A stretch of 64,000 bases of DNA from assembly GCA_000004985.1 (NCBI GenBank), contig GG738875.1. The stretch is one strand, 5' to 3'. This DNA is from Naegleria gruberi. Its lineage: Eukaryota. The translations under genes and the position numbers were made by a program. Positions within the stretch are counted from its first letter, which is position 1; every line of letters starts with the position of its first letter. The notes below the pieces were generated by a model. The model was given only the letters and a program-made list of their open reading frames with translations. It searched no databases and was not told the origin of the DNA. Below, piece by piece: positions 1-64,000 of this stretch.

Positions 1-2598
1 GATAATTCAACAAACTCTTCCTCCCAACAACATAATCCAATTCCAACTACCTCTTCATCCAATCCAACATCTTCCCCTAAAATACCAGCCCTTGAATCTG
101 AACCACCAACAGTCAAATTACCTTCAATTTATGCTGTTTTACTTAATGATAAGGATCCATACTTTAGTCAAGGCAAGGATCAAAATTCTGAAATTATTTA
201 TTTACGTCCTATTGCCAAGATGGTTGAAAATTCCAAGAAGAAACAATCATGCCATGCTCAATTTGGAAATAATATTGTCAAGAAGCAATCATCTCTAAGA
301 TCGAAAATTAGAGGTATTGTTGGTTCGAGGAGAATGGAAGAATTTAAAAAGCAAACAACAAGTGAGAGAGCTCAATCTAAAACATCAAGTTCAGCCGAAG
401 AGAGTGATAAGAAGGATCAATCATCAGAAAACAATTTAACCGTTGATGTTAAAACATCTTCATCAGATTTCAATCTCGATATGAATGATGATAATATCAT
501 GGCTTTTGGTTCAAGCGAAGATTTTGGCCTTATGTATGACGACATGATGGGACTGGATGATCAAGACTTTATGAGTACATTGATGAGTGATGATAATTTG
601 GGTTTATTGTCTGAACAGCCAAATTCCAACGTTTCAACACCATTACTAGATAGAGATTCCATGAGAAGATCTGGCTCTGCCATGAAACACGAAGTTTCAC
701 ATACGTCCCTAAGTTCCTTCCTTAGTTCGCCTGCCACACCAATGGCCAGCTTACCAGTCAACCCTTCACAAACCAAGGAAGGTCAAATGGTTTCAAATCA
801 AAGTAACTTTTGGGATAGTTCCATGAGCGGATCTCTTGATAATATTCCTGTTTCGAGTGGTAACTTTTTTATACCATCTGCTGCGAAAAACAGTTCATCA
901 TCTAATAGTATGAATGTTAGCAACAATAATATTAGTTCAAGCATGACAACTCCAAACGAAATGGTGAGAAAACAAGAAGTTTCCACGAGTAACAATATGG
1001 CACCAAGTCGAGGAGTCAATTCTCAAAATCCTGTTCCATCCAATCAAATGAGTAAACCTGCATCCAACAATTCAATGATGAATAATTTTAATACCTCTAA
1101 TAACATGAATAATACCATGAATAATAACTTGAATATGAATACTATTAATAACAACATGAATTCATTGATGAATAACATGAATAATTCCATGAATAGCAAT
1201 TCCATGATGGGAAATAACAAATCTATGAATAATAACATGAATAGTAATATGACTAATAATAATAATATGAGTACTATGAATAATAATAATAATCAACACA
1301 TGGGCCTGAATCAGCAAATGGCAGGAATGCAGAATAACATGTTTGCTAACAATAATGGTATGAACAACAGTGTACAAAATGACTCTACCAGTAATTTTGA
1401 TACCAACAATTTTTTCAATATCAGTACTGATACATTACTTCAAGGCATTCTTTATGCACAAAAGAGTGGAATTAATCTTGCATCTCTGTTTGCTCTCACT
1501 TTACAGCAACAACAAAATCAAGCTAGTTCCTACAACGAATCCACTAGTAATTTTGGTAATAGCTTTAAGAATAATAATCAATTCAATAACATGAACAATG
1601 GAAACATGTTCAATAATAACGTATTTTCCAACATGGGATCTGAAATGTTTCCAAATCAAAATCAAATAAGTCCATTCCCAAATAATCAACAACATAACCA
1701 ATTCCAAAAGAATCAAGATAATACTTCTCAATTATTGCTCCAAAAATTACTTGATTCTAATAATCAACAACTCAACTCCAATGTACAGAACTCCTTCTCT
1801 TCTAGGCAACAACACCAAAATGATAACATGTTCAACATGAATAGCAATAATAATTTGAGCTCTCAAATTGATTCGCTAATGATGAACAAGAACAATAATA
1901 ACATGTTAAACATGACTAATAATTCCCAAATGCTCTACAATCAATTGAACAATCAACAACAGGTAAAATTTAATCAAATTTCTTCTCCTCAAAACCAACA
2001 ACTCAATTCCCCTCGCCAAAACAACAACCAACATAATCCTCTAATGAACCCATCCAATCATAATAATATCAATAGATTTGTCAAGACTGAATCGGATCTT
2101 AACCTTTCAATGAATTCTCAACCAAATTGGAAAGAATCATATGAGGAACCTGAAGTTGTTTCACTCAGTACACCAAGAGCTGTAGGAAGCAAGTCAGAGA
2201 CTAAGCGAATCAAGATCAAACAAGATACAATTTCTTCACCTCCTCAACAACAACACCAACACACTTCTCCATCTCATGATGCTGGCAATGACTCTTCACA
2301 CGACGAAGATGATGAGTCTGTCTCCTCAAATCCACAATCTCCTGACAAAAGTGGAAAGAAGAAGCGTAAGTCACATGTTACAGCCAGTCAGGTAGGAATT
2401 GTTGAATTGGAGAATAATGAAGGATTTGAATGTTCTTATTGTTTGAGAAAATTCAAGAGAAAATCTGATATCAAAGTCCACATTAGAAGACACACAGGAG
2501 AGAGACCTTATATTTGTGAAATTGATGGTTGTGGAAAGGCATTTACTACTGCAAGTAACCTCAGAAGACATAACAGGAATGTTCACACTAAAGAGTAA
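1..2598 (+). CDS. 5'-partial N/Q/S-rich protein with two C-terminal C2H2 zinc fingers. The reading frame is open from window base 1; the first in-window ATG is at 220.
   Basis: Frame 1 has no stop between base 1 and the ATG at 220, so the gene starts upstream of the window. Long Asn-rich tract (NNMNN...). C-terminus carries the C2H2 pattern FECSYCLRKFKRKSDIKVHIRRH and YICEIDGCGKAFTTASNLRRHNRNVH. TAA stop at 2596-2598. Confidence 0.6.
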   Translation, partial: DNSTNSSSQQHNPIPTTSSSNPTSSPKIPALESEPPTVKLPSIYAVLLNDKDPYFSQGKDQNSEIIYLRPIAKMVENSKKKQSCHAQFGNNIVKKQSSLRSKIRGIVGSRRMEEFKKQTTSERAQSKTSSSAEESDKKDQSSENNLTVDVKTSSSDFNLDMNDDNIMAFGSSEDFGLMYDDMMGLDDQDFMSTLMSDDNLGLLSEQPNSNVSTPLLDRDSMRRSGSAMKHEVSHTSLSSFLSSPATPMASLPVNPSQTKEGQMVSNQSNFWDSSMSGSLDNIPVSSGNFFIPSAAKNSSSSNSMNVSNNNISSSMTTPNEMVRKQEVSTSNNMAPSRGVNSQNPVPSNQMSKPASNNSMMNNFNTSNNMNNTMNNNLNMNTINNNMNSLMNNMNNSMNSNSMMGNNKSMNNNMNSNMTNNNNMSTMNNNNNQHMGLNQQMAGMQNNMFANNNGMNNSVQNDSTSNFDTNNFFNISTDTLLQGILYAQKSGINLASLFALTLQQQQNQASSYNESTSNFGNSFKNNNQFNNMNNGNMFNNNVFSNMGSEMFPNQNQISPFPNNQQHNQFQKNQDNTSQLLLQKLLDSNNQQLNSNVQNSFSSRQQHQNDNMFNMNSNNNLSSQIDSLMMNKNNNNMLNMTNNSQMLYNQLNNQQQVKFNQISSPQNQQLNSPRQNNNQHNPLMNPSNHNNINRFVKTESDLNLSMNSQPNWKESYEEPEVVSLSTPRAVGSKSETKRIKIKQDTISSPPQQQHQHTSPSHDAGNDSSHDEDDESVSSNPQSPDKSGKKKRKSHVTASQVGIVELENNEGFECSYCLRKFKRKSDIKVHIRRHTGERPYICEIDGCGKAFTTASNLRRHNRNVHTKE

Positions 2599-2600
2599 AA

Positions 2601-2650
2601 NNNNNNNNNNNNNNNNNNNNNNNNNNNNNNNNNNNNNNNNNNNNNNNNNN
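2601..2650. other. Assembly gap, 50 N.
   Basis: Run of N. Confidence 0.95.
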
Positions 2651-2820
2651 GTAATTGCTTGGAATCCAAAAGCAGCAAAAGAATACTCTTATTTGACTCA
2701 CTTTCTTGTACTTAACTTTTATTCAGTTAGATCTTCAAGATATTTTGTAAAGTTTAACAACGTGTTCCATGACGTATCTACTTGAGTTGACAGCAAGAAA
2801 TCAACAGAAAAAATAGATCA

Positions 2821-4848
2821 ATGTCTAGCAAGTATTTCCCTCCACATACCTATTGGGATGGTCGATGTTTTCCCAGTCACATAACTTCCTTCGGTACTAA
2901 TAATTCTTCTTCTGCCAATTATTCATCATCATTTGATGAGAATAATGGTGATGAATTGGATGTCAAGACGTATATTGAAAGTCAACAGGATGATCAACCG
3001 ATTGGTTATACTCCGATGGGTTCTGCTGCATGGGATGAAGGTTGGCAAGATTTTGATAATGATTCCTCACCATCTTCTCCACAGCCAATAACAAAATCTT
3101 CATCAACAGTTAAACAATTCTTTGATGATAACTTTGTTTCTTTAGAAGGAGATGATAATACTGATCAATCAGCAGCAGCAATTGATCAAAGTGAGAAGAA
3201 TTCTTCCATCAAACCGAATGAAAAATCAAATTCTTTTGATATGGTTGTCTTGTTGCAAAAGTTTTCCTATTATTACTTATCAATTGTGAATAATGATAAT
3301 TGTGGAGATAGATTTGAAAATGTGGAGGAGAGTGATGTCTTTATGATTCGTCTGCCTTCAGAGACAATTCGTGCCTCGAAGAAATTACTGATATCTGAGA
3401 GTAATTTCTTTAAGTTAATGATTGAGAGTCAAATGAAAGAAGCGAATGAAAATCAAGTGGATTTTAGTGCTCTTTCGAATGAAGAGGAATTGGACACACT
3501 CAAGATTTTGAATTTTCTGAGATATGGTAATATAGGCGTGCCAATTAAGGGAACAGCTTTTCCTTTAAATTTGGAAGATTTTGGAAGTAATCTTATTGGG
3601 ATTGTGGATTTATTGAGATTATTGGATGTGGCTGATAAGTTTGGAGTTGCTTCTTTTATTGTGTCGGTGACGAGTATTCTGAATCAATATAATGTTATGA
3701 TATTACTTGAGAAAGCTCTTCAAATTACACCAGAATTGGGGAGCATTCTAATTGAAGCGTGCATTTCTGTAATTTCACATAATTTGCCCTGTGTTTTAGG
3801 TGGTTTAATCTATGAAGGGGTCATTGATCAATTTCTGGAACGAATTCCAACCAGTATAGACGAATGGAATAAGAAATGCAAGGAAACTTACAAGATATTC
3901 AAACAAATCCAAATGTTCAACATCAAAACCGATACCAAACTCTTCATGCTACAATCTTTAAAGACCAATCCAACAGTGAACTATCTGGTTGATGTTTTGC
4001 CGTGTGACATATTTTTGAGAGTTATGAAATGTACAAATCAGCTGTGTGTTGATGATTTTCTTGGATTAATCACATTGTGGATCTTATCGAGCTCTTTTGA
4101 AACATGCTTTCAAGATTATTCCACATTGGAAAATCTCGAAACTGACAATTTAATTTATAGATTGAGAGAAGGAATCATTCTTGCATTGGAAAATGTCAAC
4201 ATGATGAAAATGACTCACAATAGAAGCTTATTTATGCTTCTTCATCCAATTATGAGATATTACAGCAGATCCTATCCTTTGGAATTCCAAGATTTATTTT
4301 CGACATTTCTTGTGGAAACAGCAGATCCAAAAAACTCAATAGGTGATTACACCTCTTTACACATGCTGGCAACTCAGACCATTGCACCCATGCTAAAGAA
4401 ATGCTTTGGAGATCATCCAATTTTGCCTAAAAAAGATATTGCTGAGCTATATTATCAATTCTGTTTTGATTCCACAGATAATTCTTATACGACAGATAAT
4501 GCGCAAAGGATTATTCCTCAACTTTTTGCAAAAATAATCAAGGAACAGGAAAATGATGAGATCATTAATGAATTTTCAAAATTACTGACCTATGTCATGT
4601 TTCATCAGTTTGGCAAGTTTGTTGAACAAGTTCCTAAACCTGCATTACCAATAGAAAAATATAAGATAATTGGACAAAAGAACTCTTTGAAATCTTTCGA
4701 GGCTAACTTATTTGGATTGGACGCCTCAGGAAAGACACTTCTATTAGAGAGAATGAAATCCCCAAATTCTAATGAGGTAGTTCAAACTTTTCAAACGATT
4801 GGATTTAATAATGAAACTATTTCATATGGAGGTGCTCCTATTAATGTT
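2821..4848 (+). CDS. Exon 1 of a large BTB-like protein whose C-terminus is an Arf/Arl-like GTPase. This exon carries the BTB-like region and the GTPase G1 P-loop.
   Basis: BTB-like stretch DVFMIRLPSETIRASKKLLISESNFFKLMIESQ...LKILNFLRYGN. The exon ends in the Arf G1 motif LFGLDASGKT...TIGFNNETISYGGAPINV. GTAAGT donor at 4849, phase 0. Confidence 0.55.
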
Positions 4849-4895
4849 GTAAGTAGATTTTGAGTTTAGGATAATAATGTGTGGATTCTATTAAG

Positions 4896-5372
4896 GTTGA
4901 TGTTGGTGGGTCGGTAAGACTTAGAGGATTGTGGAAGAATTTCGTCTCACCAAATGCTCCTGATTTACTTGTCATGGTTGTTGACCTTTCCAATAGACAA
5001 AGATTCCAAGAAGCAAGAGAAAGTTTCGACAAACTAATGAACAATGTGGACACTCAACAAGATGATGGAAATGCCAAACCACTCTCTATTTTATTACTCG
5101 CCAATAAGACAGATTGCATACCAGATAAGGAACTTAGATCCGTCTTGGAATCAGAATTATTCAAGACATTCGAAACTTCTTCTTATTTATCAACATACAA
5201 CTTGTTGTGGAATAATTACCGATTCAAGTACATGTCCTGCTCTGCAAAGACTGGAGAGGGAATTGAGAATATTTGGAATTGGTTTTTTGAAAATGAATTC
5301 CTTAGTCAGTATTCAGTCGAGGAGAATCGTTACTTTATTCCTCTACCTTCATCAGCAGAATGGCTCGCCTAA
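4896..5372 (+). CDS. Exon 2 of the same gene: remainder of the Arf-like GTPase domain (DVGG, ANKTD and SAK motifs).
   Basis: The 47-nt intron 4849..4895 runs gtaagt...ttaag. Splicing gives ...APINV-VDVGGSVRLRGLWKNF, matching Arf WDVGGQ..R.LW. NKxD is present as ANKTD and SAK as CSAKTGEGI. The ORF-track start at 4881 is a GTG inside the intron. An independent start for an Arl gene alone cannot be excluded. Confidence 0.6.
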   Translation, partial: VDVGGSVRLRGLWKNFVSPNAPDLLVMVVDLSNRQRFQEARESFDKLMNNVDTQQDDGNAKPLSILLLANKTDCIPDKELRSVLESELFKTFETSSYLSTYNLLWNNYRFKYMSCSAKTGEGIENIWNWFFENEFLSQYSVEENRYFIPLPSSAEWLA

Positions 5373-5408
5373 AACTATTTGATGGTATTGATCTCGATTC
5401 AGAATAAG

Positions 5409-6251
5409 TTATTTATTTTGTCTTTCTGCAATTAGTTTGCTATGATATTCCTTAATTTCTGGATCATTTCTCATTTCAAAAGGAGTATAACAAAGTACAT
5501 CAGGATTTTTTTCAATAGCTTTCATGACAATATCCTTTTGATTTCTCAAATCAGCTGAAGCATATTTGATGGCTAATCCATCTTTCTCAACAGCCAACAT
5601 GATAATTTCTCGATCATTCTTGATAGCAAAGGGTAATTTGTCAATAATGGTGGTATCTCCTTTAATAGCAATCTTTAGCAGCTCCCTATCGTTTTCAAAT
5701 TCTTTCAAACAAATAAAGGCACGTCCATTTTGTTTAACTGCCATTTCAGCAAGTTCTCTATCTTTCTGAAATTCTTCTGGGGCGTCTGCAATTGCACATC
5801 CATCATTTTCAATGGCTTTTCTAACAATTTCTCTATCATTTTTCAATTCATCACCCACACCTCTCAAAATTCTTCCATTATTGGCAACAGCTGCCATTAC
5901 AATCTCCCTATCATTTGAAAATTCCTTTGGAAGCCATGATAGATTACCACTACTAGCAGCAGCCATCACAATTTCCCTATCCTTCTCTAATCCATCACTT
6001 ATAATTCCATGTTTCTTTGCAGATGCAAGATTAACATCTCTATCCTTTTTCAATTTCTTTGGTATTTCATAGGACAAGTCATATTCACTCTTTTCAATAA
6101 GCTTTATAACAAACTCCTTATCATTCCACAATTTAAATTCTTTGGCAACTACCATCATATCAGATGCAGTTGACAATTTTGCAGTCTGCTCAATAATCAT
6201 TGAACGATCCTTAGAGAAAAATGGAACTTTACACGAATAATAAACGAACAT
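5409..6251 (-). CDS. DUF4116-type repeat protein with about nine tandem repeats of roughly 27 aa.
   Basis: Repeats fit the pattern DREIVMAAV..NG.AL.YA...L.ND.E, for example NDREIVMAAVANNGRILRG and NDREIIMLAVEKDGLAIKYAS. ATG at 6249-6251. Confidence 0.6.
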   Translation of the reverse strand: MFVYYSCKVPFFSKDRSMIIEQTAKLSTASDMMVVAKEFKLWNDKEFVIKLIEKSEYDLSYEIPKKLKKDRDVNLASAKKHGIISDGLEKDREIVMAAASSGNLSWLPKEFSNDREIVMAAVANNGRILRGVGDELKNDREIVRKAIENDGCAIADAPEEFQKDRELAEMAVKQNGRAFICLKEFENDRELLKIAIKGDTTIIDKLPFAIKNDREIIMLAVEKDGLAIKYASADLRNQKDIVMKAIEKNPDVLCYTPFEMRNDPEIKEYHSKLIAERQNK

Positions 6252-6276
6252 GAGATGATTTTAGAAAATTACAATT

Positions 6277-7419
6277 TTATATTCTGTTGAGAAATGATTC
6301 CATGTCGAGAGTGTCTTCTGCCATCCAGTTAATTGGTGCATGTTGTGGTGTTTTGGTAGTTTGAGATTTGTCATGATTGGATGGATCTTCTTGTTGCCAA
6401 ATGCTATCATTTGGAGGATAGGTTGGCATTGTACTATTGTAAGAATTCAGTGGTTGAAATTGTTGTTGTGGTTGAGTAGATTGTTGAGCTATCTCAATGC
6501 TTCTAATTTGGGATGAATTGGCTTGTGAAAGAGGAGAAAGAGTGAGAGAATTCACATACTGGAAAGGATAATCCACCTCAAGCACTCTGTTTGGAATAAA
6601 ATTGTCTAATGGAATTGCCTTAAACTTTTCAAGTTCTTTCTCAATCTGCTCCCTCGGTGAAGGATCTGGCAAATTCTCCTTCTTCTTATCAACAATTTCT
6701 TTAATTTCCCATTCAATTCTTCTAATAGTACAATGTGAATCATGAATTCCCAACCAATGCAAAGTTTTCGAATTGATCTTGTCGCCAATCATGTGGCCAT
6801 GAATTGTGGAGAAGGCATGTTCATCTCCCTTCATTCTGTCACATCTGTAAATTAACCATCCATCACATGCAAACATTTGCTCATTCTTTGCTGATTGATT
6901 GGTGAATTCTAGAGAATGAACACACAAATATACTTCATGACAATTCTCATCTTGAATGATTTTGCATTGATTTCTCTTGTATTGAACGCTTTCATTGAGA
7001 TGCAATTGACCGTGAGTCAATATCGAACAACAATTTCTATTATTCTCTGCAATCATCAACGTTTCTTCATAATTCTTCAAGATTGTCTTGATCATTTCAT
7101 CTCTAATCTTTTGAAAATTGAAGAAGATTTCTGATTGGGAGAGAGCTACTAGCTTACTCAACAAGGTGGTCAAATCAATTTTATATACACTTGATTCATA
7201 AGCGTACCATCTGTCTTTCTTTGATTCCTTCTTCTTGGTTGTGGTAGCTTGATTATCAACACTTTGATTATCGATTTCTTCATCATCACCCTCATCACGA
7301 TTTTTTTTATTATTATTAATTTTTCTAATTTTTATTTCGGAATCATCGGAGGTTGATGTTTCTTCATGTTTTCTCTTGGTAGATTGTTTCTTGGTGGTAG
7401 AGCTTCTTGTTCTTGGCAT
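6277..7419 (-). CDS. Hypothetical protein with a basic/acidic N-terminus and Cys/His-rich middle.
   Basis: 380-aa ORF with an ATG start. No confident domain assignment from sequence alone. Confidence 0.45.
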   Translation of the reverse strand: MPRTRSSTTKKQSTKRKHEETSTSDDSEIKIRKINNNKKNRDEGDDEEIDNQSVDNQATTTKKKESKKDRWYAYESSVYKIDLTTLLSKLVALSQSEIFFNFQKIRDEMIKTILKNYEETLMIAENNRNCCSILTHGQLHLNESVQYKRNQCKIIQDENCHEVYLCVHSLEFTNQSAKNEQMFACDGWLIYRCDRMKGDEHAFSTIHGHMIGDKINSKTLHWLGIHDSHCTIRRIEWEIKEIVDKKKENLPDPSPREQIEKELEKFKAIPLDNFIPNRVLEVDYPFQYVNSLTLSPLSQANSSQIRSIEIAQQSTQPQQQFQPLNSYNSTMPTYPPNDSIWQQEDPSNHDKSQTTKTPQHAPINWMAEDTLDMESFLNRI

Positions 7420-7610
7420 CTGATAATGATTTATAGTTCAAGAATTTTCAGCTGAATTTTTACTTACTTTTTTGTTCAGGCTTTTTTTTTTGAAATTGTT
7501 TGAAATGACTCTAGCCAGCTTTTATAGGGCAGGAAAACGAAAAATTTTGCAACGCATATTAATAGTATTGTAAAGTTTAATAAATTTTTACTGGTTGAAT
7601 TTGAATTACT

Positions 7611-7892
7611 CTATGGTTTGCACGATTTTTTGTGGTCTTTCCAGGCATTAACTTGGCATTCTCTGGAGCAATAATGCACCTTTTTACATTTGGCACAAAC
7701 TTTAAGATTCTGTGTCGAACCACACACTGCACATGTTTTGAGTATTTTTGGTATGGTTGCAATCGCCATTCGTGGTTCATTACGTGTTGGTTGTGAGTTT
7801 GGTGGCTTGATTTTTTCCAAATCCTCCTCTGTTAATAACTTCCTCAAGGATTTTTTCAAATTTAAATTTGTATCATAGTATTGAGGTTCCAA
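7611..7892 (-). CDS. Small MYND-type zinc finger protein.
   Basis: CAVCGSTQNLKVCAKCKKVHYCSRECQVNAWKDHKKSC matches the MYND spacing C-x2-C...C-x2-C...YCS..CQ...W..HK..C. Confidence 0.5.
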   Translation of the reverse strand: MEPQYYDTNLNLKKSLRKLLTEEDLEKIKPPNSQPTRNEPRMAIATIPKILKTCAVCGSTQNLKVCAKCKKVHYCSRECQVNAWKDHKKSCKP

Positions 7893-7966
7893 TACTCCTT
7901 CAGTGTTTATCCATTTGGTGCCAGCTTCCCACCCAGCTTAATGTGTTATAATTCATCCAACATATT

Positions 7967-9046
7967 TCAAAACTTACATTCTGGAAGTGTTCCTATTGGT
8001 GCTTTCCAACCAACACTTCTATCCAAATTATCCAGTCTCTGTGATTCAAAATAAATAGTGCCATTGAGTGTATCAAGTAAAAGTTCTGATAGAATTTCCT
8101 TACTAGCGTATTCCCTCTGGCTGAAATTATGAAATGCTTCAATAATGTAACATTGTGTGGCATAGTCACTTGTTTCACTCAAGAGTTTAGCCATTTCACT
8201 AAATAATTCTTTCGACAATCTTGATAACAAGATAATGTCTTCAAATTCTTCGTATTCAATTTGTGAAAACCAATAAACTGCCTTTGTTAGACATCGTAGA
8301 CAATCCACCACAGTGATTTTCATGAATTTTTCATTCACAGTTGACATATTCTGCCTCGTAAGTAAATCCATTTGATAGGTAGCCTTTCCCATTTTCTTTG
8401 TATCCACAAGATGATTTTCAATGGTTACATATTTTGTTTCTGCTTGTACTTCTTGCTGTTTAATCTTTGAAATTGTTGCAGAATCTTTCACTTCCGATTT
8501 AAATTGCCACTCATTAATAAATTTGAAACAATGTAAAATTGCCTCCACTGCCTTTGCATCAATCATTTCAATTTTTGCAATTTTAGCAAGTAAACTCCTT
8601 CTGGTCTGTTTCTCCTCTTTCGATGATATTTGATTCTCCACCACAAATTTGAAAATACTAGCAAAACACATCAAAACCTCCCTCTTCTCTATCGTATGCT
8701 GATCAACTATAACACTTATCAAATTTTGCAATAAGGGAAATGTTTTTCCATAATATCCCTGTCCTCCTGATTCAACAATTGCTTCTTCACAACATTTCCT
8801 CATAATAATATTAATAATCCTAGCAGCATAAAAAGATGTAAATTCCATATCATATCTCTTCAAAAACTGAACCATTATTGGAAGACACTCTGATTCAATG
8901 TAAAAGGCTGTACCACCTGTTATATCCGATCCACTCACATGTTGAATTAAATTTGATAAGGGAAGTAAGAGGAAATTCTTTGATTCGGAATTTTGTGGCC
9001 ACTGTCTGAAGAATTCTCTCACGTTACTGCCATCACGTGATTCCAT
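7967..9046 (-). CDS. Hypothetical protein, possibly helical-repeat.
   Basis: 359-aa ORF with ATG at 9044-9046. No recognisable catalytic motif. Confidence 0.45.
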   Translation of the reverse strand: MESRDGSNVREFFRQWPQNSESKNFLLLPLSNLIQHVSGSDITGGTAFYIESECLPIMVQFLKRYDMEFTSFYAARIINIIMRKCCEEAIVESGGQGYYGKTFPLLQNLISVIVDQHTIEKREVLMCFASIFKFVVENQISSKEEKQTRRSLLAKIAKIEMIDAKAVEAILHCFKFINEWQFKSEVKDSATISKIKQQEVQAETKYVTIENHLVDTKKMGKATYQMDLLTRQNMSTVNEKFMKITVVDCLRCLTKAVYWFSQIEYEEFEDIILLSRLSKELFSEMAKLLSETSDYATQCYIIEAFHNFSQREYASKEILSELLLDTLNGTIYFESQRLDNLDRSVGWKAPIGTLPECKF

Positions 9047-9418
9047 GGCACAGAAGAGACAATTGTGTGGTCCAAATTTAATACCATGATGTTCTTCATG
9101 TTTTTGATTTTGTTTATTATTTGATGATGCTGATGGATTAACATTGTGATGCTGTTTTTGATCGGAATGATGAAGAGAATTTAATGATTTTATAGTGAGA
9201 ATGTACGTACAAATTTCATCATGTGCATTTCATAGAGAAAGGCCTTTTGTGTAATGTTCATTTTTTTTTGTTTAATTTGCCAATTCATTCTATAGTAGGA
9301 ATTTTACCATTTAATCCATATCATTATTTGGTACTGTATTTTCTCATCTGGAAAATAGCAAGAATAGCAAGCATTGCTTCAAAAACTAAAAAATTCTGAA
9401 TTTAGATTCAAAATTATC

Positions 9419-9491
9419 TGCTGACGGACGGGATCGAACCGGCGACCAATGGCTTATTAGACCAACGCTCTACCGACTGAGCTACGCCAGC
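9419..9491 (-). tRNA. tRNA-Ile, anticodon AAU.
   Basis: Reverse complement is GCTGGCG TA GCTC AGTCGGTA GAGC G TTGGT CTAATAA GCCAT TGGTC GCCGG TTCGATC CCGTC CGTCAGC A. The acceptor stem pairs 7/7 with one G-U. The T-loop is TTCGATC and the anticodon loop is CTAATAA. One mismatch each in the anticodon and T stems. Confidence 0.75.
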
Positions 9492-9539
9492 TTACACTTA
9501 GTTGGAAATACCTTAATAAATGTGTAAAAGAAACAATTA

Positions 9540-9625
9540 TGAGATTTATTCAGAATATTAGATAATTTTAAATCATTCTCTCTTACAAAAACCAGCAATA
9601 ATTTCCCTTTCACTCTTCTTCTCCT
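9540..9625 (-). pseudogene. Relic copy of the 3' end of the 14242..15366 gene, with an internal deletion.
   Basis: tagataattttaaatcattctc...aaaaccagcaataatttcc(c/a)tttcactcttctt is shared with 14265..14390. Both translate to ...ENDLKLSN. Confidence 0.4.
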
Positions 9626-10101
9626 AAAAAAAGTTAGCACTGAAATTATCAAATACTGTAGGGATATACTCCACTGGATAGGTATTAGTAGCCAATCTAA
9701 TAAAGAGACAAGTTTTCCCAATAGAATTATTACCTAAACAAATTCTAATTAAATCTCTATAAATGATACCTACCAAATGATTTTTCTCAACAATATTTCA
9801 ACAAAATGTTGTTAAAAATCATGTTTTCCCAATAGAATTACATATACTTTTCCAAATCGTTTTGAACTTCTTCAGATTTGCATTTACAGTCATTGATCAT
9901 TAATTTTACATGGTCCAAACAAAACTGTTCCCAATATCTATCATCTTAACAAAGCTGACAAATTCTCATGTAAAATCATTTCCACCTGTAATAAATCATG
10001 AACATGTAGGAATGATAAAATCACTTGAAATTTAACATCATCAAAGTCACGTTTGGAGGAATTATTAATAGCCAAGATAAATTTAAAAAAATAGCCAATC
10101 A

Positions 10102-10174
10102 ATGATATCATCCTCTAAAACTCCTCCAAAGTTTGTGTCATATAAATTGATCTTGTTGGGCAGCAGTTCTACGG
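10102..10174 (+). CDS. Exon 1 of the Rab5-like GTPase-DUF4116-protein kinase fusion gene.
   Basis: MISSSKTPPKFVSYKLILLGSSSTG. GTGAGT donor at 10175. The codon splits as G|GA, giving the G1 motif GSSSTGKT. Confidence 0.6.
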
Positions 10175-10224
10175 GTGAGTGTTTTTAATATGAGCTTTTA
10201 AAATTCACAACACATGATAATCAG

Positions 10225-10357
10225 GAAAGACGAATCTGGTCTTGCGATTTGTTAGAGGATACTTTAGTGAGCATGAGGAGAGCACTATTGGAGCTGCTTT
10301 CTTGACTCAAACTGTACCATTGGAGGATAGAGTTGTGAAATTTGAAATTTGGGATAC
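10225..10357 (+). CDS. Exon 2 of the Rab5-like fusion gene, covering G1 to G3.
   Basis: [44 protein letters not shown] matches Rab5 GKSSLVLRFVKGQF...TIGAAFLTQ...[14 protein letters not shown]. Intron 1 is 10175..10224 (50 nt). A GTAGGT donor sits at 10358. Confidence 0.65.
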
Positions 10358-10422
10358 GTAGGTTTTAGTATCTTTGATTAATCATTGAATGATTATTGTA
10401 AATGCATTTGAAACAATTATAG

Positions 10423-13327
10423 TAGTGGACAAGAACGATACAAATCATTGCCAGCAATGTACTTTAGAGGAGCTTATGCAGCTCTTGTGGTGTATGATAT
10501 TACCGATGCAGAGTCGTTCATACAAGCCCAAAAGTGGGTGACACTAGTTCAACAAGGTAATTCGACATTAGTAATTGCTCTTGCTGGTAATAATGCGCAC
10601 TTGGAGGATAAACGTCAAGTCGAGACATTTGAAGCCAAAGCATATGCTGAAAAGCATTCACTAATTTTCATGGAAACCTCAGCCAATACTGCTCAAAATG
10701 TTAATGAAATTTTTACTGCCCTAGCTCGCAAAATGCCAGTCGATACATCAATAGAAAGGGTGATGGCTTTTGAAGCTGTGAGGGAAAATTGGACAGTATT
10801 CAAATCACTTCAAGAAAACTTTAAAAGTGACAGAGACATTGCACTACTTGCAATTAGGAAAAATGGGTTGGCCTTAGAATTTGTATCAGTGGAACTGAAG
10901 AATGACAAATTATTGGTTCTTGATGCTGTGGAAAATCAAGGAATTGCATTGCAATATGCTTCAATGAATTTGAGGGCAGATAAGGAAGTGGTTCTTAGAG
11001 CTGTCAAAAATAATGGACTTGCTCTACAATATACCACAACAGAGAATTGCTCAGATGAAAAAATTATTCTGGATGCTATTGAAAATGATGTAACCTCCTT
11101 TCAGTTTGCTTCACAGGAAAAAAGATTTGATAAGGAATTTGTGAGAAAGGCAATATCAAAGGATTGTAAATGTTTTAATTTTACAGAATTGCAACACGAT
11201 ACTGAAATAATTCTCTTTGCTTTAGAGAATGGATATTCTCTCAAATATGCAAGCATGGAGCAACGAAACCATAGACCCTTGATATTGGAAGCAGTTAAAA
11301 AAGATGGAAATGCTCTTCGCTATGCCCCAAAATATTTACAAGACATTGAGCTAATTTTTATAGCCATTAATAATGGATTTACAAATCCAAAAAACATACT
11401 CACAAACGAACATTTAATATTGCAAGGTTTTACAAGAAATGTTATCAGTTTTCCAGATATTCCGAAAGAATTCAGAAACAACAAACAAATTTTGATGGAA
11501 ATAATAGCAAGATTTACAAAATTATATAATAACTCAAAGATGGAATATTACCAAGACATATCAAAATTTCAATCACTCTACAAGAGTGATCTAAAAATTT
11601 CATTAATGAATAATATTTTACAATCTTCAATAGATTCACATGCTATTACATGTTATGAATTGTTTCATGACTTGATTTTAATCGACACATTAAAAAGAGA
11701 AGAGCTCAGAAATTGGGGAAGGAAATGTAGAATGACATTGATATGGGCACAATATATTCCTGGCTTGTTACAATACTTGTCAAAAAACCATGTACCAAAT
11801 ATTGATTTAGAATTGGCAGTATATTTTTCCAATTACAGACCTAGAGGTACCTTTTCATTTAAAAGAACATATCCAAAGGAAATGTGGATAGAACTTAATC
11901 TTCTCAAGGAGATTTCTAATCATATCACCAAATTTAATTTAAGATCAGAATTAATTTTGGATTATCCATTTTACAATTCAAATTACTACCTGTTACTAGA
12001 TTTTATTACTAATATCATTAATGGATCTTTACAGGAAGTTAATTTCCAAAATATCAATTCATACACGTTTAATTTTTCAGATATATTTAACAAGGAATGT
12101 ACGGATACATTAATTTCAACTTGGATATCCCTAGATAATTTTCCAAAATTGTCCTCAATTTCAGAATTATTGAATCAAAATAAGGAAATATATTTGGAAG
12201 AGAGAGGTTATGCTTCTATAATACATTCAAAGTTTCCACTCTATATACCCACATCTATACTTGGAAAGGGCGCTGAAGGTATCGTTTTTGAATGTTATAA
12301 TGTTAAAGAAAGAAAAACGGTGGCATTCAAATTGAACTTTCAATATAATTTACAAGATCATGTAATAGTTGAATTATTAATGAAAAATATTGATGGAATA
12401 ATTCACTGTCATGAATGTAACGTATTTGAATATTCTGACAAGAAAATCAAATATATCATTATGGAAAAAGGGGAAAAAATTGGGCCTGCACTAGAGGACA
12501 TTTACAATAGAAACAATAATATGCTTGACAAGGAATCACTCACAACAATTCTACAAATGTTTGTACAAATATTACTGGCAGTGAATAATTTACATAACAA
12601 TAATTTTGCCCATCGAGATTTGAAACTCGCTAATATGGTTCTAGTAGGTGATACTATTAAGATTATCGATTTGGATTCCTCGAGAGTTATCATGACTAAC
12701 AAATCTTGCACATTGAATATTGGCACACTGAAATATATTGCCCCAGAATTATATAATAATGAAAGTGAAAGAATTTTACAGAACTTTGAAATATCCAAAC
12801 AATGTGACATGTTTTCTTTGGGATGTATATTATTGGAAATACTCATTCATCAACCCTTAATGTTAGACTCTGAATATTGTAATCAGGAGCAAATGGAAGA
12901 TGATCTAAATATCCAGCATTTTACAAATTCTGGATTGTACTTTCATCAAGCTGTTGGCACACAATACCTTCAACACAAGCTCCATCATGCAATCAAAATG
13001 CAAATAGATAGAATGGTTGATTCTTCATTAGAAATTAATACAATCCTCTCTAGGATAATCATTACAATGATTCAACAAAATCCAAACCTCAGAGGCAATT
13101 GTGCTATGTATTTACAAATATTTAAAGAACTATTATTGTCCTTAAACAATAGTCAACCACTAATACTACCAGAAACTTTAACCAAAAATCTACTTGATTT
13201 TAATAAGAATATTATTACATTGTTAAAAGAAGAAAACTTGCAGCTTAAAACAAAGAATGAACAATTGGAAATGGAATTGATTAAATTAAGAGAAGAATTA
13301 ACTTTTCTTTCACACAAGAATAAATAG
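10423..13327 (+). CDS. Exon 3 of the Rab5-like fusion gene: rest of the GTPase domain, about seven DUF4116 repeats, a Ser/Thr-type protein kinase domain and a C-terminal coiled coil.
   Basis: Intron 2 is 10358..10422 (65 nt, ...ttatag). SGQERYKSLPAMYFRGA continues the Rab domain, with the NKxD motif present as AGNNAHL and ETSANT as the SAK equivalent. No CAAX/CC tail. DUF4116 repeats follow (SDRDIALLAIRKNGLALEFVS...). Kinase motifs are GKGAEGIV, VAFK, HRDLKLANMVL, an IIDLDSS DFG variant and YIAPE. The tail is QLKTKNEQLEMELIKLREEL. Confidence 0.65.
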
Positions 13328-13410
13328 AGTTGATCATAATTTATGGTTAAACAAAATGTCAAATATTCACCAGATAGAAATAATCAGCTTAGGAGTTTGA
13401 AAGGAATGGC

Positions 13411-13436
13411 TGCTCTACCAACTGAGCTACGCCAGC
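13411..13436 (-). pseudogene. Truncated tRNA: 5' half only (acceptor plus D-arm) of a tRNA-Ile-like gene.
   Basis: Reverse complement GCTGGCGTAGCTCAGTTGGTAGAGCA matches the first 26 nt of the 9419..9491 tRNA. Five nucleotides of upstream flank (cagcttaca on the plus strand) are also shared. No anticodon or T arm follows. Confidence 0.5.
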
Positions 13437-14241
13437 TTACAATCAATATCTTAGAATGATTAATATGTTTCACTCTAACACAAATTTGTTTTTTCAAACC
13501 AACAGACGCCTTTTCCTTAAATATTCCTTGATAATATCACTGGGAAGATTTAGCAACCCTTCACAAGTCAGTGCACTTGTTTGTAATGCAATCCAATTTG
13601 CCAACATTTCACATACGTGAGTGGCTTGGTAAATTTAGCTCTGATTAAATGTTTGTATTGTTCTGGATCATTTCTCTGGGACTGGATCTACAGGAGTTCA
13701 GTATATGCTATTAACGATCAAACTGAACTGGAGCAGTTACAAATTACACTTGAATTAGAATAAACAATAGACTTCTTTGTAATCGTTCATATACTTGTTT
13801 TGGGAATTGTACTGCTTGTCAATTAGAATAATCTTACTCATCAATTTGTAATGTGTTGATAGACTATGTTCTACATTATTGCTAGTTGATGTTGAGGGAA
13901 CAACATTAAATGTTTTCCATCCTAATAAAATGTCACTGATTCCCATAAAATCAACACAAAGGGTAAATCATTTGTGTAATCCATATTTTTCACAACAGTC
14001 TCCCTATGATAGATGTGTATTCACAATTTGCTTAGACAATAAGCAACAGAAATATAATTGATAAATCTACAGTGTTATGGTGTGGCATTTTTCTATGTGG
14101 TTGTTGTTTCATCTAACGTTAAGAAATTGCTAAGGTTTGGTTGGGAAAAGTGAGATCTCCACAGAAGTTGGTATGATAGATTTTGTTGTGGAATTGCAAC
14201 AGGAAATTGGCAGGTGTTGGATTTAAATAATATTTTACAAT

Positions 14242-15366
14242 TTATTCAGAGCTTGTAAGCTTTGAATCATTAGATAATTTTAAATCATTCTCCATTCTTA
14301 CTCCAAAACGAAATAAAATCTCATCATATTTTCTCTCTCTAACAAAACCAGCAATAATTTCCATTTCACTCTTCTTTAAATCAATGGAACGTTTCAAGCC
14401 TGGAAGCTTGAATTTTAGCTTTTCAAATTTAAATCCACAATTTAATTGTAATTCACGACGAAGAGCCACATGAAAACTATCCACCGATTCAAAATCTTGT
14501 TCTCTCAAGCGGACCAATCTTCTTTCCTTCTTGCTTCTATCATGAACACAAATTATTTGATAATTAACATTGTGTGCTTGTTGATTATTGTGAGTCGATG
14601 ATGATGTTGTGTAGATTGTGGAAAGTACTTGTTGTTTGTTGATGACTTGTTGCTTCTTTGCAGAGGCTTTCTTAATTGCAGCCTTCTTATACTGTGGAAG
14701 ATCTGCTGGTTTCTTCTTCTTGTTAGTAGTGGTGGATTCACTCTTTGTTGTTGATGGAGGTGATGTATTGTTAGATGACGAAGTATTATCACTATCGCTT
14801 GCCAATACACTAGGTGGAAGCATTTGTTCATCATCTACATCAATTACAGCACCAAGATCAACACTCACCACATCATCTTCCATCATCGGGTTAATATCTT
14901 CATCATGATACTGATTATTTTTTAAATTATTATTAATTAAATTATTCTTCTTATCTTCCTTCATCTTTTCTTCCTTGATGGAGAGAATTAAATCTTTAGG
15001 AAGGAAGCCCATTTGCTTTGCGAAATTAGCAATCGGCTCATAGAGTTTGGCAATTAATAAACCTCTGTAGCCATTCCAAGATGCTGGTTTGATTGCTGCT
15101 AGACTACTAGCAAATTCTGCAACAGAATTGATGATCACGCCATCATATAAATCTGCTTGATGCTCGGGAACGATAGCTTGTTGATAGACCATTCTGTTAT
15201 AGCAACCAATGAATGGCTTATCAAAGCCAGATGTCTTGATCAATAATCGACTGTGAGAACATGAAGCATGCTTGAAGCATACTGGACATTTGCCAGACCT
15301 TCTCTCGTATTGGTAAGGTGTTGTGGAAGTGGAGTTCTTGGTTGATGGTTCTGTCTTGGAGGCCAT
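14242..15366 (-). CDS. Hypothetical protein with a Cys-rich N-terminus and low-complexity middle.
   Basis: 374-aa ORF with ATG at 15364-15366. Its 3' end is duplicated as a relic at 9540..9625. Confidence 0.5.
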   Translation of the reverse strand: MASKTEPSTKNSTSTTPYQYERRSGKCPVCFKHASCSHSRLLIKTSGFDKPFIGCYNRMVYQQAIVPEHQADLYDGVIINSVAEFASSLAAIKPASWNGYRGLLIAKLYEPIANFAKQMGFLPKDLILSIKEEKMKEDKKNNLINNNLKNNQYHDEDINPMMEDDVVSVDLGAVIDVDDEQMLPPSVLASDSDNTSSSNNTSPPSTTKSESTTTNKKKKPADLPQYKKAAIKKASAKKQQVINKQQVLSTIYTTSSSTHNNQQAHNVNYQIICVHDRSKKERRLVRLREQDFESVDSFHVALRRELQLNCGFKFEKLKFKLPGLKRSIDLKKSEMEIIAGFVRERKYDEILFRFGVRMENDLKLSNDSKLTSSE

Positions 15367-15670
15367 TTGTATTTGTTATTTGTTTTGTTATTGGTTGTTT
15401 TTTTTTGTGTTGGTTTTTAGCAAACGCGTTTGTGTTGCGGGTTTTAAAGCTAGCAGGTTGTGCAAGCAAAAAGTTTTGCTGTGGTGAGTCACCAGGCGCA
15501 ATTATTTTTGTGACCTGCGTATGTGTAAAATTATTAAATTGTGTCAATGCTTCTTTTTTGAATTGGATAGGCTGCTTTTGAATCAGAGTTTATTTATCTA
15601 TCGATTATTAATAGAAAATATAATATTATAGAGCCTGTTGAAACTTTAGGAATATTGGTAAAAAGATAAA

Positions 15671-15788
15671 AGACTACAGCACCACAGGTTCCCAAGTTGT
15701 CTCCAACCTCAGTACTGATGTGGCTCGACGATGCTTAACTTCTCAAATCGGACGGGATGAGGTGCATTCATCGTGATATGGCCGTAGT
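15671..15788 (-). rRNA. 5S ribosomal RNA gene, 118 nt.
   Basis: Reverse complement GACTACGGCCATATCACGATGAATGCACCTCATCCCGTCCGATTTGAGAAGTTAAGCATCGTCGAGCCACATCAGTACTGAGGTTGGAGACAACTTGGGAACCTGTGGTGCTGTAGTC carries the conserved 5S blocks CCCGTCCGAT, GAAGTTAAGC, AGTACT and TGGGAA. Helix I terminal pairing is present. A TTTTATCTTTTT Pol III terminator follows. Confidence 0.85.
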
Positions 15789-16556
15789 CATACCATTAAT
15801 TAAAATGTGAAATATAAATGTATCTGGTTTGAGTTTATTTTAATAAGAAACCGATTCTTGGACATTTTGCATTACCACGAATTGTGAATCGGTTTTGAAT
15901 TCCAATTGAAGTATGTTGTGTGACTACGGAAAAGTGGCATTGATATTTGTGAAATTCCTTCTAGATTAAACAATTGAGCAAACATTGAATGAATCTCTTC
16001 AAGTTAGGCTGTGGTAAACATTGCAAATATTGAGTCAATTTGATATGTAAAGAGTGAAGCTAAGAATGCTTTTAAGATCTTTGATGCTTCTGAAGATGAA
16101 GAAGAAATTGACTTCCAAAATGTGTATTAAATCGAGTTCAACACCTTGTTATCGTAAATCGCATTCTGTTGTAATCACGTTTCCACCTCTTCATCACCAC
16201 AAACAATCACCAATATGTATTAATTTTGGAAATTCATTTGATTTTATTAAGGATTTTCCAATTAATATATTAGGAGAGAAAATAATTTTTGTACACATGA
16301 GAATTATTGGTGTGTTCGAATATTGATATCTTATTCTTATGTATTCAACACCTTGTTGATGATGTTGTTGATGGAGAAGGCTAGTTGGTTGGCTTGTTTT
16401 CAGTGATAATCATGCTGAGTTGGATTGAGAGTGTATTTGTTTTTTTTTGATTTGTTTATTGTAAAGTTACAGAGTGATACGCTTGGTGATTTTTCAAAGG
16501 CTTTCGAATACAAACCTGCAGGAAAATTCGTTAGTCTCAAAACTAGCCATTTAAAA

Positions 16557-17525
16557 ATGAAACTAAAGCAATCATCAACATCTCACTGGTACGAAACATG
16601 TGGAGAAGCCTTTTTTACACAATTACTCATTCCCTTCCTCCATAATCCATCTCAAGAATTAAAATCACTCTCACAAACCTGCCAATTTATTTATCAAACC
16701 TACTCTCAACATTTTGATAATTATTGGAAACGTTTACTATTAAACAAATATTGTGATTTTCAGAAAGGAACATTAGACAGTGAAAAATTGAAAGGAAAAT
16801 TAATGATGCTCTATTATCAATTGGAATATTTTGAAAATCATTTGGAAAAACTTCCAGAATCTTTGATATCTACTTCTGGTCCTATCGGAACGGATTCAAA
16901 ATATGGAGTTTATAGACCATGTTTTATTTCTTCATCTTCTTATGGATATGGTTATGGACAAGGATTCTGTACCATGTTGACCAGTTCATTCTTTTCAGAG
17001 GATTATGATCCAAGAATTTCCATTGATGATTATTCTTATAATTTGGAAATGGACGATTTATTAATTCAAAGAAGAAATATTTCACTATTTCCTGCAGTAG
17101 TCTATGAAGAATACTCTGCTCTTGTGGATAGTTATATTCAAAGGAGTGATGGAATAATTTTCACATTGGTTTTCTATAGAGAATTTCATCCATTCAATGT
17201 AAAAGCGGAAATGGAATCTTTTAGTGGTTTCTACAAGAGAGTGGCCAATGATTCAGATTTATTAAATAGATACATCTTTACTATTGCAATGCACTTTAAA
17301 GAAAATATTCCAGAAAGTGAAAGAAATGATCTTGAGGAAGAATTGAGAAAGTATATTGCGGAGAATTATTGTTTTAAAAATTATTTAATTATCAAATGTA
17401 ATCTTTCTAATAGAGAGCAGGTTCTGAAAACAGTTAGAGAAACTGTGAAAAGATACAGATGTATTAATGTCAATCTATTCTTGAAACATTTTATGAAATC
17501 AGAAAAAAAGTGCCTTCTCATGTAA
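16557..17525 (+). CDS. F-box-like N-terminus plus a degenerate Ras-like domain protein, paralogous to 46091..47125. An upstream exon is possible.
   Basis: The ORF opens at a TTG at 16425; the first ATG is 16557. The N-terminus FFTQLLIPFLHNPSQELKSLSQTCQFIYQ...YWKRLL parallels LPHDIFREIFSFLL...LSLQSTCSFFL...FWLSL of the 46091 gene. The C-terminal region is GTPase-like but lacks an intact P-loop. Confidence 0.4.
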   Translation: MKLKQSSTSHWYETCGEAFFTQLLIPFLHNPSQELKSLSQTCQFIYQTYSQHFDNYWKRLLLNKYCDFQKGTLDSEKLKGKLMMLYYQLEYFENHLEKLPESLISTSGPIGTDSKYGVYRPCFISSSSYGYGYGQGFCTMLTSSFFSEDYDPRISIDDYSYNLEMDDLLIQRRNISLFPAVVYEEYSALVDSYIQRSDGIIFTLVFYREFHPFNVKAEMESFSGFYKRVANDSDLLNRYIFTIAMHFKENIPESERNDLEEELRKYIAENYCFKNYLIIKCNLSNREQVLKTVRETVKRYRCINVNLFLKHFMKSEKKCLLM

Positions 17526-18143
17526 ATTATTGATATGCAACTTTCCAATTTTAGATATTTTACAAATCTAGTAATTATCAAAAACTTAAAAACAATTCAA
17601 AAAAAATGAATGAACAAGAAGAGAAAGCAATCAGAGAACATGACAAACAAGAAGAAAACACACGTCTATACTATTTAACACAAGTGCCATTTGTCAGTTC
17701 ATATGGAGGACTTATTGGAGATTGTATGTTTTATGGACATGGAGAAACCTTCTGAATTTTCAGATTTTGACCAATTCACTACATTAGTCAATGTGGATGC
17801 TGAACATTATGCAATTTATTCGATTCGTCAACCAACTGGTAGTTCAAGAGTTTATATGATTAGTGGAAAAACAGCTCTTACAATTGTTGTAATGTCTACT
17901 TCTATTAATTATATCAATAATAATCTGATTCCAAATTTGGTTTTAACTCTTCCAACAAAATACTTTTCACATTTCATTACTCCTCAATTTGTTTATATTA
18001 TTGGAGGAGTGTGGAGATCAGAATGTTTCTGATTCTGGAGGATCAATTGACTCAGCTATTGTATTTCCAATAAGTAATGGTTCACTGGTTACAGAAATTG
18101 CAACAAATCCATTTTTCTTTTCGTATGGTGTTGCAAGTTTTTT

Positions 18144-18193
18144 NNNNNNNNNNNNNNNNNNNNNNNNNNNNNNNNNNNNNNNNNNNNNNNNNN
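18144..18193. other. Assembly gap, 50 N.
   Basis: Run of N inside the 18194..18903 gene. Confidence 0.95.
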
Positions 18194-18903
18194 GCCAAAT
18201 AGTAGTGACCAACAGTGCCTGTGATGTGTAAATTTTGATGCAAGACAACTGGCTCACCAGAATATGTTAAAAACTTCACATGAACCGATGAATTCTTGAT
18301 AAAATACTCAATTCCATCCGTCGCTCTATTACTGGGTTTGAACTTCTCTTCTTTATCACTGTCATTTTTGTCATCATCCGAATCTTCATCATCCTCATGC
18401 GCAGAGCTTCCTTCACAGTAGAATCCCAAAACCTCCATCAATCCATTCTTGAAATAATAGTTATGAGCATTCAATACATGACAATTTATCTTGGCCAATG
18501 TTTCTTCATTATCGTGGACCATCAAGTCGTGTTCAAATTCCACACCATCCATAATATATAAATTCCGTAAAAAACCATCCAGTCTATACAAAATTGCTTC
18601 TTTGTCATTTTGCTTTATGATCTTAGAATAATGCTGATGAATATTGTGTAGATAACTCTTCTTCGGAAGGAAATTCTTTGCCTCATATAATTGTTTGCAT
18701 GATGAGAGAAAGTTTACTTGTGTTGTGGGAGATGTTACAAAGCTGAGAATTGTGTCGAGTATTGATGATAGTGATGAAGAATTGAAAAGTTGTTTTGGTT
18801 GTGTAATTTTTCTCTTCTTGTTGGATTCAAATTCCTCCTCACTTGTTGAATCATCAAAATCCTCAACTAGACGTTTTAACATTTTTTCAATATTTTCCTG
18901 CAT
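18194..18903 (-). CDS. Hypothetical acidic protein with its 3' end lost in an assembly gap.
   Basis: ORF with an ATG start. The F-box-like N-terminus is LSSILDTILSFVTSPTTQVNFLSSCKQLYEAKNF, followed by an Asp/Glu-rich tract. The ORF runs into the N-run at 18144..18193. Confidence 0.4.
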
Positions 18904-19423
18904 TTAAATCTTCATGAACACAATTGAAAGAAATAATAAATTAATAATGTGTGATTTCATGAAATATTTTGGAAAGTACTGCAGACATTATCTACCACTC
19001 AGAATCTCCGATATTTAAATATCATCAATTATTTTAATAATCAGTTGGCAATAGAATCACCAACTCGGAAATTGTTAAAGTTTTCCTAATTATCATATGA
19101 ATCTGGCACTGATGATGATTTTAGTGAAAACATTGAATTTCACTTAAATATTACTATTTTGTGGAAATAACAATGGTGGTTAGTTGTTCCGATGATGTAC
19201 CAACTTGAATTTTTCTGTTAAATTCCAAAAATTCCTATTATTACTATTATTCAATATTTTCAAAAATCCCAAAAGTATATTGTAGTGAAACATCCTTCTG
19301 CAATCTTGATTTATCTGTCTTTGCTTATACATGAAGTTCACACAGGAGAGTTTAAATAAGGTTAAGTCTATAAAGTTCCACAGAAGGGGCATTGAAATTT
19401 GTCATTGACAGAGTGTGAAGTTC

Positions 19424-21127
19424 TCACATGATTGGTCTAGCTTTGGATTGAGACTGAACTTGATTAATTAAGGCCCTGCAACAATGATAAAGAAGTGCTA
19501 ATCGATCCTCAGAACCATTTTCACACTGCATAAAATCCAAAGAGACACCATGGTCAAAATATTTGGTACAGAAGGTTTGGCAATGTTCTTCAAATGACAC
19601 ATTAGTACCTCTGACTGAGATGTGTTTCATTGCAGCAGCCAAAACTTCCAATATTTTCCTGTCTGATTGGTATCCTCTATCTATTATTTTAAAGCACAAA
19701 TCTTCGATTATTTCATCATTTAACAGTTGCTGTTTGAAATATTTGTCAACCATTTCTAAAGATTCAAGAAATTCTGAAGAGTCATAAAATATACTTCCAA
19801 AATAGGATATGACTTTTTTCTGATAGAAAACAATATCCTCTTCCCTTTTCATATCCACAGGCAACTTATCCAAATCAAATGTTCCATATTCATTGTAAAA
19901 ATCCTTAAAATAGTGGTTAAATGAGCGATTATAGCACACAACAAAGAACGATCTCACAAAGTGATAAGGATGCTCTCCTATCATATAAATTTCATAGGGA
20001 TCAAAATCCTTCAATACTCTTATAAATTTCATTGGATTGGTATTGACATTGTGGTAAATGCGTGTGTGTACAAGTCTCTTAATATCATTAACATCTATCA
20101 TTTCATGATTGTACATTTCTTTAAGCAAATCATATTCATTCTCATTGTTTAGTAAATTTACATCTAATAGGTTAATCTTTTTAACTCTTACAATCTCACA
20201 ATACTTTTTAAGATATTCAAAATTTGGAGGTACATTCAATAATATCAATCTGTTGGTATATCCAATTAGGTTCAAACTATAATCAAATATTATCTCAGAC
20301 ATGCCAGGATATAATATTTCCATACAATCAAACCAGCATTCAAGTCCTAAAAGAGATGGATAAGGAAGTTTAAACATTGATTGAGATGGTAGTGATATTT
20401 TCGATGGATCACTTGCTTTTTTCACATTTCCATCGATTGAAATGTATTCCTTGATAAATTTCAGTAGATTTTCATTCGTTCTATATTTACAAATATACTC
20501 TAACAATTCAGAATCATCAAGTATTGGTTTAAAATTTCTCATAAACTCAATTATTGAATCCGTTATTGTTAGATTGCAAAGATTCAATTTAAACATTGAT
20601 TTTGAAAATTGTGTCCAATATTCCTTAGCCATCAAACCTTCCATTACCCTTCCATATTTTGTAAATTTCTTGGCTTTTGACAAGAAATATTGAGCTATTA
20701 CTCCAGTATGTGTGTAATCAACAATACTATGCTGAAAATCAGTATTCATTTCTTGCAAAGCCTTATTCATCATGATTGAAAAAATAGAATTCAATGCTAA
20801 TGGTATCAACATTTTGAATCGAGTTCCAAAAATTACTGATCTTTCCTCCACATTCTTCATATATTTCACAAATGAATGCTCGTTCACCTTTTCATTCAAA
20901 ATATGTACAGTGTGAAACTTTCTCAAATTATCAGAAACTGTTTTGTAAATTTTGTATTGAACAGATTTTTTAGAGAAGGTTTCCAGCAATTCTTGACAAT
21001 TACGAATCTTGAATAATAACCAATTGGATAAGAGTGTTTTCCAGATTATTTCAAACCGATCGAGTTGATACCATCCCTTGCAGACTAACATACAGGACAT
21101 GCCATCTCTGATGTCCAAATGTTCCAT
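19424..21127 (-). CDS. F-box-like N-terminal hypothetical protein.
   Basis: The first ATG is at 21125-21127; the ORF-track start is a GTG. The N-terminus is LDIRDGMSCMLVCKGWYQLDRFEIIWKTLL. Confidence 0.5.
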   Translation of the reverse strand: MEHLDIRDGMSCMLVCKGWYQLDRFEIIWKTLLSNWLLFKIRNCQELLETFSKKSVQYKIYKTVSDNLRKFHTVHILNEKVNEHSFVKYMKNVEERSVIFGTRFKMLIPLALNSIFSIMMNKALQEMNTDFQHSIVDYTHTGVIAQYFLSKAKKFTKYGRVMEGLMAKEYWTQFSKSMFKLNLCNLTITDSIIEFMRNFKPILDDSELLEYICKYRTNENLLKFIKEYISIDGNVKKASDPSKISLPSQSMFKLPYPSLLGLECWFDCMEILYPGMSEIIFDYSLNLIGYTNRLILLNVPPNFEYLKKYCEIVRVKKINLLDVNLLNNENEYDLLKEMYNHEMIDVNDIKRLVHTRIYHNVNTNPMKFIRVLKDFDPYEIYMIGEHPYHFVRSFFVVCYNRSFNHYFKDFYNEYGTFDLDKLPVDMKREEDIVFYQKKVISYFGSIFYDSSEFLESLEMVDKYFKQQLLNDEIIEDLCFKIIDRGYQSDRKILEVLAAAMKHISVRGTNVSFEEHCQTFCTKYFDHGVSLDFMQCENGSEDRLALLYHCCRALINQVQSQSKARPIM

Positions 21128-21372
21128 CACGTGCCTGAGTGTGTGTCGGGATGAATTTCATGTTGAGCCATTTTTTTTGTAATTGAAAAAGTTTAGAATC
21201 GGCAGTTTCGAACTGCTCCATTTCCACCTCTCTGATTATTCTTATTATTTCATTGTCCAAGAATTACTACTGTACATCTTTTGTTTTTCAGTTCCGATCT
21301 AAATTGATGAGAAGATATGATAGGTGAGAATTTCCTTTTAATTTTTTAATTGAAATTAAATAAATTAAAAAA

Positions 21373-22446
21373 ATGTCTCAACAACCGTCAATGAATCACA
21401 CAACTTGGTTTGATCAAGATTTGCTGTTGGCCAATATATTTCTCTATTTACATCCGTATGAATTATTTGATAATTCTAAATTATCTTCATGTAGAAATGT
21501 TTGTAGATCATGGAATGGTTTAATTTGTGGTGAAGAATTTTGTAAATTTTATTTTGAAAACTCGTTTTGTTGTTATTCGTCCGAACCTTTTATTAATCAG
21601 TTAAATTGTAATCAATTGTTTGATACTTTAGATGATGCACAATTTAATTGTTTTATGGATGAGGATGATGATATTCAAGAGGTAAAGCCTATTAATACGT
21701 TAACAATTCAAGAATCTATTAAACAATTTGAACATGTGGCAATTACTAAAATTGGATATGAATTCAATAATTTAAATTGGAAAAATAATTTTTACAAACG
21801 ATTTCTAACACTAATTGCATATTTAAAAGATATTGATTCTGCAATTTGGAGTGTAACTGAATCATTATTAAAACCATTAGATGATTCAAAAGTATTTAAA
21901 TTAAATAATTTATTGAAAAAGTGGAAACTATCAAAATTATTATCCAGTAATATATTTGAAATCAATGAAAAGACAATGTTATTTTTTAATGATGATGGAA
22001 TACCATATGTATTAAGATCCATTCGTAAAAGATTAATTCTTGACAACATTGAGATTATGAACAATATTAAATTTGGATTTGACAAGGAAAGGATCACTAA
22101 AGTCCTTCCACAACTTGACAAAAAACAAGACCAACAAGTGTTGTGTGATGTAATGTGTGGATTATTTCCAAAATTAGTAGAAAAAAAGAAGAAACTACTA
22201 ATTAAAAGGCCACTAACAGAATTCATGATGTTTGTCAGGAGTGAAAGAGAAAAAATTAAACAAGAAAATCCTACAATAACTAATATGGATATTATTAAAA
22301 AAATGGCACACATTTGGAAAGAAATGGATGATAATGAAAAGCAAATTTATGTTGAACAAGCAATTCAAGAAAAATTGAAATATCAAAAACAAAAAGAAGA
22401 ATTCATTTATTGTATTAGTGGATTAGATGAAAATGTTAGTGAATAA
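21373..22446 (+). CDS. HMG-box DNA-binding protein.
   Basis: C-terminal HMG box KRPLTEFMMFVRSEREKIKQENPTITNMDIIKKMAHIWKEMDDNEKQIYVEQAIQEKLKYQKQKEEF, with conserved F..F, W and Y positions. ATG at 21373. Confidence 0.7.
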   Translation: MSQQPSMNHTTWFDQDLLLANIFLYLHPYELFDNSKLSSCRNVCRSWNGLICGEEFCKFYFENSFCCYSSEPFINQLNCNQLFDTLDDAQFNCFMDEDDDIQEVKPINTLTIQESIKQFEHVAITKIGYEFNNLNWKNNFYKRFLTLIAYLKDIDSAIWSVTESLLKPLDDSKVFKLNNLLKKWKLSKLLSSNIFEINEKTMLFFNDDGIPYVLRSIRKRLILDNIEIMNNIKFGFDKERITKVLPQLDKKQDQQVLCDVMCGLFPKLVEKKKKLLIKRPLTEFMMFVRSEREKIKQENPTITNMDIIKKMAHIWKEMDDNEKQIYVEQAIQEKLKYQKQKEEFIYCISGLDENVSE

Positions 22447-22668
22447 GAGGATGGCAAGAATTAACATTATTGAGGGACCAATAAATAGTAATTTTTATTG
22501 GTGAATGTGTTGTTATGGCTGGTGGAAAGTAACCAAAAGGAGAACTCTCCATGTTGGCTTCGCAAGGTTGTATTAATACCTATTTAGGGTGATGAAATCA
22601 TTCTTTCAAAATCAAGACCATATGGATTCAGAGATTGTGGATAATGACAAGAAAGCAAGTCTAAACTC

Positions 22669-23283
22669 TCAAAATACAACAATTCTCTTATTGTCATAAT
22701 CTGAAAGAAATATTTTCCCTCCTTTTCTGTCAATCGCCAATCCTAATGGTTGACTAAAATGAATATTCTCTGCGTCTTCAATTGTATGTATCAATTTCCA
22801 TTCATTTTCGTTCATTTCATCATAAATAAAACATGTATTATGAAAAAGTTCAGCAACAAGCATTCTTTTTGGATTGATGAAAACAATATCCGTCACTGTT
22901 TTGATTTTTTCAAGCTTCAACTCTTTAATGACCTTTCCATTCACAGTATCTATTATATCCATAGCTCCTTGGGAAGCAATAAATCTGAATAATTGTTTCT
23001 GATTTCCAATTATTCTAATTGCCATTCCGTACAAATGATTTCTTTCAATTTTTCAAATACAATCAGCACTTGATCCTAATCTCATTAAATCCTTCACTCT
23101 ATATTTAAAAGTATACATATCCTCTCCAAAATAAATAGCATCATTTTGTTCATGATCAAAATTCTCTTCAATTAACAAGCCAGTCACCCCTCCTTCAACA
23201 AAAAAGGCTCCTAAATATTCATGATTAGTCAAATCAAAAAATTTCACTTCAGAATTTGAATCATCAGAGATTGACACAAACAA
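22669..23283 (-). CDS. NHL-repeat (beta-propeller blade) protein interrupted by one in-frame TGA at 23053..23055. Possible pseudogene or stop-codon readthrough.
   Basis: Two ORFs lie in the same frame, separated only by TGA: ...SSADCI*KIERNHLYGMAIRIIGN. NHL-like blades are GLAIDRKGGKIFLSDYDNKRIVVF and NDAIYFGED. No plausible GT..AG intron spans the stop. Confidence 0.4.
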
Positions 23284-23675
23284 TTATGTGAATGAGAAAC
23301 CTTGGCATGGGAAGGATAGTGAAATTTATGTTCGATCGACATGATATTATTAATCTCTTCAAACTTCAAAATGGTACACGATTCCGATAACCTCTCATAT
23401 GAATTTTAAATTTGTCGAACAGGGCATCGTGCTGCTGTAGGGGAAGGATTGTGATCAATGAGAGAAATGATCACACAACAACACTCTGAATCATCGTTTT
23501 GCATTTTTTTTATTTAAATTTGCTTATTGTAAAGGCACTAATACAAACTTCTTTTCAGAATGTTGAATGTTACTAGCTAGTCAAAGTTTCAAGCATTACA
23601 TATGCAACACTCATAAACTTAGCAACAAAATTTTGAGATGATGCCAAACTTGAGAATGTTGGTAAAAAGATAAAA

Positions 23676-23816
23676 GACTACAGCACCACAGGTTCCCAAG
23701 TTGTCTCCAACCTCAGTACTGATGTGGCTCGACGATAAAAGACTACAGCACCACAGGTTGCTTAACTTCTCAAATCGGACGGGATGAGGTGCATTCATCG
23801 TGATATGGCCGTAGCC
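23676..23816 (-). rRNA. Second 5S rRNA copy carrying a 23-nt internal duplication and a diverged 5' end. Probable pseudogene or variant.
   Basis: Nearly identical to 15671..15788 over most of its length, with the same 3' flank ttggtaaaaagataaaagac. An extra aaaagactacagcaccacaggtt is inserted after gctcgacgat. The 5' helix-I strand changes from gtagtc to gtagcc. Confidence 0.6.
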
Positions 23817-24065
23817 ATTTATAACCTTAAATAGTGAAATATGAATCAGTTCAACAATTGAAATTGATAACTTTTTGAAATTTAATATATGGGAGCTTCT
23901 ATATGAAACTAAATAACAAACCCATCACGTACCCTGTTGACAGTGATTAAACGCTTGGCAGTGTATTTTTCTTGTAATTTAGCAAAAGATGTTTGCAACG
24001 TTTTGTAATAAAATAATACGATAAGACAAGATAGTATAAATAAAATATTTTTATCATGAATGATA

Positions 24066-24130
24066 TCCCGTGTAGTCCAATGGCTAGGATACCTGGCTTT
24101 CACCCAGGAGGTCCGGGTTCAATGGGAGGA
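24066..24130 (+). tRNA. tRNA-Glu(UUC)-like sequence with a defective T-arm and acceptor 3' strand. Probable pseudogene.
   Basis: TCCCGTG TA GTCC AATGGCTA GGAT A CCTGG CTTTCAC CCAGG AGGT CCGGG TTCAAT matches tRNA-Glu in the acceptor 5' strand, D arm and anticodon arm. The T-loop end, T-stem 3' strand and the CAC of the acceptor 3' strand are missing, leaving ...GGGAGG. Confidence 0.4.
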
Positions 24131-24189
24131 TATTTTTGTTTTTCAACACGCAAAATCAAATAATAAAATGTTCATTTATTAAAATTATC

Positions 24190-24828
24190 CTAGACCTTCA
24201 TTTTGGGTAAAATGCTTAGCTCCTTTTCCAATTGTTTCTCATATGATGCTTGGAAACGAGTGTAATTATCCAACATGTTGTGTTCACAAGCTGTTTGAAT
24301 TCTATCAAATATTTCAGGAGTGATGGCAAAGAGGAAACTCATATCTTGTGGATTTGTGGAAGTTTGCTTTGGAGAAATATTCAATTTTGGAGAAGGTGAA
24401 ACATTTCCATTTTTAGAAGCAAAATTAATGGTACTGTCTTTTAGGGATTTGAAGATTTTCTCAATTTCTGGAATTCCAAAATCCTTTCTTGAAATGTTCA
24501 ATTCAAGAGGAGCTCCAATTCGAATATAAGTATTACAAATATTGTAAAATAATTCTCTTCTTTGTTTTTCTGATTTGATTGTTTTGAATTTCTCAATGGC
24601 ATTCCACATCATGACATCTTCACATGCAAAACATTTTTCTGAGAATTTCAGAAAGAGATTATTCCACTTTTCATTCAGTAAAATCTTTCGAATGCTACTT
24701 TCAGAAGGTTTCGAATGTTGAAGTTTAGAATCAACTGATGGAGTGCTTTCTGTATGTTGTTTCTTGTCAGATTTGAATCTTTGAAGGAAGAATACAGGAT
24801 ACGTGAATGAAATTAATGTATCCCACAT
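24190..24828 (-). CDS. RGS (regulator of G-protein signalling) domain protein, copy A.
   Basis: RGS-box pattern: LLNEKWNNLFLKFSEKCFACEDVMMWNAIEKFK...ELFYNICNTYIRIGAPLELNIS......MLDNYTRFQASYEKQL. ATG at 24826-24828. Lies immediately downstream, on the same strand, of a 7TM gene. Confidence 0.65.
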   Translation of the reverse strand: MWDTLISFTYPVFFLQRFKSDKKQHTESTPSVDSKLQHSKPSESSIRKILLNEKWNNLFLKFSEKCFACEDVMMWNAIEKFKTIKSEKQRRELFYNICNTYIRIGAPLELNISRKDFGIPEIEKIFKSLKDSTINFASKNGNVSPSPKLNISPKQTSTNPQDMSFLFAITPEIFDRIQTACEHNMLDNYTRFQASYEKQLEKELSILPKMKV

Positions 24829-24924
24829 ATTTCCAATTAAAATTGTAATCGTCCATGGGAAATAATAATCAATACTTTACAAAATATTACAATTATTATT
24901 CTAATCTCAGATATATATTACTTA

Positions 24925-26289
24925 CTAGGTTGTAAAAATAGTGAATAAAGAAGGCACAGCATACAATACAATAAAAAAAACCCATCCAAATATCACAACA
25001 ATAACCTCAATCTTAATATGCCAAACATCTCTCTTGGTAAAGAATGAAAACAATAACAGTAAAACTCCAATAAATCCATAAAAGGCAAAATAACTAATGA
25101 AAATATTTTGATTGTAAGATCCAGTTCCACATCCAGATGGTGAAAATAAATAACTATCAATTGTAAAGCTATTTCTCGAATTGCTTGATGCACCTCCAGT
25201 ATTTTGAAAATTGAAATAGTCAATTGTGCCAATAATTAGGAAAATTAAAATGTGTAGAGCTAGTAATAATCCATAATAAATGAAAATAAATTTGGAGCTC
25301 ACTAGAAATCTCATAATGGAAATTAATTTGCCTCTTTCGAATGATTCTAATAGAGTTTCTTTTCTGAAAATCATTTCGTCTTCAAGTGGTTTGTCAGTTG
25401 TGATATCTTTTGGTTCGATTGTGAATTGTGACATAATGCTTGAAGTTCTGCCAACTGTCAATGCTGACAATGAGGTTCTATTGGTAGCTTTCAATAATCC
25501 AGATGAGCTAGAAACACTGCTTGTTTCTGAATGAACTTTCAATTCTTTCATTTCAGTGTCAGTTGTCAATGGGTTGTTGGCAGATGGAGGAGTATTATTC
25601 AATGTTTCCAATATATCCAAACTCACATTTGCATCCATAAGTGGTTTCATATTTTCTGATGATGTTGTTGCATGCAAGTCATATTGTCTCTTTCCAATCC
25701 TCACTTTCAATTCGTTCAGTTTGGTCAATACCAACAATCTAATACATCTCAATATGACAGTATTCGAAAGTGCAGGCACAGCCAAATAATAGATTAGTGA
25801 AAATATGAAACATGGATAAATCTTTCGTCCAATTAACACTCTAGTCATTAATACGAAAGTATAGGTCCATCCAATAATTGCTCCCATGACCATCAATGCT
25901 GGATTCCTGGCAACCTGCAAATAATTCACAACTTGTTTGTGTTCCTTTTGGAGAATATGCAACATTCTCAATTTATAAACTAAACCTCCAACCGAAACTA
26001 ATAACAAACATGTGTGAATAAAGAGGATAATTGCTGAAATAACAACAGCTGATGTGGTATCATCACACAATCCCTTCTCACTCTTGTTTCCTTGTGAAAG
26101 GAGGAGTGGATGACAAACTGTGCTGTCATTATACATGTTGGTAGAGTTGACTATTAGTGAGGTGTTGATATTGAGCGTTGTGTGGATGTTGAAAATGGGC
26201 ACATGCATGTTGGTGACATGGAACGTCAACGTGGATAAAAATCCATCAAACATGCCATTTGTCTCTTCGGAATGAGCATTCAAATCCAT
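24925..26289 (-). CDS. Multi-pass (6-7 TM) GPCR-like membrane protein, copy A. Cys-containing N-terminal ectodomain and a long Ser/Thr-rich loop between TM3 and TM4.
   Basis: Hydrophobic segments VISAIILFIHTCLLLVSVGGLVY, ALMVMGAIIGWTYTFVLMT, FIFSLIYYLAVPALSNTVIL, FIFIYYGLLLALHILIFLIIG, IFISYFAFYGFIGVLLLLF and VIVVIFGWVFFIVLYAV. The first ATG is 26287-26289; the ORF-track start is a TTG. Confidence 0.6.
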   Translation of the reverse strand: MDLNAHSEETNGMFDGFLSTLTFHVTNMHVPIFNIHTTLNINTSLIVNSTNMYNDSTVCHPLLLSQGNKSEKGLCDDTTSAVVISAIILFIHTCLLLVSVGGLVYKLRMLHILQKEHKQVVNYLQVARNPALMVMGAIIGWTYTFVLMTRVLIGRKIYPCFIFSLIYYLAVPALSNTVILRCIRLLVLTKLNELKVRIGKRQYDLHATTSSENMKPLMDANVSLDILETLNNTPPSANNPLTTDTEMKELKVHSETSSVSSSSGLLKATNRTSLSALTVGRTSSIMSQFTIEPKDITTDKPLEDEMIFRKETLLESFERGKLISIMRFLVSSKFIFIYYGLLLALHILIFLIIGTIDYFNFQNTGGASSNSRNSFTIDSYLFSPSGCGTGSYNQNIFISYFAFYGFIGVLLLLFSFFTKRDVWHIKIEVIVVIFGWVFFIVLYAVPSLFTIFTT

Positions 26290-26535
26290 TTTCAAGTTGG
26301 CCAATTGAAAAAGGTGATATGAGTTGATTAGTTTTTTTTTCTTCTTTAAAATTGTTATGGTTCACCATTGAGCGACTTTGTCCTCTCAATGAAAGTGAAC
26401 CTTGATTGTGAAATCTTGATAAAATTTATTTGGGAATCTGATTTCTAATTTGTGCTATTCCATTAGTGGCCCTGAAAAACTATTCGAAAGAAGACTATTA
26501 GTTGTAGATTGGTAGAGTTGAATGTTGGTTGTTTA

Positions 26536-27165
26536 TTACACTTTAAGCTTGGCTACGATATCCAATTCCTTTTCCAATTGTTTCTCATACGATGCTTGGA
26601 AACGAGTATAATTATCCAACATGTTGTGTTCACAAGCAGTTTGAATCTTGTTGAATATTTCAGATGTTATTGAGAATAACAAATTATTTGGGTCAACCTT
26701 TGCATTGTTATTCGAAACCTTTGGAGAAACATTTCCATTCTTTGAGGCAAAATTAATGTTACTCTCCTTTAATGCATGATAAATGTCCATAATTTCTGGA
26801 ATTCCAAAATCCTTTCTTGAAATGTTTAATTCAAGAGGAGCTCCAATTCGAATATATGTATTACAAATATTGTAAAATAATTCTCTTCTTTGTTTTTCTG
26901 ATTTGATTGCTTTGAATTTCTCAATGGCATTCCACATCATGACATCTTCACATGAGAAGGATTTCTCTGCGAATTTCAGAAAGAGATTATTCCACTTTTC
27001 ATTCAGTAAAATCTTTCGAATACTACTCTCACCAGAAATATTTACACTGGAAACTGAAGGATTGGTCGAGAGAGCTGGTTCAATGGAATTACCCTCTGAC
27101 TTGTTTGATTTGAATCTTTGAAGCACAAAAACTGGATAACTGAATGAAATGAGTGTATCCCACAT
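26536..27165 (-). CDS. RGS domain protein, copy B, paralog of 24190..24828.
   Basis: MWDTLISFSYPVFVLQRFKS... and the RGS box are almost identical to copy A. ATG at 27163-27165. Confidence 0.65.
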   Translation of the reverse strand: MWDTLISFSYPVFVLQRFKSNKSEGNSIEPALSTNPSVSSVNISGESSIRKILLNEKWNNLFLKFAEKSFSCEDVMMWNAIEKFKAIKSEKQRRELFYNICNTYIRIGAPLELNISRKDFGIPEIMDIYHALKESNINFASKNGNVSPKVSNNNAKVDPNNLLFSITSEIFNKIQTACEHNMLDNYTRFQASYEKQLEKELDIVAKLKV

Positions 27166-27249
27166 GCATCCAATTAAAATTGTAATTGTCCATGGGAAAT
27201 AATAATCAACACTTTAAAATGTTAAGTTATCAAAACTTAATGATACCTA

Positions 27250-28536
27250 CTATGTGGTAATAATTGTAAATAAGGAAGGAATACTAAAAGCAAGAACAAT
27301 AGCAGCCCAAAACAAGTTAATAATCACAACTTCAATCTTAATATTCCACACGTCTCTCTTTGCAAAAAAGGCAATTATGGATAGTAAAATTCCAATTAAT
27401 CCATAAAAGCAAAAGTAGCTAATGAATATATATTGATTGTAAGCTCCAACTCCACATCCAGATGGTGAAAATAAATAACTATCAATTGTAAAACTATTTC
27501 TCTTTTGATTTGTTTTTACAGAAGTATCATTTTGATAATTGAAATAGTCAATAATGGCAATGATAAAGTAAATGCTCAAGTGAAATCCAATGACCACAAC
27601 ATAGCTCAATAAAACAAATTTGGAGCTCACGAGAAATCTCATGATGGAAAGTAATTTTCCTCTTTCGAATGATTCTAATAGAGTTTCCTTTCTGAAAATC
27701 ATTTCCTCTTCCACATTATTTTCATCATCATCTGCATTACTATCCTTAGGTTCAATTACAAATTGTGAGAGAATACCTGAAGTTCTGCCAACTGTTAATG
27801 CTGACAAATTTGTACTGTTCTGATTTCCAGCTAAACTACTATTCGAAATGGATAAACTATCAAGAGACGTAACTGTTTCCAATTCCTTTTCCACTTGATT
27901 TTGTGAAATATTCGTGTTTTCCTCAATCATGGATTTCATATTGTCCGATGATGTTGTTGCATGCAAATAATATTGTCTCCTTCCAATCCTCACTTTCAAT
28001 TCGTTCAGTTTCGTCAATATCAACAATCGAATACATCTCATAATAATAGTATTCGAAAGTGCAGGAATAGCAATAAAATAGATTAGTGAAAATATGAAAC
28101 ATGGATAAACCTTTCGTCCAATTAACACTCTCCCCATCAACATGAACGTATAAGACCATCCAATCAGTGCTCCAATTACCATTAATAATGGATTCCTTGC
28201 AACCTGCAAATAATTCACAACTTGTTTTTGTTTCTTCTTTAAAACATGCAACTTTCTCAATTTATAAACTAAACCTCCAACCGAAACCAAAACGAGCATT
28301 GTGTGAAGAAACAAAACAATGGCAGAAATTACTGTGGAAGAGGTCATGTCATCACACAATCCCTTCTCACTCCTATTTCCAAGAGCTAATAGGAGAGGAT
28401 GACACACAGCACTATCATTGTATTTGTTATAGGTATTGTTGTTGTTAATGGTGATGGAATCGTTGGAAAGAGTTTCGAATATGTTGTAGGAAAGAGATGT
28501 AATGACATCAGCATGTGGTTGGTGGTGAAAGGACAT
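27250..28536 (-). CDS. Multi-pass GPCR-like membrane protein, copy B, paralog of 24925..26289.
   Basis: Same TM architecture and the shared blocks VCHPLLLALGNRSEKGLCDD...VVNYLQVARNP...IMRFLVSSKF. ATG at 28534-28536. Confidence 0.6.
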   Translation of the reverse strand: MSFHHQPHADVITSLSYNIFETLSNDSITINNNNTYNKYNDSAVCHPLLLALGNRSEKGLCDDMTSSTVISAIVLFLHTMLVLVSVGGLVYKLRKLHVLKKKQKQVVNYLQVARNPLLMVIGALIGWSYTFMLMGRVLIGRKVYPCFIFSLIYFIAIPALSNTIIMRCIRLLILTKLNELKVRIGRRQYYLHATTSSDNMKSMIEENTNISQNQVEKELETVTSLDSLSISNSSLAGNQNSTNLSALTVGRTSGILSQFVIEPKDSNADDDENNVEEEMIFRKETLLESFERGKLLSIMRFLVSSKFVLLSYVVVIGFHLSIYFIIAIIDYFNYQNDTSVKTNQKRNSFTIDSYLFSPSGCGVGAYNQYIFISYFCFYGLIGILLSIIAFFAKRDVWNIKIEVVIINLFWAAIVLAFSIPSLFTIITT

Positions 28537-29049
28537 TTGATGACGTTTTTCGCTGTTGCTATTTCAAATGCGAGCTCACACGCCAAGGTTCAAGTCGTTA
28601 CGAAACTAAACTAATCTCTCCAAGTTGTGAGTTGTTTTCTTTTTGTTTAGTTTTGCACCACGACATGCAACAATGAACCTGAATGTTGTGGCCGCTACTT
28701 TCCAATCATGAAATTGCAAAAGCCACAGATGGAATATCGGAACAGCACACAACGTTTGAAGTTGCGACACAGAGTTGACTGATAACATATTGCCATCACA
28801 GCCTAGTGGTGAACCATGTCTAAATAAGGTGGATTTTGGTTCCATTTTGATTAAAGTATTTTAGAAATTATTAGAAAGAAGTGAACCTTGATGGAGGAAC
28901 TGAGTACAATTTATATTTGCTCTTGTAAACGTTTAGGATTCCGACTGTAGTTTACATTAGAAAAGTATGTGATTAGAAAATAAAGCCGATCACAATTTTC
29001 TTTCATCTTTCGCTTTTTGTTTCTCCATTAAGGAAGTAACTAGAACTTC

Positions 29050-29105
29050 ATAATTGGTAAAATTCCCAACTCCTCCAATTATTTCTCATACGATGCTTGG
29101 AAACG
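29050..29105 (-). pseudogene. Relic of the 3' end of a further RGS-gene copy.
   Basis: ccaattatttctcatacgatgcttggaaacgagtg matches the C-terminal coding end (RFQASYEKQ) of the RGS genes at 24222..24262 and 26572..26612, then diverges. Confidence 0.35.
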
Positions 29106-29207
29106 AGTGTTTCAAATACGATCACTTTTTCAATCTCATCGTTAATGAAAACAAGAATAGAAAACTTCCCAAAGTGATTTTAAAAAAAAACAAAGAAACC
29201 TTATAAT

Positions 29208-29663
29208 ATGATTAATCTAGAGTGTGAAGTTGCACCTCTCTTGAGAAAGTTCATGTATCTTGCCAATATTATGGTGGCAGGATATGTGGCTTGTTTCGCT
29301 CTATTCTTTCCTCAACAGGCACAATCTGAACTCTTCTATGGGAATTCACTTACTGATGATGGAAGTACCATTGCAGTAATGATTGTTGGATGTCATTGGA
29401 TGGCCATTGTCATCATTTCAATGTTGGGATTGTTCTTTCCATTACAATGTTCCATCGTTTTCGTTCATCAATTGATTTATAAGAGTTTGTACTTGTTGTT
29501 GGTTGCCTTGCCTGCCATGTGGATGAAGAGAGAGGTGCCTCAACCCATGACCACACTCTTTGCTATTTGGGTGTTGTTGTTGCCTTTGGTCATTCCATGG
29601 CATTACTTGTTTCACAGTGAAGATAATATTTCAGCAAAACCTGTTTCAACAAAACAAGAATAA
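29208..29663 (+). CDS. Small hydrophobic membrane protein with 3-4 TM segments.
   Basis: 151-aa ORF with ATG at 29208. Hydrophobic segments VAGYVACFALFF, AVMIVGCHWMAIVIISMLGLFF and LLLVALPAMW...LFAIWVLLLPLVIPW. Confidence 0.35.
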   Translation: MINLECEVAPLLRKFMYLANIMVAGYVACFALFFPQQAQSELFYGNSLTDDGSTIAVMIVGCHWMAIVIISMLGLFFPLQCSIVFVHQLIYKSLYLLLVALPAMWMKREVPQPMTTLFAIWVLLLPLVIPWHYLFHSEDNISAKPVSTKQE

Positions 29664-29719
29664 TAAACATAATAAACAAACAAACTGTAGGGCAAAAACC
29701 CATTCCTTAATACCAAAAA

Positions 29720-32026
29720 ATGCGCAAGCTTACCCACACTGTATTAAAATCACATTCTTCTGCAGTGATTAATGCTCGCAAAGTGCCCTCTATCATCAAA
29801 TCAAATAATATTTTGAATGTTTCATGGCATCCATGGAAAGCTTTTCAAACAACAAGTCCTTGGCAAAATCAATCCTTCACACGGGACGGTTCTTCGGTTC
29901 TTGGGGGAAAGCCACCAACAGAGACAACAGACAACAAATCCATCATCACCCTAGCATTGAAAGACTTTGACACCTGGTCGGTTGCACAAGTATCTGCTGT
30001 GTTGATGTTGAGCAAACAGGAAGGGGGTATCGGTTTGTCCGAGGAGAAGATCAAACCACTCTATGATTCTGCTTTTGATGGACTGGCTCTGAGCTATATT
30101 GCAACAGGTATTAAGGGAAATAGATTAGAAGGAAAGAGTGAAATCAGTTGTATCGAACATACCATCAAGACAATTACAAACAGTAAGGACTTTGCTTCAG
30201 TGCCGAAAACTACTTGCACAACTGTTGTTGAATGGGTTGCTACCAAGTTGACACCTAAACCATATAGGTTGTGGAACACTCAAGAGTTAGATGATTTTCT
30301 TAGCAAACCAAAAGCCGAGGGAGGTGCTGGATTGAGTGATGAGTCCGTGGTCTACCTCCATCGTGCCAAAATCGACAACCTAACACTTGCCCGAATTGTT
30401 ACTGTCATTAAGGAAGAAAGAATGAAAGGCCTTACAGAAGAAGAATGTATTGAGCTTGCCACAAAGATAATGACAAGCGATAAGGACTTTGCTTTAGTAC
30501 CAGAATCTACTTGTAAAGCTGTCACTGAGTGGGTTGCTGCCAAGTTGGCTCGAAAGGCTGATGAGAGAGGTACTTTCATTAACATACCCTCCGATTTGCT
30601 TGGTCATTGGAAGCGCCAGTTGGGAGGAGAAATATCTGAAGGTTTGAGAAAGGAAAGAACAAATGCAAAATATGACTACCTCCGTAATTTACATGATCCA
30701 ACAAACATGAAAAAACTGGAAAATTTCATTGGAACATATATTGATCTTCCTGTCTTTGGAAAGGAAGATAGTGATTTATCTCCAAAAGACTTTGATCCAA
30801 ATGATAAATTTCTTTTAACTCAGCAACGATTTGATATACTGAAAAAGGTTGTGAATGGAAGCACTGGATTGGTTTTATCAGGTCCTCATGGAATTTCAAA
30901 GTCATACACACTTTATCTAATAGCTGCCTATGCCTTTGTAAATTCCATTCCAGCACTCTATGTTCCAAAGTGTCGTTCCTGGCTCAGCACTTTCAACATA
31001 GATAAGGAAGTTGGTGCCAATAACTACTTGCGTAGATTGTTCTTTTCGCTGAATAGTGACATTCTTTCTACGACCCAAATTATGGAATTACAGAAATCAA
31101 GAAATGTGGTCGAACATTTGAGCACCCATATTGGAGATAAGGGATCTATGTTCTATTTGTTTGATGAACACAATGAATTATTCAGACCTGACTATTACAA
31201 TAAGATTCCTGCTTCTTTTGCTTATTTTCAAGATTTTATCAGATGGACAGGAGTTACATCAGGGAATTACACAGTTACTATCTATTGTGGAAGTGCTCAT
31301 AGCTCCTTCGAAGACCATTTACCAGGAGGAGAAAGAGGAAGGGTAGTTAGAATCACTCCTCCAACAATGACAGAATTTGAACAACTTGTTTCAGCTGTGG
31401 GTTTGAATCCAAAGGATAAAAGAATAGCTCATGTAACAGGAAGAATTCCAAGAGAGTTGAAATACTTGGCTGACCATTTGAAAGGTAAAAAGGGTACTGA
31501 TGAAGATTTCAACCATTTTATCACAGTAAGGCAGGGAGAATATGCTTCTAGATTGCGCTCATTAGTTAACAAAATGGACAAAGAGGAGAATGATGAGTTT
31601 TTAAAAACACTTGAAGATCTTTTTACTCTGGGTCTTTTCGATGGAAGACCTTGCACTGTTTCAGGAAATGTTTACGATATGGGTTTACTATACAAGGATT
31701 CTGATCAAAACCTTTATATTATTAATGATCCAGCAAATAGATGCTTATTCCATCACTACTGCAGCAAAGTTGACATGCCACACATACCCAAGAATATTTC
31801 TGTTTCACAGAAAGGAGCACTGTTTGAAAAATACTTGTTAAGACGAGAGTATGGACTTTGTAAACATTTGGATGGAAAATTCTATGTAACAAACAAGTTG
31901 AGTACAACCACAACATCCACCTTATCATATGAAGTTAACGAACATGCAAGTTTGGATCTAAAGGATTTACATTCCCTCAATCGAAGAAACTATTTGCGGG
32001 GAACAGGAGTACCACTACCAGAGTAG
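29720..32026 (+). CDS. Tandem SAM-like domains followed by a P-loop NTPase (AAA+/STAND-like) domain, 768 aa.
   Basis: Two ~100-aa repeats carry SAM-like signatures: WSVAQVSAVLMLSKQEGGIGLSEEKIKPLYDSAFDGLALSYI and WNTQELDDFLSKPKAEGGAGLSDESVVYLHRAKIDNLTLARI. Walker A is LVLSGPHGISKSYTL and Walker B is SMFYLFDEHNE. ATG at 29720. Confidence 0.65.
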   Translation: MRKLTHTVLKSHSSAVINARKVPSIIKSNNILNVSWHPWKAFQTTSPWQNQSFTRDGSSVLGGKPPTETTDNKSIITLALKDFDTWSVAQVSAVLMLSKQEGGIGLSEEKIKPLYDSAFDGLALSYIATGIKGNRLEGKSEISCIEHTIKTITNSKDFASVPKTTCTTVVEWVATKLTPKPYRLWNTQELDDFLSKPKAEGGAGLSDESVVYLHRAKIDNLTLARIVTVIKEERMKGLTEEECIELATKIMTSDKDFALVPESTCKAVTEWVAAKLARKADERGTFINIPSDLLGHWKRQLGGEISEGLRKERTNAKYDYLRNLHDPTNMKKLENFIGTYIDLPVFGKEDSDLSPKDFDPNDKFLLTQQRFDILKKVVNGSTGLVLSGPHGISKSYTLYLIAAYAFVNSIPALYVPKCRSWLSTFNIDKEVGANNYLRRLFFSLNSDILSTTQIMELQKSRNVVEHLSTHIGDKGSMFYLFDEHNELFRPDYYNKIPASFAYFQDFIRWTGVTSGNYTVTIYCGSAHSSFEDHLPGGERGRVVRITPPTMTEFEQLVSAVGLNPKDKRIAHVTGRIPRELKYLADHLKGKKGTDEDFNHFITVRQGEYASRLRSLVNKMDKEENDEFLKTLEDLFTLGLFDGRPCTVSGNVYDMGLLYKDSDQNLYIINDPANRCLFHHYCSKVDMPHIPKNISVSQKGALFEKYLLRREYGLCKHLDGKFYVTNKLSTTTTSTLSYEVNEHASLDLKDLHSLNRRNYLRGTGVPLPE

Positions 32027-32152
32027 TTTCTATCAGCCAGGCGAAAACTAGTGTACCGACAAGAAAAAAAAAATGCGACAACAACTGAAGATGAATCTAC
32101 ACAATATCAATCATTACATCAACACCACAAAACGCAAACAAATACGATAATA

Positions 32153-33013
32153 ATGGATTTCATTGACTATATGGATTTTGAAGAAGAATCCAATGAACAA
32201 CAAAACAGTGCTGAAGAAATGTTACTTCTAATGAGACAGCAGCGATATGGAAGAACAGATATCTCTTTGATGGATATTTTACACAATAACACACAAACAA
32301 TATCCACCAACTTGAACCAATACAAAGAAAGAATAATCAACAATGACCAACAACAATATGAAGACAACGATGACATTGATGATTTGGATGAAGATGGTGA
32401 TGTGTTAATGGCAGAGGCTAATACTTATCAACAATGGAGAATCATTGAAGAGAAGTATTGGGATAAATATATAGATATTTGTAAGGATGGATTTAAATCA
32501 GAATCCTATGACAAACAAAACTCTGTGGAAAAAGCAATCCTTTTTAGTGCCATCCAACATTTGGGAAGAGTTGCAAGACATAAGGTTTTCAATGCCATGA
32601 AACCTGGAAAAGCAAGAATTAGAAAAGATATATTCATTGGAGCAATGGAACCAAGATTGTTTGATTATTTTATGAAAGAAGCTGGTGGTGAGAGATCTTT
32701 CAGGAGATACACAAAAACACAAGAGGATGGATCAAAATTGCTGCAAGGTTGTGTTGTATATTCATTTGAAGGTGAGAAATATCCATATTTCGGAATCAGT
32801 GATAATTGGCGAATTAAGTATCATTATGAGGTAGAAGATGATGTTCAATTAATTGTTAGAAAAAGAGTATCTACAATGACTAGCTGTAAAGTTAAATGCA
32901 ATGTTGTTTCGTGGGAGGTTAGAATGGATTTAACTTGGAAACGAGAGGTAATGGATGTTATTAACTATGATCAAGAAAATGAACAGTATGGAGAGCCAGA
33001 ACTCTGTGATTAA
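32153..33013 (+). CDS. Hypothetical protein with an acidic, Q-rich N-terminus.
   Basis: The ORF is open from a GTG at 32051; the first ATG is 32153. No recognisable domain. Confidence 0.45.
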   Translation: MDFIDYMDFEEESNEQQNSAEEMLLLMRQQRYGRTDISLMDILHNNTQTISTNLNQYKERIINNDQQQYEDNDDIDDLDEDGDVLMAEANTYQQWRIIEEKYWDKYIDICKDGFKSESYDKQNSVEKAILFSAIQHLGRVARHKVFNAMKPGKARIRKDIFIGAMEPRLFDYFMKEAGGERSFRRYTKTQEDGSKLLQGCVVYSFEGEKYPYFGISDNWRIKYHYEVEDDVQLIVRKRVSTMTSCKVKCNVVSWEVRMDLTWKREVMDVINYDQENEQYGEPELCD

Positions 33014-33790
33014 TTGGTAGTAATTAATAAAAAAATTAAAATCGGTTTAAAAAAAATGACAATCACTACAACCTTTATTAATTTGTTTCATCCATCAAAA
33101 TCCAACATACCCAAACCTTTATTGGCGGGCCCCGTCATTAGTAGGCTTTTGGGTTGGAAAATGATGCATAAATAATTGGTAAAGGTTGTCACTAAATGGC
33201 AGGGAATGGCAAAGCAGGTTCTTCATGGATATGGATTATGTGATGACCATGATGCGGCGATTATTGTTCCTATTCATTGATGTTTGCTTGTGTGAACTTT
33301 GATGACATGTGTCTTTTGGTTCTTGGTTGCCCTGGGTAGACCATCACATCTATCGCAACCTAACACAAGTAAATGTGGTGGTGAAAATCTTTTTTCATTT
33401 AACCCTTCTACAAACAACAATATTTAAACCGGTTAGTTTTTATTTAAATTTTCAAATTTATTAATTAATAATTTGTAAATTAATGTTGGAAAATATAAAG
33501 GAATTTTGTTGTGAAAAAGTCCAAACAAATATGTTCTGTTGGTAACAAACACGGGTGCTGTTTAGTTGACATAAGTTGCCAAGAGTGGTTTATTGGGTGA
33601 GAATGTTGTTACTTATTCTAACAGCAATGCTGCATTGACTTTTACTGGTTGTGTTGTTATGGTTGTCGCAACTCTGTTCTTTTCTCTTTGGATGTATTAA
33701 TGACAGGAGATGAGATTTTGTTCACCATTCAAACATGGGAAGAAAATCACTTGACCAACACTTTGAAATCAAGATTATCAACAAATGCGA

Positions 33791-33840
33791 NNNNNNNNNN
33801 NNNNNNNNNNNNNNNNNNNNNNNNNNNNNNNNNNNNNNNN
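33791..33840. other. Assembly gap, 50 N, at the 5' boundary of the duplicated NTPase segment.
   Basis: Run of N. The flanking left sequence is not homologous to copy 1; the right flank is. Confidence 0.95.
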
Positions 33841-34420
33841 ATCTATGTTCTATTTGTTTGATGAACATAATGAATTATTCAGACCTGACTATTACAATAA
33901 GATTCCTGCTTCTTTTGCTTATTTTCAAGATTTTATCAGATGGACAGGAGTTACATCAGGGAATTATACAGTTACTATCTATTGTGGAAGTGCTCATAGC
34001 TCCTTCGAAGACCATTTACCAGGAGGAGAAAGAGGAAGGGTAGTTAGAATCACTCCTCCAACAACGACAGAGTTTGAACAACTTGTTTCAGCTGTGGGTT
34101 TGAACCCAAAGGATAAAAGAATAGCCCATGTAACAGGAAGAATTCCAAGAGAGTTGAAATACTTGACTGACCATTTGAAAGGTAAAAAGGGTACTGATGA
34201 AGATATCAATCATTTTATCACAGTAAGACAGGGAGAATATGCTTCTAGATTGCGCTCATTAGTTAACAAAATGGACAAAGAGGAGAATGATGAGTTTTTA
34301 AAAACACTTGAAGATCTTTTTACTCTGGGTCTTTTCGATGGAAGGCCTTGCACTGTTTCAGGAAATGTATACGATATGGGTTTACTATTCAAGGATTCTG
34401 ATCAAAACCTTTATATTATT
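33841..34420 (+). pseudogene. Second partial copy of the SAM-NTPase gene, from the Walker B region onward. Its 5' part is lost in the assembly gap and its 3' part is interrupted by an insertion.
   Basis: About 95% nucleotide identity to 31141..31725 (SMFYLFDEHNELFRPDYYNKIPASFAYFQDF...). Runs into a TGA right after the insertion junction. Confidence 0.55.
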
Positions 34421-35264
34421 GAGTGAATACTAAGAAACGGAGTGACGGAACACAGAGTCTCACGGAATCCGCCTCAAGTAAGAAACTGTCCAACGGGGCA
34501 GTCTGAAGTAAGAAACGGAATTAAGAATGGATATTAAGCTCAATAACACAGTAACATTCTAAAATTGTTCTAATATGAATTGAATAAAATAGGCTATTCC
34601 ATTTGTTGTTGGATTTAATCTACTTGTTCTTAACGATTTCATTCCCAAGATCAAATTTCACATTTTTATTTCATGAAACTTTCCCCACTCGATGTGTGCA
34701 TTCATATATGTTACCAGGTCAAGTTTCATTGTTTGATTTTGTAACTTCAACTAACAAATTAGCAAATCTTTGAATAGATTTGTTTCAAGTTTATTCGCAA
34801 ATAATAAAACATGTCAATTACAGTTAGTAGCATTGTCATTATTTATATATATCCATAATTATTCAAAAAATTCAGGTTTCGTCATCTGATCCAAGAGTTA
34901 TTTAGAATTAAGGGAAAAAAAGAGTGTTAAGGAATGCCTCTTATATAAAAAATTAAAAAAAAAGTGAAATTTATTATTAATTTGATATTTACTAATACAT
35001 GGGAAAGTTGCATGATTTGGAAATTTAATTTGGGCGAGTAAATAACCAATTCTTAGTCAACCCAACCAGAACTTGACCAACACAAAAGAAAAGGAATATA
35101 TTATAATAAATATGATGTTTATTATCAATTTAAATAGTACTACTAGAAGAAACTTTTTGATTTGGTGAAGTACATGATGATCCAGTGAGTTGATACAAAT
35201 AAACGGTGAGACGGGCAACGGGATGAACGGGATTCAGGCCGTTTCTTATTCTAAACGGGAGATT
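34421..35264. mobile_element. Candidate non-autonomous TIR-type (MITE-like) insertion of 844 bp, disrupting NTPase copy 2.
   Basis: Absent from the intact paralog at 31731. Subterminal TAAGAAACGG motifs occur three times at the left end (34431, 34479, 34509) and once inverted at the right end (35240..35252). AACGGG motifs recur near the right end. AT-rich interior with no ORF. The right junction carries a 19-bp inverted copy (ctggatcattaataatata, 35265..35283) of the target sequence tatattattaatgatccag. Confidence 0.45.
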
Positions 35265-35283
35265 CTGGATCATTAATAATATA

Positions 35284-35848
35284 CTACTGCACCAAAGTTG
35301 ACATGCCACACATACCCAAGAATATTTCTGTTTCACAGAAAGGAGAGCACTGTTTGAAAAATTCTTGTTAAGACGAGAGTATGGACTGGAAATTCTATGT
35401 AACGAACAAGTTGAGTACAACCACAACATCCACCTTATCATATGAAGTTAACGAACATGCAAGTTTGGATCTAAAGGATTTACATTCCCTCAATCGAAGA
35501 AACTATTTGCGTGGAACAGGAGTACTATTCATTCCAGAATCTGAGACTTTCCCAAGCTTTGATTATGCTATTGTTATATACAAAGAGAAATCAGTAGAAA
35601 TCTTTCTGAAACAAAGCACCATTTCTACTGTTGAATCTCATTATTGTCATAGTAATGGCAAAACAGATGTGGATAATTTACTGGAACGTCTTTATGTTTT
35701 AAATAGAGAAGGAAAGGTAATGAAAAGGAAACAAAACGTTCCAGAACAATATCATTTCTCATTGCTTGAATTGATACTTCATGGAATTGTTGGAAGTGAA
35801 GAAACCAAAGTTGAATTGATACTTTTTAGAAATAGACAAGAAATGAAG
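35284..35848 (+). pseudogene. Continuation of NTPase copy 2 after the insertion, with a C-terminal extension not present in copy 1. Its end is lost in the gap at 35849.
   Basis: 35284..35530 matches 31756..32010 of copy 1 (KVDMPHIPKNISVSQKG...LNRRNYLRGTG), with a small deletion. It then continues as VLFIPESETFPSFDYAIVIYKEK..., whereas copy 1 ends at a stop. Confidence 0.45.
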
Positions 35849-35898
35849 NNNNNNNNNNNNNNNNNNNNNNNNNNNNNNNNNNNNNNNNNNNNNNNNNN
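35849..35898. other. Assembly gap, 50 N, between the NTPase copy-2 tail and 7TM copy 3.
   Basis: Run of N. Confidence 0.95.
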
Positions 35899-35908
35899 AA
35901 ATCTCTTT

Positions 35909-36703
35909 TCAATATTTCCCATTTGGTTTTGTTTCTGAAAAGAATTTCCATATCCAATTGTTCATCTTGTAAATTCCTGTAGAGCTGTCTTGTGTGGTTG
36001 ATAATGAAAATGAGGACAAACTCTTTTGTTTTTCAATATTGTCAGAGAGTCCACTTGATGATGATGTGTTTTCTCCAGTATTAGATTTAGCTGTTGATGA
36101 GCTAGTTGGATTTAGTTCAGTTTCGGTTGTTTCAGTAATTTGTTTAGGATTATCTGATGATATCGAATGACGCAGTTCATATTGTCTATTACCAATCCTC
36201 ACTTTCAATTCATATAATTTTGTCAATATCAACAATCGAATACATCTCAATATGACAGTATTCGAAAGTGCAGGCACAGCCAAATAATAGATTAGTGAAA
36301 ATATGAAACATGGATAAATCTTTCGTCCAATTAACACTCTAGTCATTAATACGAAAGTATAGGTCCATCCAATAATTGCTCCCATGACCATCAATGCTGG
36401 ATTCCTGGCAACCTGCAAATAATTCACAACTTGTTTGTGTTCCTTTTGGAGAATATGCAACTTTCTCAATTTATAAACTAAACCTCCAACCGAAACTAAT
36501 AACAAGCTTGTATGAAGGAACAAAACGATAGCTGAAATAACAATGGCCGATGTGGTGTCATCACACAATCCCTTCTCACTCTTGTTTCCTTGTGAAAGGA
36601 GGAGTGGATGACAGATCGTTGAATCATTTGTACTGGGATTCGAATAGTTAGAGACCAGCAACGCATCAAATATTGCCGTAGGAAAGATCACTTTGGCAGA
36701 CAT
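35909..36703 (-). CDS. Third copy of the GPCR-like multi-pass membrane protein, N-terminal 264 aa only. The downstream part falls in the assembly gap.
   Basis: ICHPLLLSQGNKSEKGLCDDTTSAIVISAIVLFLHTSLLLVSVGGLVYKLRKLHILQKEHKQVVNYLQVARNPALMVMGAIIGW... is near-identical to copy A. ATG at 36701-36703. Confidence 0.5.
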   Translation of the reverse strand: MSAKVIFPTAIFDALLVSNYSNPSTNDSTICHPLLLSQGNKSEKGLCDDTTSAIVISAIVLFLHTSLLLVSVGGLVYKLRKLHILQKEHKQVVNYLQVARNPALMVMGAIIGWTYTFVLMTRVLIGRKIYPCFIFSLIYYLAVPALSNTVILRCIRLLILTKLYELKVRIGNRQYELRHSISSDNPKQITETTETELNPTSSSTAKSNTGENTSSSSGLSDNIEKQKSLSSFSLSTTQDSSTGIYKMNNWIWKFFSETKPNGKY

Positions 36704-36893
36704 ATGGTGTTTTTTTTTGTTGTTAGAAAGGTGAAAGTGGGTGAAAGTACCGTATTTCTAAAATTGTGTAGTGGATTCCCTTTTGGGTGCCATTTTCATT
36801 GTGTTCGTGATATAGAACCAACACGAAATATGAAACGACGATTTTATTTTGTGGACTAGCATAATAATCTATCATAAAGTGCTAATAACCTAA

Positions 36894-38519
36894 TTACCAC
36901 CTACTTGAGAAGGCAAATATTTCAATCTTGGTGAAATCAAAAGGACGACCACCTTGCAAAGTACAGGTTCCTTTCTTGGAAATTTCTGCAAATGATTTTA
37001 CATAAATAAAGTAGTTTGAATCAGTTTTTGGAGTTGCTTTTTGTTTTTCACATGTGAGAATCAAGTGATTGTTAATTATTTCAGCTCGCTCAGAGTCTTT
37101 TCCAATTGGGTTTTCAAAATAAACAGATTGTTTCTCAGATTCACTCCAAATAATGGCAAGAAAGCCATAACATGTTGATTGCTCATTCACTTCCTTCTTA
37201 AATTCCTCAATAGATGTTTTTGGGTTGATGGTAAGAATCAATTGATTTTGATATCTGAAACGTGTTTGCAATTCAAAATGATATAGTTGATTTGAGTCTA
37301 ATAAGGCACATTTCATATTGTTAATTGATATTTTGATTTCAAGAGGTTTTGTTTTTGAAAACTTGTTGCCTTGGAAATAGTTCAAATTTGGGAAAATGGC
37401 ACCTGACAAGTCACATTGGTTGAAACTGTTCTCCCAATCATCACTGAAACAATATCCAAACATATTACAGGATTCAAATTCACAATTTTCAAATTTAGCA
37501 CCTGATTGCTTCCAAAATTCACAGTCTTTGAATAAGGTATTTACAAATACTTTTCCTTTCAAAGATTCTTGATCGAATGATTTCTTTTCAAATTTTAAAA
37601 TTGGGGTACAGTTTCTAAATGTTGCATTTTCGGGATTGGAATTAGTGAAATCTATATTTTGAAAATCACAATTTTCGAAACATGCATATTTTAAATTGCA
37701 TGAGGTCAGATTTGCTGCAGAAAAGTTTCTACAAGATCTGAATTGTGCACTCTCAAGATTAGAATTACTCAAATTTGCAGAATTAAAATCACATTCTTTG
37801 AAAAGTACTTTTTTCAGACTACAAGAGCTCAAGTTTACCGAACTAAAATTACACGATTCAAATGTTGTGTCATCCATTCGATTTGAATTTAGTTTGGCTG
37901 ATGTGAAATTTGAATATTTGAAAAAAGAATTGTCCATTTTTGAAGAACTCAAATCACAATTCGAAAAATCAGCATTTGATAGTGTTGCTTTGCATAAAGA
38001 GGAATCACTCATTACACAATCTTTGAACGAAATTTTCTGTGCTTGTTCTAGTTTAACTCTATCCAAATTAATTCTCTTCAAATTTCGACCAGTAAAGTCC
38101 AAAATAGGTACATGCATTATCTCATGTTTAACAATCTCCAACACTGCACTGCTGACATCAAGTGTAGTGCTGTTACTTGTTTCAGATTCCAAGATTTTCA
38201 ACAAATTCACACAATTCAACTCTTTGCAAGCATTTATCAATTCTAATTTTTGATATTCTGATAAATCTCTATTTACCATTCCGTACTTTAACCAGTTAAA
38301 GATCATGTTAAATATTTTGTGTGGACAATTAACAAAATACACAGGATCAGTGAATAAATTGGATGGTGTTATTGTAGGTTGAATTTGTTGTTGTGTGAAA
38401 AGTTTAGAAAAGAAGGTGTCTGTTTCTCTTCCACTTTTAATTAATTCATCAGGAATGATGGTGCGGATCGTACCACCAACATTCAAATGAACGGGTTGTG
38501 AGGTAGTGATTGTGGACAT
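36894..38519 (-). CDS. KCTD9-like protein: T1-type BTB domain plus pentapeptide repeats.
   Basis: N-terminal VHLNVGGTIRTIIPDELIKSG (KCTD-type LNVGG). The central region has consecutive A(N/D)LxS pentapeptide repeats: ANLSN SNLES AQFRS CRNFS AANLT SCNLK YACFE NCDFQ NIDFT. Confidence 0.65.
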   Translation of the reverse strand: MSTITTSQPVHLNVGGTIRTIIPDELIKSGRETDTFFSKLFTQQQIQPTITPSNLFTDPVYFVNCPHKIFNMIFNWLKYGMVNRDLSEYQKLELINACKELNCVNLLKILESETSNSTTLDVSSAVLEIVKHEIMHVPILDFTGRNLKRINLDRVKLEQAQKISFKDCVMSDSSLCKATLSNADFSNCDLSSSKMDNSFFKYSNFTSAKLNSNRMDDTTFESCNFSSVNLSSCSLKKVLFKECDFNSANLSNSNLESAQFRSCRNFSAANLTSCNLKYACFENCDFQNIDFTNSNPENATFRNCTPILKFEKKSFDQESLKGKVFVNTLFKDCEFWKQSGAKFENCEFESCNMFGYCFSDDWENSFNQCDLSGAIFPNLNYFQGNKFSKTKPLEIKISINNMKCALLDSNQLYHFELQTRFRYQNQLILTINPKTSIEEFKKEVNEQSTCYGFLAIIWSESEKQSVYFENPIGKDSERAEIINNHLILTCEKQKATPKTDSNYFIYVKSFAEISKKGTCTLQGGRPFDFTKIEIFAFSSRW

Positions 38520-38581
38520 TTTTTAATACAATAAATCTTTGCATGACGGGCCTTGACATGTTGATGGCATCATTTAAATTA

Positions 38582-39688
38582 TTAAAAACATTTTCTTTGA
38601 ACTATTCCACTCCCAACCTCCTTATATTCATCTTTAGTAATCCACAAAGATTGAAAGCTTGATAATGATGCAAGAATGCTACCTCCAATCCAGACTGTTT
38701 CGCATCCCTTAGTTGGGCCATCCACACGAATTTTCATTGATGAAGGAGCTACCAGTGTTAATTCCTTGTGTATCCTCTCTGACATTCCCTTAAACATGGT
38801 TGTTCCACCTGAAAGAATAACATTCGAATATAAATCCTTTCTAATGTCAATATCACAATTTCGAATAGAATCAAATATTATTTCGTGTACTCCTTTATCT
38901 TCAATTCCAACTAAATTAGGTTGAAACAGTAATTCTGGACATCTGAATAGCTCATTTCCAATAGCGAGAAGTGTTCCATCTGGCCATTCATAATCAACAA
39001 TAGATGAATTGATCTTATATTGCTTCATTTCCTCCTCAAAATCCAAAGCTACATAACAATATCTTTCTTTCATATCTTTTACATATTCTCTTTCAAAACT
39101 GTATTGTAAATTGTATCCTCTTTCTTTCAAGAGGATCATCAAATGGTCAACCAAATCATCTCCTGCCCAATCTAATCTGCAAGTGGCATGCTGCAAAGCA
39201 TGACCTTCAAACACTGGAACCGATTGTGTAATATGATAACCAGAATCCAAAACTATTCCAGTCACGCCACCAGATGCATAGAGCGACAATACAGCTTGAT
39301 TGGCCAAATACATGGCTGGTACCTTATACCCTTCAAACATGATTTGAGTTGTTTTTTCTCTATTTTCCTTTGGATTTTGTTGTTCAGTTAGCATGACTTG
39401 ATGTTCCTCTGGCACAACTCTCAACTCATTGTAAAAGGCATGGTTCCAAACCAGCTCCATATCCTCCCAATTTGTGATCACTCTCTTGTCCACTGGATAA
39501 TGGAGACAAAGTGATTCTCCCCGATGAGAGGTTGCTCTATATCCTACATATGTAGGATTGCTTGAAAGTTTATTCCTTCGTTTGCCTACGATTGAAGGAA
39601 AGCTGTCTGTTGGAGAGTTTTCACCTGCAAAACCAACTTTACACATGCAAGATCCATTATCAATCACGATAGATTTGTTTAGAGACAT
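38582..39688 (-). CDS. Divergent actin / actin-like protein.
   Basis: Actin-wide matches: VIDNGSCMCKVGFAG, FYNELRVVPEEHQVMLTE, NREKTTQIMFE, QAVLSLYASGGVTGIVLDSG, CYVALDFEEEM, RCPELLFQP, CDIDIRKDLYSNVILSGGTTM, WIGGSILASLSSFQSLWITKDEYKEVGSGIVQRKCF. The real ATG is at 39686-39688 (MSLNKSIVIDNGS); the ORF-track start is further upstream. Confidence 0.8.
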   Translation of the reverse strand: MSLNKSIVIDNGSCMCKVGFAGENSPTDSFPSIVGKRRNKLSSNPTYVGYRATSHRGESLCLHYPVDKRVITNWEDMELVWNHAFYNELRVVPEEHQVMLTEQQNPKENREKTTQIMFEGYKVPAMYLANQAVLSLYASGGVTGIVLDSGYHITQSVPVFEGHALQHATCRLDWAGDDLVDHLMILLKERGYNLQYSFEREYVKDMKERYCYVALDFEEEMKQYKINSSIVDYEWPDGTLLAIGNELFRCPELLFQPNLVGIEDKGVHEIIFDSIRNCDIDIRKDLYSNVILSGGTTMFKGMSERIHKELTLVAPSSMKIRVDGPTKGCETVWIGGSILASLSSFQSLWITKDEYKEVGSGIVQRKCF

Positions 39689-39760
39689 TTTTTTGTTGGT
39701 TCTAGTGCAAATGATGATTGAACAATGTACTTGAAGAAATAATAGGGACACGAAACGAAG

Positions 39761-40702
39761 TTAATGGTTGACTGGGGTAACCTTAAGAAGTTTCTTCAAA
39801 TCTTGGTTTTCAGTGTTGACTAAATTTACAGCCCTGAATCCATTGAGAGTTAATTTGTGTTTGTCAGCTCCATGATCAAGTAAATATTTACAAAGAGAAT
39901 AGTTTTGTTTGCAGGCAGCCAAATGTAGACATGTGTATCCATCAAAATCTGTAGCATTGAGATCCATACCTCTCTTTTCAATGAGATATTCCACAATTTG
40001 TGTGCTACCTCTTGCACAGGCAATGTGAAGGCAATTTTGTCCATAGGTTCTATTTCCAATCATAAAGTGATCATTGTTACACATTGGTGGAAGTAGATTT
40101 TCACACATCCAAATAAATTTTGAATAAGCATTGGAATAGGCAAAGTTCATAAGAAGGGTAGAACGATTGTAATCTTTCACATTGAAAATATTCAGAATGT
40201 CCATCGTTTCACGGTTACGATACAACATTTCATAAAGCTTACACAATTCACAGAACAGAGCTGTGCATTCCTGTTCTGGATCAAAAATTGCTTGTAACAC
40301 AACAGATTTTTCTATATAATGTTTCAAATTATAAACTCGAATCAAAACAAGTGGTCTTTCCAATTCGTATGAAATTATATTCTTCCAAGCAAACGGATTC
40401 TTTATCGTTTTCAATTCTTTCATGATGAAAATATCCACAAATTTCTCTTTAGGATCCAACAATTCTACTCTCATCACACAACTGTTACTTTTTTCATCGA
40501 AAAAACAAGATTCTACTCTTTGGAAATTACGAGAGAAATTATTTAAATACAATAATAGTTGAAAGGAAGGATCTTGATGAATAATTTGATAAAATTCGTG
40601 GCAAACTAAATTAGCAGATCGGAAGAGATTTTCCAGAGGTAAATACTCGAGAATGGAGTGATAAATTTCCCTTGGTAGTAATTGATTTTCTAATGATATC
40701 AT
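39761..40702 (-). CDS. F-box-like N-terminus with C-terminal ankyrin repeats.
   Basis: LPREIYHSILEYLPLENLFRSANLVCHEFYQII at the N-terminus. Ankyrin repeats: GQNCLHIACARGSTQIVEYLIEKRGMDLNATDFDGYTCLHLAACKQNYSLCKYLLDHGAD. Confidence 0.6.
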   Translation of the reverse strand: MISLENQLLPREIYHSILEYLPLENLFRSANLVCHEFYQIIHQDPSFQLLLYLNNFSRNFQRVESCFFDEKSNSCVMRVELLDPKEKFVDIFIMKELKTIKNPFAWKNIISYELERPLVLIRVYNLKHYIEKSVVLQAIFDPEQECTALFCELCKLYEMLYRNRETMDILNIFNVKDYNRSTLLMNFAYSNAYSKFIWMCENLLPPMCNNDHFMIGNRTYGQNCLHIACARGSTQIVEYLIEKRGMDLNATDFDGYTCLHLAACKQNYSLCKYLLDHGADKHKLTLNGFRAVNLVNTENQDLKKLLKVTPVNH

Positions 40703-40993
40703 TTTTTTTTAATTCTTTTTTTAGAAACTAATTACGAGAGAGATTGGCCCTTAATTTACATCTATTTTACACTCGTTGATTCATTTTACAAATAAACAAA
40801 AATTATTAATAAGCATACATGAAGTACAATCCTAGGATTCACAAATAAATATAAAAATTTAAAGATTTTAATTTTTTTTTCCAAAATCGCGATTTGAAAA
40901 TTTATGAACTGTCTGTGCTAGAAAACAAAGTTTGTCATTGATTAATAGTTAATTAGAAAACCTTCTTCCAACAGGTAACCTTTCAAAAACAAA

Positions 40994-43900
40994 ATGCCGC
41001 CACTCCTTTCCTTCCATTCTTCTTCCATTATTATCATCCTCATTCTCTTCATCAACAGCATTTTCTTCATTCACTCCTCATTGGCTTCATCTAAAACAAC
41101 AATTATAAAAACAACAGCAAATAATTACAATATTAAAATAGTGGCAGGAAGTTATGGCAATACCATTGATTCCTATCATTTTCCGATCATATCCGAGAGT
41201 CCAATTTATGTGCAATCATCCTCATCATCATCATCTGTGGTGGTGATGGAGAAGGAGGAGGATGATGGTGATGAAATAATATATTTATCAGATACACAGT
41301 TTTGTGTGGTGAGGAAAATTCAGAAAAGTTTGAGTGTTGTGGTGGCAGGAAATGGAATTTGTGCAGTTCCTGGAGAGACAAGTGGATTGGCTGTTGAATT
41401 TTCATTGACATCACCAGGTGGTGTTTATTTGGATGAATCTACTAATATATTATATATTTTGGATAATGGATTGAGTAATTCAGGAGGTTTTGTTAGAACT
41501 GTTGATATGTCAAGTGGAATGTTAAATACTTTGCAATTGACCTATGAACCTGCAGTGCTTATGTTAAAAAGTCCAACAATGATAACAAAGAATGGTGGAA
41601 TATTTTACATTGCTGATACTGGCAATAATGTTATTAGAAGTTTGACATTTACTGGACAAAATACTGCTCATTGTAAAGTAATTATTGGTGCAGTCAACCC
41701 TGACGTATCAATGAGTTGTGTTAATGTTGACCCATTGAGTTGTCAACTTTCTTCTCCAACAAGTATTACATTTTCATCTGATGGAATGATCATTACTGAC
41801 CAGCAAAACAGTAGATTTCTCGCTTTACAAAATGGAATTGTGTATCCATATTCTTTGGTAATACCAACTCCATTGCAAATAATGAGTTTGGGAAATGCTG
41901 AATATATAGTTTCGAATGGAGAAATATTGTATTCCCTCACACAAACCACAAAAAATGGTGCAGATTCAACTATTCTCCTGAAGGATAAAAGTTGGCCAAT
42001 TGGATATTTTGGAATTGATTCAGCACAAACTAATCTTTATTTCATGAGTCAATTGCCAAATTTAGCAGTATCACAAATTGTTAAATTCAACATTCAATCT
42101 CTTGGTCAGCCAACAGTCATTGGTGGTGCATATCCTTATACTTTGAGTCCAAACGTGCCTGCTTCTAGTTACTATTTTAATGGATTAACTCAATTAGAAT
42201 ATGTCAGTGATAGTGAAATTTATTTCGCATCCTATAATACAGATATTATCAAATTTGATATGACAGCAGGATTGGCCACAAGAATTGCTGGTAATATGAA
42301 TCAACCATCAGCGTTATCAAAAATTTCTAAAGGCCTATTAGTTGCAGATACTGTTAATAGGTTAATTAAACTTATTGATGGTGGTGGATCTGTCTCTACT
42401 GTAGCAGGTACAAATTCAAATGGAATAGGTTGTCCTGAAGGAGTTCAGGCTACTAGTTGTGAATTGAATTTACCCAGTGGTGTGGTAGGTACACCCTCAA
42501 TACTATCAAATCAATACATGTTTGTAATTGCTGACAGTAATGCTAATACTCTAAGGATGGTAGCTAATGATTTCACTGTTACAACATTAGCCAACTCTGT
42601 ATCAAATGTGAGATATCCAACGGGTTTATATTACACTGCTAATGGAGATTTATATTTTGCTAATACTGGAACTTCTCAAATAATGAAATTAGCTCATGAT
42701 AATACCATCGCAGTAATTGCAGGAACAGGAGAAAAAGGAAACAAAGGCGATGGTGGATTAGCTGTGAATGCTGCATTGAATTACCCAACACAGGTTACTG
42801 TCACTTCAAATGGAATATTGTATATAGCCGACACTGGCAACAATGCTATCAGAAAAATTGATTCCAATGGTATTATATCTACTGTTACACATAATGCTAT
42901 TCAAGGAATTAATGGTGTTGCCACGACTTCTGAGGGTGAACTACTATACGCTGATAGTTATACTGTAAGAATGATTCAATCGGTAGCATGTATTAATCCA
43001 CAAGGCCAAGTTTGTTCAAATCATGGGAAATGTGTGGATGGGCAATGTCTATGTGAAAGTGGATGGAGAGGTGATTCAGTGTGTGGAACTTTTTCATGTG
43101 ATATTCCAAAACCACCAAATGCACATAATTGTATTGGACCTAACCAGTATTCATGTATGAATGGTTGGTTTGGAGATTTGTGTAATTTACCAATTTGTTT
43201 TGGAATTCAATATAATAATTCAGCTGTTTGTAGCTCACATGGAAAATGTGTATCTAACAACACATGCAATTGTGAAAGTGGATGGAATGGAAATACAAAA
43301 TGTGGGACCTTTTCGTGTGACATTCCAAAACCACCAAACGCCTTTGAATGTATTGGACCTAATCAATATTCATGCATGACTGGTTGGTTTGGAAATTCTT
43401 GTGAACTACCAATTTGTTTTGGAATTCAATTTAATAATTCAGCTGTCTGTAGCTCACATGGACAATGTGTATCTAACAACACATGTATTTGTGAAAGTGG
43501 ATGGAGAGGTGATTCAGTGTGTGGAACTTTTTCATGTGATATTCCAAAACCACCAAACGGTCAGCAGTGTATTGGACCTAACCAGTATTCATGTATGAAT
43601 GGATGGTTTGGAGATTTGTGTAATTTACCAATGTGCTTTGGGATTCAATATAACAGCTCTTCTGTTTGTAGCTCACATGGAAAATGCATATCCAACAATA
43701 CATGCAATTGTGAAAGTGGATGGAATGGAAATAAGCAATGTGGGGCCTTTTCGTGTGACATTCCAAAACCACCAAACGCCTTTGAATGTATTGGACCTAA
43801 TCAATATTCATGTATGGATGGATGGTTTGGAGATTTGTGTACTTTTCCAATTTGTTTTGGAATTCAATTTAATAATTCAGCTGTTTGTAGCTCACATGGA

Positions 43901-45865
43901 AAATGTATTTCCAGTAATACATGCAAGTGTGAAAGTGGATGGAATGGAAATAACCAATGTGGAGCTTTTTCATGTGACATTCCTTCTCAACATGGAATTT
44001 GTATTGGTCCAAACACTTTCAAATGTCAAGATGGATGGACAGGACTCGAATGTGAAATTCCAATTTGTTTTGGAAAATTAGGAAATGATCCTAGAGTGTG
44101 TAACTCACAGGGAAGATGTATTTCTAATAATACATGTCAATGCAATAGTGGATGGAAAGGAAATTCTGAATGTTCTCAATTCTCATGTGATGGAATGGCT
44201 GAATGTTCTCAAAATGGTAAATGTATTTCTAATAATACATGCCAATGCAGATCAGGATGGTCTGGACCAAAATGTGATATTGTTGCATGTGATGGAGTTC
44301 AAAACTGTCATGCTAATGGTTTGTGTATTTCAAACAATACTTGCAAATGTAATAGTGGATGGGAAGGTCAATCATGTTTGGAGTATAATTGCAATGGTAC
44401 CAACAATTGTCAACCGAACGGTCTATGCATTTCGAATAATACTTGTAAATGTAATGATGAATTTGGTGGAAATGATTGTTCAATACCTTACTGTTTTGGA
44501 AAATTGGGTAATAGTGGATGTGAAGATAATGGAATTTGCTCATTTTTCAACAAGTGCTCATGTTTTCCTCTTTACTTTGGAGATCAATGTTCATGGTTAG
44601 ATTGTGATCCAACTTCAAAAGATACATCCCAAAATTCAACTAAAAGATGCTCCTCAAATGGTTATTGTGTTATGACCAGAAATAATTTGAATCAAAATTC
44701 TACCATTTGTGAATGTAATAAGGGATATAATGGTCAATTTTGCCAAAATAGTGATTCTACGAATGGATCGGGAACAATAGCTGCTATAGTTGTTACAATA
44801 CTTGTTATAATTTTGGTATTTATATTAATGATAAGTGTTGGTACTTTTATCTATGTTAAAAAGTTCAGAAACAAATATCAAGATCCAGAGAAAATGAAAA
44901 TGTTAAACAATACTACACCATCAACTTATTCAGAATCAAGTTGGTCAAATTCTCTCTCCATTCAGAATGACACTAGTTTAATAAGTAATACTCACAGTAG
45001 TATTTCATCAAAGACACATTTCAAAATTAGGGATAAAGAATACATAATGGAAAGAAAATTAGGAAGTGGTGCTAATGGTTCTGTATTTGTATTTAAGGAA
45101 ATTAATACCAATCAGCATTTTGCCGTAAAGCAAATAGAAGTAACAAATCCATTTGGTACGGAATTTAAAGAAGTCGTGAATATGTTTGAATTGACTGAGG
45201 ATTCTAATGCTCATATTGTACCAATTATTGGCTGTACAATGGTCGAGAATGGAGGATTCATTTGTATTCTCATGCCACTCTACAAGTGTGATTTGAGAGA
45301 TTGGATATATACAAATCAAAAATCAATCACAATTGATCTAATTATTGAAATTGTAAAACAAATTGCTTTAGGATTACAATATCTCCATTCCAAGAATATG
45401 ATACACAGAGATTTGAAACAAACAAACATATTCATTGCCAAAGCCAATGAAAAAGATGTATCAAAATGTGATGACTTTTTATTGTGCATTGGAGATTGGG
45501 GATCTTCCAGATCTAATTCACGATCTGGTCTGACTGTCTATGAAGGAACAATTCAATTCAGTTCTCCAGAAGCAATCATTAAGGGAGAAGTTGAACAAGC
45601 AAGTGATATTTGGAGTTTGGGATGTGTTTTCTATCAATTATTATCTGGAGATTATGAATCAATTTTGTTTAGGATTAAACAAGGCAATGATCTGGCAGAT
45701 AATGAAGTACTCTTACCAAAAATTCTTAATTTTGGTAAAAAGATGAATTACAGAGATGGAAAGGTTCAATTTTGTTTTGAATTATTGTGTGAAATGATTA
45801 GATATGATGCCAAGATGAGATTAACTGCCCATCAAATTTTAGCCAAGATTGAAAACTTTAAATAA
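40994..45865 (+). CDS. Receptor-like protein kinase, 1623 aa: signal peptide, NHL-type repeats, about 12 tenascin-type EGF-like repeats, a single TM segment and a cytoplasmic protein kinase domain.
   Basis: Hydrophobic N-terminus SIIIILILFINSIFFIHSSLASS. NHL-like blades FYIADTGNNVIRSL and LYIADTGNNAIRKI. Repeated CGTFSCDIPKPPNA.ECIGPNQYSCMNGWFGDLCNLPICFG...CSSHGKC.SNNTC.CESGWNG units. TM segment IAAIVVTILVIILVFILMISVGTFIYV. Kinase motifs GSGANGSV, FAVK, HRDLKQTNIFI, a GDWGSS DFG variant and SPE. Confidence 0.75.
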   Translation: MPPLLSFHSSSIIIILILFINSIFFIHSSLASSKTTIIKTTANNYNIKIVAGSYGNTIDSYHFPIISESPIYVQSSSSSSSVVVMEKEEDDGDEIIYLSDTQFCVVRKIQKSLSVVVAGNGICAVPGETSGLAVEFSLTSPGGVYLDESTNILYILDNGLSNSGGFVRTVDMSSGMLNTLQLTYEPAVLMLKSPTMITKNGGIFYIADTGNNVIRSLTFTGQNTAHCKVIIGAVNPDVSMSCVNVDPLSCQLSSPTSITFSSDGMIITDQQNSRFLALQNGIVYPYSLVIPTPLQIMSLGNAEYIVSNGEILYSLTQTTKNGADSTILLKDKSWPIGYFGIDSAQTNLYFMSQLPNLAVSQIVKFNIQSLGQPTVIGGAYPYTLSPNVPASSYYFNGLTQLEYVSDSEIYFASYNTDIIKFDMTAGLATRIAGNMNQPSALSKISKGLLVADTVNRLIKLIDGGGSVSTVAGTNSNGIGCPEGVQATSCELNLPSGVVGTPSILSNQYMFVIADSNANTLRMVANDFTVTTLANSVSNVRYPTGLYYTANGDLYFANTGTSQIMKLAHDNTIAVIAGTGEKGNKGDGGLAVNAALNYPTQVTVTSNGILYIADTGNNAIRKIDSNGIISTVTHNAIQGINGVATTSEGELLYADSYTVRMIQSVACINPQGQVCSNHGKCVDGQCLCESGWRGDSVCGTFSCDIPKPPNAHNCIGPNQYSCMNGWFGDLCNLPICFGIQYNNSAVCSSHGKCVSNNTCNCESGWNGNTKCGTFSCDIPKPPNAFECIGPNQYSCMTGWFGNSCELPICFGIQFNNSAVCSSHGQCVSNNTCICESGWRGDSVCGTFSCDIPKPPNGQQCIGPNQYSCMNGWFGDLCNLPMCFGIQYNSSSVCSSHGKCISNNTCNCESGWNGNKQCGAFSCDIPKPPNAFECIGPNQYSCMDGWFGDLCTFPICFGIQFNNSAVCSSHGKCISSNTCKCESGWNGNNQCGAFSCDIPSQHGICIGPNTFKCQDGWTGLECEIPICFGKLGNDPRVCNSQGRCISNNTCQCNSGWKGNSECSQFSCDGMAECSQNGKCISNNTCQCRSGWSGPKCDIVACDGVQNCHANGLCISNNTCKCNSGWEGQSCLEYNCNGTNNCQPNGLCISNNTCKCNDEFGGNDCSIPYCFGKLGNSGCEDNGICSFFNKCSCFPLYFGDQCSWLDCDPTSKDTSQNSTKRCSSNGYCVMTRNNLNQNSTICECNKGYNGQFCQNSDSTNGSGTIAAIVVTILVIILVFILMISVGTFIYVKKFRNKYQDPEKMKMLNNTTPSTYSESSWSNSLSIQNDTSLISNTHSSISSKTHFKIRDKEYIMERKLGSGANGSVFVFKEINTNQHFAVKQIEVTNPFGTEFKEVVNMFELTEDSNAHIVPIIGCTMVENGGFICILMPLYKCDLRDWIYTNQKSITIDLIIEIVKQIALGLQYLHSKNMIHRDLKQTNIFIAKANEKDVSKCDDFLLCIGDWGSSRSNSRSGLTVYEGTIQFSSPEAIIKGEVEQASDIWSLGCVFYQLLSGDYESILFRIKQGNDLADNEVLLPKILNFGKKMNYRDGKVQFCFELLCEMIRYDAKMRLTAHQILAKIENFK
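43010..44170 (+). repeat. In-frame tandem DNA repeat of about 219 bp (roughly 5 units), encoding the EGF-pair modules of the receptor kinase.
   Basis: Unit boundaries at about 43081, 43303, 43522, 43741 and 43960. The first four units are more than 90% identical; the last has diverged. These repeats produce the spurious alternate-frame ORFs at 43161..44081. Confidence 0.6.
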
Positions 45866-46090
45866 CACCCTCAATTACATTATTTGTGTGTTCATGTTTT
45901 AGATTTTATTGGTGTCTATTTCCCTTCATCCACCAACAAAGGATGATCTTTAATAGTAAGAATGTTCAAATCCTGTTCATTATTAGAAATGATAGCTGAA
46001 TATTTTCATGAACTTTTCACATCATGCTACATTGTTTCTTGGAATCAGAAATGATTGAATAAATTTTCCTTTCATTGGACACTAGCTTTT

Positions 46091-47125
46091 TTAATATTGT
46101 TTCTGGAGTCCATATTTGAAATCTTTAGTCTCAGTGGTGGTTCGGTATCGAATAATCATTTCAACGAGTAGTTCAGCAATACCCACACCATCCCTTGCAC
46201 TAGTGTGTACAATTGAGCAATTTAGGATCATGTTCTTTCTGAGAACTCGTTTCACATATAATTCCCTAGTTTTTTCATCGTGTTCTCCATATGTAATATC
46301 ACACTTTGTGAAAACAATGATTATTGGACTATTATTGACCTCTCTAATACGAACAATTCTCTGTAGCAATTTATCCAAAAAATTGTAACTGTGCTCTATT
46401 GATTTTTGATTATCCTTCGAATAATTACTCCAATAAGGTTGTGGTGGTATTGTTAGTAAAATTATATCACTAATCTGTATCATCCGATCCTGTAAGGACA
46501 CATACTCATCCATTGCATATGTATCCACAATTTCCAATTGATATTTAGCATCCGAATATCGAAACTCTTTCAAATAAGTATCCTCAATTTGCATCTCATA
46601 TGGAGAATTGAAAAATTCACCAGACAGTACTCGACATAGACTTGATTTTCCAGAACCATACTCTCCAATACAAAATATCTTACATTTCAAATCCTCAACA
46701 TTCATTTGAGAATTTTGATTAATATTACCAACACTATTCGATTCATTTTTCTTCATTATTGGAATCAATTGTTCCTCATACTGAATCTGCAACATTCTCA
46801 CTAACATGCAATAGTATCGTTTGGCTTTTTTCTTGATTTTTTCTCTAAGTTTCTTCTCTTCCTGCAGTAGAGAATGGCCAAGAAATTCCCTCTCCATCAA
46901 ACTCAACCAAAATTCATTGAAATAATTAGAAATTTCCAAAGATTCGGATAAAAAGAAGGAACAAGTGGATTGGAGTGAAAGGATGCTCTTTTTTACTTCA
47001 TCAATTTGTAGATTAATGAAATTATTTGATGAAGTGTTGGCAGTTTGATGATGAACAGGTAACAGAAAGGAAAATATTTCACGGAAAATGTCATGTGGTA
47101 AAGATAATAGTGTGAATTTTGACAT
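46091..47125 (-). CDS. F-box-like N-terminus plus a divergent Ras-superfamily small GTPase domain.
   Basis: G1 is CIGEYGSGKSS, G3 is EIVDTYAMDEY, G4 is IVFTKCDI (NKxD becomes TKCD) and G5 is HTSARDGVG. The N-terminus is LPHDIFREIFSFLL. The first ATG is at 47123-47125; the ORF-track start is a TTG. Confidence 0.55.
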   Translation of the reverse strand: MSKFTLLSLPHDIFREIFSFLLPVHHQTANTSSNNFINLQIDEVKKSILSLQSTCSFFLSESLEISNYFNEFWLSLMEREFLGHSLLQEEKKLREKIKKKAKRYYCMLVRMLQIQYEEQLIPIMKKNESNSVGNINQNSQMNVEDLKCKIFCIGEYGSGKSSLCRVLSGEFFNSPYEMQIEDTYLKEFRYSDAKYQLEIVDTYAMDEYVSLQDRMIQISDIILLTIPPQPYWSNYSKDNQKSIEHSYNFLDKLLQRIVRIREVNNSPIIIVFTKCDITYGEHDEKTRELYVKRVLRKNMILNCSIVHTSARDGVGIAELLVEMIIRYRTTTETKDFKYGLQKQY

Positions 47126-47528
47126 TTTTTTTAAGTTGTTAATTACAAGTTGGAACTTGGTTTGGAACAATGTTCATAAAAACAAACTTATGAAAATTCA
47201 TATTCTATGAATATTTACAGAGATGCCATGCCTCCTATATGTTGTTCTTGTTATTTTGCATTGTAATTCATTTATATTTGATGAAATCGAATAAAATCTT
47301 TAAACTTAAATAACATTCACCAAATAATCCGATGAAGAATTACCTGAAAAATTAGCACTGGCCTCTAAACCTGTTGTGTATAGTGTTGATTTTTTTCTGT
47401 ATTTTCAAAACCGCCAAATAGCAAACCTTAGTATTTTCCTTTTTGAGAGATTCAAGTTCTGATTGAACTTTTCTCAAAAATAATTATTCCTCAATAAAAG
47501 TCTTCCATTTTGCAAAAAAAAAAATCGA

Positions 47529-47639
47529 GATGAGCAAACTGGAAAAAACGGAAGCCAAAAAGTCAAAAATTAAGATTAAAATAGGAGGCAGTGATGGTAT
47601 AACACACTATACAACTTTTAAGGGAGCTCCCTGCTCTAC
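47529..47639 (+). CDS. Exon 1 of a small two-exon gene of unknown function.
   Basis: MSKLEKTEAKKSKIKIKIGGSDGITHYTTFKGAPCST. GTAAGT donor at 47640, phase 2. Confidence 0.4.
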
Positions 47640-47680
47640 GTAAGTTTTGATTCCTCCTTAATTCATCACACAATATTTAG

Positions 47681-47969
47681 GGAGTTAAAAGGATGGGAAA
47701 TGAAAATCACAGTTAAGGAAGATGGTTCCGTCTCGGGATCTAATAAGAATGAAGGCAGTTCCGCTAAAAAGACCTATAGTGGAACGTTTAAGAACGGTTA
47801 TTTGAATGTGGTTTCATCTTTTTCCGATGGAAAACAATTTAATTACACTGGTTTTATTTCGTTGAGTGATTCAAAAGCAAAGTTGGATTTCACGTGTATT
47901 TCTGGAGGCGTTGGATGTAGTGTTGGTGATAAAGGGTATTCTACTGGAAAATTAAAGGTTGATACTTGA
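47681..47969 (+). CDS. Exon 2 of the small gene, giving about 133 aa in total. Gly/Ser-rich, probably beta-rich.
   Basis: The 41-nt intron 47640..47680 ends in tttag. Exon 2 (ELKGWEMKITVKEDGSVSGS...) is in frame with exon 1. Confidence 0.4.
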
Positions 47970-48228
47970 GAATTACTAGTAAAGCCATTAGTTGAAAGTA
48001 ATTGTCTCCTTAATTCCAATATCAAACTCAATGAACTACCACTAAAACTTTTCTGTTAATATTTCCCGCCAAGAAAAAATCCACTTTTATGCAGCAAAAA
48101 AAATGCCAGAAATTCGCTGATAATCCACCTGCTGGTGGAAAACGCGTCTTCGCCTTTAAATATTCTCGCGTTTTGTGATGGAATTTCCAACAACAAAAAA
48201 CAACAATAACAATAATAATAACTAAGAA

Positions 48229-49797
48229 ATGTCAAGCAGCAGACCAACAAGAGAAAGAAGATTACCGATTCATTTGGAAGATTATATCGTTGGTGAATTA
48301 GATTTACGAAAGAATTATGAAAAGGAAGAAAAGAAGAAACAAAAATTATTATTAAAGAAGAAGGCTGAAATTTCAAAGAAGGAACAAGCTGAAAAGAGAA
48401 AGAAAGAAGCAATGGAAGCAACAAAGAAAAAGAAGGAAGCTGTTAAAAAATCTATTAGAAAAAAGCCTACTTCATCATATTATACTTCATCTTCAACAAC
48501 AATTTCTAAAAGATCTTCATCTGCAATTACACCATATACAGATTATACTAATCCAAAATTTAAAGTTTTTACATCAACATCTGAAGCAAGAAACAAATTA
48601 ATTGAAAAAACACCTGGTAATAAGATTTTAAAAGGGTCAGATGATGCTTCTAAATGGTCAATGTCAAAATTAGATACATCAATTAGATACAAATCACTTA
48701 ATATTTCAGATATTTTAAGTGGATGTTATTATGTACCAGGTAATAATCACAAATTAGATACAACTGGTAGTGATAGAGTACCTGCAGTTCAAATTTGTTT
48801 TTCATTTGATACAACTGGTTCAATGTCTTCATATTTAAATAATTTGAAATTTAAATTACAAACTATTTGTCAACAATTAATGAATGATGTTAGAGGTTTA
48901 GAAATTGCAATTATTGCACATGGTGATTATGAAGATTCTAAAGATACTGGATCATATTGCTTATACAAATTAGATTTTACAACAGATATCGAACAAATTA
49001 TTTCATTTGTTCAATCAATTAATTCAACAAGTGGTTATGATGGTGATGAATGTTATGAAGCTGTTTTATTAGAAGCTCAATCTTTATCTTGGGTTAATGT
49101 TGAAAATACATTTACAAATAGATCACTTGTTGTAATTGGTGATGCTGATCCTCACAAATCAACTGAATGGTTTAATATTGATTGGAAACAAGAAACAAGT
49201 AATTTATTTGATAATCATCATGTTAAAATTCATAGTGTTAGATGCGGTTCATCTTCATGGTCAACAAAAGATTTTTACAAAACAATTTCAGAAGAAACAG
49301 GTGGATCTGAATATTTATTAGATACATTTGAAAAAACAATTGAAATGTTTTGTGGATTAATTTATAGAGAAGCTGCTGATAATATTATGATGAATGATAC
49401 AACAATGCAAGCACATATTGATGGTGCAGTTTCAGGTGAAGTTACAATTGTTAAACCAACAATGTCTTCAAGTGATAAGATGATTGATGATGGTGAAAAG
49501 AGTGATGATATTACATCATTAGGTTCATATATTGTTACAGATGATGATATTTTAAAGATTCACACTGCAATTCATAGTACTTGTACAGAAGTTAAAATTA
49601 ATGGTATTGAATTTGCAATTCAAATGAATGAAAGTTCATGTAGATTTGTAAGAGTTGATGGAGTTGTCTATATTGAACAAAATAAGGAAAAGAAGACTAA
49701 GTATGCCAAGATGGCTCTCGAAGGAAAGAAATTAACTTGGATTTGTCATGCTGGTAATTGGGGTCTTATCATTGATGATAAAATTGAAAAGAGATAG
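48229..49797 (+). CDS. von Willebrand factor A (vWA) domain protein with a Lys/Glu-rich N-terminus.
   Basis: MIDAS-like motif in VQICFSFDTTGSMSSY (DxTGS). A beta-alpha vWA core follows: LEIAIIAHGDYED...GYDGDECYEAVLLEA...SLVVIGDADPH. Codon usage is strongly A/T-ending (tta, aaa, ggt, tca), unlike several neighbouring genes. Confidence 0.65.
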   Translation: MSSSRPTRERRLPIHLEDYIVGELDLRKNYEKEEKKKQKLLLKKKAEISKKEQAEKRKKEAMEATKKKKEAVKKSIRKKPTSSYYTSSSTTISKRSSSAITPYTDYTNPKFKVFTSTSEARNKLIEKTPGNKILKGSDDASKWSMSKLDTSIRYKSLNISDILSGCYYVPGNNHKLDTTGSDRVPAVQICFSFDTTGSMSSYLNNLKFKLQTICQQLMNDVRGLEIAIIAHGDYEDSKDTGSYCLYKLDFTTDIEQIISFVQSINSTSGYDGDECYEAVLLEAQSLSWVNVENTFTNRSLVVIGDADPHKSTEWFNIDWKQETSNLFDNHHVKIHSVRCGSSSWSTKDFYKTISEETGGSEYLLDTFEKTIEMFCGLIYREAADNIMMNDTTMQAHIDGAVSGEVTIVKPTMSSSDKMIDDGEKSDDITSLGSYIVTDDDILKIHTAIHSTCTEVKINGIEFAIQMNESSCRFVRVDGVVYIEQNKEKKTKYAKMALEGKKLTWICHAGNWGLIIDDKIEKR

Positions 49798-50010
49798 GAA
49801 ACCAATCCTTAAAAACCATAGTCGAGTGTAAATAAAACTAATCTAAAATCAAATTATTTATTGAATTGTGGAATTCTAGAAGATTAAGGTCGTACCAACG
49901 AAACTGCCCAACAAGAGAACAGTTTAAATGAAAGGGAGAATGTCTTGAATTCTTTGAGAGCCAATTCCTTGCATGGTTCAACTATCAAACGAAAAATAAA
50001 TAAAAGTGGT

Positions 50011-53000
50011 TTATTGGGCTTTTCTTGGTTCAATAACGAGAGACTTCTTGTGAAGTTCATCATCATTGGTGATAATTCCTTCAAAGATTTGTTCTTTAAG
50101 AACATATTGAAGGTAAGGAATAGGTTCTAAACGATACAAGTTGGAACAACTTTGTAAATCCTTTACAGTTTGAATAGTATTATAGTAAATTCTTCTCTTT
50201 TGATAATTAATGAGTTTCTTGTTTGGATTCTTAGGGTGATTAAATTCATCAGGATTACCATCAGAAGTGAAGGTCAAATCAGTTTGGAAGATACCAATAA
50301 ATGGAACGATTGGAGTATTATTGTTAACAATGGTATTCTTCAAATTTTCTCTCAATTTGATACGATTGTTAGCATGTAAGTCATCAAAGATCTTAAAGAT
50401 GTTGGCATCGTCTTGTGAGAGAACTTTTCTTGTTTCTTTCAATCTATAAACAGGAACAGATTGCAAACCTGAAATAATGGCAAAGAAGGCACTATAGTTA
50501 TTCAATTCATAAGTTTCCTTAGCAATTTCAACAAACTTCTTAAACAATGCCTTTCTAATTTCGGTATTTGACTCTGTCAAGATTGTAGTTTGAACCCAGT
50601 AACTGATATTGTTTACACGGTCAGTCAATGAAGAAATGTGAGGAGCCAATTCATACTTGTACTTGATATCACTCCATGCAGAGTTATAGAATTCGTTTGC
50701 TTCAATCTTCTTAAAGATCTTCAAATCAATAATAGTTTCTTGTCTAGCAATTTCAGTAGCTGGCCAACTCAACAAGTTGAATTGAATATTGTAAGGATTA
50801 GGCATGCCTTCATTAATGTATTTGGACTTTTGAATCTTCCATTGGTTAAGAGAGATTTCTGGTTCTTTCAACTTTTCAATTGGAACACCTTTAGGAATCA
50901 TGACAGTGTTAGATTGGCCATGATGACTGGTTGAACCGGATTCATCCTTCTTGAAACTAAGCAAGTTTTGAACAAGAGTCTTTCTAATCTTCTTCAAAGT
51001 TGGGTGAACCCTCTTTGCACCATCCTCTTGTTGTTTCTTTCTGATTGGTTGGGCAATTTCTTCAAAATAGTGCGCATAAAGAGCAACAGCTTCATTGTCA
51101 AGAGCATGGAAAGCTTCCTTGAGGAGTTCATTCATTGCTTGTTCAATGTAGAGACGAACAGTGTTATTCTTGATAACAGATCTGTAGACTCCCATAAGAC
51201 GATTCATCAGAGAACGTGCTGTGGTGAATGATGAGAAGGTATTGAGGAAGGTAGAATGGAAAACACCTCTCAATTCAGTTTCACCTTCCAATGTTAGCAT
51301 TCCTACGAATTTTTCCACCAACTTCTTCAATGTACCAGATGAAATTGTACTACGCTTAATATCAACATTGACATCTTCTGGTTCATCTTCCAAATCAACT
51401 TCACTCTCAAAGTTAAGAACATAAGAAAATGGTTCCAAGAGCAAAGCCATACATTCCTTTGAGATTTGAATAGACTCACCAATAGCCTTATCACCCATCA
51501 GTTCTTCAGTGTACAAACTACAAGCTCCCAAAAGCCATCTCCACTTTTGTTCAACCTTACGTTTTTGGGCGTAAGGAACTCTGTCCTTCTTTGGAATTGT
51601 TAGGTCATATAAATCTGGACAGACAAGACTGTGGTTAAAGCTAGTAAGGAATGGATGCAAACAATCTTGGAATATGAGAGACACAACCTTGAATTCATCC
51701 TTCATAGTCAATTGGAAAATCATGTTAAATATCAATCTTGAAATTGAACGCAAAAGCAAGGATTTGACTGGAGTCATTGTCTTGGTATTTCTGGTGATTT
51801 CTAGTTTTGAAATGACTTGGACATATTCTTCCTTGTTAGCCAAGAGCTTATCTATTGGATATTTAACATTGATATTTTCAAAGATTTGATTGAGAACATT
51901 CTTCTCAGTGATCTTGCTGAGGATATAATTAACAGACAAAACTGTTTCGATACGAATATTTCTTTGTCCTCCCTTCTTCCTTTCTTTTGGAATGGATGAA
52001 GAATAATCGAGGTGATGTACAGACATGACTACATAGTCTAAGAATGAAATACAATTGATCATCACGTGTAGAGGAGCTTGAGTCCACCATTGGATGAGTC
52101 TTTGTTCTGAGAGGTTTCTCAAAACCCAAAGAAGACAGAAAGAGGTCAAGATGTAAAGTTCATCATTGTGGAACATTGTAAGGTATTCTTCCTTATCCAT
52201 ATATCTGTCAACAAAATACAAGAAAATTTCTGCAATAGCGGCTCTCTTGGATGTATCTTGATATCTTGAATCAAAGTCAATCTTGCAGAATAAATCTAAC
52301 AAGTATTTGCCAACTTTGAGCATGAGCTTTTCATTATTAGTTTCAATGGTGGCAAAGAAAACATCAAATAAGTGTCTAACCATAAAGTTTCCTTCTTGCA
52401 ATTGCAAACTGTTGAGTGGAATGAAATAGTCATAGTCGCACAAAATGGCAACAAACTCTGACTTTAATCTCAAAAGTGCTTCAGTACTAGCATCTCCTGA
52501 AAGACAATCCATATAGTGCTTGACAATATCAATATAGTATTCTCTATCAATGAATGGAATTAAATCTCTAATAAACAATGCCAAGTTTCTGTTACTATTC
52601 AAACCAATATTTTGTCTACCTGAACCACTAGAAGACAATAATTTCTTTGTACGAGAACAGAAGTGATGCATTAATTGTTTGACCTTTCTCACAAAGTATT
52701 CTTGAGAAAGTGGATGTTCATCATTCCACCCATATCCATCGTTAGACTTATTCAAATACCAACTGTCCTTGATGGTGAGACAATCCAAAGAATCAGTCTT
52801 GATACACAATGTCAAACTCTTAATAATAACATCAAAGATAAACCAAGAGAAACGGAACGGATCGTGTTCAGTCAAATTGTTAGTAACAAAGTAGTGTTTG
52901 GTTGGTTCTTGCAAAATCTTTGTCAATTCTTCCAAATAGTCAGTAAAGACACGAGTTAAAACTGAATAAATTGGATAACCTCTATTCATTTCGTCAAAGA

Positions 53001-56000
53001 TATACTTGGTATATGAAGCCATAAACTTGTTACCTCTGGTATGATTCTTAGTAAGATGGTAAACACCTCTCAAACAGACCAATACTTGTTCGAAGATTAA
53101 TCTTTCAGCACCCTTTCTCAAATCAGTAGAGTGAATAGATAAATCAGAAATGTTACTCATGAGTTCAAACAAAATATTCATAACAATTGGTAAGTGAGGC
53201 ATAAATAAGGAAAAGTCAATATCACAGAACTTCATCAAAATGGATCTGCAAATGTATTCCAAAATCTTTTCCTTATTCTCAGTCTCAGGGCTATACAAAT
53301 CGTGAATACTGGCAAAGAAGAGTTTCAAAATATCATCACGTGGATTGATTGTTGAAACAAGTTGTGCCATAAGCTTGAATCTGGCATCACTTATTTTTTC
53401 AAGAGTGCCCTTAGTTTGACTCTTAGTAAGGTAATCTGGTTGGAGTTCCTTGTATACTCTGAGTTCTCCAGTAAAGAATTGCTTTTGGAAATCAGTATGT
53501 TTGAGTTGATAGATTGCTTGTGCCTTGTCAGCTTCATAAATCTTGTTCTTTTCAGTCAAATCCAAGAATGAATAACCTAGGATTGCTCTATCACTGTTAC
53601 CAAAATCATCCTTTCTATCCAAGAATTCATACTTTAGCTTATTAGACTTTTTATCAATATCAATATGATAGAAAGTGAAAAGCAAGTGATTACCCTTGTT
53701 TGAAACAGCTGGAATATCAAGCTTAATTTCATCAAGGAATTGTGGAGTCTTATTATCATACTCAAGAGCAGAGAATTCACTATGCTTCTTTTCAGAAGTA
53801 AATCTGTTAATAATGACTGGATTAGATTTTTGAAGCTCTTCCAATGTTGGAATAGTGCTATCTGATTCTCTGAAAATTACCTCAATGAGAATGTTCTTAC
53901 CATTAGCCTTTTCCAATTTGACACCTTGTGGATAGACATACAAAGTATTTTGTAAGTTCATGTATGGATATCTGATTTTGTACCATGGAATTTCATTAAC
54001 TGAAATAGACTCTAAAATCTTCATTTGCTCTTCAAAGAGGGCTTTTCCGAAATCACCAGAATTTAGGATGACTGAATTACGACGTTCGGCCTCACTTTCT
54101 TCATCTTCTTCTTCCATAACATTGGCAACATCAGTACTATCATCTCCCAAATAATTGTTTGGTGTTTGGTAAGATGAGTGGTCTTCATTGATACTTCCAC
54201 TGTCTTCAGAATCTTGCTTGTATATGAGTTGACTATCACCAATACCAGCTCCAGTATCTTCTGATGGTTTTGATAACTTGTACTTTTGAAGATCACTGAT
54301 CAACTCAACGTAAACCTTCATTGTAGCGTTAACAGAATGGTGTTTAGTCTTTTGCTTAAGTGCAGAGTAAACATTGAGTGGATTTTTGTAATCACCTTCA
54401 ACAAAGAACATTTGTTCAAAGTTCAAAATACTAGATGTCAACTCTATCTTCTTCTCATTGATTTTAAATAAAGGTACAAATCCAAAGAATGCTGGATACC
54501 TAAAGAAAGCCAACTTGTCCTTCTTTTCTAAAAATTCGGAACTAAATTCCTTCTTCTTGTGTGCCTTGATTGTATCCTTGGTTGGGCCATTGGATACACG
54601 GTTAACAAACAATACCAAAAACATTTCTTCATTTGGTGAAGAAACTGAGAATAATCTCTTCTCAGTTCTAGCAACACCTCTCTTTTGAAGAGAATTATGG
54701 AGGGATTCTGGAAGTTTCATCAATTGTTCATCAGTGAACATGTGGAAGTGATAATCTTCGCTGACCTTCTTTAAATATTTGGCATCATAGATGGCAACAG
54801 AGAATGTGAATAGATCATTTTGGAGTTCAGTACTATCCATAAAAATAAAATCGCTGCATGATAATTGGAATCTGAACTTTTTCTTGACAGGATATTCAAT
54901 TTCAGGGAATCTTTGACACATAGTAGTATGGAGTGGTTTGTATTCATATCTTGGTTGTAAAACTCCCATCAATCTCTTAGTATCCTTTTGAACATTTTTA
55001 CGATTCAATTCGGCAATATCGTTCAATTTCTTTTGAGGATCAACACTCAAACTGTCAGTCTTTTGCAGTTCTGCAGTGAGTTCATTCAAAAGTTCAAGAG
55101 GACGCTTAGCACACAATTCCTTAGCCTTTTCAACCAAACTCTTTTTCAAAGATTTGGAAATATCGATTTCATCAAAAGCATCAACAGCCTTCTTTTCACC
55201 AGTCTTCTTTTGAAGATTGGCAATTTCCTTCTCTGAAAGGTTTTGTTGATTAGTTACAAGAGAGGTGAAGCTCATTTGTCTTGGGAAGTTTGGATCGTTT
55301 GGATCGATGGTTGGAACCTCCTTCTTAGTTTCAGATCCTTCCTTTCCTTCCTTATCGTCCTTCTTAGTACTAGATTCGGTATTTTGTGCAGTAGTCTTGA
55401 AGATATTATTCCAAATTGATTTTCTCTTGTCTCTGTTTGTTGCTGCAGGGGAACCGGCTGAACTTGATTTACCACTACCAGAAGCAGCAATAGAATCACG
55501 ATTACTACTTCTAGACAAGGCATTCTTTAACTTTTTGGACAAGCCACTTTCTGTAAAGTCACCCATTTGTTCAGTAGCACGGAAAAGCTCCTCTGGATCT
55601 TTAGAAGTTTGTACTTCAGTAGCCTTTTCAGCTTGGGCTTTTTCAATGTCTAAAATCTTGGACATGGAAGGTAAGATATCGTCATCATTTGTATCTTGAT
55701 TCTCCTCTTCCTCTGATTTCTTTTGTTCCTTCTTATTCTTCTTAGCTGATTTATCCTCATGTTCAGTTGATTGTGTTGCTGTTGTTACCGTAGTACTGTT
55801 AGTAGGAGCCTCAGAATTAAGAATTGCATATTGTGGTTTGAAAGGAGACATTCTGTATGGATTTGCTTCATAATGCAAAATCTTGAATGGTTTATAGAAA
55901 ACTTGCAAACAGTGTCTCACATGAGGGAATTTGAAATAAACAACTTCCTCCAAATTAGTATCTGCATCACTTGATTTCTTTGTAACTTTTTGTAAATATC

Positions 56001-57522
56001 CACCTCCGTAAGAAAGGAATCTGAAAAAGTTTTTAACAAGTAATCCCTTATGTTCTGAATTTTCTTTGCTTGGTGATGTTTTTGTACCATTACTACTGGA
56101 TTCATTGGTGGAATTGCCTGTAGCAGGAGAGAGTGCATTTTGTTCAGAAGGTGATCCAAGAGTATTCAATGATGTATTAACACTACCACCTCCGCTACTA
56201 ATGAGCATACTATTAGAATGTTGTTGAATTCTCATACTTGATGATCTCATCAAAATTCTTCTAGATGTCTGATTACGAAGAGATCCAGTATTGAACAATA
56301 CCATCCACTGTGTTTGATCAATTTCCTCAATTGAAAATGGATCCATAGCTTGCATATTCACTGGTAAAGGTGATTTTTGCTCGCTGCTCTTTCCATTAGT
56401 GTCATCAGAGAGAGTTGAAGCAATCATTTTCATTAGCTTTTGTTGACGTCTCTTTTCCTCTTCTGTCATTGGTGGAGGAGGAGTGGCAGGTGGAGGAGGA
56501 AGAGGTCCATTATATGAAGTAATAGTGAGTTTTCCACTTGTAGTTGTAGTAACAGTGTTATTATTATTGGTGGAAGATGTAGAACTGCTAGCAGAACTGG
56601 TAGTGTCATGCTCAACACTTGTTTGACTAGTTGATGATGATGTCACTTCAGTGTGTTGTTGTACAGGTTCTTCTTCTTCGTTTAGACGTGGAGTTGGTTG
56701 TTCAACACTGATGGCAACATCAGCAACAAATGAAGTTGAATTACTGGTAGTAGTATTATCATTAGTGATACTAACAGCTACCTCTTGTTGTTCAATTACA
56801 ACAGCATCACTGTTGGAGTCTGCCCTAGAAACCAATGTTTCTTCTTGTGTAATATTAGTGGAAACTGGTTCATCAAGTACTACTTCTTGTTGGACAACAT
56901 CAGTGGACGATGTTTGTGATGAGTCAATAATGACCTGGCCAACAGGTGTTTCTTCTACAATAATTGTATTCTGTTCTTCGACAATAGTCTCGCTTTGTAC
57001 CTTTGATACTTCTTGTTGTTGATGATCATCGTGGTCAACATTCGTTATTTCTGCTGTACTTGTAGTTGAAGAATTCAAATTGTTGGAAACTGGTTCATCA
57101 TAATGATGATTTACTTCTTCTATTGTTGTTGTAATTGCTTCTTGTGGTTGTTCTACAGAATTGTTGCTGCTGTCATCACTTGCCTCCTTATGATGAGTAG
57201 AAGAAGATTTAGAAGGACTACCTTCAACTTTTGTATCCACAATAGTAGCAGTAGAATTATTATTATCATTGGAATTGTTGGTAGTAGTGGTACTATCATC
57301 ATGACTAGTTGGAGGTGTTATTGTTTGTGGTTGTGATGTATTATCTAGTTGTTTTTCTTCATCATCAGAAAGACTACTTCTTCTTGATGAATTAGTTGAA
57401 GAGGAAGAAGATGAAGTGGATCCTTCTTGATGTTCATCTTCTTGATTGCTGACAGCAGGTTGATGATGGGTTATTGATGAGTGATTTACTTCATCAACAT
57501 TAGATGATTCATGATGGTCCAT
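50011..57522 (-). CDS. Giant (2503 aa) Ras guanine-nucleotide exchange factor with a C-terminal REM plus CDC25-homology catalytic domain. The N-terminus is S/T/N-rich low complexity. The middle region has a DOCK DHR-1/C2-like segment (tentative).
   Basis: CDC25-homology domain: WPATEIARQETIIDLKIFKKIEANEF...ISYWVQTTIL...NYSAFFAIISGLQSVPVYRLKETRKVL...IVPFIGIFQTDLTFTSDGN. REM region: KKLVEKFVGMLTLEG...MNRLMGVY. The central YVYPQGVKLEKANGKNILIEVIFRESD...HLLFTFYHID segment resembles a DHR-1 C2 fold. ATG at 57520-57522. Confidence 0.75.
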   Translation of the reverse strand: MDHHESSNVDEVNHSSITHHQPAVSNQEDEHQEGSTSSSSSSTNSSRRSSLSDDEEKQLDNTSQPQTITPPTSHDDSTTTTNNSNDNNNSTATIVDTKVEGSPSKSSSTHHKEASDDSSNNSVEQPQEAITTTIEEVNHHYDEPVSNNLNSSTTSTAEITNVDHDDHQQQEVSKVQSETIVEEQNTIIVEETPVGQVIIDSSQTSSTDVVQQEVVLDEPVSTNITQEETLVSRADSNSDAVVIEQQEVAVSITNDNTTTSNSTSFVADVAISVEQPTPRLNEEEEPVQQHTEVTSSSTSQTSVEHDTTSSASSSTSSTNNNNTVTTTTSGKLTITSYNGPLPPPPATPPPPMTEEEKRRQQKLMKMIASTLSDDTNGKSSEQKSPLPVNMQAMDPFSIEEIDQTQWMVLFNTGSLRNQTSRRILMRSSSMRIQQHSNSMLISSGGGSVNTSLNTLGSPSEQNALSPATGNSTNESSSNGTKTSPSKENSEHKGLLVKNFFRFLSYGGGYLQKVTKKSSDADTNLEEVVYFKFPHVRHCLQVFYKPFKILHYEANPYRMSPFKPQYAILNSEAPTNSTTVTTATQSTEHEDKSAKKNKKEQKKSEEEENQDTNDDDILPSMSKILDIEKAQAEKATEVQTSKDPEELFRATEQMGDFTESGLSKKLKNALSRSSNRDSIAASGSGKSSSAGSPAATNRDKRKSIWNNIFKTTAQNTESSTKKDDKEGKEGSETKKEVPTIDPNDPNFPRQMSFTSLVTNQQNLSEKEIANLQKKTGEKKAVDAFDEIDISKSLKKSLVEKAKELCAKRPLELLNELTAELQKTDSLSVDPQKKLNDIAELNRKNVQKDTKRLMGVLQPRYEYKPLHTTMCQRFPEIEYPVKKKFRFQLSCSDFIFMDSTELQNDLFTFSVAIYDAKYLKKVSEDYHFHMFTDEQLMKLPESLHNSLQKRGVARTEKRLFSVSSPNEEMFLVLFVNRVSNGPTKDTIKAHKKKEFSSEFLEKKDKLAFFRYPAFFGFVPLFKINEKKIELTSSILNFEQMFFVEGDYKNPLNVYSALKQKTKHHSVNATMKVYVELISDLQKYKLSKPSEDTGAGIGDSQLIYKQDSEDSGSINEDHSSYQTPNNYLGDDSTDVANVMEEEDEESEAERRNSVILNSGDFGKALFEEQMKILESISVNEIPWYKIRYPYMNLQNTLYVYPQGVKLEKANGKNILIEVIFRESDSTIPTLEELQKSNPVIINRFTSEKKHSEFSALEYDNKTPQFLDEIKLDIPAVSNKGNHLLFTFYHIDIDKKSNKLKYEFLDRKDDFGNSDRAILGYSFLDLTEKNKIYEADKAQAIYQLKHTDFQKQFFTGELRVYKELQPDYLTKSQTKGTLEKISDARFKLMAQLVSTINPRDDILKLFFASIHDLYSPETENKEKILEYICRSILMKFCDIDFSLFMPHLPIVMNILFELMSNISDLSIHSTDLRKGAERLIFEQVLVCLRGVYHLTKNHTRGNKFMASYTKYIFDEMNRGYPIYSVLTRVFTDYLEELTKILQEPTKHYFVTNNLTEHDPFRFSWFIFDVIIKSLTLCIKTDSLDCLTIKDSWYLNKSNDGYGWNDEHPLSQEYFVRKVKQLMHHFCSRTKKLLSSSGSGRQNIGLNSNRNLALFIRDLIPFIDREYYIDIVKHYMDCLSGDASTEALLRLKSEFVAILCDYDYFIPLNSLQLQEGNFMVRHLFDVFFATIETNNEKLMLKVGKYLLDLFCKIDFDSRYQDTSKRAAIAEIFLYFVDRYMDKEEYLTMFHNDELYILTSFCLLWVLRNLSEQRLIQWWTQAPLHVMINCISFLDYVVMSVHHLDYSSSIPKERKKGGQRNIRIETVLSVNYILSKITEKNVLNQIFENINVKYPIDKLLANKEEYVQVISKLEITRNTKTMTPVKSLLLRSISRLIFNMIFQLTMKDEFKVVSLIFQDCLHPFLTSFNHSLVCPDLYDLTIPKKDRVPYAQKRKVEQKWRWLLGACSLYTEELMGDKAIGESIQISKECMALLLEPFSYVLNFESEVDLEDEPEDVNVDIKRSTISSGTLKKLVEKFVGMLTLEGETELRGVFHSTFLNTFSSFTTARSLMNRLMGVYRSVIKNNTVRLYIEQAMNELLKEAFHALDNEAVALYAHYFEEIAQPIRKKQQEDGAKRVHPTLKKIRKTLVQNLLSFKKDESGSTSHHGQSNTVMIPKGVPIEKLKEPEISLNQWKIQKSKYINEGMPNPYNIQFNLLSWPATEIARQETIIDLKIFKKIEANEFYNSAWSDIKYKYELAPHISSLTDRVNNISYWVQTTILTESNTEIRKALFKKFVEIAKETYELNNYSAFFAIISGLQSVPVYRLKETRKVLSQDDANIFKIFDDLHANNRIKLRENLKNTIVNNNTPIVPFIGIFQTDLTFTSDGNPDEFNHPKNPNKKLINYQKRRIYYNTIQTVKDLQSCSNLYRLEPIPYLQYVLKEQIFEGIITNDDELHKKSLVIEPRKAQ

Positions 57523-58273
57523 TCTTTTCTCCTATACATAATATTGAATTGTTGTTAGTAAGATAATTGATTGTCTACTTACATAAAGCTTTATTTCTTC
57601 TCTCTTCCTTGTAGGTAGTGCAGGATGATGATTGGAAGTAAAATGGCTCTGAAACGAGAGAAAAAATAATCTAAATTTTTTTTGCTGATGTGAAAATATT
57701 TGTCAAATGTCAACTGCTTGTTGGTGACAAACATTTTCGCCTCAACAGACATCACCTAAACCCATCGCTTCAGACTAGAACTTCATGTTGACACAATTTC
57801 CTTAATATTGAAAATAATTCAACTTTCAACTTATTGTTGATGAAGCCTTCTTGCATTCTCTTGTAAGAGAAACAAATATTAAGGTACATTGATGTTGTAT
57901 AGCATGTTACTCAAAGAGGTCTTTTACTCTCCTCCAATCCATCACTTTTCGTCAGTGAACAATAATCTTCATCGGAAGCCAAAAAATATCTATCCTTTCC
58001 CATAAAGATTTTATCTTCCCTCACTTCCTGTTGATGCTCAAGGGTCAACGTTCATTATTGTTGTTGGTTGTGATATGACTCATTGAGGTGATTGAGATAT
58101 TTTTTATTTTAATTAATTAAATTTTAATTTAAATATTTGGCGGCAAAACGCCTTAACGGATTTACTAATTGCAGATAAACAATGAATATCTTGTAACCCA
58201 GTAATTAGCTCACAATCATGTCAATGTTTGGCAATTATTTATCCTACTATCAAGATGCAACAACACAAAAAAA

Positions 58274-58576
58274 ATGTCCTTCTTATCTACTCAAGATGTC
58301 TTCATCCCTTTTGGTGTGAATCTTCTTTCCTTGGCTGCTGGCGTTTGTCTTGGCTTTGGTTATTTGCTTTTATCTGAAAAGATTAACCCACCTGCAAGAA
58401 CAGATGTTTCTGATATCACAAGAATTGTAAAGATTTGTGCTCGTTATGGATTTGCTGGTGTTGCTATTTGTTTCTTCTACTATTTGATTAATGTTGGTTG
58501 GAAACCTGCCTTGTCTATTGTTGCTGGAGATGCTGCTATATTGTTGGGCTTGAGAATTTCTGGATTTTGGCAATAA
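58274..58576 (+). CDS. Small predicted membrane protein, 100 aa, about 3 TM segments.
   Basis: ATG ORF with hydrophobic segments LLSLAAGVCLGFGYLLL, GFAGVAICFFYYLI and ALSIVAGDAAILLGL. Confidence 0.3.
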   Translation: MSFLSTQDVFIPFGVNLLSLAAGVCLGFGYLLLSEKINPPARTDVSDITRIVKICARYGFAGVAICFFYYLINVGWKPALSIVAGDAAILLGLRISGFWQ

Positions 58577-58861
58577 ATTGTTTTACAATTCCCATTACAT
58601 CAGATTTGTTGTTCTATTCAATAGATATAATACGAAAGCTTACCATATTTCATCTCGCAATGATTGTAAGATTACAATATTTCATCTCGCCTTACTGCTA
58701 CTACTGTAATTTCATTGAGGAACTCTTCTTTCGAACTCTTAATTCCAAAACAGTTGCAGGTCATTACTGTCCAAAATAGATATTCAACAAAACGAAGAGA
58801 CATTAAAAACCAAAAAAAGGTGTGCCTAAGGATTATAATTACACTTTTCTTTAAAAAAAGC

Positions 58862-59149
58862 ATGCAAATCATATTGGATTTTGTCAAGTTTGTGGTTGTT
58901 CCAATCTTGTTTGCAGTCTTTTCCTTGTTTTTGGGATCAATGGTTGGAATTGCAATTGTTTTTCTCAATGAAAGATACATAAACAGTTCACCCACCAATC
59001 ACAGAAATCACTACGTAGCCAATTTACTGTTCAGTTTTGCAATATTGGGATTAATCGTGTCGATGGCAGCTAGCATTTTGTGGATTGGATGGCAATGTAT
59101 CATCACCATTGCTTTTGCTGTTTTATTAGTCTACTACTTTGTTACATAG
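58862..59149 (+). CDS. Small predicted membrane protein, about 95 aa from the internal ATG, 3 TM segments. Possibly paralogous to 58274..58576.
   Basis: MQIILDFVKFVVVPILFAVFSLFLGSMVGIAIVFL...LLFSFAILGLIVSMAASILWIGWQCIITIAFAVLLVYYFV. Confidence 0.3.
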   Translation: MQIILDFVKFVVVPILFAVFSLFLGSMVGIAIVFLNERYINSSPTNHRNHYVANLLFSFAILGLIVSMAASILWIGWQCIITIAFAVLLVYYFVT

Positions 59150-59341
59150 ACTTCTTCTCTCGGATGCCTTTCTCTTGAATGTATTGTGAATCATCCTACT
59201 GTGTTTCTTTCCAATACTTTTCGTGTTCCCTGTTCTTGATAGTTAGAAATAATAACAACAATGATGAACTTGAATATTGTCTTTTGAAATAAGAACAATA
59301 AAAAAATAGAAAACATTGTTTGGGGACGAGTTAATATTATT

Positions 59342-59606
59342 ATGAAGCGTCTATTTCCATCGACACAGGAAAGAGTTCGTGGTGTTCTCTTTGGGCTAGT
59401 GGCTGGTGATAAGAATCATGGACCTCAAGCGATGGGCATAATGGTTGGCAAGGCTTTGATTGATAATAAGAAGAACAGTTCAACTTTGGAGATGAAAGTG
59501 CCATCCTCCGAACGTTATTCATTGGAATTTAATCAATTATTGACTAATATATTGAAAAATTATTTGCATTGGTATCATTCCAAGTCGAAGGGATGGTATG
59601 ATACTG
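59342..59606 (+). CDS. Exon 1 of a two-exon gene, tentatively ADP-ribosylglycohydrolase-like.
   Basis: MKRLFPSTQERVRGVLFGLVAGDKNHGPQAMG resembles the glycine-rich Gly-x3-Gly-x3-GD motif of that family. GTAAGT donor at 59607, phase 1. Confidence 0.45.
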
Positions 59607-59669
59607 GTAAGTAGTAGTAAAATTGAGAAATTGTTTGGAATGATCAATTATCATCATCATCATTAATAG

Positions 59670-60457
59670 GACAAATTGGAAAGGAAATATTTGACAAGTT
59701 TAAATCAGGAGATTTTAATGGAGAATCAAATGATGTGAAGGAATTGGAAACGCAATTATATGAAGTGGCAATTGTAGTGAGACAATTGGATAATCAATTG
59801 AATGGACAAACTGGTGGAATTAATCCAGCTCATAGAAATGTAGTATTGAGCATGTACAATAGAATTAGTGATGATGATTTGTTAAAGATGGCAAAGGAAG
59901 AGACCAGATTGACTCATTATTCAGTATTTGCTTGTGAAGCAGCACAAATGCAGAATTATATTTGTAGAAGATATATCAAAATGAATATTTCTGAAAATGA
60001 GCCAAGATTATCAATTCTTGCAGTTTGTAAAGAGTTTGTGGAAAACAATCAATTGTCAAAGGAATTTAAAAATTCATTGAATCAAGTTTTGGAAAATAAG
60101 GAATTTCTGAGTGGAGATTCGAATGCAATTGCTTTACTGAGAAAGTCCATTTCAAGAGGAGGTTTTTCACCACAAACTTTGGCCTCTGCACTGTATTTTA
60201 TCATTCTTCATACAATGCTCATGGAAAATGAGTACACATCTGAGAGAGAAATGGCTGTGTCATGCCTTCTCGATTCGTTCCAATTTGCTGGCAGTGCTAA
60301 TTATTGTCCAGTATTGGTTGGTCCAATTCTTGGCTCAATGTTTGGAGATTCAGTTTTCTTTAACAACTCTGAGAGTGAAGATGATTTGCTCTCTCATTCT
60401 AAACGAATGGAGGAAGCCCTTGAAGTTTGTACTGAGCTTGCAGATATGTGGAATTAA
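59670..60457 (+). CDS. Exon 2 of the same gene.
   Basis: The 63-nt intron 59607..59669 ends in ttaatag. The exon continues in frame as G-GQIGKEIFDKFKSGDF... and ends in a Gly-rich C-terminal segment, AGSANYCPVLVGPILGSMFG. Confidence 0.45.
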
Positions 60458-60827
60458 AAACTATTTATTTTGTAAAAATATAATGCATCAATTATGGATC
60501 TATGAAGATATTGGCTGAAATAATATTGCAATTGCAATATTGGATAAATTTACGGTAAAATGCTCCCTAAACAGCAAAGGGTTAAAGGTTCTCTGGAAAT
60601 GCTTCCAACACGATAGTAATTATATTCTCGATCTGACTGTGCCCAATTAGGATTTCACAAAATTTTTATGCATTTCAATACTGCTGTGCATTGCAAGCAT
60701 TTAATTGAACTACCACAATGGGTCTATAATCAAGAGAGGATCAAAAATGGAAAATTTACATTTTGAAACCTCTGTTCCAGGAACAGTAGATGAGATAGGT
60801 AAATATCTAATTAGGTACTTTAATGGA

Positions 60828-61748
60828 TTATTTATTCGTTGTTGGCAAATCGAAGGATGCAATGTAGACTGAACGTTGTTGAGGTATCGCATTGGATATC
60901 ATGACAAGCAACTCCATATTATTTCTCACTATCGATTCAACTTGTATCAGTGAAGAATTATTCAACGATTGAAACAATCGTATTCTTTCTGAAAATTCTT
61001 CAGATTCTAGCAAGTCTTTTGAGATTATTTCCTTCTCTTGACAGGTCATGGTGTGAGCCGTTCTGTGCTCTTTCAATTCCTTTGCCAAGAGCAAGTTTTC
61101 AAATACTTTGGTCACTGTTGCTTTGATATATAATTGAAGTTGGCAATGAATACATTGGCATGGGGAATTAGTAGTAGAAGTGGTGGTGGTGCTATTGTTC
61201 AATGATTGATTGTTTGTTGTGTTTGTAGAGGATGAGGATAATGGAATGGATGGAGGTTGTGTGGATGGTGTTACATTAGTGGAGGAGGAAGAAGATGAAT
61301 TGGAGGAAATGGAATTTCTCATTTCAATCAGAGCAGCCAAAATCAATTGTTGACAATCAGCACTCGTTGAATTGTTGGTGGTTGTGTTACTACTACTACC
61401 CATTGGAATGTAATTTTGCAAGAGGGGTACTATCAATTTGAGAATGTTATCAAAATTGAAAGAGTTAGATGTAGCATTCACTAGAACTGGAGGAGCAACA
61501 GTGGCTGCTTGTTGTCTCTGATTGATTCTCTCCTGTTGTTGAAGAGCAATTTGAAATTGTCTCAATGCTACAATGTGTCTGCCACTTCTCATTCGGAAGG
61601 TCTTTCTAATTTTCCCAATATAACTCTTCGTTGACCTCATATCAGAATAATAGTTATTATCATAATCACCACCACCATCCTGTGTTGTTGTATTACTACT
61701 AATACTAGAGGTGCTATTGCTATTACTGAATAATGTTGTCATCTCCAT
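60828..61748 (-). CDS. S/T/N-rich hypothetical protein.
   Basis: ORF with its first ATG at 61746-61748 (MEMTTLFSNSNS...). Low-complexity tracts and a CQCIHCQLQLY motif. Confidence 0.4.
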   Translation of the reverse strand: MEMTTLFSNSNSTSSISSNTTTQDGGGDYDNNYYSDMRSTKSYIGKIRKTFRMRSGRHIVALRQFQIALQQQERINQRQQAATVAPPVLVNATSNSFNFDNILKLIVPLLQNYIPMGSSSNTTTNNSTSADCQQLILAALIEMRNSISSNSSSSSSTNVTPSTQPPSIPLSSSSTNTTNNQSLNNSTTTTSTTNSPCQCIHCQLQLYIKATVTKVFENLLLAKELKEHRTAHTMTCQEKEIISKDLLESEEFSERIRLFQSLNNSSLIQVESIVRNNMELLVMISNAIPQQRSVYIASFDLPTTNK

Positions 61749-62381
61749 GGTGGTGACGAGATTCTTCAAGTATGTTCGTTTATTATTTGAGCGCTATTAT
61801 GAATCTCTATAAGGAACAAGAGACTCTACGACCGAATATTTGTGTTGTGTTTTTTTTGATTAATTGCAGTTGAGAGAAGTCTCGAATCTGTTTTATGCTA
61901 ATCGAAAACCTTAGCGGACGATACATACTTGAATCTCAAAAATATTCTTAGTCGAGATTTAAATCTGGCCATTTTGGGACATCATGGTGTTTTAGGCAAC
62001 TTTTTTAGCCTCTTTTTTAAATCGATTTAACGTTCGATGAATGTGGAAGTTTTGTGTGTAAGAAAAGTAATATCATGGTTAAATCTCGATTCAAGCAGAT
62101 ATATTGAGGTGGTCCCAGGTTTGTTGTAGACTGAAAGAATGTTGGAAAATGTTGCTTGGATTTAAAGCCAGACTACTGTTAAAAGTTCTGAATATGGACA
62201 CCAGAAGCATAGGTTTCATTTCTGTTATCCATACCTGCTTCAAGCATAGAAATGGAACCAACAAGAAACCCTATCATATAAGAACTCAAATTACAACAAA
62301 TCAGTAAACAACCCTCAGATTAACAAAATCAAAACAAAAAACAACCTTCTTTTTTGACTGTTGTGTAAAAGCAAAATCATT

Positions 62382-62452
62382 TGCATTAGCCGGGAGTCGA
62401 ACCCGGGTCACCAGCTTGGAAGGCTGGTATGATACCGTTACACTACTAATGC
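62382..62452 (-). tRNA. tRNA-Gly, anticodon UCC.
   Basis: Reverse complement GCATTAG TA GTGT AACGGTA TCAT A CCAGC CTTCCAA GCTGG TGAC CCGGG TTCGACT CCCGG CTAATGC A forms a canonical cloverleaf with a 7-bp acceptor stem. Confidence 0.85.
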
Positions 62453-62690
62453 TCTTGAAATATTTTTTAAATTAAGGAAATTCAGGAATGTGATGAATAT
62501 ATTTAAGGTGCTTTTGCATATTCCTCCTCAATTATATAAGTTTATTGTAACCTTTTGTAATACCTTGCTTTCAAGAATGAAGATGCATGTACCAATATTA
62601 CACTTCAACTTTGATATTGTGTTAAATATGAACTTGGTTCATTTAAAAATAGTGCAAATTTTCAAAAAAAAACAAATAGATAACAACAAT

Positions 62691-64000
62691 ATGATTAGCT
62701 ATTCTTCTTTGAATAATTCCTCTACAAATGGTGGATCTTCCAATAGAACCTCCACATCTTCTTCTTCTTCTCATCAATTTAGATCGGAACATCAGAATTC
62801 ATCATCATCCTCTTCTAATACAACAACAACAACACCTTCAAGTAGTAGTACTTCTGGACGAAATAATAAGAATAATCAGAGAGGTGGTAAATCTAATAAT
62901 GGAAAAGGTGGTGGAAGAAATAATCATCATTCGAATAATAATAATCAAAATCTTCAAAATGAAGAATTGAAACAGGCTGGAACTGGACTTCATTTAGATG
63001 CTTGGCCATATAATTTGTGGGCTAAATTGAGAAAGGACATGAGTTATGGTCAATTGGATAGATTTAGACCATTCCAATCGATGGTTTGTTTGACAGATGG
63101 TCATGAAGATCCAACTTTGAAAGAAGGTGGATTGGAATTAATTCCTGGATTTTCTGCAATTGCAGAAGAGTATTTCCCAGCCACTGACAGAAAATACAGA
63201 GATGGAAAATCATTTAGAGTGAAATCACCTTGGATTAGTTCATATCATATTAGATTTAATCAACCTGAAGATACTGATTTGTTTGAACTTGTTAGAAAGG
63301 TGAAAAGAGTTCCAAAAGATTGGAAGGCACCAACTAGTGCATCTGTTCCTTCTGCAGGATCATCTGTGGAAGAATATATGAAATATGTCAATATGGTTGT
63401 GAAAGAACATGATAATATTCCATATGAACCTGTCAAGAAGGGAGATTTTGTTTATTTTGACATTAGATCTCCACATAGAAATTCAGATGCCAATCACATG
63501 GATAGACCTAGAAGTGTATTCTATCATGCTTACTCTGTATCAAACAAGGTCAATTTGAAAACTATTGAAAATTTGAAGGAAAAGAGAAAGAAGTTTGAAC
63601 ATCCTGAAGATTTCAATGGTAAATTCAGTATGGAACAAAAGGTAATGAACACTGAAACTGATTTGTTACCTCTCTCAACCCTAGGAAAGTGTCTCTATAA
63701 TGAAATTTCATACAACCCCCTCTTGCAAGAAGATTCTAAAGATGACGCTATCAAGGTGATTCTCGAAAAACATTCAGATGTTTTAACACAAAGACATATT
63801 GATTTCTATCATAGATATGGATATGTTGTTGTGGAAAATCTAGTCTCCAATGAAGATGTCACTCAACTTTTTAAGGAATTGACTCATTATTCCGCCAAGT
63901 GTGGATGTAAGCTCGATTCTGATTCTCTCACTACTTCAGAATTCAAAAAAGTTGCATCTGGTTTTGGAGCTATGGTCGAATTCTACTATCTTCCAACTCA
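62691..64000 (+). CDS. 3'-partial gene open to the window end. The N-terminus is S/T/N-rich; the remainder is a globular region that may be Fe/2-oxoglutarate-dioxygenase (PhyH)-like, at low confidence.
   Basis: ATG at 62691, with no stop in frame through base 64000 (MISYSSLNNSSTNGGSSNRTS...HIDFYHRYGYVVVENLVSNEDVTQLFKEL...). It is absent from the ORF track because it runs off the window end. Confidence 0.5.
   Translation, partial: MISYSSLNNSSTNGGSSNRTSTSSSSSHQFRSEHQNSSSSSSNTTTTTPSSSSTSGRNNKNNQRGGKSNNGKGGGRNNHHSNNNNQNLQNEELKQAGTGLHLDAWPYNLWAKLRKDMSYGQLDRFRPFQSMVCLTDGHEDPTLKEGGLELIPGFSAIAEEYFPATDRKYRDGKSFRVKSPWISSYHIRFNQPEDTDLFELVRKVKRVPKDWKAPTSASVPSAGSSVEEYMKYVNMVVKEHDNIPYEPVKKGDFVYFDIRSPHRNSDANHMDRPRSVFYHAYSVSNKVNLKTIENLKEKRKKFEHPEDFNGKFSMEQKVMNTETDLLPLSTLGKCLYNEISYNPLLQEDSKDDAIKVILEKHSDVLTQRHIDFYHRYGYVVVENLVSNEDVTQLFKELTHYSAKCGCKLDSDSLTTSEFKKVASGFGAMVEFYYLPT

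What the first reader, a model, noticed from the sequence alone, without database searches (positions are those of the whole stretch)
2821..5372. BTB-domain protein ending in an Arf/Arl-like GTPase, split by a 47-nt intron
The 676-codon first exon ends in the Arf G1 region (LFGLDASGKT...TIGFN). After a GTAAGT...TTAAG intron the frame resumes with the diagnostic Arf switch-II motif, giving INV-VDVGGSVRLRGLW, followed by the NKxD-like and SAK motifs. The Arf domain therefore needs the splice to be complete. Whether the 5' BTB-containing 600 aa belongs to the same protein or an internal start gives a stand-alone Arl is unresolved. BTB-Arf fusions are unusual.
Basis: partly seen in the sequence, partly recalled or inferred. 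Interest (0 to 1): 0.55.

Follow-up and report, generated by a model that had tools for sequence, protein, structure and literature searches.

The report
Naegleria BTB–Arf fusion protein NgrArlX2
This is a real two-exon Naegleria gruberi gene for one 834-residue protein that joins a BTB (ubiquitin-ligase adaptor type) domain to a C-terminal Arf-like GTPase; a 2021 survey of the ARF family already lists it as NgrArlX2, so it is correctly read but not new.

Summary
Exon 1 (2821-4848, 676 codons) and exon 2 (4896-5372) are joined by removing a 47-nt GTAAGT...AG intron. The product is an 834-aa protein whose Pfam Arf match (E=2.4e-25) runs unbroken across the junction.

A Naegleria lovaniensis homolog has a 135-nt intron at exactly the same codon boundary.

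Full-length colinear homologs exist in N. fowleri, N. lovaniensis and Willaertia magna. Two N-terminal motifs are conserved in them.

The catalytic switch-II Gln is replaced (Ser here; Leu, Met or Thr in relatives). The Cul3-contact phi-x-E motif is present (M205-K206-E207).

The most likely function, which is inferred and not shown, is a Cul3 adaptor carrying a slowly hydrolysing or non-hydrolysing Arf-like module, analogous to RhoBTB and TRIM23.

The exact protein is listed with "BTB" as NgrArlX2 (XP_002675878.1, corrected model) in Vargová et al. 2021. It is already known and of low to moderate interest.

The parts
2821..4848 (+). Exon 1 (676 codons): N-terminal motif, disordered S/D/N-rich region, BTB, helical middle region, and the first part of the Arf domain (G1 and switch I)
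   Evidence: Open frame and translation. Its first 399 aa are identical to the published NgrArlX2 sequence.
2845..2874 (+). Conserved N-terminal motif HTYWDGRCFP (aa 9-18), matching the family pattern [S/P]H[W/F]Y[C]D...FP
   Evidence: Alignment A4 with the N-termini of 8 homologs. Supports the ATG at 2821 as the start.
3256..3279 (+). Second conserved pre-BTB motif QKFSYYYL (aa 146-153; family pattern IQxxxYYYL)
   Evidence: Q146 is invariant in alignment A4.
3322..3810 (+). BTB/POZ domain with the following 3-box-like helices (about aa 168-330), including the phi-x-E motif M205-K206-E207 (3433-3441)
3811..4686 (+). All-helical middle region (about aa 331-622). Its first part looks BACK-like (LPxxLLxxIL...W...R, with an invariant Trp). 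Its later part is a poorly conserved helical linker.
   Evidence: Alignments A1 and A2, with an invariant W. Pfam BACK gives only weak hits, in 3 of 13 members, best E 0.022. AF2 pLDDT falls below 50 after about aa 500.
4687..4848 (+). Arf domain, 5' part: P-loop GLDASGKT, switch I TIGFN, interswitch strand
   Evidence: Pfam Arf aa 623-808. PDB Arf6/Arf1 E about 1e-16.
4849..4895 (+). 47-nt phase-0 spliceosomal intron, GTAAGT...TTAAG
   Evidence: The N. lovaniensis homolog has an intron at the same position (135 nt, GTAGGT...CATAG, EILV|RDIGG). ORF-only gene calls of further homologs stop just past this point (P0001, P0003, P0010, P0032).
4896..5372 (+). Exon 2 (158 codons plus stop): G3 DVGGS (catalytic Gln replaced by Ser682), NKTD, a G4-G5 insertion, CSAK, and the C-terminal tail YFIPLPSSAEWLA

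Best explanation
The locus is the Naegleria gruberi gene for NgrArlX2 (RefSeq XP_002675878.1, corrected model). It is a single 834-aa protein made from two exons.

Architecture, from N- to C-terminus:
- a short conserved N-terminal motif;
- a disordered linker;
- a BTB domain with 3-box/BACK-like helices;
- a helical linker;
- a C-terminal ARF-family GTPase domain, which is complete only after a conserved phase-0 intron just before the DxGG motif is removed.

The protein belongs to a family found so far in the named heteroloboseans Naegleria and Willaertia.

Proposed mechanism (inferred):
- The BTB domain dimerises and docks onto Cullin-3 through its phi-x-E surface.
- The Arf-like domain keeps all nucleotide-binding motifs but lacks the catalytic Gln, the Walker-B Trp and the N-terminal amphipathic helix.
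- It would therefore act as a largely GTP-bound recognition or regulatory module that brings partners to the ligase, or gates the ligase. This is an Arf counterpart of RhoBTB and TRIM23.

What is shown: gene structure, domain identity, conservation of the fusion and of the intron, and the motif states. What is inferred: Cul3 binding, nucleotide state and targets.
For: - Splice and Arf domain.
- Identity with published NgrArlX2, annotated 'BTB'.
- Homolog family from an exhaustive HMMER search.
- Species of the named members (N. fowleri, N. lovaniensis, Willaertia magna).
- Colinear BLASTP to N. fowleri XP_044564436.1 over aa 192-807, E=1e-69.
- Same intron position in N. lovaniensis.
- Pfam BTB in 10 of 13 members.
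- phi-x-E: window M205-K206-E207 is aligned to SPOP M-E-E. The role of the motif is described in PMC3616122.
- GTPase motif states in the window protein and its relatives.
- Conserved N-terminal motifs.
Against: - No transcript evidence was available here. Splicing and the start codon rest on comparative and consensus arguments.
- A 50-N assembly gap (2601-2650) lies 170 bp upstream of the ATG, so the 5' region is incomplete.
- The BTB Pfam score of this particular protein is below the gathering threshold.
- The BACK assignment is weak.
- Flank synteny with the N. lovaniensis locus was not detected, so strict orthology is unproven.
- Cul3 binding, GTP binding and GTP hydrolysis are untested.
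- Many BTB proteins do not bind Cul3.
Confidence: 0.75

Rival explanations
1. The BTB domain serves only as a dimerisation or oligomerisation scaffold with no cullin link. The protein would then be a dimeric, atypical Arf-like GTPase acting in membrane traffic or cytoskeletal regulation.
For: - Some family members (P0014, P0016) keep a fully canonical Arf1-like domain with DVGGQ, which is compatible with ordinary Arf signalling.
Against: - The best sequence and fold matches are all Cul3 adaptors (SPOP, KBTBD2, KBTBD4, KLHL3, KLHL11, KLHL22, KEAP1, A55).
- The phi-x-E motif is conserved across the family.
- Helices follow the BTB as in 3-box/BACK proteins.
Confidence: 0.2
2. The Arf-like domain is a degenerate pseudo-GTPase. 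It no longer cycles or binds nucleotide and is kept as a structural or interaction module.
For: - The catalytic Gln is replaced (S here; L, M, S or T in relatives).
- The Walker-B Trp is replaced (V here; R or T in relatives).
- There is an insertion between G4 and G5.
- There is no N-terminal amphipathic helix.
- Vargová et al. could not assign it to any ARF orthogroup ('ArlX').
Against: - All residues that contact nucleotide remain intact in the window protein: GxxxxGKT, switch-I Thr, DxxG, NKxD, SAK.
- The Pfam Arf match is strong and full length.
Confidence: 0.15
3. There are two products: the upstream 600 aa is a separate protein, and a stand-alone Arl is made from an internal start. Alternatively the intron is not removed and the protein ends at 4863.
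For: The original RefSeq model needed correction.
Against: - The ORF is continuous from 2821.
- The only Mets near the domain (M593, M645) are not followed by Gly, and M645 lies after the P-loop.
- The fusion is colinear in annotated N. fowleri, N. lovaniensis and Willaertia proteins.
- The unspliced product would carry only G1 and switch I.
- The intron position is conserved, while the intron differs in length and sequence and carries stop codons in N. lovaniensis.
Confidence: 0.03

Closest known systems
NgrArlX2 (Naegleria gruberi XP_002675878.1, corrected model) in Vargová et al. 2021, Genome Biol Evol 13:evab157, Supplementary Table 1
   Same: It is the same protein. The 399 residues printed in the table are an exact prefix of the spliced product. 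The table lists the extra domain 'BTB', no TM segment and no orthogroup assignment.
   Different: The paper only catalogues it. It does not discuss the loss of the catalytic Gln, the phi-x-E motif, the conserved N- and C-terminal motifs, the conserved intron, or the homologs in N. fowleri, N. lovaniensis and Willaertia.
NgrArf1j/k/l and other heterolobosean BTB-Arf proteins (e.g. N. lovaniensis XP_044555330.1, Willaertia magna KAL9655481.1)
   Same: Same N-motif, BTB, helical region and Arf architecture. They align over the whole length.
   Different: Those paralogs keep a canonical Arf1-like WDVGGQ and lack the G4-G5 insertion. The window protein and its closest relatives are much more divergent.
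RhoBTB proteins (atypical Rho GTPase plus BTB domains; Cul3 adaptors) - recalled from general knowledge, not tested here
   Same: A small GTPase domain with impaired catalytic machinery is fused to BTB in one polypeptide. A link to Cul3 ligases is presumed.
   Different: In RhoBTB the GTPase is of the Rho family, sits at the N-terminus and is followed by two BTB domains. Here a single BTB precedes a C-terminal Arf-family domain. The origin is independent.
TRIM23/ARD1 (RING, B-box, coiled coil, C-terminal Arf)
   Same: A ubiquitin-ligase module lies N-terminal to a C-terminal Arf domain that lacks its own myristoylated helix. Vargová et al. cite it as the parallel case.
   Different: TRIM23 is itself a RING E3 and is restricted to holozoans. 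No RING or B-box was found here. The ligase link here would be indirect, through BTB and Cul3.
BTB-BACK-Kelch / SPOP-type Cul3 adaptors
   Same: Best sequence-profile and fold matches for aa about 168-330. The phi-x-E motif is present.
   Different: There is no Kelch or MATH substrate-binding domain. An Arf-like GTPase takes the C-terminal position. The BACK signature is only weak.
Malawimonas californiana Rab-BTB-BACK-Arf protein (Vargová et al. 2021, Fig. 8A)
   Same: BTB(-BACK) precedes a C-terminal Arf domain.
   Different: That protein has an additional N-terminal Rab domain and comes from an unrelated lineage. No sequence comparison was made here.

Membership tests
ARF family GTPase (Pfam PF00025) | Significant full-length match to the Arf profile | tested here: met
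   E=2.4e-25, 89.4 bits against a cutoff of 22.3, model positions 12-172 of 174, aa 623-808. PDB Arf6/Arf1 E about 1e-16.
ARF family GTPase (Pfam PF00025) | Nucleotide-binding motifs G1 GxxxxGK[ST], switch-I Thr, G3 DxxG, G4 NKxD, G5 SAK/CAT | tested here: met
   GLDASGKT 632-639, T659 in QTIGFN, DVGG 678-681, NKTD 746-749, CSAK 791-794.
ARF family GTPase (Pfam PF00025) | Canonical Walker-B/switch-II WDxGGQ with the catalytic Gln | tested here: not met
   The sequence is VDVGGS: W becomes V and Q becomes S682. Relatives have L, M, S or T at the Gln position, while the Arf1-like BTB paralogs keep Q.
ARF family GTPase (Pfam PF00025) | N-terminal amphipathic helix, usually with a Gly2 myristoylation site | tested here: not met
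   The domain starts at about aa 623 of 834, with no Met-Gly nearby. The published table gives no myristoylation call.
ARF family GTPase (Pfam PF00025) | GTP binding and GAP-stimulated hydrolysis | not testable with these tools
   Needs biochemistry.
BTB/POZ domain (Pfam PF00651) | Profile match above the curated threshold | tested here: inconclusive
   This protein scores 17.3-19.7 bits against a cutoff of 20.5. Its aligned homologs pass (10 of 13, best 1.8e-10), and the family profile hits the SPOP BTB at 1.5e-10.
BTB/POZ domain (Pfam PF00651) | BTB fold | tested here: met
Cul3 substrate adaptor (BTB-3-box/BACK type) | phi-x-E motif in the alpha3 region that inserts into Cul3 | tested here: met
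   M205-K206-E207 is aligned to the family consensus M-I-E and to SPOP M-E-E. Motif definition from PMC3616122.
Cul3 substrate adaptor (BTB-3-box/BACK type) | BACK domain after the BTB | tested here: inconclusive
Cul3 substrate adaptor (BTB-3-box/BACK type) | Physical binding to Cullin-3 | not testable with these tools
   Needs a pull-down or ITC, or at least a complex prediction with N. gruberi Cul3.
RhoBTB | N-terminal Rho-family GTPase followed by tandem BTB domains | tested here: not met
   The GTPase is of the Arf family and C-terminal, and there is a single BTB.
TRIM23/ARD1 | RING, B-box and coiled-coil block N-terminal to the Arf domain | tested here: not met
   No RING or B-box Pfam hit at E<=1.

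The most novel reading that the evidence does not exclude
The Naegleria/Willaertia BTB-Arf proteins would be an independently evolved class of Cullin-3 substrate receptors. In it an Arf-family domain replaces the Kelch or MATH domain, and in the ArlX2 branch that domain is locked by loss of the catalytic Gln. Ubiquitylation would then be directed by the nucleotide state or by Arf-effector-type interactions at membranes: an 'ArfBTB' counterpart of RhoBTB.
Probability: 0.35. Interest if true: 0.45.

Novelty: already known. Interest (0 to 1): 0.22.

Why it matters
The finding shows that the raw-sequence reading (splice, domains, fusion) was accurate, and it closes the one-gene-or-two question by comparative evidence.

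Biologically, the protein is one example of small GTPases being recruited repeatedly into ubiquitin-ligase architectures (RhoBTB, TRIM23, F-box-Arf, BTB-Arf). The literature has already noted this for this protein.

This analysis adds some detail to the catalogue entry:
- the family extends to the pathogen N. fowleri, and to N. lovaniensis and Willaertia;
- the intron before DxGG is conserved;
- the ArlX2 branch has lost the catalytic Gln while keeping the Cul3-contact motif.

Function remains untested. The value is as a lead for Naegleria cell biology, not as a surprise.

Tried and rejected
- The word-indexed homolog search with the full spliced protein found nothing. The exhaustive HMMER search and a profile query did work.
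- The spliced sequence could not be submitted to the representative search, to structure prediction or to the contig look-up, because it is not a literal window translation. Exon-1 translations were used instead.
- Single-sequence AlphaFold of exon 1 was useless (pLDDT 36). It was repeated with a 15-sequence alignment.
- No paralog of the gene exists elsewhere in the window (tblastn).
- Synteny between the window flanks and the N. lovaniensis locus was not detected.
- A literature search for Naegleria + BTB + Arf gave nothing relevant. The relevant paper, Vargová et al., had come from an earlier search.
- Alternative splice pairs were enumerated and rejected. 4846/4895 would delete one residue and has a poor donor; the others delete the DVGG motif or switch I.
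- The 21-nt 'intron' ending at the internal TTTAG was rejected by inspection of the sequence. It is too short and leads to a wrong frame with a stop.

Full report
**Observation**

The + strand carries an ATG at 2821 that opens a 676-codon frame ending ...SYGGAPINV at 4848.
- Read through, the frame stops five codons later, at 4861-4863.
- Removing 4849-4895 (47 nt, GTAAGT...TTAAG) joins it in phase 0 to VDVGGSVRLRGLW..., and the frame then runs to the stop at 5370-5372.
- The spliced product is 834 aa.

I enumerated every GT-AG pair around the junction. Eight keep the frame open. Only 4849/4895 combines a consensus GTAAGT donor with retention of the DVGG motif at the spacing seen in Arf proteins.

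Pfam's Arf model matches aa 623-808 in a single stretch across the junction (E=2.4e-25, 89.4 bits). The alignment to Arf6 is ungapped at the junction: FNVWDVGGQ against INVVDVGGS.

**Identity**

A full-text search led to Vargová et al. 2021 (PMC8358228). Its Supplementary Table 1 lists, under Naegleria gruberi, 'NgrArlX2':
- accession XP_002675878.1;
- flagged as a corrected protein model;
- additional domain 'BTB';
- no orthogroup assignment;
- no transmembrane segment;
- predicted palmitoyl-Cys C314.

The 399 residues printed there are an exact prefix of my spliced protein, and residue 314 is indeed Cys. The window is therefore N. gruberi sequence and the gene is already catalogued as a BTB-containing ARF-family member. 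The same table lists three more N. gruberi BTB-Arf proteins (NgrArf1j/k/l). [quoted passage not shown]

**One protein or two**

An exhaustive HMMER search with exon 1 found 22 hits. The best eleven share the region between the BTB and the Arf domain. Named cluster members come from N. fowleri, N. lovaniensis and Willaertia magna.
- N. fowleri XP_044564436.1 (945 aa) aligns colinearly with the window protein from aa 192 to 807, covering BTB, middle region and Arf (E=1e-69).
- A profile search added N. lovaniensis C9374_004710 (952 aa).
- Two short motifs before the BTB are conserved. One is [S/P]H[W/F]Y[C]D...FP at the extreme N-terminus (window aa 9-18). The other is IQxxxYYYL (window aa 146-153). 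These support the ATG at 2821.
- Near the Arf domain the only Mets are M593 and M645. Neither is followed by Gly, and M645 lies after the P-loop.

A stand-alone Arl from an internal start is therefore very unlikely.

**The intron**

In the N. lovaniensis genomic locus (L001) the homolog has a 135-nt intron (GTAGGT...CATAG, with in-frame stops) at exactly the same codon boundary: EILV|RDIGG against PINV|VDVGG in the window.

Several ORF-only gene calls of further homologs from metagenome or Logan contigs end a few codons after the equivalent position with V-S..., as expected when a caller reads into GTAAGT (P0001, P0003, P0010, P0032). This is indirect evidence. Position is conserved while length and sequence are not, which is good comparative evidence for a real intron. 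No transcript data were available.

**BTB**

On its own the window protein scores below Pfam's BTB threshold (17.3-19.7 bits against 20.5). Three lines of evidence nevertheless establish a BTB domain at about aa 168-330:
- Homologs that align with it pass the threshold, 10 of 13, with a best E of 1.8e-10.
- A profile of the family's BTB and middle region hits solved BTB domains of Cul3 adaptors: SPOP 1.5e-10, KBTBD2 3.4e-8, then KBTBD4, KLHL3, KLHL11, KLHL22 and KEAP1.

The phi-x-E motif is the main Cul3-contact element of SPOP, KLHL3 and KLHL11 (PMC3616122). It is present as M205-K206-E207 and is conserved as M-x-E across the family.

The helices that follow include an LPxxLLxxIL...W...R pattern with an invariant Trp. 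From memory this resembles a BACK domain, but Pfam BACK gives only weak hits (3 of 13, best E 0.022). I rate the BACK assignment as inconclusive.

**The GTPase**

All nucleotide-contacting motifs are intact: GLDASGKT, the switch-I Thr, DVGG, NKTD and CSAK. Three canonical features are missing:
- The catalytic switch-II Gln is Ser682.
- The Walker-B Trp is Val.
- There is no N-terminal amphipathic helix or Gly2.

The closest relatives also lack the Gln: Leu in N. fowleri, Met in N. lovaniensis, Ser or Thr in other paralogs. The Arf1-like BTB paralogs (P0014, P0016) keep WDVGGQ. The ArlX2 branch also has an insertion between G4 and G5. From established knowledge of Arf Q71 mutants, loss of this Gln predicts slow or absent hydrolysis. 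That is an inference.

**Mechanism**

The best-supported reading is a Cul3-type BTB adaptor whose C-terminal position is occupied by an atypical Arf-like domain. In KLHL and SPOP proteins the substrate-binding domain is a Kelch or MATH domain. The Arf-like domain would be mostly GTP-bound and would act as a recognition or regulatory module. This is analogous to RhoBTB and TRIM23.
- Shown: gene structure, domains, conserved fusion, conserved intron, and motif states.
- Inferred: Cul3 binding, nucleotide state and targets.

Rivals:
- BTB as a mere dimerisation scaffold, confidence 0.2.
- A pseudo-GTPase module, confidence 0.15.
- Two separate products or no splicing, confidence 0.03.

**Novelty and score**

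The exact protein and its BTB-Arf architecture are published. What is added here is family-level detail: extension to N. fowleri, N. lovaniensis and Willaertia, the conserved intron, loss of Gln with a retained phi-x-E motif, and the conserved terminal motifs. A specialist would not be surprised. Interest is 0.22.

Noticed in passing
window 10448-13327 (+): A 959-aa ORF combines the C-terminal half of a Ras-family GTPase domain (model positions 66-160, so the N-terminal half probably lies on an upstream exon), five DUF4116 repeats and a protein kinase domain. It is another multidomain small-GTPase fusion in the same window.
   Followed up: no
window 5409-6251 (-): A 280-aa protein made of six DUF4116 repeats (E=1.2e-68) converges on the Arf gene. 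Its stop codon lies only 36 nt from the Arf gene's stop at 5372, so the two 3' UTRs must be very short or overlap.
   Followed up: no
window 2601-2650, 18144-18193, 33791-33840, 35849-35898: There are four assembly gaps of exactly 50 N. The first starts 2 nt after the stop of the upstream zinc-finger gene and ends 170 nt before the ATG at 2821, so the promoter and 5' UTR of the BTB-Arf gene are incomplete in this assembly.
   Followed up: partly
window 220-2598 (+): The upstream neighbour is a 792-aa protein that is extremely N/S/Q-rich, with C2H2 zinc fingers only at the very C-terminus.
   Followed up: no
window 5332-5369 (aa 822-834) and homolog C-termini: A short tail motif after the Arf domain (YFIPLPSSAEWLA here; FGEIAHILEYI, YFGSLSSSAFEY and FGSISSLS in homologs) recurs across otherwise divergent family members. 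Its function is unknown.
   Followed up: partly
window 5059-5190 (about aa 747-790), and N. fowleri / N. lovaniensis homologs: There is an insertion between the NKxD and SAK motifs of the Arf domain. It is about 20-25 residues here and about 60 in N. fowleri and N. lovaniensis. It is absent from canonical Arf1 and from the Arf1-like BTB paralogs.
   Followed up: partly
L001 5237-5316 (N. lovaniensis homolog): The N. lovaniensis gene model has a second intron of about 80 nt in the region after the BTB domain (after aa 412). It has no counterpart in the N. gruberi gene, whose exon 1 is uninterrupted there. The annotated model was not checked against transcripts.
   Followed up: no
window 7611-7892 (-): A small 93-aa ORF with a C-terminal MYND zinc finger (E=3.2e-11). 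It starts with TTG in the mechanical ORF list, so its true start or exon structure is unclear.
   Followed up: no

What the first reader, a model, noticed from the sequence alone, without database searches (positions are those of the whole stretch)
24190..28536. Tandem duplication of a GPCR-like 7TM gene followed directly by an RGS-domain gene
Two head-to-tail copies of the module [multi-TM receptor-like protein, then an RGS-box protein 96 and 84 nt downstream on the same strand] lie at 27250..28536+26536..27165 and 24925..26289+24190..24828. A third receptor copy is at 35909..36703 and an RGS relic at 29050..29105. Pairing a 7TM receptor with its own GAP is the logic of plant AtRGS1-type 7TM-RGS proteins; here the two halves are separate ORFs, each with its own ATG. 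In both copies an in-frame TAG precedes a possible GTA donor, so fusion by splicing is not supported by the sequence. They may still be co-transcribed. The paralogs have diverged mostly in the N-terminal ectodomain and the long intracellular loop, which fits receptor diversification.
Basis: partly seen in the sequence, partly recalled or inferred. Interest (0 to 1): 0.68.

Follow-up and report, generated by a model that had tools for sequence, protein, structure and literature searches.

The report
Two tandem Naegleria 7TM-RGS genes

Summary
The ORFs, coordinates, tandem duplication and RGS identity are all real. The central interpretation, that receptor and RGS are separate genes and splicing is not supported, is wrong. 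The window is Naegleria gruberi.

In both copies the G of the terminal TAG is the first base of a GT donor (GTAAGT / GTAGGT). Removing a 51-nt intron (24875..24925) or a 39-nt intron (27212..27250) gives uninterrupted ORFs of 682 and 653 aa.

The unspliced "receptor" ORF has only six TM helices. The seventh is encoded by the rest of the "spacer" plus the first codons of the "RGS ORF".

Support for splicing:
- The public model NAEGRDRAFT_68910 already uses this exact junction for copy A.
- Both tandem N. lovaniensis homologues carry a phase-2 intron at the same codon.
- A second strain shows 10% divergence in the copy-B intron, against 0/46 in the adjoining "spacer" and 1.7% in the exons.

7TM-RGS proteins are a known, biochemically studied Naegleria family (28 in N. 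fowleri; Bosch et al. 2022). The only new item is that public models NAEGRDRAFT_68912 and NAEGRDRAFT_49971 (copy B) should probably be merged.

The parts
24926..26289 (-). Gene A (NAEGRDRAFT_68910), exon 1. It encodes a short N-glycosylation-rich and Cys-rich ectodomain, TM1-TM3, a disordered cytoplasmic loop of about 150 aa, and TM4-TM6. The start codon is uncertain: the public model starts at the Met at 26136.
   Evidence: ORF; TM segments; P0001 is 100% identical to it.
24875..24925 (-). Gene A intron: 51 nt, phase 2, GTAAGT...TAAAG, 18% GC, with stops in all three frames. The G of the apparent TAG stop is the first intron base.
   Evidence: The junction ...FTIFTT|Y|IDYYFPW... is identical to the public protein P0001.
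24190..24874 (-).
   Evidence: dN/dS is 0.16 for residues 455-490.
27251..28536 (-). Gene B exon 1 (public model NAEGRDRAFT_68912, 428 aa, annotated as a gene on its own): ectodomain, TM1-TM6 and the long loop.
27212..27250 (-). Gene B intron: 39 nt, phase 2, GTAGGT...TAAAG, at the same codon position as in gene A and in the N. lovaniensis homologues.
   Evidence: There are 4/39 substitutions against a second strain, compared with 0/46 in the adjacent exon-2 stretch. The intron part is diverged from copy A with a 12-nt indel, while the 47 nt after the AG are nearly identical.
26536..27211 (-). Gene B exon 2 (public model NAEGRDRAFT_49971 covers only 26536..27165, 209 aa): TM7 (about 27121..27192), a linker, the RGS box (about 26563..27033) and the stop codon.
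35899..36703 (-). 5' part of a third paralog (public model NAEGRDRAFT_68917). 36131..36688 aligns in frame to copy A residues 54-219 (88% aa; 93% nt over 36149..36613). Homology continues in shifted frames to the assembly gap at 35849..35898. It is incomplete because of the assembly, and possibly frameshifted.
29046..29108 (-). Degenerate 3'-end fragment of a 7TM-RGS gene ('NTRFQASYEK*LEELGILPIMKF*') with an internal stop: a pseudogene relic.

Best explanation
The locus holds two tandem, lineage-specific paralogs of the Naegleria 7TM-RGS gene family. Each is a two-exon gene on the minus strand.

Exon 1 encodes a small glycosylated, Cys-containing ectodomain, TM1-6 and a long disordered cytoplasmic TM3-TM4 loop. 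A very short phase-2 intron (51 or 39 nt) begins inside the apparent TAG stop. Exon 2 encodes TM7, a linker and a cytoplasmic RGS box.

The mature protein (682 and 653 aa) is a GPCR-fold seven-helix receptor with a covalently tethered GTPase-accelerating domain. By analogy with N. fowleri 7TM-RGS proteins and Arabidopsis AtRGS1, the RGS box accelerates GTP hydrolysis on one or more of Naegleria's many G-alpha subunits, some of which self-activate. This holds them off at the membrane. An extracellular cue sensed by the 7TM part is expected to change that GAP activity or the protein's location.

Shown here: the gene structure, the 7TM plus RGS architecture, conservation and purifying selection. 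Inferred: actual splicing of copy B, GAP activity, ligand control and G-alpha partners.
For: 1. Splicing restores the frame.
- Only the 51-nt (A) and 39-nt (B) GT..AG introns give full-length ORFs that retain the conserved spacer sequence encoding TM7. A 111-nt alternative in B is also in frame but deletes TM7.

2. Public and orthologous models agree.
- Public protein P0001 (EFC43219 / NAEGRDRAFT_68910, Pfam RGS) contains exactly the junction TT-Y-IDYYFPW.
- The N. lovaniensis tandem homologues C9374_002444 and C9374_002445 have a phase-2 intron at the same codon, 48 and 129 nt long.
- Prokaryote-style gene calls on related contigs (P0006, P0008) end at ...ITTL, the same spot.

- It is nearly identical between A and B while the intron part has diverged with an indel.
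- dN/dS is 0.16 there.
- Against a second strain (L002), divergence is 0/46 in that stretch, 4/39 in the intron and 1.7% in the exons (Fisher p = 0.005). The spliced CDS has 27 nucleotide but only 9 amino-acid differences and no stops.

4. Topology needs the fusion.
- There are six hydrophobic helices in exon 1 and a seventh across the junction.
- With seven helices, the N-glycosylation sites and conserved Cys residues face out. Lys and Arg cluster mainly in the predicted cytoplasmic loops, though the 5-residue ECL1 carries two.

5. Structure.
- The AF2 model has pLDDT 79.6 and pTM 0.74.
- The C-terminal part matches RGS16, RGS8 and RGS4 with target TM-scores of 0.6-0.78.

6. The RGS box.
- PF00615 scores above the gathering cut-off.
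- The Glu of the RGS16 'SEEN' motif and the Asn of 'EVNID' are aligned.
- E489, N530, D606 and R610 (P0001 numbering) are nearly invariant in 50 family members.

7. Family and literature.
- There are 172 representatives, and 47 of 50 sampled members have RGS.
- N. fowleri encodes 28 7TM-RGS proteins whose RGS domains are GAPs for Nf G-alpha subunits (PMC9283941).
Against: - No transcript evidence was available, so splicing of copy B rests on sequence logic only.
- A 39-nt intron is far below the N. gruberi mean of 203 bp (PMC8296547), and the public annotation keeps copy B as two genes.
- No exact fused-B protein exists in the protein collection.
- The residue aligned with the Asn of the RGS16 'SEEN' motif is Asp here. 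Its effect on GAP activity is unknown.
- No GPCR Pfam family matches the 7TM domain.
- The ligand and the G-alpha partner are unknown.
Confidence: 0.88

Rival explanations
1. One reading: receptor and RGS are two separate genes or cistrons. Each is translated from its own ATG, possibly co-transcribed, forming a non-covalent receptor plus GAP pair.
For: Each half is an intact ORF with its own ATG. The public annotation treats copy B that way (NAEGRDRAFT_68912 and NAEGRDRAFT_49971).
Against: - The receptor ORF alone has six TM helices. The RGS ORF would start in the middle of a conserved hydrophobic helix.
- The 46-48 nt upstream of the 'RGS ATG' are conserved as coding sequence.
- Canonical splice sites lie at a position conserved across paralogs and species.
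- Copy A's public model and every full-length orthologue are fused.
Confidence: 0.04
2. Only copy A is a working fusion gene. Copy B's 39-nt intron is too short to be spliced efficiently, so B is a gene in the process of fission or decay, or is expressed mainly as a truncated 6-TM product by intron retention.
For: - The 39-nt intron is unusually short against the 203-bp mean.
- The gene predictor did not join the two parts.
- No fused-B sequence is in the databases.
Against: - Both B exons are intact over 1.96 kb. dN/dS between A and B is 0.31.
- Between two strains, copy B has 18 silent and 9 replacement differences and no stops. GT, AG and the 39-nt length are all preserved.
- Exon 2 upstream of the ATG is perfectly conserved between the strains.
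- The B intron contains a CTTAAC branch-point-like motif (reading it as a branch point is my own inference).
- Authors mapping N. fowleri RNA-seq set the minimum intron length to 30 bp, based on an assessment of predicted genes.
Confidence: 0.07
3. The apparent tandem duplication is an assembly artefact: two haplotypes or collapsed repeats placed in tandem.
For: The neighbouring 29-36 kb region has two 50-N gaps and near-identical duplicated segments (98%).
Against: - A and B are only about 78-85% identical at DNA level and 69% at protein level, with many indels. That is far too diverged for alleles.
- No gap lies between them.
- An independent metagenome contig reproduces copy B specifically.
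- N. lovaniensis also has a tandem pair.
Confidence: 0.01

Closest known systems
Naegleria fowleri 7TM RGS proteins (Nf 7TM RGS1-4 and 24 others; Bosch, Jeck & Siderovski, J Biol Chem 2022, PMC9283941)
   Same: - Same genus and same architecture: seven TM helices with a C-terminal RGS box in one polypeptide.
- Same sequence family. N. fowleri FDP41_005079 is a family hit (its cluster representative P0029 has E 1.4e-28 over TM4-TM7 plus RGS).
- RGS boxes of that family are demonstrated GAPs for Nf G-alpha subunits, binding the AlF4 transition state.
   Different: - The four characterised N. fowleri proteins have large ectodomains (EGF repeats, lectin-like domains, GPS motif). A and B have only a short ectodomain of about 30-80 aa and a long TM3-TM4 loop.
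- No biochemistry exists for the N. gruberi proteins.
Arabidopsis AtRGS1 (plant 7TM-RGS; Chen et al. 2003; Urano et al. 2012, PMC3386157)
   Same: A 7TM domain is tethered to a cytoplasmic RGS box. The RGS box acts as a membrane GAP for a self-activating G-alpha and is regulated by an extracellular cue and endocytosis.
   Different: - No detectable sequence relationship of the 7TM part was established here.
- The named relatives examined are all Heterolobosea.
- Plants have one such gene. Naegleria has dozens, alongside 30-44 G-alpha subunits.
Trichomonas vaginalis 7TM/5TM-RGS proteins (Bradford et al. 2013; Urano et al. 2013, PMC3865004)
   Same: An excavate protist with TM-RGS fusions acting as GAPs on fast-exchanging G-alpha subunits.
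   Different: Trichomonas lacks G-beta-gamma and GPCRs. Sequence relatedness was not tested here.
Class C GPCR transmembrane domains, including GPR158, which docks RGS7-Gbeta5 (PDB 7ewp, 7she)
   Different: - Sequence identity is only 7-13%.
- There is no Pfam 7tm_3 membership.
- In GPR158 the RGS is a separate protein. Here it is covalently fused.

Membership tests
7TM-RGS fusion proteins (Naegleria / AtRGS1-type architecture) | Seven transmembrane helices N-terminal to the RGS box | tested here: met
7TM-RGS fusion proteins (Naegleria / AtRGS1-type architecture) | 7TM and RGS in one polypeptide | tested here: met
   The fusion is sequence-level only. A GT..AG intron restores a single frame in both copies. 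The public model P0001 and the N. lovaniensis orthologues are fused at the same codon. Polymorphism marks 27212..27250 as intron. No RNA evidence was available, which weakens the case most for copy B.
7TM-RGS fusion proteins (Naegleria / AtRGS1-type architecture) | RGS box on the cytoplasmic side | tested here: met
   With seven helices and the N-terminus outside (NxS/T sites and conserved Cys pairs lie in the N-terminus, the top of TM3 and ECL2), the C-terminus is cytoplasmic. Lys and Arg are concentrated mainly in the predicted inner loops.
7TM-RGS fusion proteins (Naegleria / AtRGS1-type architecture) | GAP activity on a cognate G-alpha; regulation by an extracellular signal | not testable with these tools
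   Only shown for N. fowleri, Arabidopsis and Trichomonas relatives or analogues in the literature.
RGS domain (Pfam PF00615) | HMM score above the gathering threshold | tested here: met
   Scores are 34.7 and 40.6 bits against 23.9. The match covers profile positions 2-71 only, because a low-complexity insert of about 35 aa splits the box.
RGS domain (Pfam PF00615) | Complete helical RGS fold | tested here: met
   Foldseek aligns about 145-170 columns to RGS16, RGS8 and RGS4 with target TM-scores of 0.6-0.78 and probability 1.0. The helices after the insert are modelled at pLDDT of about 90.
RGS domain (Pfam PF00615) | G-alpha-contact residues (RGS4 E87/N88, N128, D163, R167; numbering from my own knowledge of Tesmer et al. 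1997) | tested here: inconclusive
   E, N, D and R equivalents are present and nearly invariant in the family (P0001 E489, N530, D606, R610). The N88 equivalent is Asp. The mapping of the C-terminal pair onto RGS4 was done by eye.
G-protein-coupled receptors (GPCR fold; class C-like) | Seven-helix GPCR fold | tested here: met
G-protein-coupled receptors (GPCR fold; class C-like) | Sequence membership of a curated GPCR family | tested here: not met
   No Pfam GPCR family reached E 0.01 or better in any of 50 family members (one 7tm_3 hit at E 0.011).
G-protein-coupled receptors (GPCR fold; class C-like) | Ligand-driven GEF activity on G-alpha | not testable with these tools
   No data.

The most novel reading that the evidence does not exclude
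The stop codon built into the 5' splice site (TA|GTAAGT in N. gruberi, TT|GTAAGT giving TTG-TAA in N. lovaniensis) could be used as a switch. Regulated retention of the 39-51-nt intron would yield a truncated 6-TM protein lacking TM7 and the GAP domain. Internal initiation at the conserved Met inside TM7 might also yield a free RGS protein. Splicing would then set how much GAP is tethered to the receptor. Copy B, with its extreme 39-nt intron and split public annotation, would be the best candidate.
Probability: 0.05. Interest if true: 0.4.

Novelty: already known. Interest (0 to 1): 0.15.

Why it matters
It has little bearing on new biology. 7TM-RGS fusion receptors are an established signalling class in plants, Trichomonas and Naegleria, and copy A has been in public databases as a fused RGS-domain protein since the 2010 genome.

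Two practical points follow:
- Naegleria has very short phase-2 introns whose GT overlaps an apparent stop codon. ORF-based reading, and even the JGI gene models, can therefore split one gene into two. NAEGRDRAFT_68912 and NAEGRDRAFT_49971 should very probably be merged into one 653-aa 7TM-RGS protein.
- Counts of 7TM-RGS versus stand-alone RGS genes in N. gruberi (229 RGS genes reported) may be biased by such splits.

The tandem, lineage-specific duplication fits the adaptive radiation of this receptor family proposed for N. fowleri.

Tried and rejected
- The look-up of encoding contigs found no record for P0001 or P0004, so the public gene table for the N. gruberi scaffold could not be read directly. 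Annotation status was recovered through the listing of cluster members instead.
- The first AF2 run on 8 sequences was unusable (pLDDT 47). It was repeated with 50 family members.
- Bradford et al. 2013 (PMC4871593) is not held. The de Mendoza 2014 supplements are not held. Urano 2012 does not mention Naegleria.
- Synteny between the window and the N. lovaniensis locus beyond the 7TM-RGS pair was not detectable. There is only a weak 29% kinase match at 45035..45457.
- Alternative acceptors were considered. The 111-nt option in copy B is in frame but deletes the conserved TM7, so it was rejected. All other AGs break the frame.
- A ciliate-type genetic code (TAG as sense) was considered and dropped, because long standard-code ORFs and the Naegleria identity explain everything.


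Full report
**Identity of the window**

The window has about 33% G+C. The query built from the region is 100% identical to a 'predicted protein [Naegleria gruberi]' (P0001, EFC43219 / NAEGRDRAFT_68910). This is N. gruberi nuclear DNA, from a genome with 1.7 exons per gene (PMC8296547).

**Observation**

The same-strand gaps of 96 and 84 nt are correct. The two [receptor ORF + RGS ORF] modules align head to tail over about 2.1 kb (78-85% in BLAST segments) and are 69% identical as protein.

Both small ORFs score above Pfam's gathering threshold for RGS (PF00615; 34.7 and 40.6 bits against 23.9). They also hit solved R4-type RGS domains by sequence (RGS16, RGS5, RGS10).

**What the 'spacer' really is**

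On the coding strand, copy A reads ...ACA ACC TAG TAAGT... and copy B reads ...ACC ACA TAG TAGGT.... In fact the G of TAG is the first base of a consensus donor (GTAAGT / GTAGGT).

I enumerated every AG acceptor downstream. A 51-nt intron in A (24875..24925) and a 39-nt intron in B (27212..27250), both ending TAAAG, give continuous ORFs of 682 and 653 aa. A 111-nt alternative in B is also in frame but deletes conserved sequence.

The codon split by the intron (TA|T, Tyr) is followed by IDYYFPWTITILIGN-M-WDTLISFTYPVFFL.

**Evidence that this intron is real**

1. Public protein P0001 contains exactly ...SLFTIFTTYIDYYFPWTITILIGNMWDT.... The JGI model for copy A already uses this junction.
2. In N. 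lovaniensis, the closest homologues are also a tandem pair, C9374_002444 and C9374_002445 (L001 8001-10012 and 10188-12464). Threading their proteins onto the DNA gives a phase-2 intron at the same codon (ITT|LVDYY), 48 and 129 nt long. They also have a second, phase-1 intron that N. gruberi lacks.
3. Prokaryote-style gene calls on related environmental contigs (P0006, P0008) stop at ...ITTL, the same place.
4. Between copies A and B, the intron part is diverged and carries a 12-nt indel. The 47 nt after the acceptor AG are almost identical, and residues 455-490 have dN/dS of 0.16.
5. An independent metagenome contig from a closely related strain (L002, about 98% identical) covers copy B.
   - Divergence is 4/39 in the intron, 0/46 in the stretch between the acceptor and the ATG, 1.7% in the exons and 5.5% in the 5' flank (Fisher p = 0.005 for intron against exons).
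   - GT, AG and the 39-nt length are all conserved.
   - The spliced CDS shows 27 nucleotide but only 9 amino-acid differences and no stop.

**Topology and fold**

The receptor ORF on its own has six strong hydrophobic helices. The seventh is supplied by exon 2. With seven helices and the N-terminus outside:
- the N-glycosylation sequons and conserved Cys residues are extracellular;
- a nearly invariant Cys at the top of TM3 and one in ECL2 sit where the canonical GPCR disulfide lies (inference);
- Lys and Arg cluster mainly in the predicted cytoplasmic loops, though the 5-residue ECL1 carries two;
- the RGS box is cytoplasmic.

It is predicted to be disordered.

No curated GPCR Pfam family matches any of 50 family members, whereas 47 of 50 match RGS. 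'GPCR-like' therefore holds at the fold level only, and only for the spliced protein.

**RGS box competence**

The alignment to RGS16 shows the Glu of 'SEEN' and the Asn of 'EVNID' conserved, while the Asn of 'SEEN' is Asp here. Across the family, E489, N530, D606 and R610 (P0001 numbering) are nearly invariant. From my own knowledge of the RGS4-Gi-alpha1 complex, these correspond to E87, N128, D163 and R167. GAP activity is thus plausible but untested.

**Family and literature**

A full HMMER scan of 1.84 billion representatives found 172 relatives (24 at E of 1e-30 or better). All those with names are from N. gruberi, N. lovaniensis, N. fowleri or Willaertia magna.

Bosch, Jeck and Siderovski (2022; PMC9283941) reported 28 7TM-RGS proteins in N. 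fowleri. They showed that the RGS domains selectively bind transition-state G-alpha subunits and accelerate their GTPase, including self-activating ones. de Mendoza et al. (2014; PMC3971589) noted 7TM-RGS architectures in many bikonts. N. gruberi is credited with 229 RGS genes and more than 30 G-alpha subunits (PMC5784254; PMC8584482). The architecture and its presence in Naegleria are therefore already known.

**Duplication history**

A and B group together, and the N. lovaniensis paralogs group together. The tandem pairs therefore arose, or were homogenised, separately in each species. Overall dN/dS between A and B is 0.31. The N-terminal half of the RGS box has an unusually low dS (0.17, against 0.5-2 elsewhere), which suggests gene conversion.

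**Third copy and relic**

- 36131..36688 is the 5' part of a third paralog, closest to copy A (88% aa to residues 54-219).
- The 264-aa ORF ends at 35909 only because of a frame change. Compared with a near-identical model on another scaffold (P0155), homology continues in shifted frames up to the 50-N gap at 35849..35898.
- 29046..29108 is a degenerate 3' end with an internal stop.
- The 29-36 kb interval is gap-ridden and holds a partly duplicated 768-aa gene, so the true structure there is uncertain.

**Annotation note**

The public annotation fuses copy A but lists copy B as two genes, NAEGRDRAFT_68912 (428 aa) and NAEGRDRAFT_49971 (209 aa). No fused-B sequence exists in the collection. 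The evidence above argues that they should be merged. The caveat is that 39 nt is very short for a Naegleria intron and no RNA data could be consulted.

**Verdict**

The RGS and 7TM calls are correct. The 'split 7TM + RGS' idea is an artefact of a missed mini-intron. These are ordinary members of the known Naegleria 7TM-RGS family, so interest is low.

Noticed in passing
window 26536..28536 (minus strand): The public N. gruberi annotation splits copy B into two gene models, NAEGRDRAFT_68912 (428 aa) and NAEGRDRAFT_49971 (209 aa). The paralogous copy A is annotated as one fused gene. This is probably a mis-annotation caused by the 39-nt intron.
   Followed up: yes
window 24469..24708 and the matching part of copy B (about 26800..27040): The N-terminal half of the RGS box has dS of only 0.17 between the paralogs, against 0.5-2 in the rest of the gene. 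This suggests a recent gene-conversion tract between the tandem copies.
   Followed up: partly
window 29720..32026 (+), 33841..34420 and 35283..35525: A 768-aa ORF has no Pfam hit but contains a P-loop-like 'GPHGISKS' motif. It has a partial second copy (98% and 91% identical segments) interrupted by about 860 nt and bounded by 50-N gaps at 33791..33840 and 35849..35898. This is either a recent segmental duplication or an assembly problem.
   Followed up: partly
L001 9001..9095 and 11242..11307 (N. lovaniensis): The N. lovaniensis homologues carry an extra phase-1 intron (GCGT|GSYN, in ECL2) that is absent from both N. gruberi copies. This is an intron gain or loss between congeners.
   Followed up: partly
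window 36894..38519 (minus strand): A 541-aa protein combines a weak N-terminal BTB/POZ (BTB_2) match with strong pentapeptide-repeat matches (Pentapeptide_4, E 1.5e-24). This is an unusual eukaryotic domain pairing.
   Followed up: no
window 21373..22446 (+): A 357-aa protein has a weak N-terminal F-box-like match and a clear C-terminal HMG box (E 3e-18).
   Followed up: no
window 43045..43983 (+), inside the 1623-aa ORF 40994..45865: An internal tandem repeat with a period of about 438 nt (85-88% identity between units) lies inside a very long ORF. That ORF shows a weak (29%) match to the N. lovaniensis kinase gene that neighbours the 7TM-RGS pair.
   Followed up: no
window 15641..15819 and 23646..23846: A dispersed repeat of about 200 nt at 82% identity; its nature is unknown.
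   Followed up: no
window 9419..9491 (minus strand) and 62382..62452 (minus strand): tRNA-Ile(AAT) and tRNA-Gly(TCC) genes.
   Followed up: no

What the first reader, a model, noticed from the sequence alone, without database searches (positions are those of the whole stretch)
33841..35848. NTPase copy 2 is disrupted by an 844-bp TIR-like (MITE-like) insertion with an inverted target-site copy
Against the intact paralog, copy 2 matches up to ...ctttatattatt at 34420. It resumes at ctactgca at 35284, having lost about 28 bp of gene sequence. The intervening 844 bp is AT-rich and non-coding. It carries TAAGAAACGG subterminal repeats, three direct near the left end and one inverted near the right end, plus AACGGG repeats. 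The right junction holds a 19-bp inverted copy of the pre-insertion target (tatattattaatgatccag becomes ctggatcattaataatata), a footprint expected from hairpin-forming transposition or excision (hAT/Transib-like) or a foldback rearrangement. Copy 2 also has a different C-terminal extension from copy 1.
Basis: seen in the sequence. Interest (0 to 1): 0.6.

Follow-up and report, generated by a model that had tools for sequence, protein, structure and literature searches.

The report
Rearranged insertion in a Naegleria pseudogene
A decaying extra copy of a Naegleria gruberi ATPase gene is broken by an 844-base non-coding, transposon-like insert that lies in a small flipped block of DNA; this is an ordinary gene-decay event, notable only for its unusual junctions.

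Summary
The window is a Naegleria gruberi draft scaffold. Copy 2 (33841-35848, a 2,008-bp contig between two 50-N gaps) matches copy 1 up to 34420 and resumes at 35283/4. In between lie 844 bp of unique, non-coding DNA (34421-35264) and an exact 19-nt inverted copy of gene sequence (35265-35283). Net gene loss is 21 nt, not about 28.

Homologues in three other heterolobosean species are uninterrupted at this site, so the insert is derived. Copy 2's "different" C-terminus is the ancestral one; copy 1 is the truncated copy.

The two ends of the insert are the only ACGG-dense spots in 64 kb. They carry mirrored TAAGAAACGG motifs 10 and 16 nt from the junctions. This suggests a discrete transposon-like unit.

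There is no direct target duplication, no terminal inverted repeat, no hairpin-forming potential, no transposase in the window, and no second copy in anything I could search. The N. gruberi genome itself was not searchable.

The junctions fit an 863-bp inverted block bounded by a 9-bp inverted duplication, plus a 21-nt deletion. That points to aberrant transposition or end-joining, not a canonical MITE insertion or a hairpin footprint. Copy 2 carries at least four more lesions. Interest is low.

The parts
33841..34420 (+). Copy 2, left gene flank. It covers the second half of the AAA+/STAND-like NTPase module, ending ...NLYII.
   Evidence: 97.8% identical to copy 1 31144-31723, with 13 nt and 4 aa differences. 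It starts at an N-gap. The reading frame hits TGA at 34424-34426, just inside the insert.
34412..34420 (+). TATATTATT, the left copy of the 9-bp inverted duplication that bounds the flipped block.
   Evidence: Its reverse complement AATAATATA lies at 35275-35283.
34421..35264 (.). 844-bp foreign, non-coding insert. The ends are 45-48% GC and the middle is 20-30% GC.
   Evidence: No other copy in the window. No ORF longer than 56 aa. No Rfam or tRNA match. No protein match to its six-frame translation. No match in E. coli genomes or plasmids.
34421..34520 (+). Left subterminal repeat region. It holds 5 ACGG motifs, TAAGAAACGG at 34431 and 34509, and the variant TAAGAAACTG at 34479.
   Evidence: CpG observed 6 against 5.6 expected, while the window-wide ratio is 0.40.
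35187..35264 (+). Right subterminal repeat region. It holds 5 ACGG (+), 1 CCGT, 3 AACGGGA and an inverted TAAGAAACGG at 35239-35248. It begins with GAGTTGATACAAATAAACGGTGAGACGG, a direct repeat (21/28) of the insert's left terminus.
   Evidence: For the direct repeat, 2 of 1000 shuffles reach the score.
35265..35283 (-). Exact inverted copy of gene nucleotides 31715-31733. It consists of 10 nt (AATGATCCAG) relocated from just right of the left breakpoint plus the 9-nt duplicate of TATATTATT.
   Evidence: 19/19 identity.
35284..35848 (+). Copy 2, right gene flank with the ancestral C-terminal domain. It carries further lesions: +2 bp at 35343-35344, a 17-bp deletion (equivalent to copy-1 31858-31874), and in-frame deletions of about 144 bp and 12 bp relative to P0014/P0002.
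   Evidence: It ends at an N-gap.
31715..31755 (+). The intact target site in copy 1: TATATTATT | AATGATCCAG | CAAATAGATGCTTATTCCATC | A. It encodes ..YIINDPANRCLFHH..
   Evidence: The stretch is conserved in all full-length homologues.
35161..35185 (+). Possible extra inverted-repeat arm inside the insert (TTTGGTGAAGTACATGATGATCCAG), which pairs with 35265-35296. This is only suggestive.
   Evidence: A 141-nt fold gives z = -3.1, with 1 of 200 shuffles as good. The alignment score is reached by 50 of 1000 shuffles. A 9-mer match alone is within chance.

Best explanation
Copy 2 is a real, decaying paralogue of a Naegleria-specific AAA+/STAND-like NTPase gene. It was knocked out by a complex insertion-inversion-deletion, not by a textbook transposon insertion.

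The inserted 844 bp is most likely a non-autonomous cut-and-paste DNA transposon. It is a discrete non-coding unit whose two ends carry arrays of short (A)AACGG-type motifs and a mirrored TAAGAAACGG, the kind of subterminal sites transposases bind.

The junctions show that the element and the adjacent 10 nt of gene (AATGATCCAG) lie in an 863-bp block (34421-35283) that is inverted relative to the gene. The block is bounded by a 9-bp inverted duplication (TATATTATT / AATAATATA), and 21 nt of gene are missing next to it.

Inferred mechanism: the element was first joined to the gene after ...CCAG (copy-1 position 31733). Then a break at its other end and a 9-nt staggered break 10 nt upstream of it were rejoined in flipped orientation. 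This could have happened by an aberrant one-ended strand transfer of the element's free end into its own flank, or by fill-in and non-homologous end joining. Nibbling of the released flank would account for the missing 21 nt, plus any original target duplication.

Shown: the sequence architecture, its derived status, and the non-random ends. Inferred: mobility of the insert, and the order and enzymology of the steps.

Consequence: translation stops at TGA two codons into the insert, which uncouples the NTPase module from the C-terminal domain.
For: Organism and paralogy: the 768-aa ORF is 100% identical to a Naegleria gruberi predicted protein.

The insert is derived: all full-length homologues in N. 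lovaniensis, N. fowleri and Willaertia read straight through the conserved (L/F)(F/Y)I(I/V)N(D/E)PAKRCLF..YC stretch.

Copy 2 is a separate locus, not a misassembled copy 1. It differs at 2.2% of sites, with only 4 of 13 changes non-synonymous. It also keeps the C-terminal domain that copy 1 lacks.

The junction architecture was verified base by base.

The ends are non-random:
- 11 of the window's 67 ACGG/CCGT, and 5 of its 10 AAACGG/CCGTTT, lie within about 100 bp of the insert's ends.
- No other 100-bp stretch in the window has 4 or more.
- TAAGAAACGG occurs 3 times against 0.02 expected.
- The subterminal inverted repeat is reached by 5 of 1000 shuffles and the terminal direct repeat by 2 of 1000.
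- CpG is not depleted at the ends, against an observed/expected ratio of 0.40 for the window.

It is not an E. coli IS or vector artefact.

Inverted duplications bounding an inverted segment are the published signature of staggered breaks followed by fill-in and end joining (PMC1885836, read).

Subterminal AAACGG hexamer arrays are the transposase-binding sites of maize Ac/Ds (PMC3260210). I use this as an analogy for how such ends work, not as evidence of membership.
Against: No second copy of the insert could be found, so its mobility is unproven. The N. gruberi genome was not searchable, and hits in other collections were chance matches.

The insert's outermost bases are not inverted repeats, and the mirrored motif sits 10 and 16 nt inside the junctions. 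Transposase-made joints should fall at exact element termini. The ends may therefore have been made by end joining of a fragment slightly larger than the element.

Most ACGG motifs have the same orientation at both ends.

The scheme needs two events, or one complex event.

The whole structure sits in a 2-kb contig between gaps, with no read-level support available.
Confidence: 0.5

Rival explanations
1. One-step double-strand-break repair with captured or templated filler DNA that is not a transposon. A break in copy 2 was repaired by microhomology-mediated or polymerase-theta-like end joining, or by replicative template switching. This copied 844 bp from an unrelated locus, then 19 nt from the broken gene's own left end in inverted orientation, and lost 21 nt.
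For: There is no target-site duplication, and the termini are not inverted repeats. A short perfectly templated inverted patch taken from sequence next to the break, together with a small deletion, is the known scar of alternative end joining (PMC4912351, PMC5068794 and PMC5728401, found). There are possible further gene-derived snippets inside the insert next to the right junction. The only microhomology at the last junction is 1 nt (A at 35283).
Against: Random filler should not begin and end in the only two ACGG-dense, CpG-rich, mutually related segments of a 64-kb region. 844 nt is very long for templated end-joining inserts. No donor sequence exists within the 64-kb window. The extra snippets are within or near chance. 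Whether Naegleria has the required polymerase was not examined.
Confidence: 0.2
2. One reading: a canonical MITE or hAT/Transib-type element inserted by normal cut-and-paste, with the 19-nt inverted copy being a hairpin (P-nucleotide) footprint.
For: There are subterminal repeats including the AAACGG hexamer, a subterminal inverted repeat, an AT-rich non-coding body and an AT-rich target.
Against: There is no 8-bp (hAT) or 5-bp (Transib) direct duplication and no terminal inverted repeat. The element is still present, whereas footprints mark excision. The inverted copy is separated from its template by the whole element and includes 10 nt that were removed from the template side. There is no excess secondary structure. 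A 19-nt P-insertion would be far longer than usual (own knowledge).
Confidence: 0.08
3. Assembly or cloning artefact: a chimeric or rearranged Sanger clone, or a mis-joined contig in a repeat-rich spot of a draft scaffold.
For: Copy 2 is a 2,008-bp contig with 50-N gaps on both sides. The family has at least 3 near-identical members that would confuse an assembler. The contig shows unusually many indels for its 2.2% substitution level.
Against: All three junctions lie more than 560 bp from the contig ends. The insert has host-like composition and no E. coli, plasmid or IS similarity. A simple chimera gives one junction, not an insert plus an exact 19-nt inverted patch plus a 21-nt deletion. 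The flanks have their own substitutions and the ancestral C-terminus, so they are not copy 1 re-used.
Confidence: 0.12

Closest known systems
Non-autonomous hAT elements of the Ac/Ds type (maize Ds1, Ds2, Ds-like)
   Same: A short non-coding body. Multiple copies of a short subterminal motif within about 100 bp of each end, here literally including the AAACGG hexamer that Ac transposase binds (PMC3260210). Insertion into an AT-rich site in a gene.
   Different: Ac/Ds are defined by 11-bp terminal inverted repeats and an 8-bp direct target duplication (PMC3260210); neither is present here. No hAT transposase was seen in the window, and copy number is unknown. The host is a heterolobosean amoeba, and the shared hexamer is probably coincidental.
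Inversions formed by staggered breaks, with inverted duplications at the breakpoints (Drosophila; Ranz et al. 2007, PMC1885836)
   Same: An inverted segment bounded by an inverted duplication of ancestrally single-copy sequence. It is explained by 5' overhang fill-in and end joining.
   Different: The scale is 863 bp with a 9-bp duplication, against kilobase-to-megabase inversions with gene-sized duplications. Only one breakpoint here shows a duplication; the other shows a 21-nt deletion and coincides with the end of an inserted element.
Aberrant or one-ended transposition of plant hAT elements (Tam3, Ac) that inverts or duplicates flanking DNA while the element stays in place (own knowledge of the Antirrhinum nivea/pallida and maize p1 literature; not read here)
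   Same: The element is retained. The adjacent flank is inverted or duplicated in inverted orientation. There is a deletion on the other side. One rearrangement breakpoint lies exactly at an element end.
   Different: Those cases involve proven active elements with known ends and 8-bp duplications. Here neither activity, ends nor family are established, and the stagger would be 9 nt.
Templated insertions of alternative (polymerase-theta-mediated) end joining, also called SD-MMEJ (PMC4912351, PMC5068794, PMC5728401)
   Same: A short, exact, inverted copy of sequence next to the break is inserted at the repair junction together with a small deletion.
   Different: Such inserts are usually a few to tens of nucleotides. 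They do not explain an 844-bp unit with structured, mutually related ends.

Membership tests
hAT superfamily, Ac/Ds-like non-autonomous element | 8-bp direct target-site duplication flanking the element | tested here: not met
   Left flank ...TATATTATT, right flank CTGGATCATT... or, beyond the inverted patch, CTACTGCA.... There is no direct repeat of any length at the junctions. Criterion taken from PMC3260210.
hAT superfamily, Ac/Ds-like non-autonomous element | Short terminal inverted repeats at the very ends | tested here: not met
   The termini are GAGTGAATAC... and, as the reverse complement of the right end, AATCTCCCGT.... They are not complementary. The only significant inverted repeat (GAA-TAAGAAACGG, 13/14) lies 10 and 16 nt inside the junctions.
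hAT superfamily, Ac/Ds-like non-autonomous element | Arrays of short subterminal transposase-binding motifs in the terminal ~200 bp | tested here: met
   There are 5 ACGG in the left 100 bp and 6 ACGG/CCGT in the right 65 bp. 5 of the window's 10 AAACGG/CCGTTT lie here. Actual binding was not tested.
hAT superfamily, Ac/Ds-like non-autonomous element | An autonomous partner encoding a hAT transposase with matching ends | not testable with these tools
   No transposase domain was found in any ORF of at least 180 aa in the window.
MITE (generic) | Multiple dispersed copies in the genome | not testable with these tools
   It is unique in the 64-kb window. There were only chance hits in metagenome, viral and prokaryotic collections and nothing in an N. 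lovaniensis locus.
MITE (generic) | Small, AT-rich, non-coding, with TIRs and a TSD, often able to fold into a long hairpin | tested here: inconclusive
   Met: 844 bp, 31% GC, no ORF longer than 56 aa. Not met: the TIR and TSD criteria, and the fold z-score of -0.42.
Mutator-like element | 9-11-bp direct target duplication and long (about 100-bp or more) terminal inverted repeats | tested here: not met
   The only 9-bp duplication is inverted, not direct. There are no long TIRs. The 9-nt stagger is compatible but not diagnostic.
Transib / RAG-like | 5-bp TSD and CACNGTG-type termini | tested here: not met
   Neither is present at the junctions.
Staggered-break inversion | An inverted segment bounded by an inverted duplication of ancestrally single-copy sequence | tested here: met
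   TATATTATT at 34412-34420 and AATAATATA at 35275-35283 bound a block that contains 10 nt of gene in inverted orientation. The sequence is single-copy and direct in copy 1. Model from PMC1885836.
P-loop NTPase, AAA+/STAND-like (identity of the disrupted gene) | Walker A motif and an AAA+/STAND-type fold | tested here: met
   The GPHG(I/V)SKS motif is conserved. There is a weak Pfam DAP3 P-loop hit, E = 1e-4, below the gathering score. The AF2 model has a core pLDDT of about 80. It matches mS29/DAP3, the archaeal AAA+ ATPase 2fna and the Dark apoptosome, with Foldseek probability about 1.0 and E of 1e-4 to 1e-3. NTP hydrolysis was not tested.

The most novel reading that the evidence does not exclude
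The 844-bp unit defines an undescribed Naegleria DNA-transposon family whose normal integration leaves an inverted rather than a direct duplication of the target. One route would be both joins being made to the same target strand, or to a hairpinned flank. On that reading, the inverted 19-nt copy would be a family signature and not a one-off accident.
Probability: 0.04. Interest if true: 0.6.

Novelty: new member of a known kind. Interest (0 to 1): 0.2.

Why it matters
On its own it matters little. It is one more lesion in a pseudogene fragment of a draft genome.

It has modest value in two ways.

First, most repeats in N. gruberi are still unclassified (PMC12344493). A structurally well-delimited candidate element with a clean ancestral empty site (copy 1) is a useful seed for defining a family.

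Second, the junctions are a clear small-scale example of an inversion with an inverted target duplication next to a mobile-looking element. That would bear on how transposon ends or end joining reshape genes in a deep-branching eukaryote, if a genome-wide search confirms the element.

Tried and rejected
- Other copies in the window: blastn with word size 7 found only the self-hit and the two gene-derived pieces.
- Other copies elsewhere. A consensus of the two GAGT..ATAC..AAACGG...GACGG ends gave one metagenome hit (L001, 45% GC), unrelated beyond the pattern. A motif pattern gave one viral-contig hit (63% GC), also chance. A 32-mer in prokaryotic genomes gave none.
- N. gruberi DNA could not be fetched. 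Exact-protein look-ups of three N. gruberi proteins are not on record.
- An N. lovaniensis homologue locus has no similar element or ACGG cluster pair.
- The six-frame translation of the insert against 5.8 billion proteins gave no hit.
- Rfam, tRNA and tandem-repeat scans of the region found nothing real.
- E. coli IS or cloning-vector artefact: no match.
- Spliceosomal intron or introner: the GT...AG pairs I checked by eye restore neither the frame nor the lost codons, and the frame meets TGA at once.
- Solo LTR, TRIM, Helitron and CACTA readings: the termini and flanks do not fit. These were judged by eye and recalled family criteria, with no family-specific scan. The two end-repeats are only about 75% alike, too diverged for LTRs of an insertion younger than a 2% duplication.
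- Simple hairpin-opening models give A-t-b-b'-t' palindromes, not the observed order (reasoned).
- An extended palindrome around the last 80 nt of the insert (35161-35296) looked attractive, but it is only borderline against shuffles. I do not build on it.
- A literature search for Naegleria MITE or hAT elements, and for the motif itself, found nothing relevant.
Full report
**Source and setting.** The window is 33% GC and dense in long intron-poor ORFs. It carries four 50-N gaps, at 2601, 18144, 33791-33840 and 35849-35898. The 768-aa ORF at 29720-32026 ('copy 1') is 100% identical to a 'predicted protein [Naegleria gruberi]' on a 396-kb scaffold, so this is the N. gruberi draft assembly. 'Copy 2' (33841-35848) is exactly one 2,008-bp contig lying between two gaps.

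**Checking the observation.**
- Pairwise alignment and blastn show copy 1 31144-31723 = copy 2 33841-34420, with 13 differences in 580 nt. Homology resumes at 31755/6 = 35283/4.
- Between them lie 844 bp (34421-35264) with no other match in the window.
- Next come 19 nt (35265-35283, CTGGATCATTAATAATATA) that are the exact reverse complement of copy-1 31715-31733.
- Of the 31 copy-1 nucleotides absent in direct orientation (31724-31754), 10 are present inverted. The net loss is therefore 21 nt, not about 28.
- The insert is 30.9% GC and has no ORF above 56 aa. It has no Rfam, tRNA or tandem-repeat feature, and its six-frame translation matches no protein.
- TAAGAAACGG occurs three times in 64 kb, all in the insert: two direct on the left and one inverted on the right, against 0.02 expected.

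**Which state is ancestral, and what the gene is.** Homologues exist only in Naegleria lovaniensis, N. fowleri, Willaertia magna and one environmental contig. They are 790-1036 aa long. In an alignment of 12 of them, the insertion site falls inside a strongly conserved stretch...LFIINDPAKRCLFHHYC.... The uninterrupted copy-1 sequence is therefore ancestral and the insert is derived.

The C-terminal 'extension' of copy 2 (GVLFIPESETFPSFDYAIV...) is the family's conserved C-terminal domain. Copy 1 loses homology after 32011 and stops 5 codons later.

The 'NTPase' label holds:
- a conserved GPHG(I/V)SKS Walker A motif;
- a sub-threshold Pfam DAP3 P-loop hit;
- an AlphaFold model, core pLDDT about 80, that matches mS29/DAP3, an archaeal AAA+ ATPase (2fna) and the Dark apoptosome.

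Copy 2 is a genuine separate locus. Its flanks carry their own substitutions (2.2%), and only 4 of the 13 on the left are non-synonymous. This suggests it was under constraint for most of the time since duplication (inference).

Copy 2 is now a pseudogene with several other lesions: +2 bp at 35343-4, -17 bp, and in-frame losses of about 144 and 12 bp relative to P0014 and P0002. No N. gruberi protein model covers it.

**Anatomy of the insert.**
- The two ends stand out sharply. ACGG/CCGT occurs 67 times in the window, about 0.1 per 100 bp. The only two places with 4 or more per 100 bp are 34437-34515 (5) and 35203-35255 (6), which are the two ends of the insert.
- Five of the window's ten AAACGG/CCGTTT hexamers lie there.
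- CpG is not depleted at the ends, whereas the window as a whole has an observed/expected ratio of 0.40.
- An inverted repeat, GAA-TAAGAAACGG (13/14), links the ends; 5 of 1000 shuffles reach its score. It lies 10 and 16 nt inside the junctions.
- The very first 28 nt (GAGTGAATACTAAGAAACGGAGTGACGG) recur as a direct repeat (21/28; 2 of 1000 shuffles) at 35187.
- Most ACGG motifs point the same way at both ends.
- The outermost bases are not inverted repeats, and the element as a whole folds no better than shuffles, z = -0.42.

The inserted DNA is thus a structured unit whose natural boundaries roughly coincide with the junctions. That argues for a mobile element rather than random filler. It lacks the terminal inverted repeats of a canonical TIR element.

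**Anatomy of the junctions.** Write the ancestral sequence as A-t-b-c-C, where:
- t = TATATTATT;
- b = AATGATCCAG;
- c = the 21 lost nucleotides;
- C = (A)CTACTGCA....

Copy 2 then reads A-t-[insert]-b'-t'-C, where b' and t' are the reverse complements of b and t. There is no direct duplication anywhere.

The simplest description is an 863-bp block (insert + b) that is inverted. It is bounded by a 9-bp inverted duplication of t, with c deleted. Read in the opposite orientation, the block is gene...t-b joined directly to one end of the insert. This is an ordinary element-flank junction after ...CCAG.

An inverted segment bounded by an inverted duplication is what staggered breaks produce after fill-in and end joining (PMC1885836). 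Here the stagger would be 9 nt. The same product follows if the free 3' end of an element, cut at one end only, transfers into the opposite strand of its own flank 10 nt beyond its other end, and the released flank is trimmed and rejoined. The second breakpoint coincides exactly with the end of the insert, which favours involvement of the element's end. That is inference.

**Why not a hairpin footprint.** P-nucleotide footprints of hAT- or Transib-type excision are short. They abut the flank that templated them, and they are seen after the element has left. Here the element is present and the inverted copy lies across it from its template. The copy includes 10 nt that have been removed from the template side. 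Simple hairpin-opening schemes predict A-t-b-b'-t', not the observed order.

**Alternatives.**
- One-step end joining or template switching that copied 844 nt from elsewhere and then 19 nt of the gene's own left end would also give no TSD. It matches known alt-EJ scars (PMC4912351, PMC5068794, PMC5728401). It does not explain why the filler starts and ends in the only two ACGG-rich, mutually related segments, and 844 nt is very long for such inserts.
- A possible longer palindrome around the last 80 nt of the insert (35161-35185 against 35265-35296) would favour this route. It is only borderline: z = -3.1 for folding, but 50 of 1000 shuffles reach the alignment score, and 9-mer matches are within chance.
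- An artefact cannot be excluded, because the contig is short and gap-bounded. Against it, the junctions are more than 560 bp from the contig ends, the insert has host-like composition with no E. coli or plasmid match, and a chimera would not create an exact inverted patch plus a deletion.

**Limits.** The decisive test, copy number and boundaries of the 844-bp unit in the whole N. gruberi genome, could not be run. N. gruberi is absent from the contig look-up. The collections that can be scanned by DNA pattern gave only chance hits. No transposase is encoded in the window.

**Comparison with known kinds.** The insert works like, or at least looks like, a Ds-type non-autonomous element in having subterminal hexamer arrays, even sharing the AAACGG hexamer of Ac (PMC3260210). 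It fails both defining structural tests for hAT membership, the 8-bp TSD and the terminal inverted repeats. It also fails those for Mutator and Transib. The rearrangement belongs to the known class of inversions with inverted breakpoint duplications and of transposon-associated local rearrangements.

**Verdict.** This is a real-looking but ordinary pseudogenising event with an unusual, well-resolved junction structure. The MITE interpretation is partly supported, and the hairpin-footprint mechanism is not supported. Interest is low (0.2). It would rise only if genome-wide copies showed that the inverted target copy is a regular property of the family.

Noticed in passing
window 29720-32026 (break at 32011/32012) and 32051-33013: Copy 1 is itself truncated. 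Homology to the family ends after ...GGAACAGGAGTAC (32011), and the ORF stops 5 codons later, so it lacks the ~190-aa conserved C-terminal domain. It is followed at once by an unrelated 320-aa ORF with no Pfam or NCBIfam match. The new sequence starts CACTACCAGAGTAG, and no inverted partner for it exists in the window.
   Followed up: partly
protein P0014 (N. gruberi, 10-kb scaffold; not in the window): This is a third N. gruberi paralogue. It has 98% identical N-terminal helical repeats and the conserved C-terminal domain, but the NTPase module is replaced by about 440 aa of unrelated Cys/His-rich sequence with no Pfam, NCBIfam or PDB match. The search with copy 1 as query returned no N. gruberi protein carrying both the NTPase module and the C-terminal domain, so no intact annotated member was found there. 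N. fowleri and N. lovaniensis keep several full-length copies.
   Followed up: partly
window 35284-35848: Copy 2 carries further lesions besides the insert: +2 bp (GGAG to GGAGAG, 35343-4), a 17-bp deletion 43 nt downstream that restores the frame (+2 - 17 = -15), and in-frame deletions of about 144 bp and 12 bp in the C-terminal domain. That is a high indel-to-substitution ratio for 2.2% divergence.
   Followed up: partly
window 24190-26304, 26536-28536, 35909-36703 (all minus strand): Three paralogous multi-pass membrane-protein genes with no Pfam match, 77-92% identical at the DNA level. Two are in tandem upstream of copy 1 and one lies just beyond the gap after copy 2. The region is therefore a patchwork of recent segmental duplications.
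   Followed up: no
window 30149-30250 vs 30446-30547: An internal duplication inside the NTPase gene's N-terminal region (76% identical at the DNA level). It corresponds to two helical repeats (W..Q.....L......GG.GLS....) ahead of the NTPase module. The domain type was not identified.
   Followed up: no
whole window: Strong CpG depletion: 716 CpG observed against 1,782 expected, a ratio of 0.40. N. gruberi is reported to have only sparse cytosine methylation, concentrated in repeats (PMC12344493).
   Followed up: no
window 43052-44173: An internal tandem array of roughly 210-220-bp units, 77-82% identical, inside the 1,623-aa EGF/NHL receptor-kinase gene (40994-45865). These are the teneurin-type EGF repeats.
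   Followed up: no
L003 15128-16390 (N. lovaniensis, next to homologue P0003): A DDE_1 / HTH_Tnp_Tc5 (pogo-like) transposase gene lies 4 kb downstream of the N. lovaniensis family member. No relation to the N. gruberi insert was found.
   Followed up: no

What the first reader, a model, noticed from the sequence alone, without database searches (positions are those of the whole stretch)
40994..45865. Single-pass receptor kinase with NHL blades and a recently amplified EGF-module array
Signal peptide, NHL-type repeats (ADTGNN.IR), about 12 EGF/tenascin-like modules, a TM helix, and a kinase with non-canonical DWG (for DFG) and SPE (for APE). Five central EGF-pair modules are encoded by 219-bp units that are near-identical at the DNA level (43010..44170). 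This implies very recent in-frame amplification, or ongoing concerted evolution of the ectodomain, as seen in adhesion or recognition receptors.
Basis: partly seen in the sequence, partly recalled or inferred. Interest (0 to 1): 0.6.

Follow-up and report, generated by a model that had tools for sequence, protein, structure and literature searches.

The report
Naegleria NHL–EGF receptor-like protein kinase
This is an already catalogued but unstudied gene of the amoeba Naegleria gruberi for a cell-surface receptor-like kinase; its repeated stalk was lengthened by old tandem duplications, not recent ones, so it is a modest curiosity.

Summary
The ORF 40994..45865 (+, 1623 aa) is real. It is 100% identical to XP_002675885.1, "serine/threonine kinase [Naegleria gruberi]".
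- a signal-peptide-like N-terminus;
- two predicted six-bladed NHL beta-propellers;
- a Cys-rich stalk of 11 six-Cys EGFs plus 5 four-Cys truncated EGF-like modules;
- one TM helix;
- a complete Ser/Thr-type kinase domain with DWG and SPE.

All catalytic residues are present and conserved in two full-length N. gruberi paralogs, and DWG is the native motif of active CK2-alpha. An active kinase is therefore the best reading.

The "near-identical, very recent" claim fails. The four full 219-bp units are 78–90% identical, with dS 0.28–1.0 and dN/dS 0.14–0.30. Site patterns (18:4:0) show that a 438-bp two-unit block was duplicated, and the copies then diverged under purifying selection. The expansion is still specific to this paralog: 16 EGF modules against 8 in each full-length paralog, and paralog dS is about 1.5–1.9.

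A near-identical second copy of another paralog carries one extra, almost identical unit. So copy-number change in the family may be ongoing.

The kinase clade is an orphan, seen only in N. gruberi-like sequences. It is a new variant of a known kind, of moderate-to-low interest.

The parts
40994..45865 (+). Complete intronless CDS (1623 aa plus stop). It equals XP_002675885.1 / UniProt D2VJ61, 'serine/threonine kinase [Naegleria gruberi]'.
40994..41086 (+). Signal-peptide-like N-terminus (aa 1-31). It has a hydrophobic core SIIIILILFINSIFFI and small residues at -3/-1 (S-L-A|SS).
   Evidence: Hydropathy. The cleavage site is inferred from the -3/-1 rule and was not predicted by a dedicated tool.
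41087..41275 (+). Low-confidence, probably disordered linker (aa 32-94) with a poly-Ser and acidic stretch.
   Evidence: pLDDT is below 35 for model residues 1-60.
41276..42124 (+). Predicted beta-propeller 1 (aa ~95-377). It has about 24 strands, that is six four-stranded blades, and contains ADTGNNVIR (aa 207-215).
   Evidence: AlphaFold2 model, pLDDT mostly 70-90. Foldseek matches tandem-propeller and NHL proteins.
42185..42976 (+). Predicted NHL beta-propeller 2 (aa ~398-661), six blades, containing ADTGNNAIR (aa 612-620).
   Evidence: Pfam NHL and TEN_NHL. pLDDT about 85-93. PDB sequence hits to the NHL domains of bacterial teneurin-like proteins, SOQ1, teneurins, NHLRC2, TRIM2/3 and PknD.
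42989..44746 (+). Cys-rich EGF stalk (aa 666-1251). It has 11 six-Cys tenascin/teneurin-type EGFs plus 5 four-Cys truncated EGF-like modules, 86 Cys, and all 14 N-x-S/T sequons of the ectodomain.
   Evidence: Pfam EGF_TEN, EGF_Teneurin and EGF_2; Cys-pattern parsing.
43045..44164 (+). Tandem array of 219-bp units, each unit being the C-terminal half of a six-Cys EGF, a four-Cys module and the N-terminal half of the next EGF. There are four full units, starting at 43046, 43265, 43484 and 43703, which are 78-90% identical. A fifth, diverged unit has a 6-nt deletion. The internal structure is a duplicated 438-bp two-unit block.
   Evidence: TRF; the repeat finder; identity scans; dN/dS; site patterns 18:4:0.
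44186..44491 (+). Three tandem single EGF modules of 102 nt (aa 1065-1166), 53-60% identical at the DNA level. The paralogs have one. This is an older second expansion.
44774..44857 (+). Single transmembrane helix (aa ~1261-1288), followed by the positively charged KKFRNK.
   Evidence: Hydropathy maximum 3.54.
44858..45043 (+). Ser/Thr/Asn-rich juxtamembrane linker (aa 1289-1350), poorly conserved between paralogs.
   Evidence: alignment A2
45044..45847 (+). Protein kinase domain (aa 1351-1618). Motifs: GSGANG 45062-45079; AVK Lys1378 within 45122-45133; HRDLKQTN 45404-45427; DWG 45494-45502; GTIQFSSPE with SPE at 45563-45571; DIWSLG 45605-45622.
   Evidence: Pfam Pkinase 144.8 bits against PK_Tyr_Ser-Thr 95.6 bits. 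Motif coordinates. Conservation in paralogs. AlphaFold model pTM 0.86. Foldseek matches Ser/Thr kinases of many groups.

Best explanation
The gene encodes a type-I single-pass, receptor-like Ser/Thr protein kinase of Naegleria gruberi. It is one of a small lineage-restricted family with at least three full-length paralogs.

The ectodomain is a ligand-binding head of two six-bladed NHL-type beta-propellers. A disulfide-rich, glycosylatable stalk of 16 EGF-type modules holds the head away from the membrane. The cytoplasmic part is a catalytically competent RD-type kinase whose DWG motif replaces DFG.

Most likely mechanism (inferred, not shown): an extracellular ligand or surface binds the propellers and clusters receptors. 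The kinase domains then trans-phosphorylate the Ser/Thr-rich activation segment (DWGSSRSNSRSGLTVYEGT) and pass the signal to cytoplasmic substrates.

The stalk of this paralog was doubled from 8 to 16 modules by tandem in-frame duplications. First a 219-bp EGF-pair unit was duplicated, then the resulting 438-bp two-unit block. There was also an older triplication of a 102-nt single EGF. These events postdate the split from the paralogs but are old. The copies have since diverged under purifying selection, so all modules are probably functional and the extra length itself is probably what was selected.
For: Shown:
- The ORF is intact and identical to the public gene model.
- There are only two hydrophobic segments, placed as a signal peptide and a TM helix. 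Positive charges follow the TM. All 86 stalk Cys and all 14 sequons lie on the predicted outside.
- Two propellers are predicted (mean pLDDT 75, second propeller about 90). They match NHL/YWTD tandem-propeller ectodomains and NHL domains by sequence.
- The kinase profile is matched almost end to end and the model has pTM 0.86.
- The Gly-loop, AVK Lys, alphaC Glu, HRDLKxxN, DWG Asp, GT..(S/A)PE, DxWSxG and subdomain-XI Arg are all present and invariant in three paralogs that are only 51-63% identical over the aligned C-terminal region (last EGFs, TM and kinase).
- HRDLKQTN and the higher Pkinase score indicate the Ser/Thr type.
- DWG is the native motif of constitutively active CK2-alpha (PMC9608649).
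- Repeat history: 82% and 89% matches at periods 219 and 438. dS is 0.28-0.35 for U1/U3 and U2/U4 against 0.45-1.0 for other pairs, with dN/dS 0.14-0.30. Informative sites split 18 (13|24): 4 (12|34): 0 (14|23). The full-length paralogs have 8 modules against 16 here. Paralog dS is 1.45-1.9.
Against: - There is no experimental or expression evidence of any kind.
- The ligand is unknown.
- Signal-peptide cleavage was not predicted by a dedicated tool, and the n-region lacks a basic residue.
- Only one NHL repeat passes Pfam on its own, so propeller 1 rests mainly on the AlphaFold model (pLDDT 70-90).
- The kinase cannot be placed in any established group, so substrate type and regulation are inferred from motifs only.
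- dS estimates rest on about 50 synonymous sites per unit and have wide errors.
Confidence: 0.72

Rival explanations
1. It is a very recently amplified array, or one undergoing concerted evolution. On this view the 219-bp units are kept near-identical by ongoing unequal crossing-over or gene conversion, giving a copy-number-polymorphic recognition receptor.
For: - The array is detectable at the DNA level and is specific to this paralog.
- P0347 is 98-100% identical to paralog P0341 through the NHL region up to the insertion point (91.5% over the EGF block after it), and it carries one extra EGF-pair unit that is 71/73 identical to its neighbour. So such events do happen in the family.
- Four 12|34 sites cluster at the 3' end of the unit, which could be a short conversion tract.
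Against: - In the window gene the units differ by 10-21% at the DNA level.
- dS is at least 0.28 for every pair, and the longest shared exact run is 68 nt.
- Each unit carries 3-11 private substitutions.
- This is the pattern of old duplicates diverging independently, not of homogenisation.
Confidence: 0.1
2. It is an adhesion or scaffold receptor with a catalytically inactive pseudokinase. The DWG and SPE deviations would mark loss of activity, and the cytoplasmic domain would serve only as a docking module.
For: - It has non-canonical DFG and APE motifs.
- It is an orphan clade with no close characterised relative.
- The long EGF stalk and NHL head resemble adhesion proteins. An N. lovaniensis NHL-EGF-TM protein has no kinase at all (P0018).
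Against: - Every residue needed for catalysis is present and invariant across three diverged paralogs: the Gly-loop, K1378, the alphaC Glu, HRD Asp, Asn1478, the DWG Asp, and the APE-type Glu.
- The Asp of DWG, the metal ligand, is retained.
- CK2-alpha is active with DWG.
- Paralog P0002 has a canonical APE.
Confidence: 0.12
3. The repeat array is an assembly artefact, with the copy number expanded or collapsed.
For: Tandem repeats are a classic source of assembly error. No independent assembly of this locus was found: the protein occurs on a single contig in the collection.
Against: - The units are 10-21% diverged, with a maximum exact overlap of 68 nt. Reads of a few hundred bases place uniquely.
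- The array stays in frame, keeps every Cys, and shows dN/dS well below 1.
- The public gene model is the same.
Confidence: 0.03

Closest known systems
N. gruberi paralogs XP_002670873.1 (P0002, 1395 aa) and XP_002671107.1 (P0341, 1349 aa), plus the related pieces P0347, P0290, the metagenome contig L001 and the Logan fragment P0209
   Same: They share the architecture: NHL region, EGF stalk ending in the same CFGK..CSCFP..WLDC module, TM, and a kinase with HRDLKQ(T/S)N and DWG. The kinase is 67% identical to P0002.
   Different: Each full-length paralog has only 8 EGF-type modules, with one PKPP-type pair and one SQHG/SEHG-type pair. The window gene has 16. None has been characterised.
Mycobacterium tuberculosis PknD, a receptor Ser/Thr kinase with a six-bladed NHL beta-propeller sensor (PDB 1RWI/1RWL)
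   Same: It combines an extracellular NHL propeller, one TM helix and a Hanks-type Ser/Thr kinase. Its NHL domain is detectably similar by sequence (E 5.6e-6).
   Different: PknD has the opposite topology, with the kinase N-terminal and the sensor C-terminal (my own knowledge). It has one propeller and no EGF stalk. Its kinase is not among the closer relatives. This is an analogous design, not shared descent.
Teneurins and bacterial teneurin-like proteins (TLPs)
   Same: The best Pfam models for the stalk and head are EGF_TEN (151.9 bits) and TEN_NHL (45.8 bits). The best PDB sequence hits of propeller 2 are bacterial TLPs (8e-48, summed over 6 stretches) and teneurin-2/3/4 (about 1e-15).
   Different: The teneurin superfold is defined by an FN-plug, an NHL domain and a YD shell, on a type-II membrane protein (PMC13018210). 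No YD/RHS, FN-plug, TTR or Tox-GHH hit occurs here. The topology is type I and the tail is a kinase. Only the generic EGF and NHL modules are shared.
LRP4/5/6 and the LDL-receptor family (YWTD propeller plus EGF ectodomains)
   Same: The top Foldseek matches of the N-terminal model are tandem six-bladed propellers in single-pass receptors (E about 1e-15).
   Different: TM-scores are only about 0.35 and identity 12-15%. There is no Ldl_recept_b or LDL-A hit. In LRPs an EGF follows each propeller rather than forming a stalk, and there is no kinase.
Plant wall-associated kinases (WAK/WAKL) and other EGF-bearing receptor kinases
   Same: They have an extracellular EGF-like region, one TM helix and a Ser/Thr-type kinase (my own knowledge).
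   Different: WAK kinases belong to the RLK/Pelle (TKL-related) group. Here TKL members such as RAF score no better than CAMK, CMGC, PLK, ULK or NEK kinases. WAKs have no NHL head.
CK2-alpha
   Same: It has a DWG motif instead of DFG in an active kinase (PMC9608649).
   Different: CK2 is not among the 60 best PDB sequence hits or the 50 best fold hits. DWG appears to have arisen independently.

Membership tests
Eukaryotic protein kinase superfamily (Pfam PF00069 Pkinase) | A full-length match above the gathering score, with a bilobal fold. | tested here: met
   144.8 bits against a cut-off of 31.7, profile positions 2-259 of 263. AlphaFold pTM 0.86, with top fold hits all protein kinases.
Eukaryotic protein kinase superfamily, catalytically competent members | GxGxxG, VAIK Lys, alphaC Glu, HRD Asp, catalytic-loop Asn, DFG Asp and APE Glu are all present. 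| tested here: met
   GSGANG, AVK (K1378), FKEVVNM, HRDLKQTN, D1501-W-G and S-P-E1526 are all invariant in three paralogs. Enzymatic activity itself cannot be tested here.
Ser/Thr-specific versus Tyr-specific kinases (metazoan-type RTK) | Catalytic loop HRDLKxxN with a GT..xPE P+1 loop marks Ser/Thr kinases. HRDLAARN or HRDLRAAN marks Tyr kinases. | tested here: not met
   The RTK signature is not met. The loop is HRDLKQTN and the P+1 loop is GTIQFSSPE. Pkinase scores 144.8 bits against 95.6 for PK_Tyr_Ser-Thr. The protein is filed as Ser/Thr type, not as an RTK.
NHL-repeat beta-propeller (PF01436 / PF25021) | NHL repeat matches above the gathering score, and a six-bladed propeller fold. | tested here: met
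   NHL 48.7 bits (cut-off 20) and TEN_NHL 45.8 bits (cut-off 27.1). The model has two runs of about 24 strands. PDB NHL domains are hit by sequence.
Teneurin / teneurin-like proteins | A superfold of FN-plug, NHL and YD-repeat shell; in metazoans also type-II topology (PMC13018210). | tested here: not met
   No RHS/YD, FN-plug, TTR or Tox-GHH family at E <= 0.1. An N-terminal signal sequence and C-terminal kinase give type-I topology. It is not a teneurin.
LDL-receptor/LRP YWTD-EGF receptors | Ldl_recept_b (YWTD) repeats and LDL-A modules. | tested here: not met
   No PF00058 or LDL-A hit in this protein. There is only a fold-level resemblance, with TM about 0.35.
PknD-like bacterial receptor kinases | N-terminal cytoplasmic Hanks kinase, TM helix, and C-terminal extracellular NHL propeller. 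| tested here: not met
   The order is reversed here, with the head N-terminal and the kinase C-terminal. The PknD sensor is only a weak NHL match (5.6e-6). The design is analogous; membership is not claimed.
Plant RLK/Pelle (WAK-type) receptor kinases | The kinase domain groups with RLK/Pelle/IRAK. | tested here: inconclusive
   No RLK/IRAK chain is among the top 60 sequence hits or the top 50 fold hits. Hits are spread over CMGC, CAMK, TKL (RAF), PLK, ULK and NEK. No kinome-wide phylogeny was run.
Type-I single-pass membrane receptor | A cleavable signal peptide, one TM helix and a cytoplasmic C-terminus. | tested here: inconclusive
   Hydropathy shows exactly two hydrophobic segments in the right places, with positive-inside charges. 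No dedicated signal-peptide or TM predictor and no experiment were available.

The most novel reading that the evidence does not exclude
The NHL-EGF kinases are a Naegleria-specific receptor family in which ectodomain length is actively tuned by unequal crossing-over of the 73-aa EGF-pair unit: 8 modules in two paralogs, 16 here, and a ±1-unit difference between two near-identical copies of a third gene. The propeller heads would serve in recognition of prey, bacterial surfaces or kin. That would make this a protist counterpart of copy-number-variable recognition receptors, coupled directly to an orphan DWG kinase.
Probability: 0.12. Interest if true: 0.55.

Novelty: new variant of a known kind. 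Interest (0 to 1): 0.33.

Why it matters
Single-pass receptor kinases outside animals and plants are poorly charted. Heterolobosean amoebae such as Naegleria branch far from both.

A small family that joins a tandem NHL-propeller head and an EGF stalk to an orphan Ser/Thr kinase shows that receptor-kinase architectures were assembled independently from the same extracellular building blocks. Those blocks include the EGF and NHL module types also found in teneurins.

The family also offers a clean natural experiment: paralogs differ mainly in stalk length. This could be used to ask how ectodomain reach affects sensing.

The gene itself is already in public databases with automatic annotation, and nothing here overturns current understanding.

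Tried and rejected
1. Orthologs in other Naegleria species. Three word-indexed homolog searches and one exhaustive representative search found no N. fowleri or N. lovaniensis kinase of this clade. They found only N. gruberi proteins, one ENA metagenome contig (L001) and one Logan fragment (P0209). The indexed searches are lossy: one search did not return the query's own protein, and one search missed P0121. The representative library collapses relatives above 50% identity. Absence is therefore not proven.

2. Strain or allele comparison of this gene. Two metagenome scans found no relative of the gene, only a distant kinase (L002). The protein is on record on a single contig.

3. DNA of paralogs P0002 and P0347. 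It is not on record. Paralog dS was therefore estimated from L001, which belongs to the P0341 cluster at >=90% identity.

4. Kinase group assignment by PDB sequence search and by fold search. No group was preferred.

5. Literature. No paper in the library cites the accessions or describes a Naegleria NHL-EGF kinase.

6. A teneurin relationship was considered because of the Pfam model names and the PDB TLP hits. It was rejected because the defining FN-plug and YD shell are absent.

7. Bacterial origin of the NHL head was considered because the best non-Naegleria hits are bacterial. It was left open, because repeat proteins inflate such scores and identities are only 25-35%.
Full report
**1. What is in the sequence**

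The window is AT-rich (about 30-38% GC) and packed with long intronless ORFs on both strands. The ORF at 40994..45865 (+) is uninterrupted and encodes 1623 aa. It is 100% identical over its full length to EFC43141.1 / XP_002675885.1 / UniProt D2VJ61, "serine/threonine kinase [Naegleria gruberi strain NEG-M]", on a 396-kb contig. The window is therefore Naegleria gruberi nuclear DNA, and the gene is already in the public record with automatic annotation.

The neighbouring genes are unrelated eukaryotic genes. They include an actin-family protein, an F-box/ankyrin protein, a Ras-family GTPase and a DOCK-C2/RasGEF giant. There is no operon-like context to interpret.

**2. Anatomy**

- **Hydrophobic segments.** Kyte-Doolittle scanning finds only two strongly hydrophobic segments. 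One is aa 1-32 (MPPLLSFHSSSIIIILILFINSIFFIHSSLAS). The other is aa ~1261-1288 (IAAIVVTILVIILVFILMISVGTFIYV), followed by KKFRNK.
- **Pfam.** The hits are EGF_TEN (2.9e-44), Pkinase (4.3e-42, profile 2-259 of 263), EGF_Teneurin (10 stretches), EGF_2, NHL (5.5e-13) and TEN_NHL (5.5e-12). There is no YD/RHS, FN-plug, LDL-A or YWTD family.
- **Head.** An AlphaFold2 model of aa 33-666 was built on an alignment with the paralog, an N. lovaniensis NHL-EGF protein and bacterial NHL proteins. It has mean pLDDT 75, and the second half is about 90. After a disordered Ser/acid-rich linker (pLDDT below 35) it shows two runs of about 24 beta-strands. I read these as two six-bladed propellers, at aa ~95-377 and ~398-661.
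- **Head, comparisons.** Foldseek matches tandem-propeller ectodomains (LRP4/6, megalin) and NHL proteins (NHLRC2, SOQ1, a bacterial teneurin-like protein). TM-scores are low, about 0.35, as expected when only the individual propellers and not their mutual orientation are shared. By sequence, propeller 2 hits the NHL domains of bacterial teneurin-like proteins, SOQ1, teneurin-2/3/4, NHLRC2, TRIM2/3 and, weakly, PknD.
- **Stalk.** It spans aa 666-1251 and contains 86 Cys. These are arranged as 11 six-Cys EGFs, the last with a long insert, and 5 four-Cys truncated EGF-like modules (C-x11-C-x7-C-x2-GW-x-G-x2-C). All 14 N-x-S/T sequons of the ectodomain lie here.

**3. The kinase**

All canonical catalytic elements are present: GSGANG, AVK (K1378), the alphaC Glu (FKEVVNM), HRDLKQTN, DWG (1501-1503), GTIQFSSPE and DIWSLG. 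They are invariant in three N. gruberi paralogs that are otherwise only 51-63% identical over the aligned C-terminal region, which covers the last EGFs, the TM helix and the kinase.

HRDLKxxN, the GT..PE P+1 loop, and the higher Pkinase than PK_Tyr_Ser-Thr score (144.8 vs 95.6 bits) mark it as Ser/Thr type. It is an RD kinase with a Ser/Thr-rich activation segment. The AlphaFold model is a confident bilobal kinase (pTM 0.86).

DWG is not a defect. It is the native motif of active CK2-alpha, where it disfavours the DFG-out state (PMC9608649). CK2 is not a close relative here, so DWG arose independently. Paralog P0002 has a canonical APE.

No kinase group is preferred. PDB sequence hits at 1e-17 to 1e-15 span CDPK, ERK5, ULK, PLK1, RAF and NEK. 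Fold hits span CDK2, Pho85, CDPK, DCLK1, TTK, DAPK3, ULK1 and AAK1 at 18-26% identity.

In an exhaustive search of 1.84 billion representatives, the only proteins above about 36% identity are P0002 (67%), P0121 (67%, partial), P0209 (49%, a Logan fragment) and P0290 (55%, an N. gruberi fragment). This is an orphan clade known only from N. gruberi-like sequences.

**4. The repeat array**

TRF finds a period of 219 nt (43052..43983, 4.3 copies, 82% matches, no indels). It also finds a better period of 438 nt (43045..43943, 89% matches). The repeat finder gives the same register plus a fifth copy, about 72% identical, after a 6-nt deletion.

- **Identity.** The four full units (starts 43046, 43265, 43484, 43703) are 78.5-90.4% identical pairwise. 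The longest exact run between copies is 68 nt.
- **Substitution rates.** Nei-Gojobori estimates give dS 0.35 (U1/U3) and 0.28 (U2/U4). The other pairs give 0.45-1.0. dN/dS is 0.14-0.30 throughout.
- **Order of events.** Of the two-state informative sites, 18 group U1 with U3 and U2 with U4. Four group U1 with U2 and U3 with U4, and three of these four (205, 210, 216) cluster at the unit's 3' end. None supports the third partition. Each unit has 3-11 private changes.
- **Reading.** An EGF-pair unit was duplicated, then the two-unit block was duplicated. The copies have since diverged independently under purifying selection. "Near-identical", "very recent" and "concerted evolution" are not supported for this gene.
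- **Breakpoints.** The DNA register starts inside the first EGF, at its C4 (aa 685). The breakpoints therefore lay within EGF modules, as expected for unequal crossing-over between similar modules.
- **Second array.** Downstream, 44186..44491 holds three 102-nt single EGFs that are 53-60% identical. This is an older, second expansion.

**5. Comparison with paralogs**

XP_002670873.1 (P0002, 1395 aa) and XP_002671107.1 (P0341, 1349 aa) have the same architecture. Each has only 5 (+1) six-Cys EGFs and 2 four-Cys modules, that is, one PKPP-type pair and one SQHG/SEHG-type pair. The window gene has three extra pairs and two extra single EGFs, which doubles the stalk from 8 to 16 modules.

Synonymous divergence between the window gene and a P0341-like sequence (metagenome contig L001) is 1.45-1.9, which is saturated. 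The amplification is therefore clearly younger than the paralog split, yet not recent.

Because the units are 10-21% diverged, in frame, and keep every Cys, an assembly artefact is unlikely.

**6. An unexpected lead**

P0347 is an N. gruberi "predicted protein" on an 11-kb contig. It is 98-100% identical to P0341 through the NHL region up to the insertion point, and 91.5% identical over the 236-aa EGF block after it. It contains one additional 73-aa EGF-pair unit, 71/73 identical to its neighbour.

This is either an allelic haplotig, a very recent duplicate or a mis-assembly. I could not get its DNA. If real, it shows that the same unit still changes copy number in this family.

**7. Mechanism**

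- **Shown:** the domain order, the intact catalytic residues, the Cys and sequon distribution, and the repeat history.
- **Inferred:** a type-I surface receptor whose propeller head binds an unknown ligand. Clustering would drive trans-phosphorylation of the activation segment of an RD kinase. Stalk length would set the reach of the head.
- **Rivals:** a pseudokinase or adhesion role, ongoing concerted evolution, and an assembly artefact. These are weighed in the structured fields.

**8. Relation to known systems**

It works like other single-pass receptor Ser/Thr kinases.

- **Closest design analogue.** This is M. tuberculosis PknD, which has an NHL propeller sensor, a TM helix and a Hanks kinase. 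PknD has the opposite topology, one propeller, no EGFs, and no specific kinase relationship.
- **WAKs.** They share the EGF-plus-Ser/Thr-kinase layout but belong to RLK/Pelle.
- **Teneurins.** The teneurin-named Pfam hits reflect generic EGF and NHL modules only. The defining FN-plug/NHL/YD-shell superfold (PMC13018210) is absent.

No paper in the searchable library mentions the accessions or a Naegleria NHL-EGF kinase.

**9. Verdict**

The amplification claim was overstated.

The gene is already catalogued but uncharacterised, with an undescribed domain combination and an orphan DWG kinase clade. I rate it a new variant of a known kind, with moderate-to-low interest (0.33). The P0347/P0341 unit-number difference is the most promising thread.

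Noticed in passing
not in the window: proteins P0347 vs P0341 (N. gruberi; 11,233-bp contig vs 259-kb contig): P0347 is 98-100% identical to paralog P0341 through the NHL region up to the insertion point, and 91.5% identical over the EGF block after it. It carries one extra 73-aa EGF-pair unit that is 71/73 identical to the adjacent one, plus an internal NHL deletion and a divergent C-terminus. It could be allelic copy-number variation, a very recent duplicate or a mis-assembly.
   Followed up: partly
L001 1..2430 (ENA metagenome ERZ929261, contig k127_197211): An environmental contig carries a gene in the same 90%-identity cluster as paralog P0341. It has an NHL end, an EGF stalk with one pair of each type, a TM helix and the kinase N-lobe. 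The reading frame is broken between about 578 and 693 and after 2363, which suggests introns or errors. It shows that N. gruberi-like amoebae with this family occur in that sample.
   Followed up: partly
window 50011..57522 (-): A 2503-aa ORF combines a DOCK-type C2 domain (3.8e-28) with RasGEF_N and RasGEF domains (4e-49). This is an unusual pairing of a Rho-GEF-family module with a Ras-GEF catalytic domain.
   Followed up: no
window 46091..47170 (-): A 359-aa ORF has a C-terminal Ras-family GTPase domain (6.9e-14). Its N-terminal extension (LLSLPHDIFREIFSFL) looks F-box-like by eye, but Pfam reported no F-box hit at E <= 0.001.
   Followed up: no
window 38582..39751 (-) and 39761..40702 (-): Directly upstream on the other strand lie an actin-family protein (Pfam Actin 2.9e-116, 389 aa) and an F-box-like plus ankyrin-repeat protein.
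   Followed up: no
window 36894..38519 (-): A 541-aa ORF has pentapeptide-repeat regions (Pentapeptide_4, 1.6e-23). This is a repeat type better known from bacteria.
   Followed up: no
window 9419..9491 (-) and 62382..62452 (-): Two tRNA genes: tRNA-Ile (AAT) and tRNA-Gly (TCC).
   Followed up: no
window 45494..45502 (DWG): DWG replaces DFG in all members of this Naegleria kinase clade. The CK2 literature calls DWG unique to CK2-alpha among ePKs (PMC9608649). Here it seems to have arisen independently in an unrelated kinase.
   Followed up: partly
not in the window: P0018 (N. lovaniensis C9374_010972, 1278 aa): This protein has an NHL propeller, a long EGF array, a TM helix and a short tail, with no kinase. 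It is 31% identical to the query over 49% of the query's length. NHL-EGF ectodomains therefore also exist in Naegleria without a kinase.
   Followed up: no
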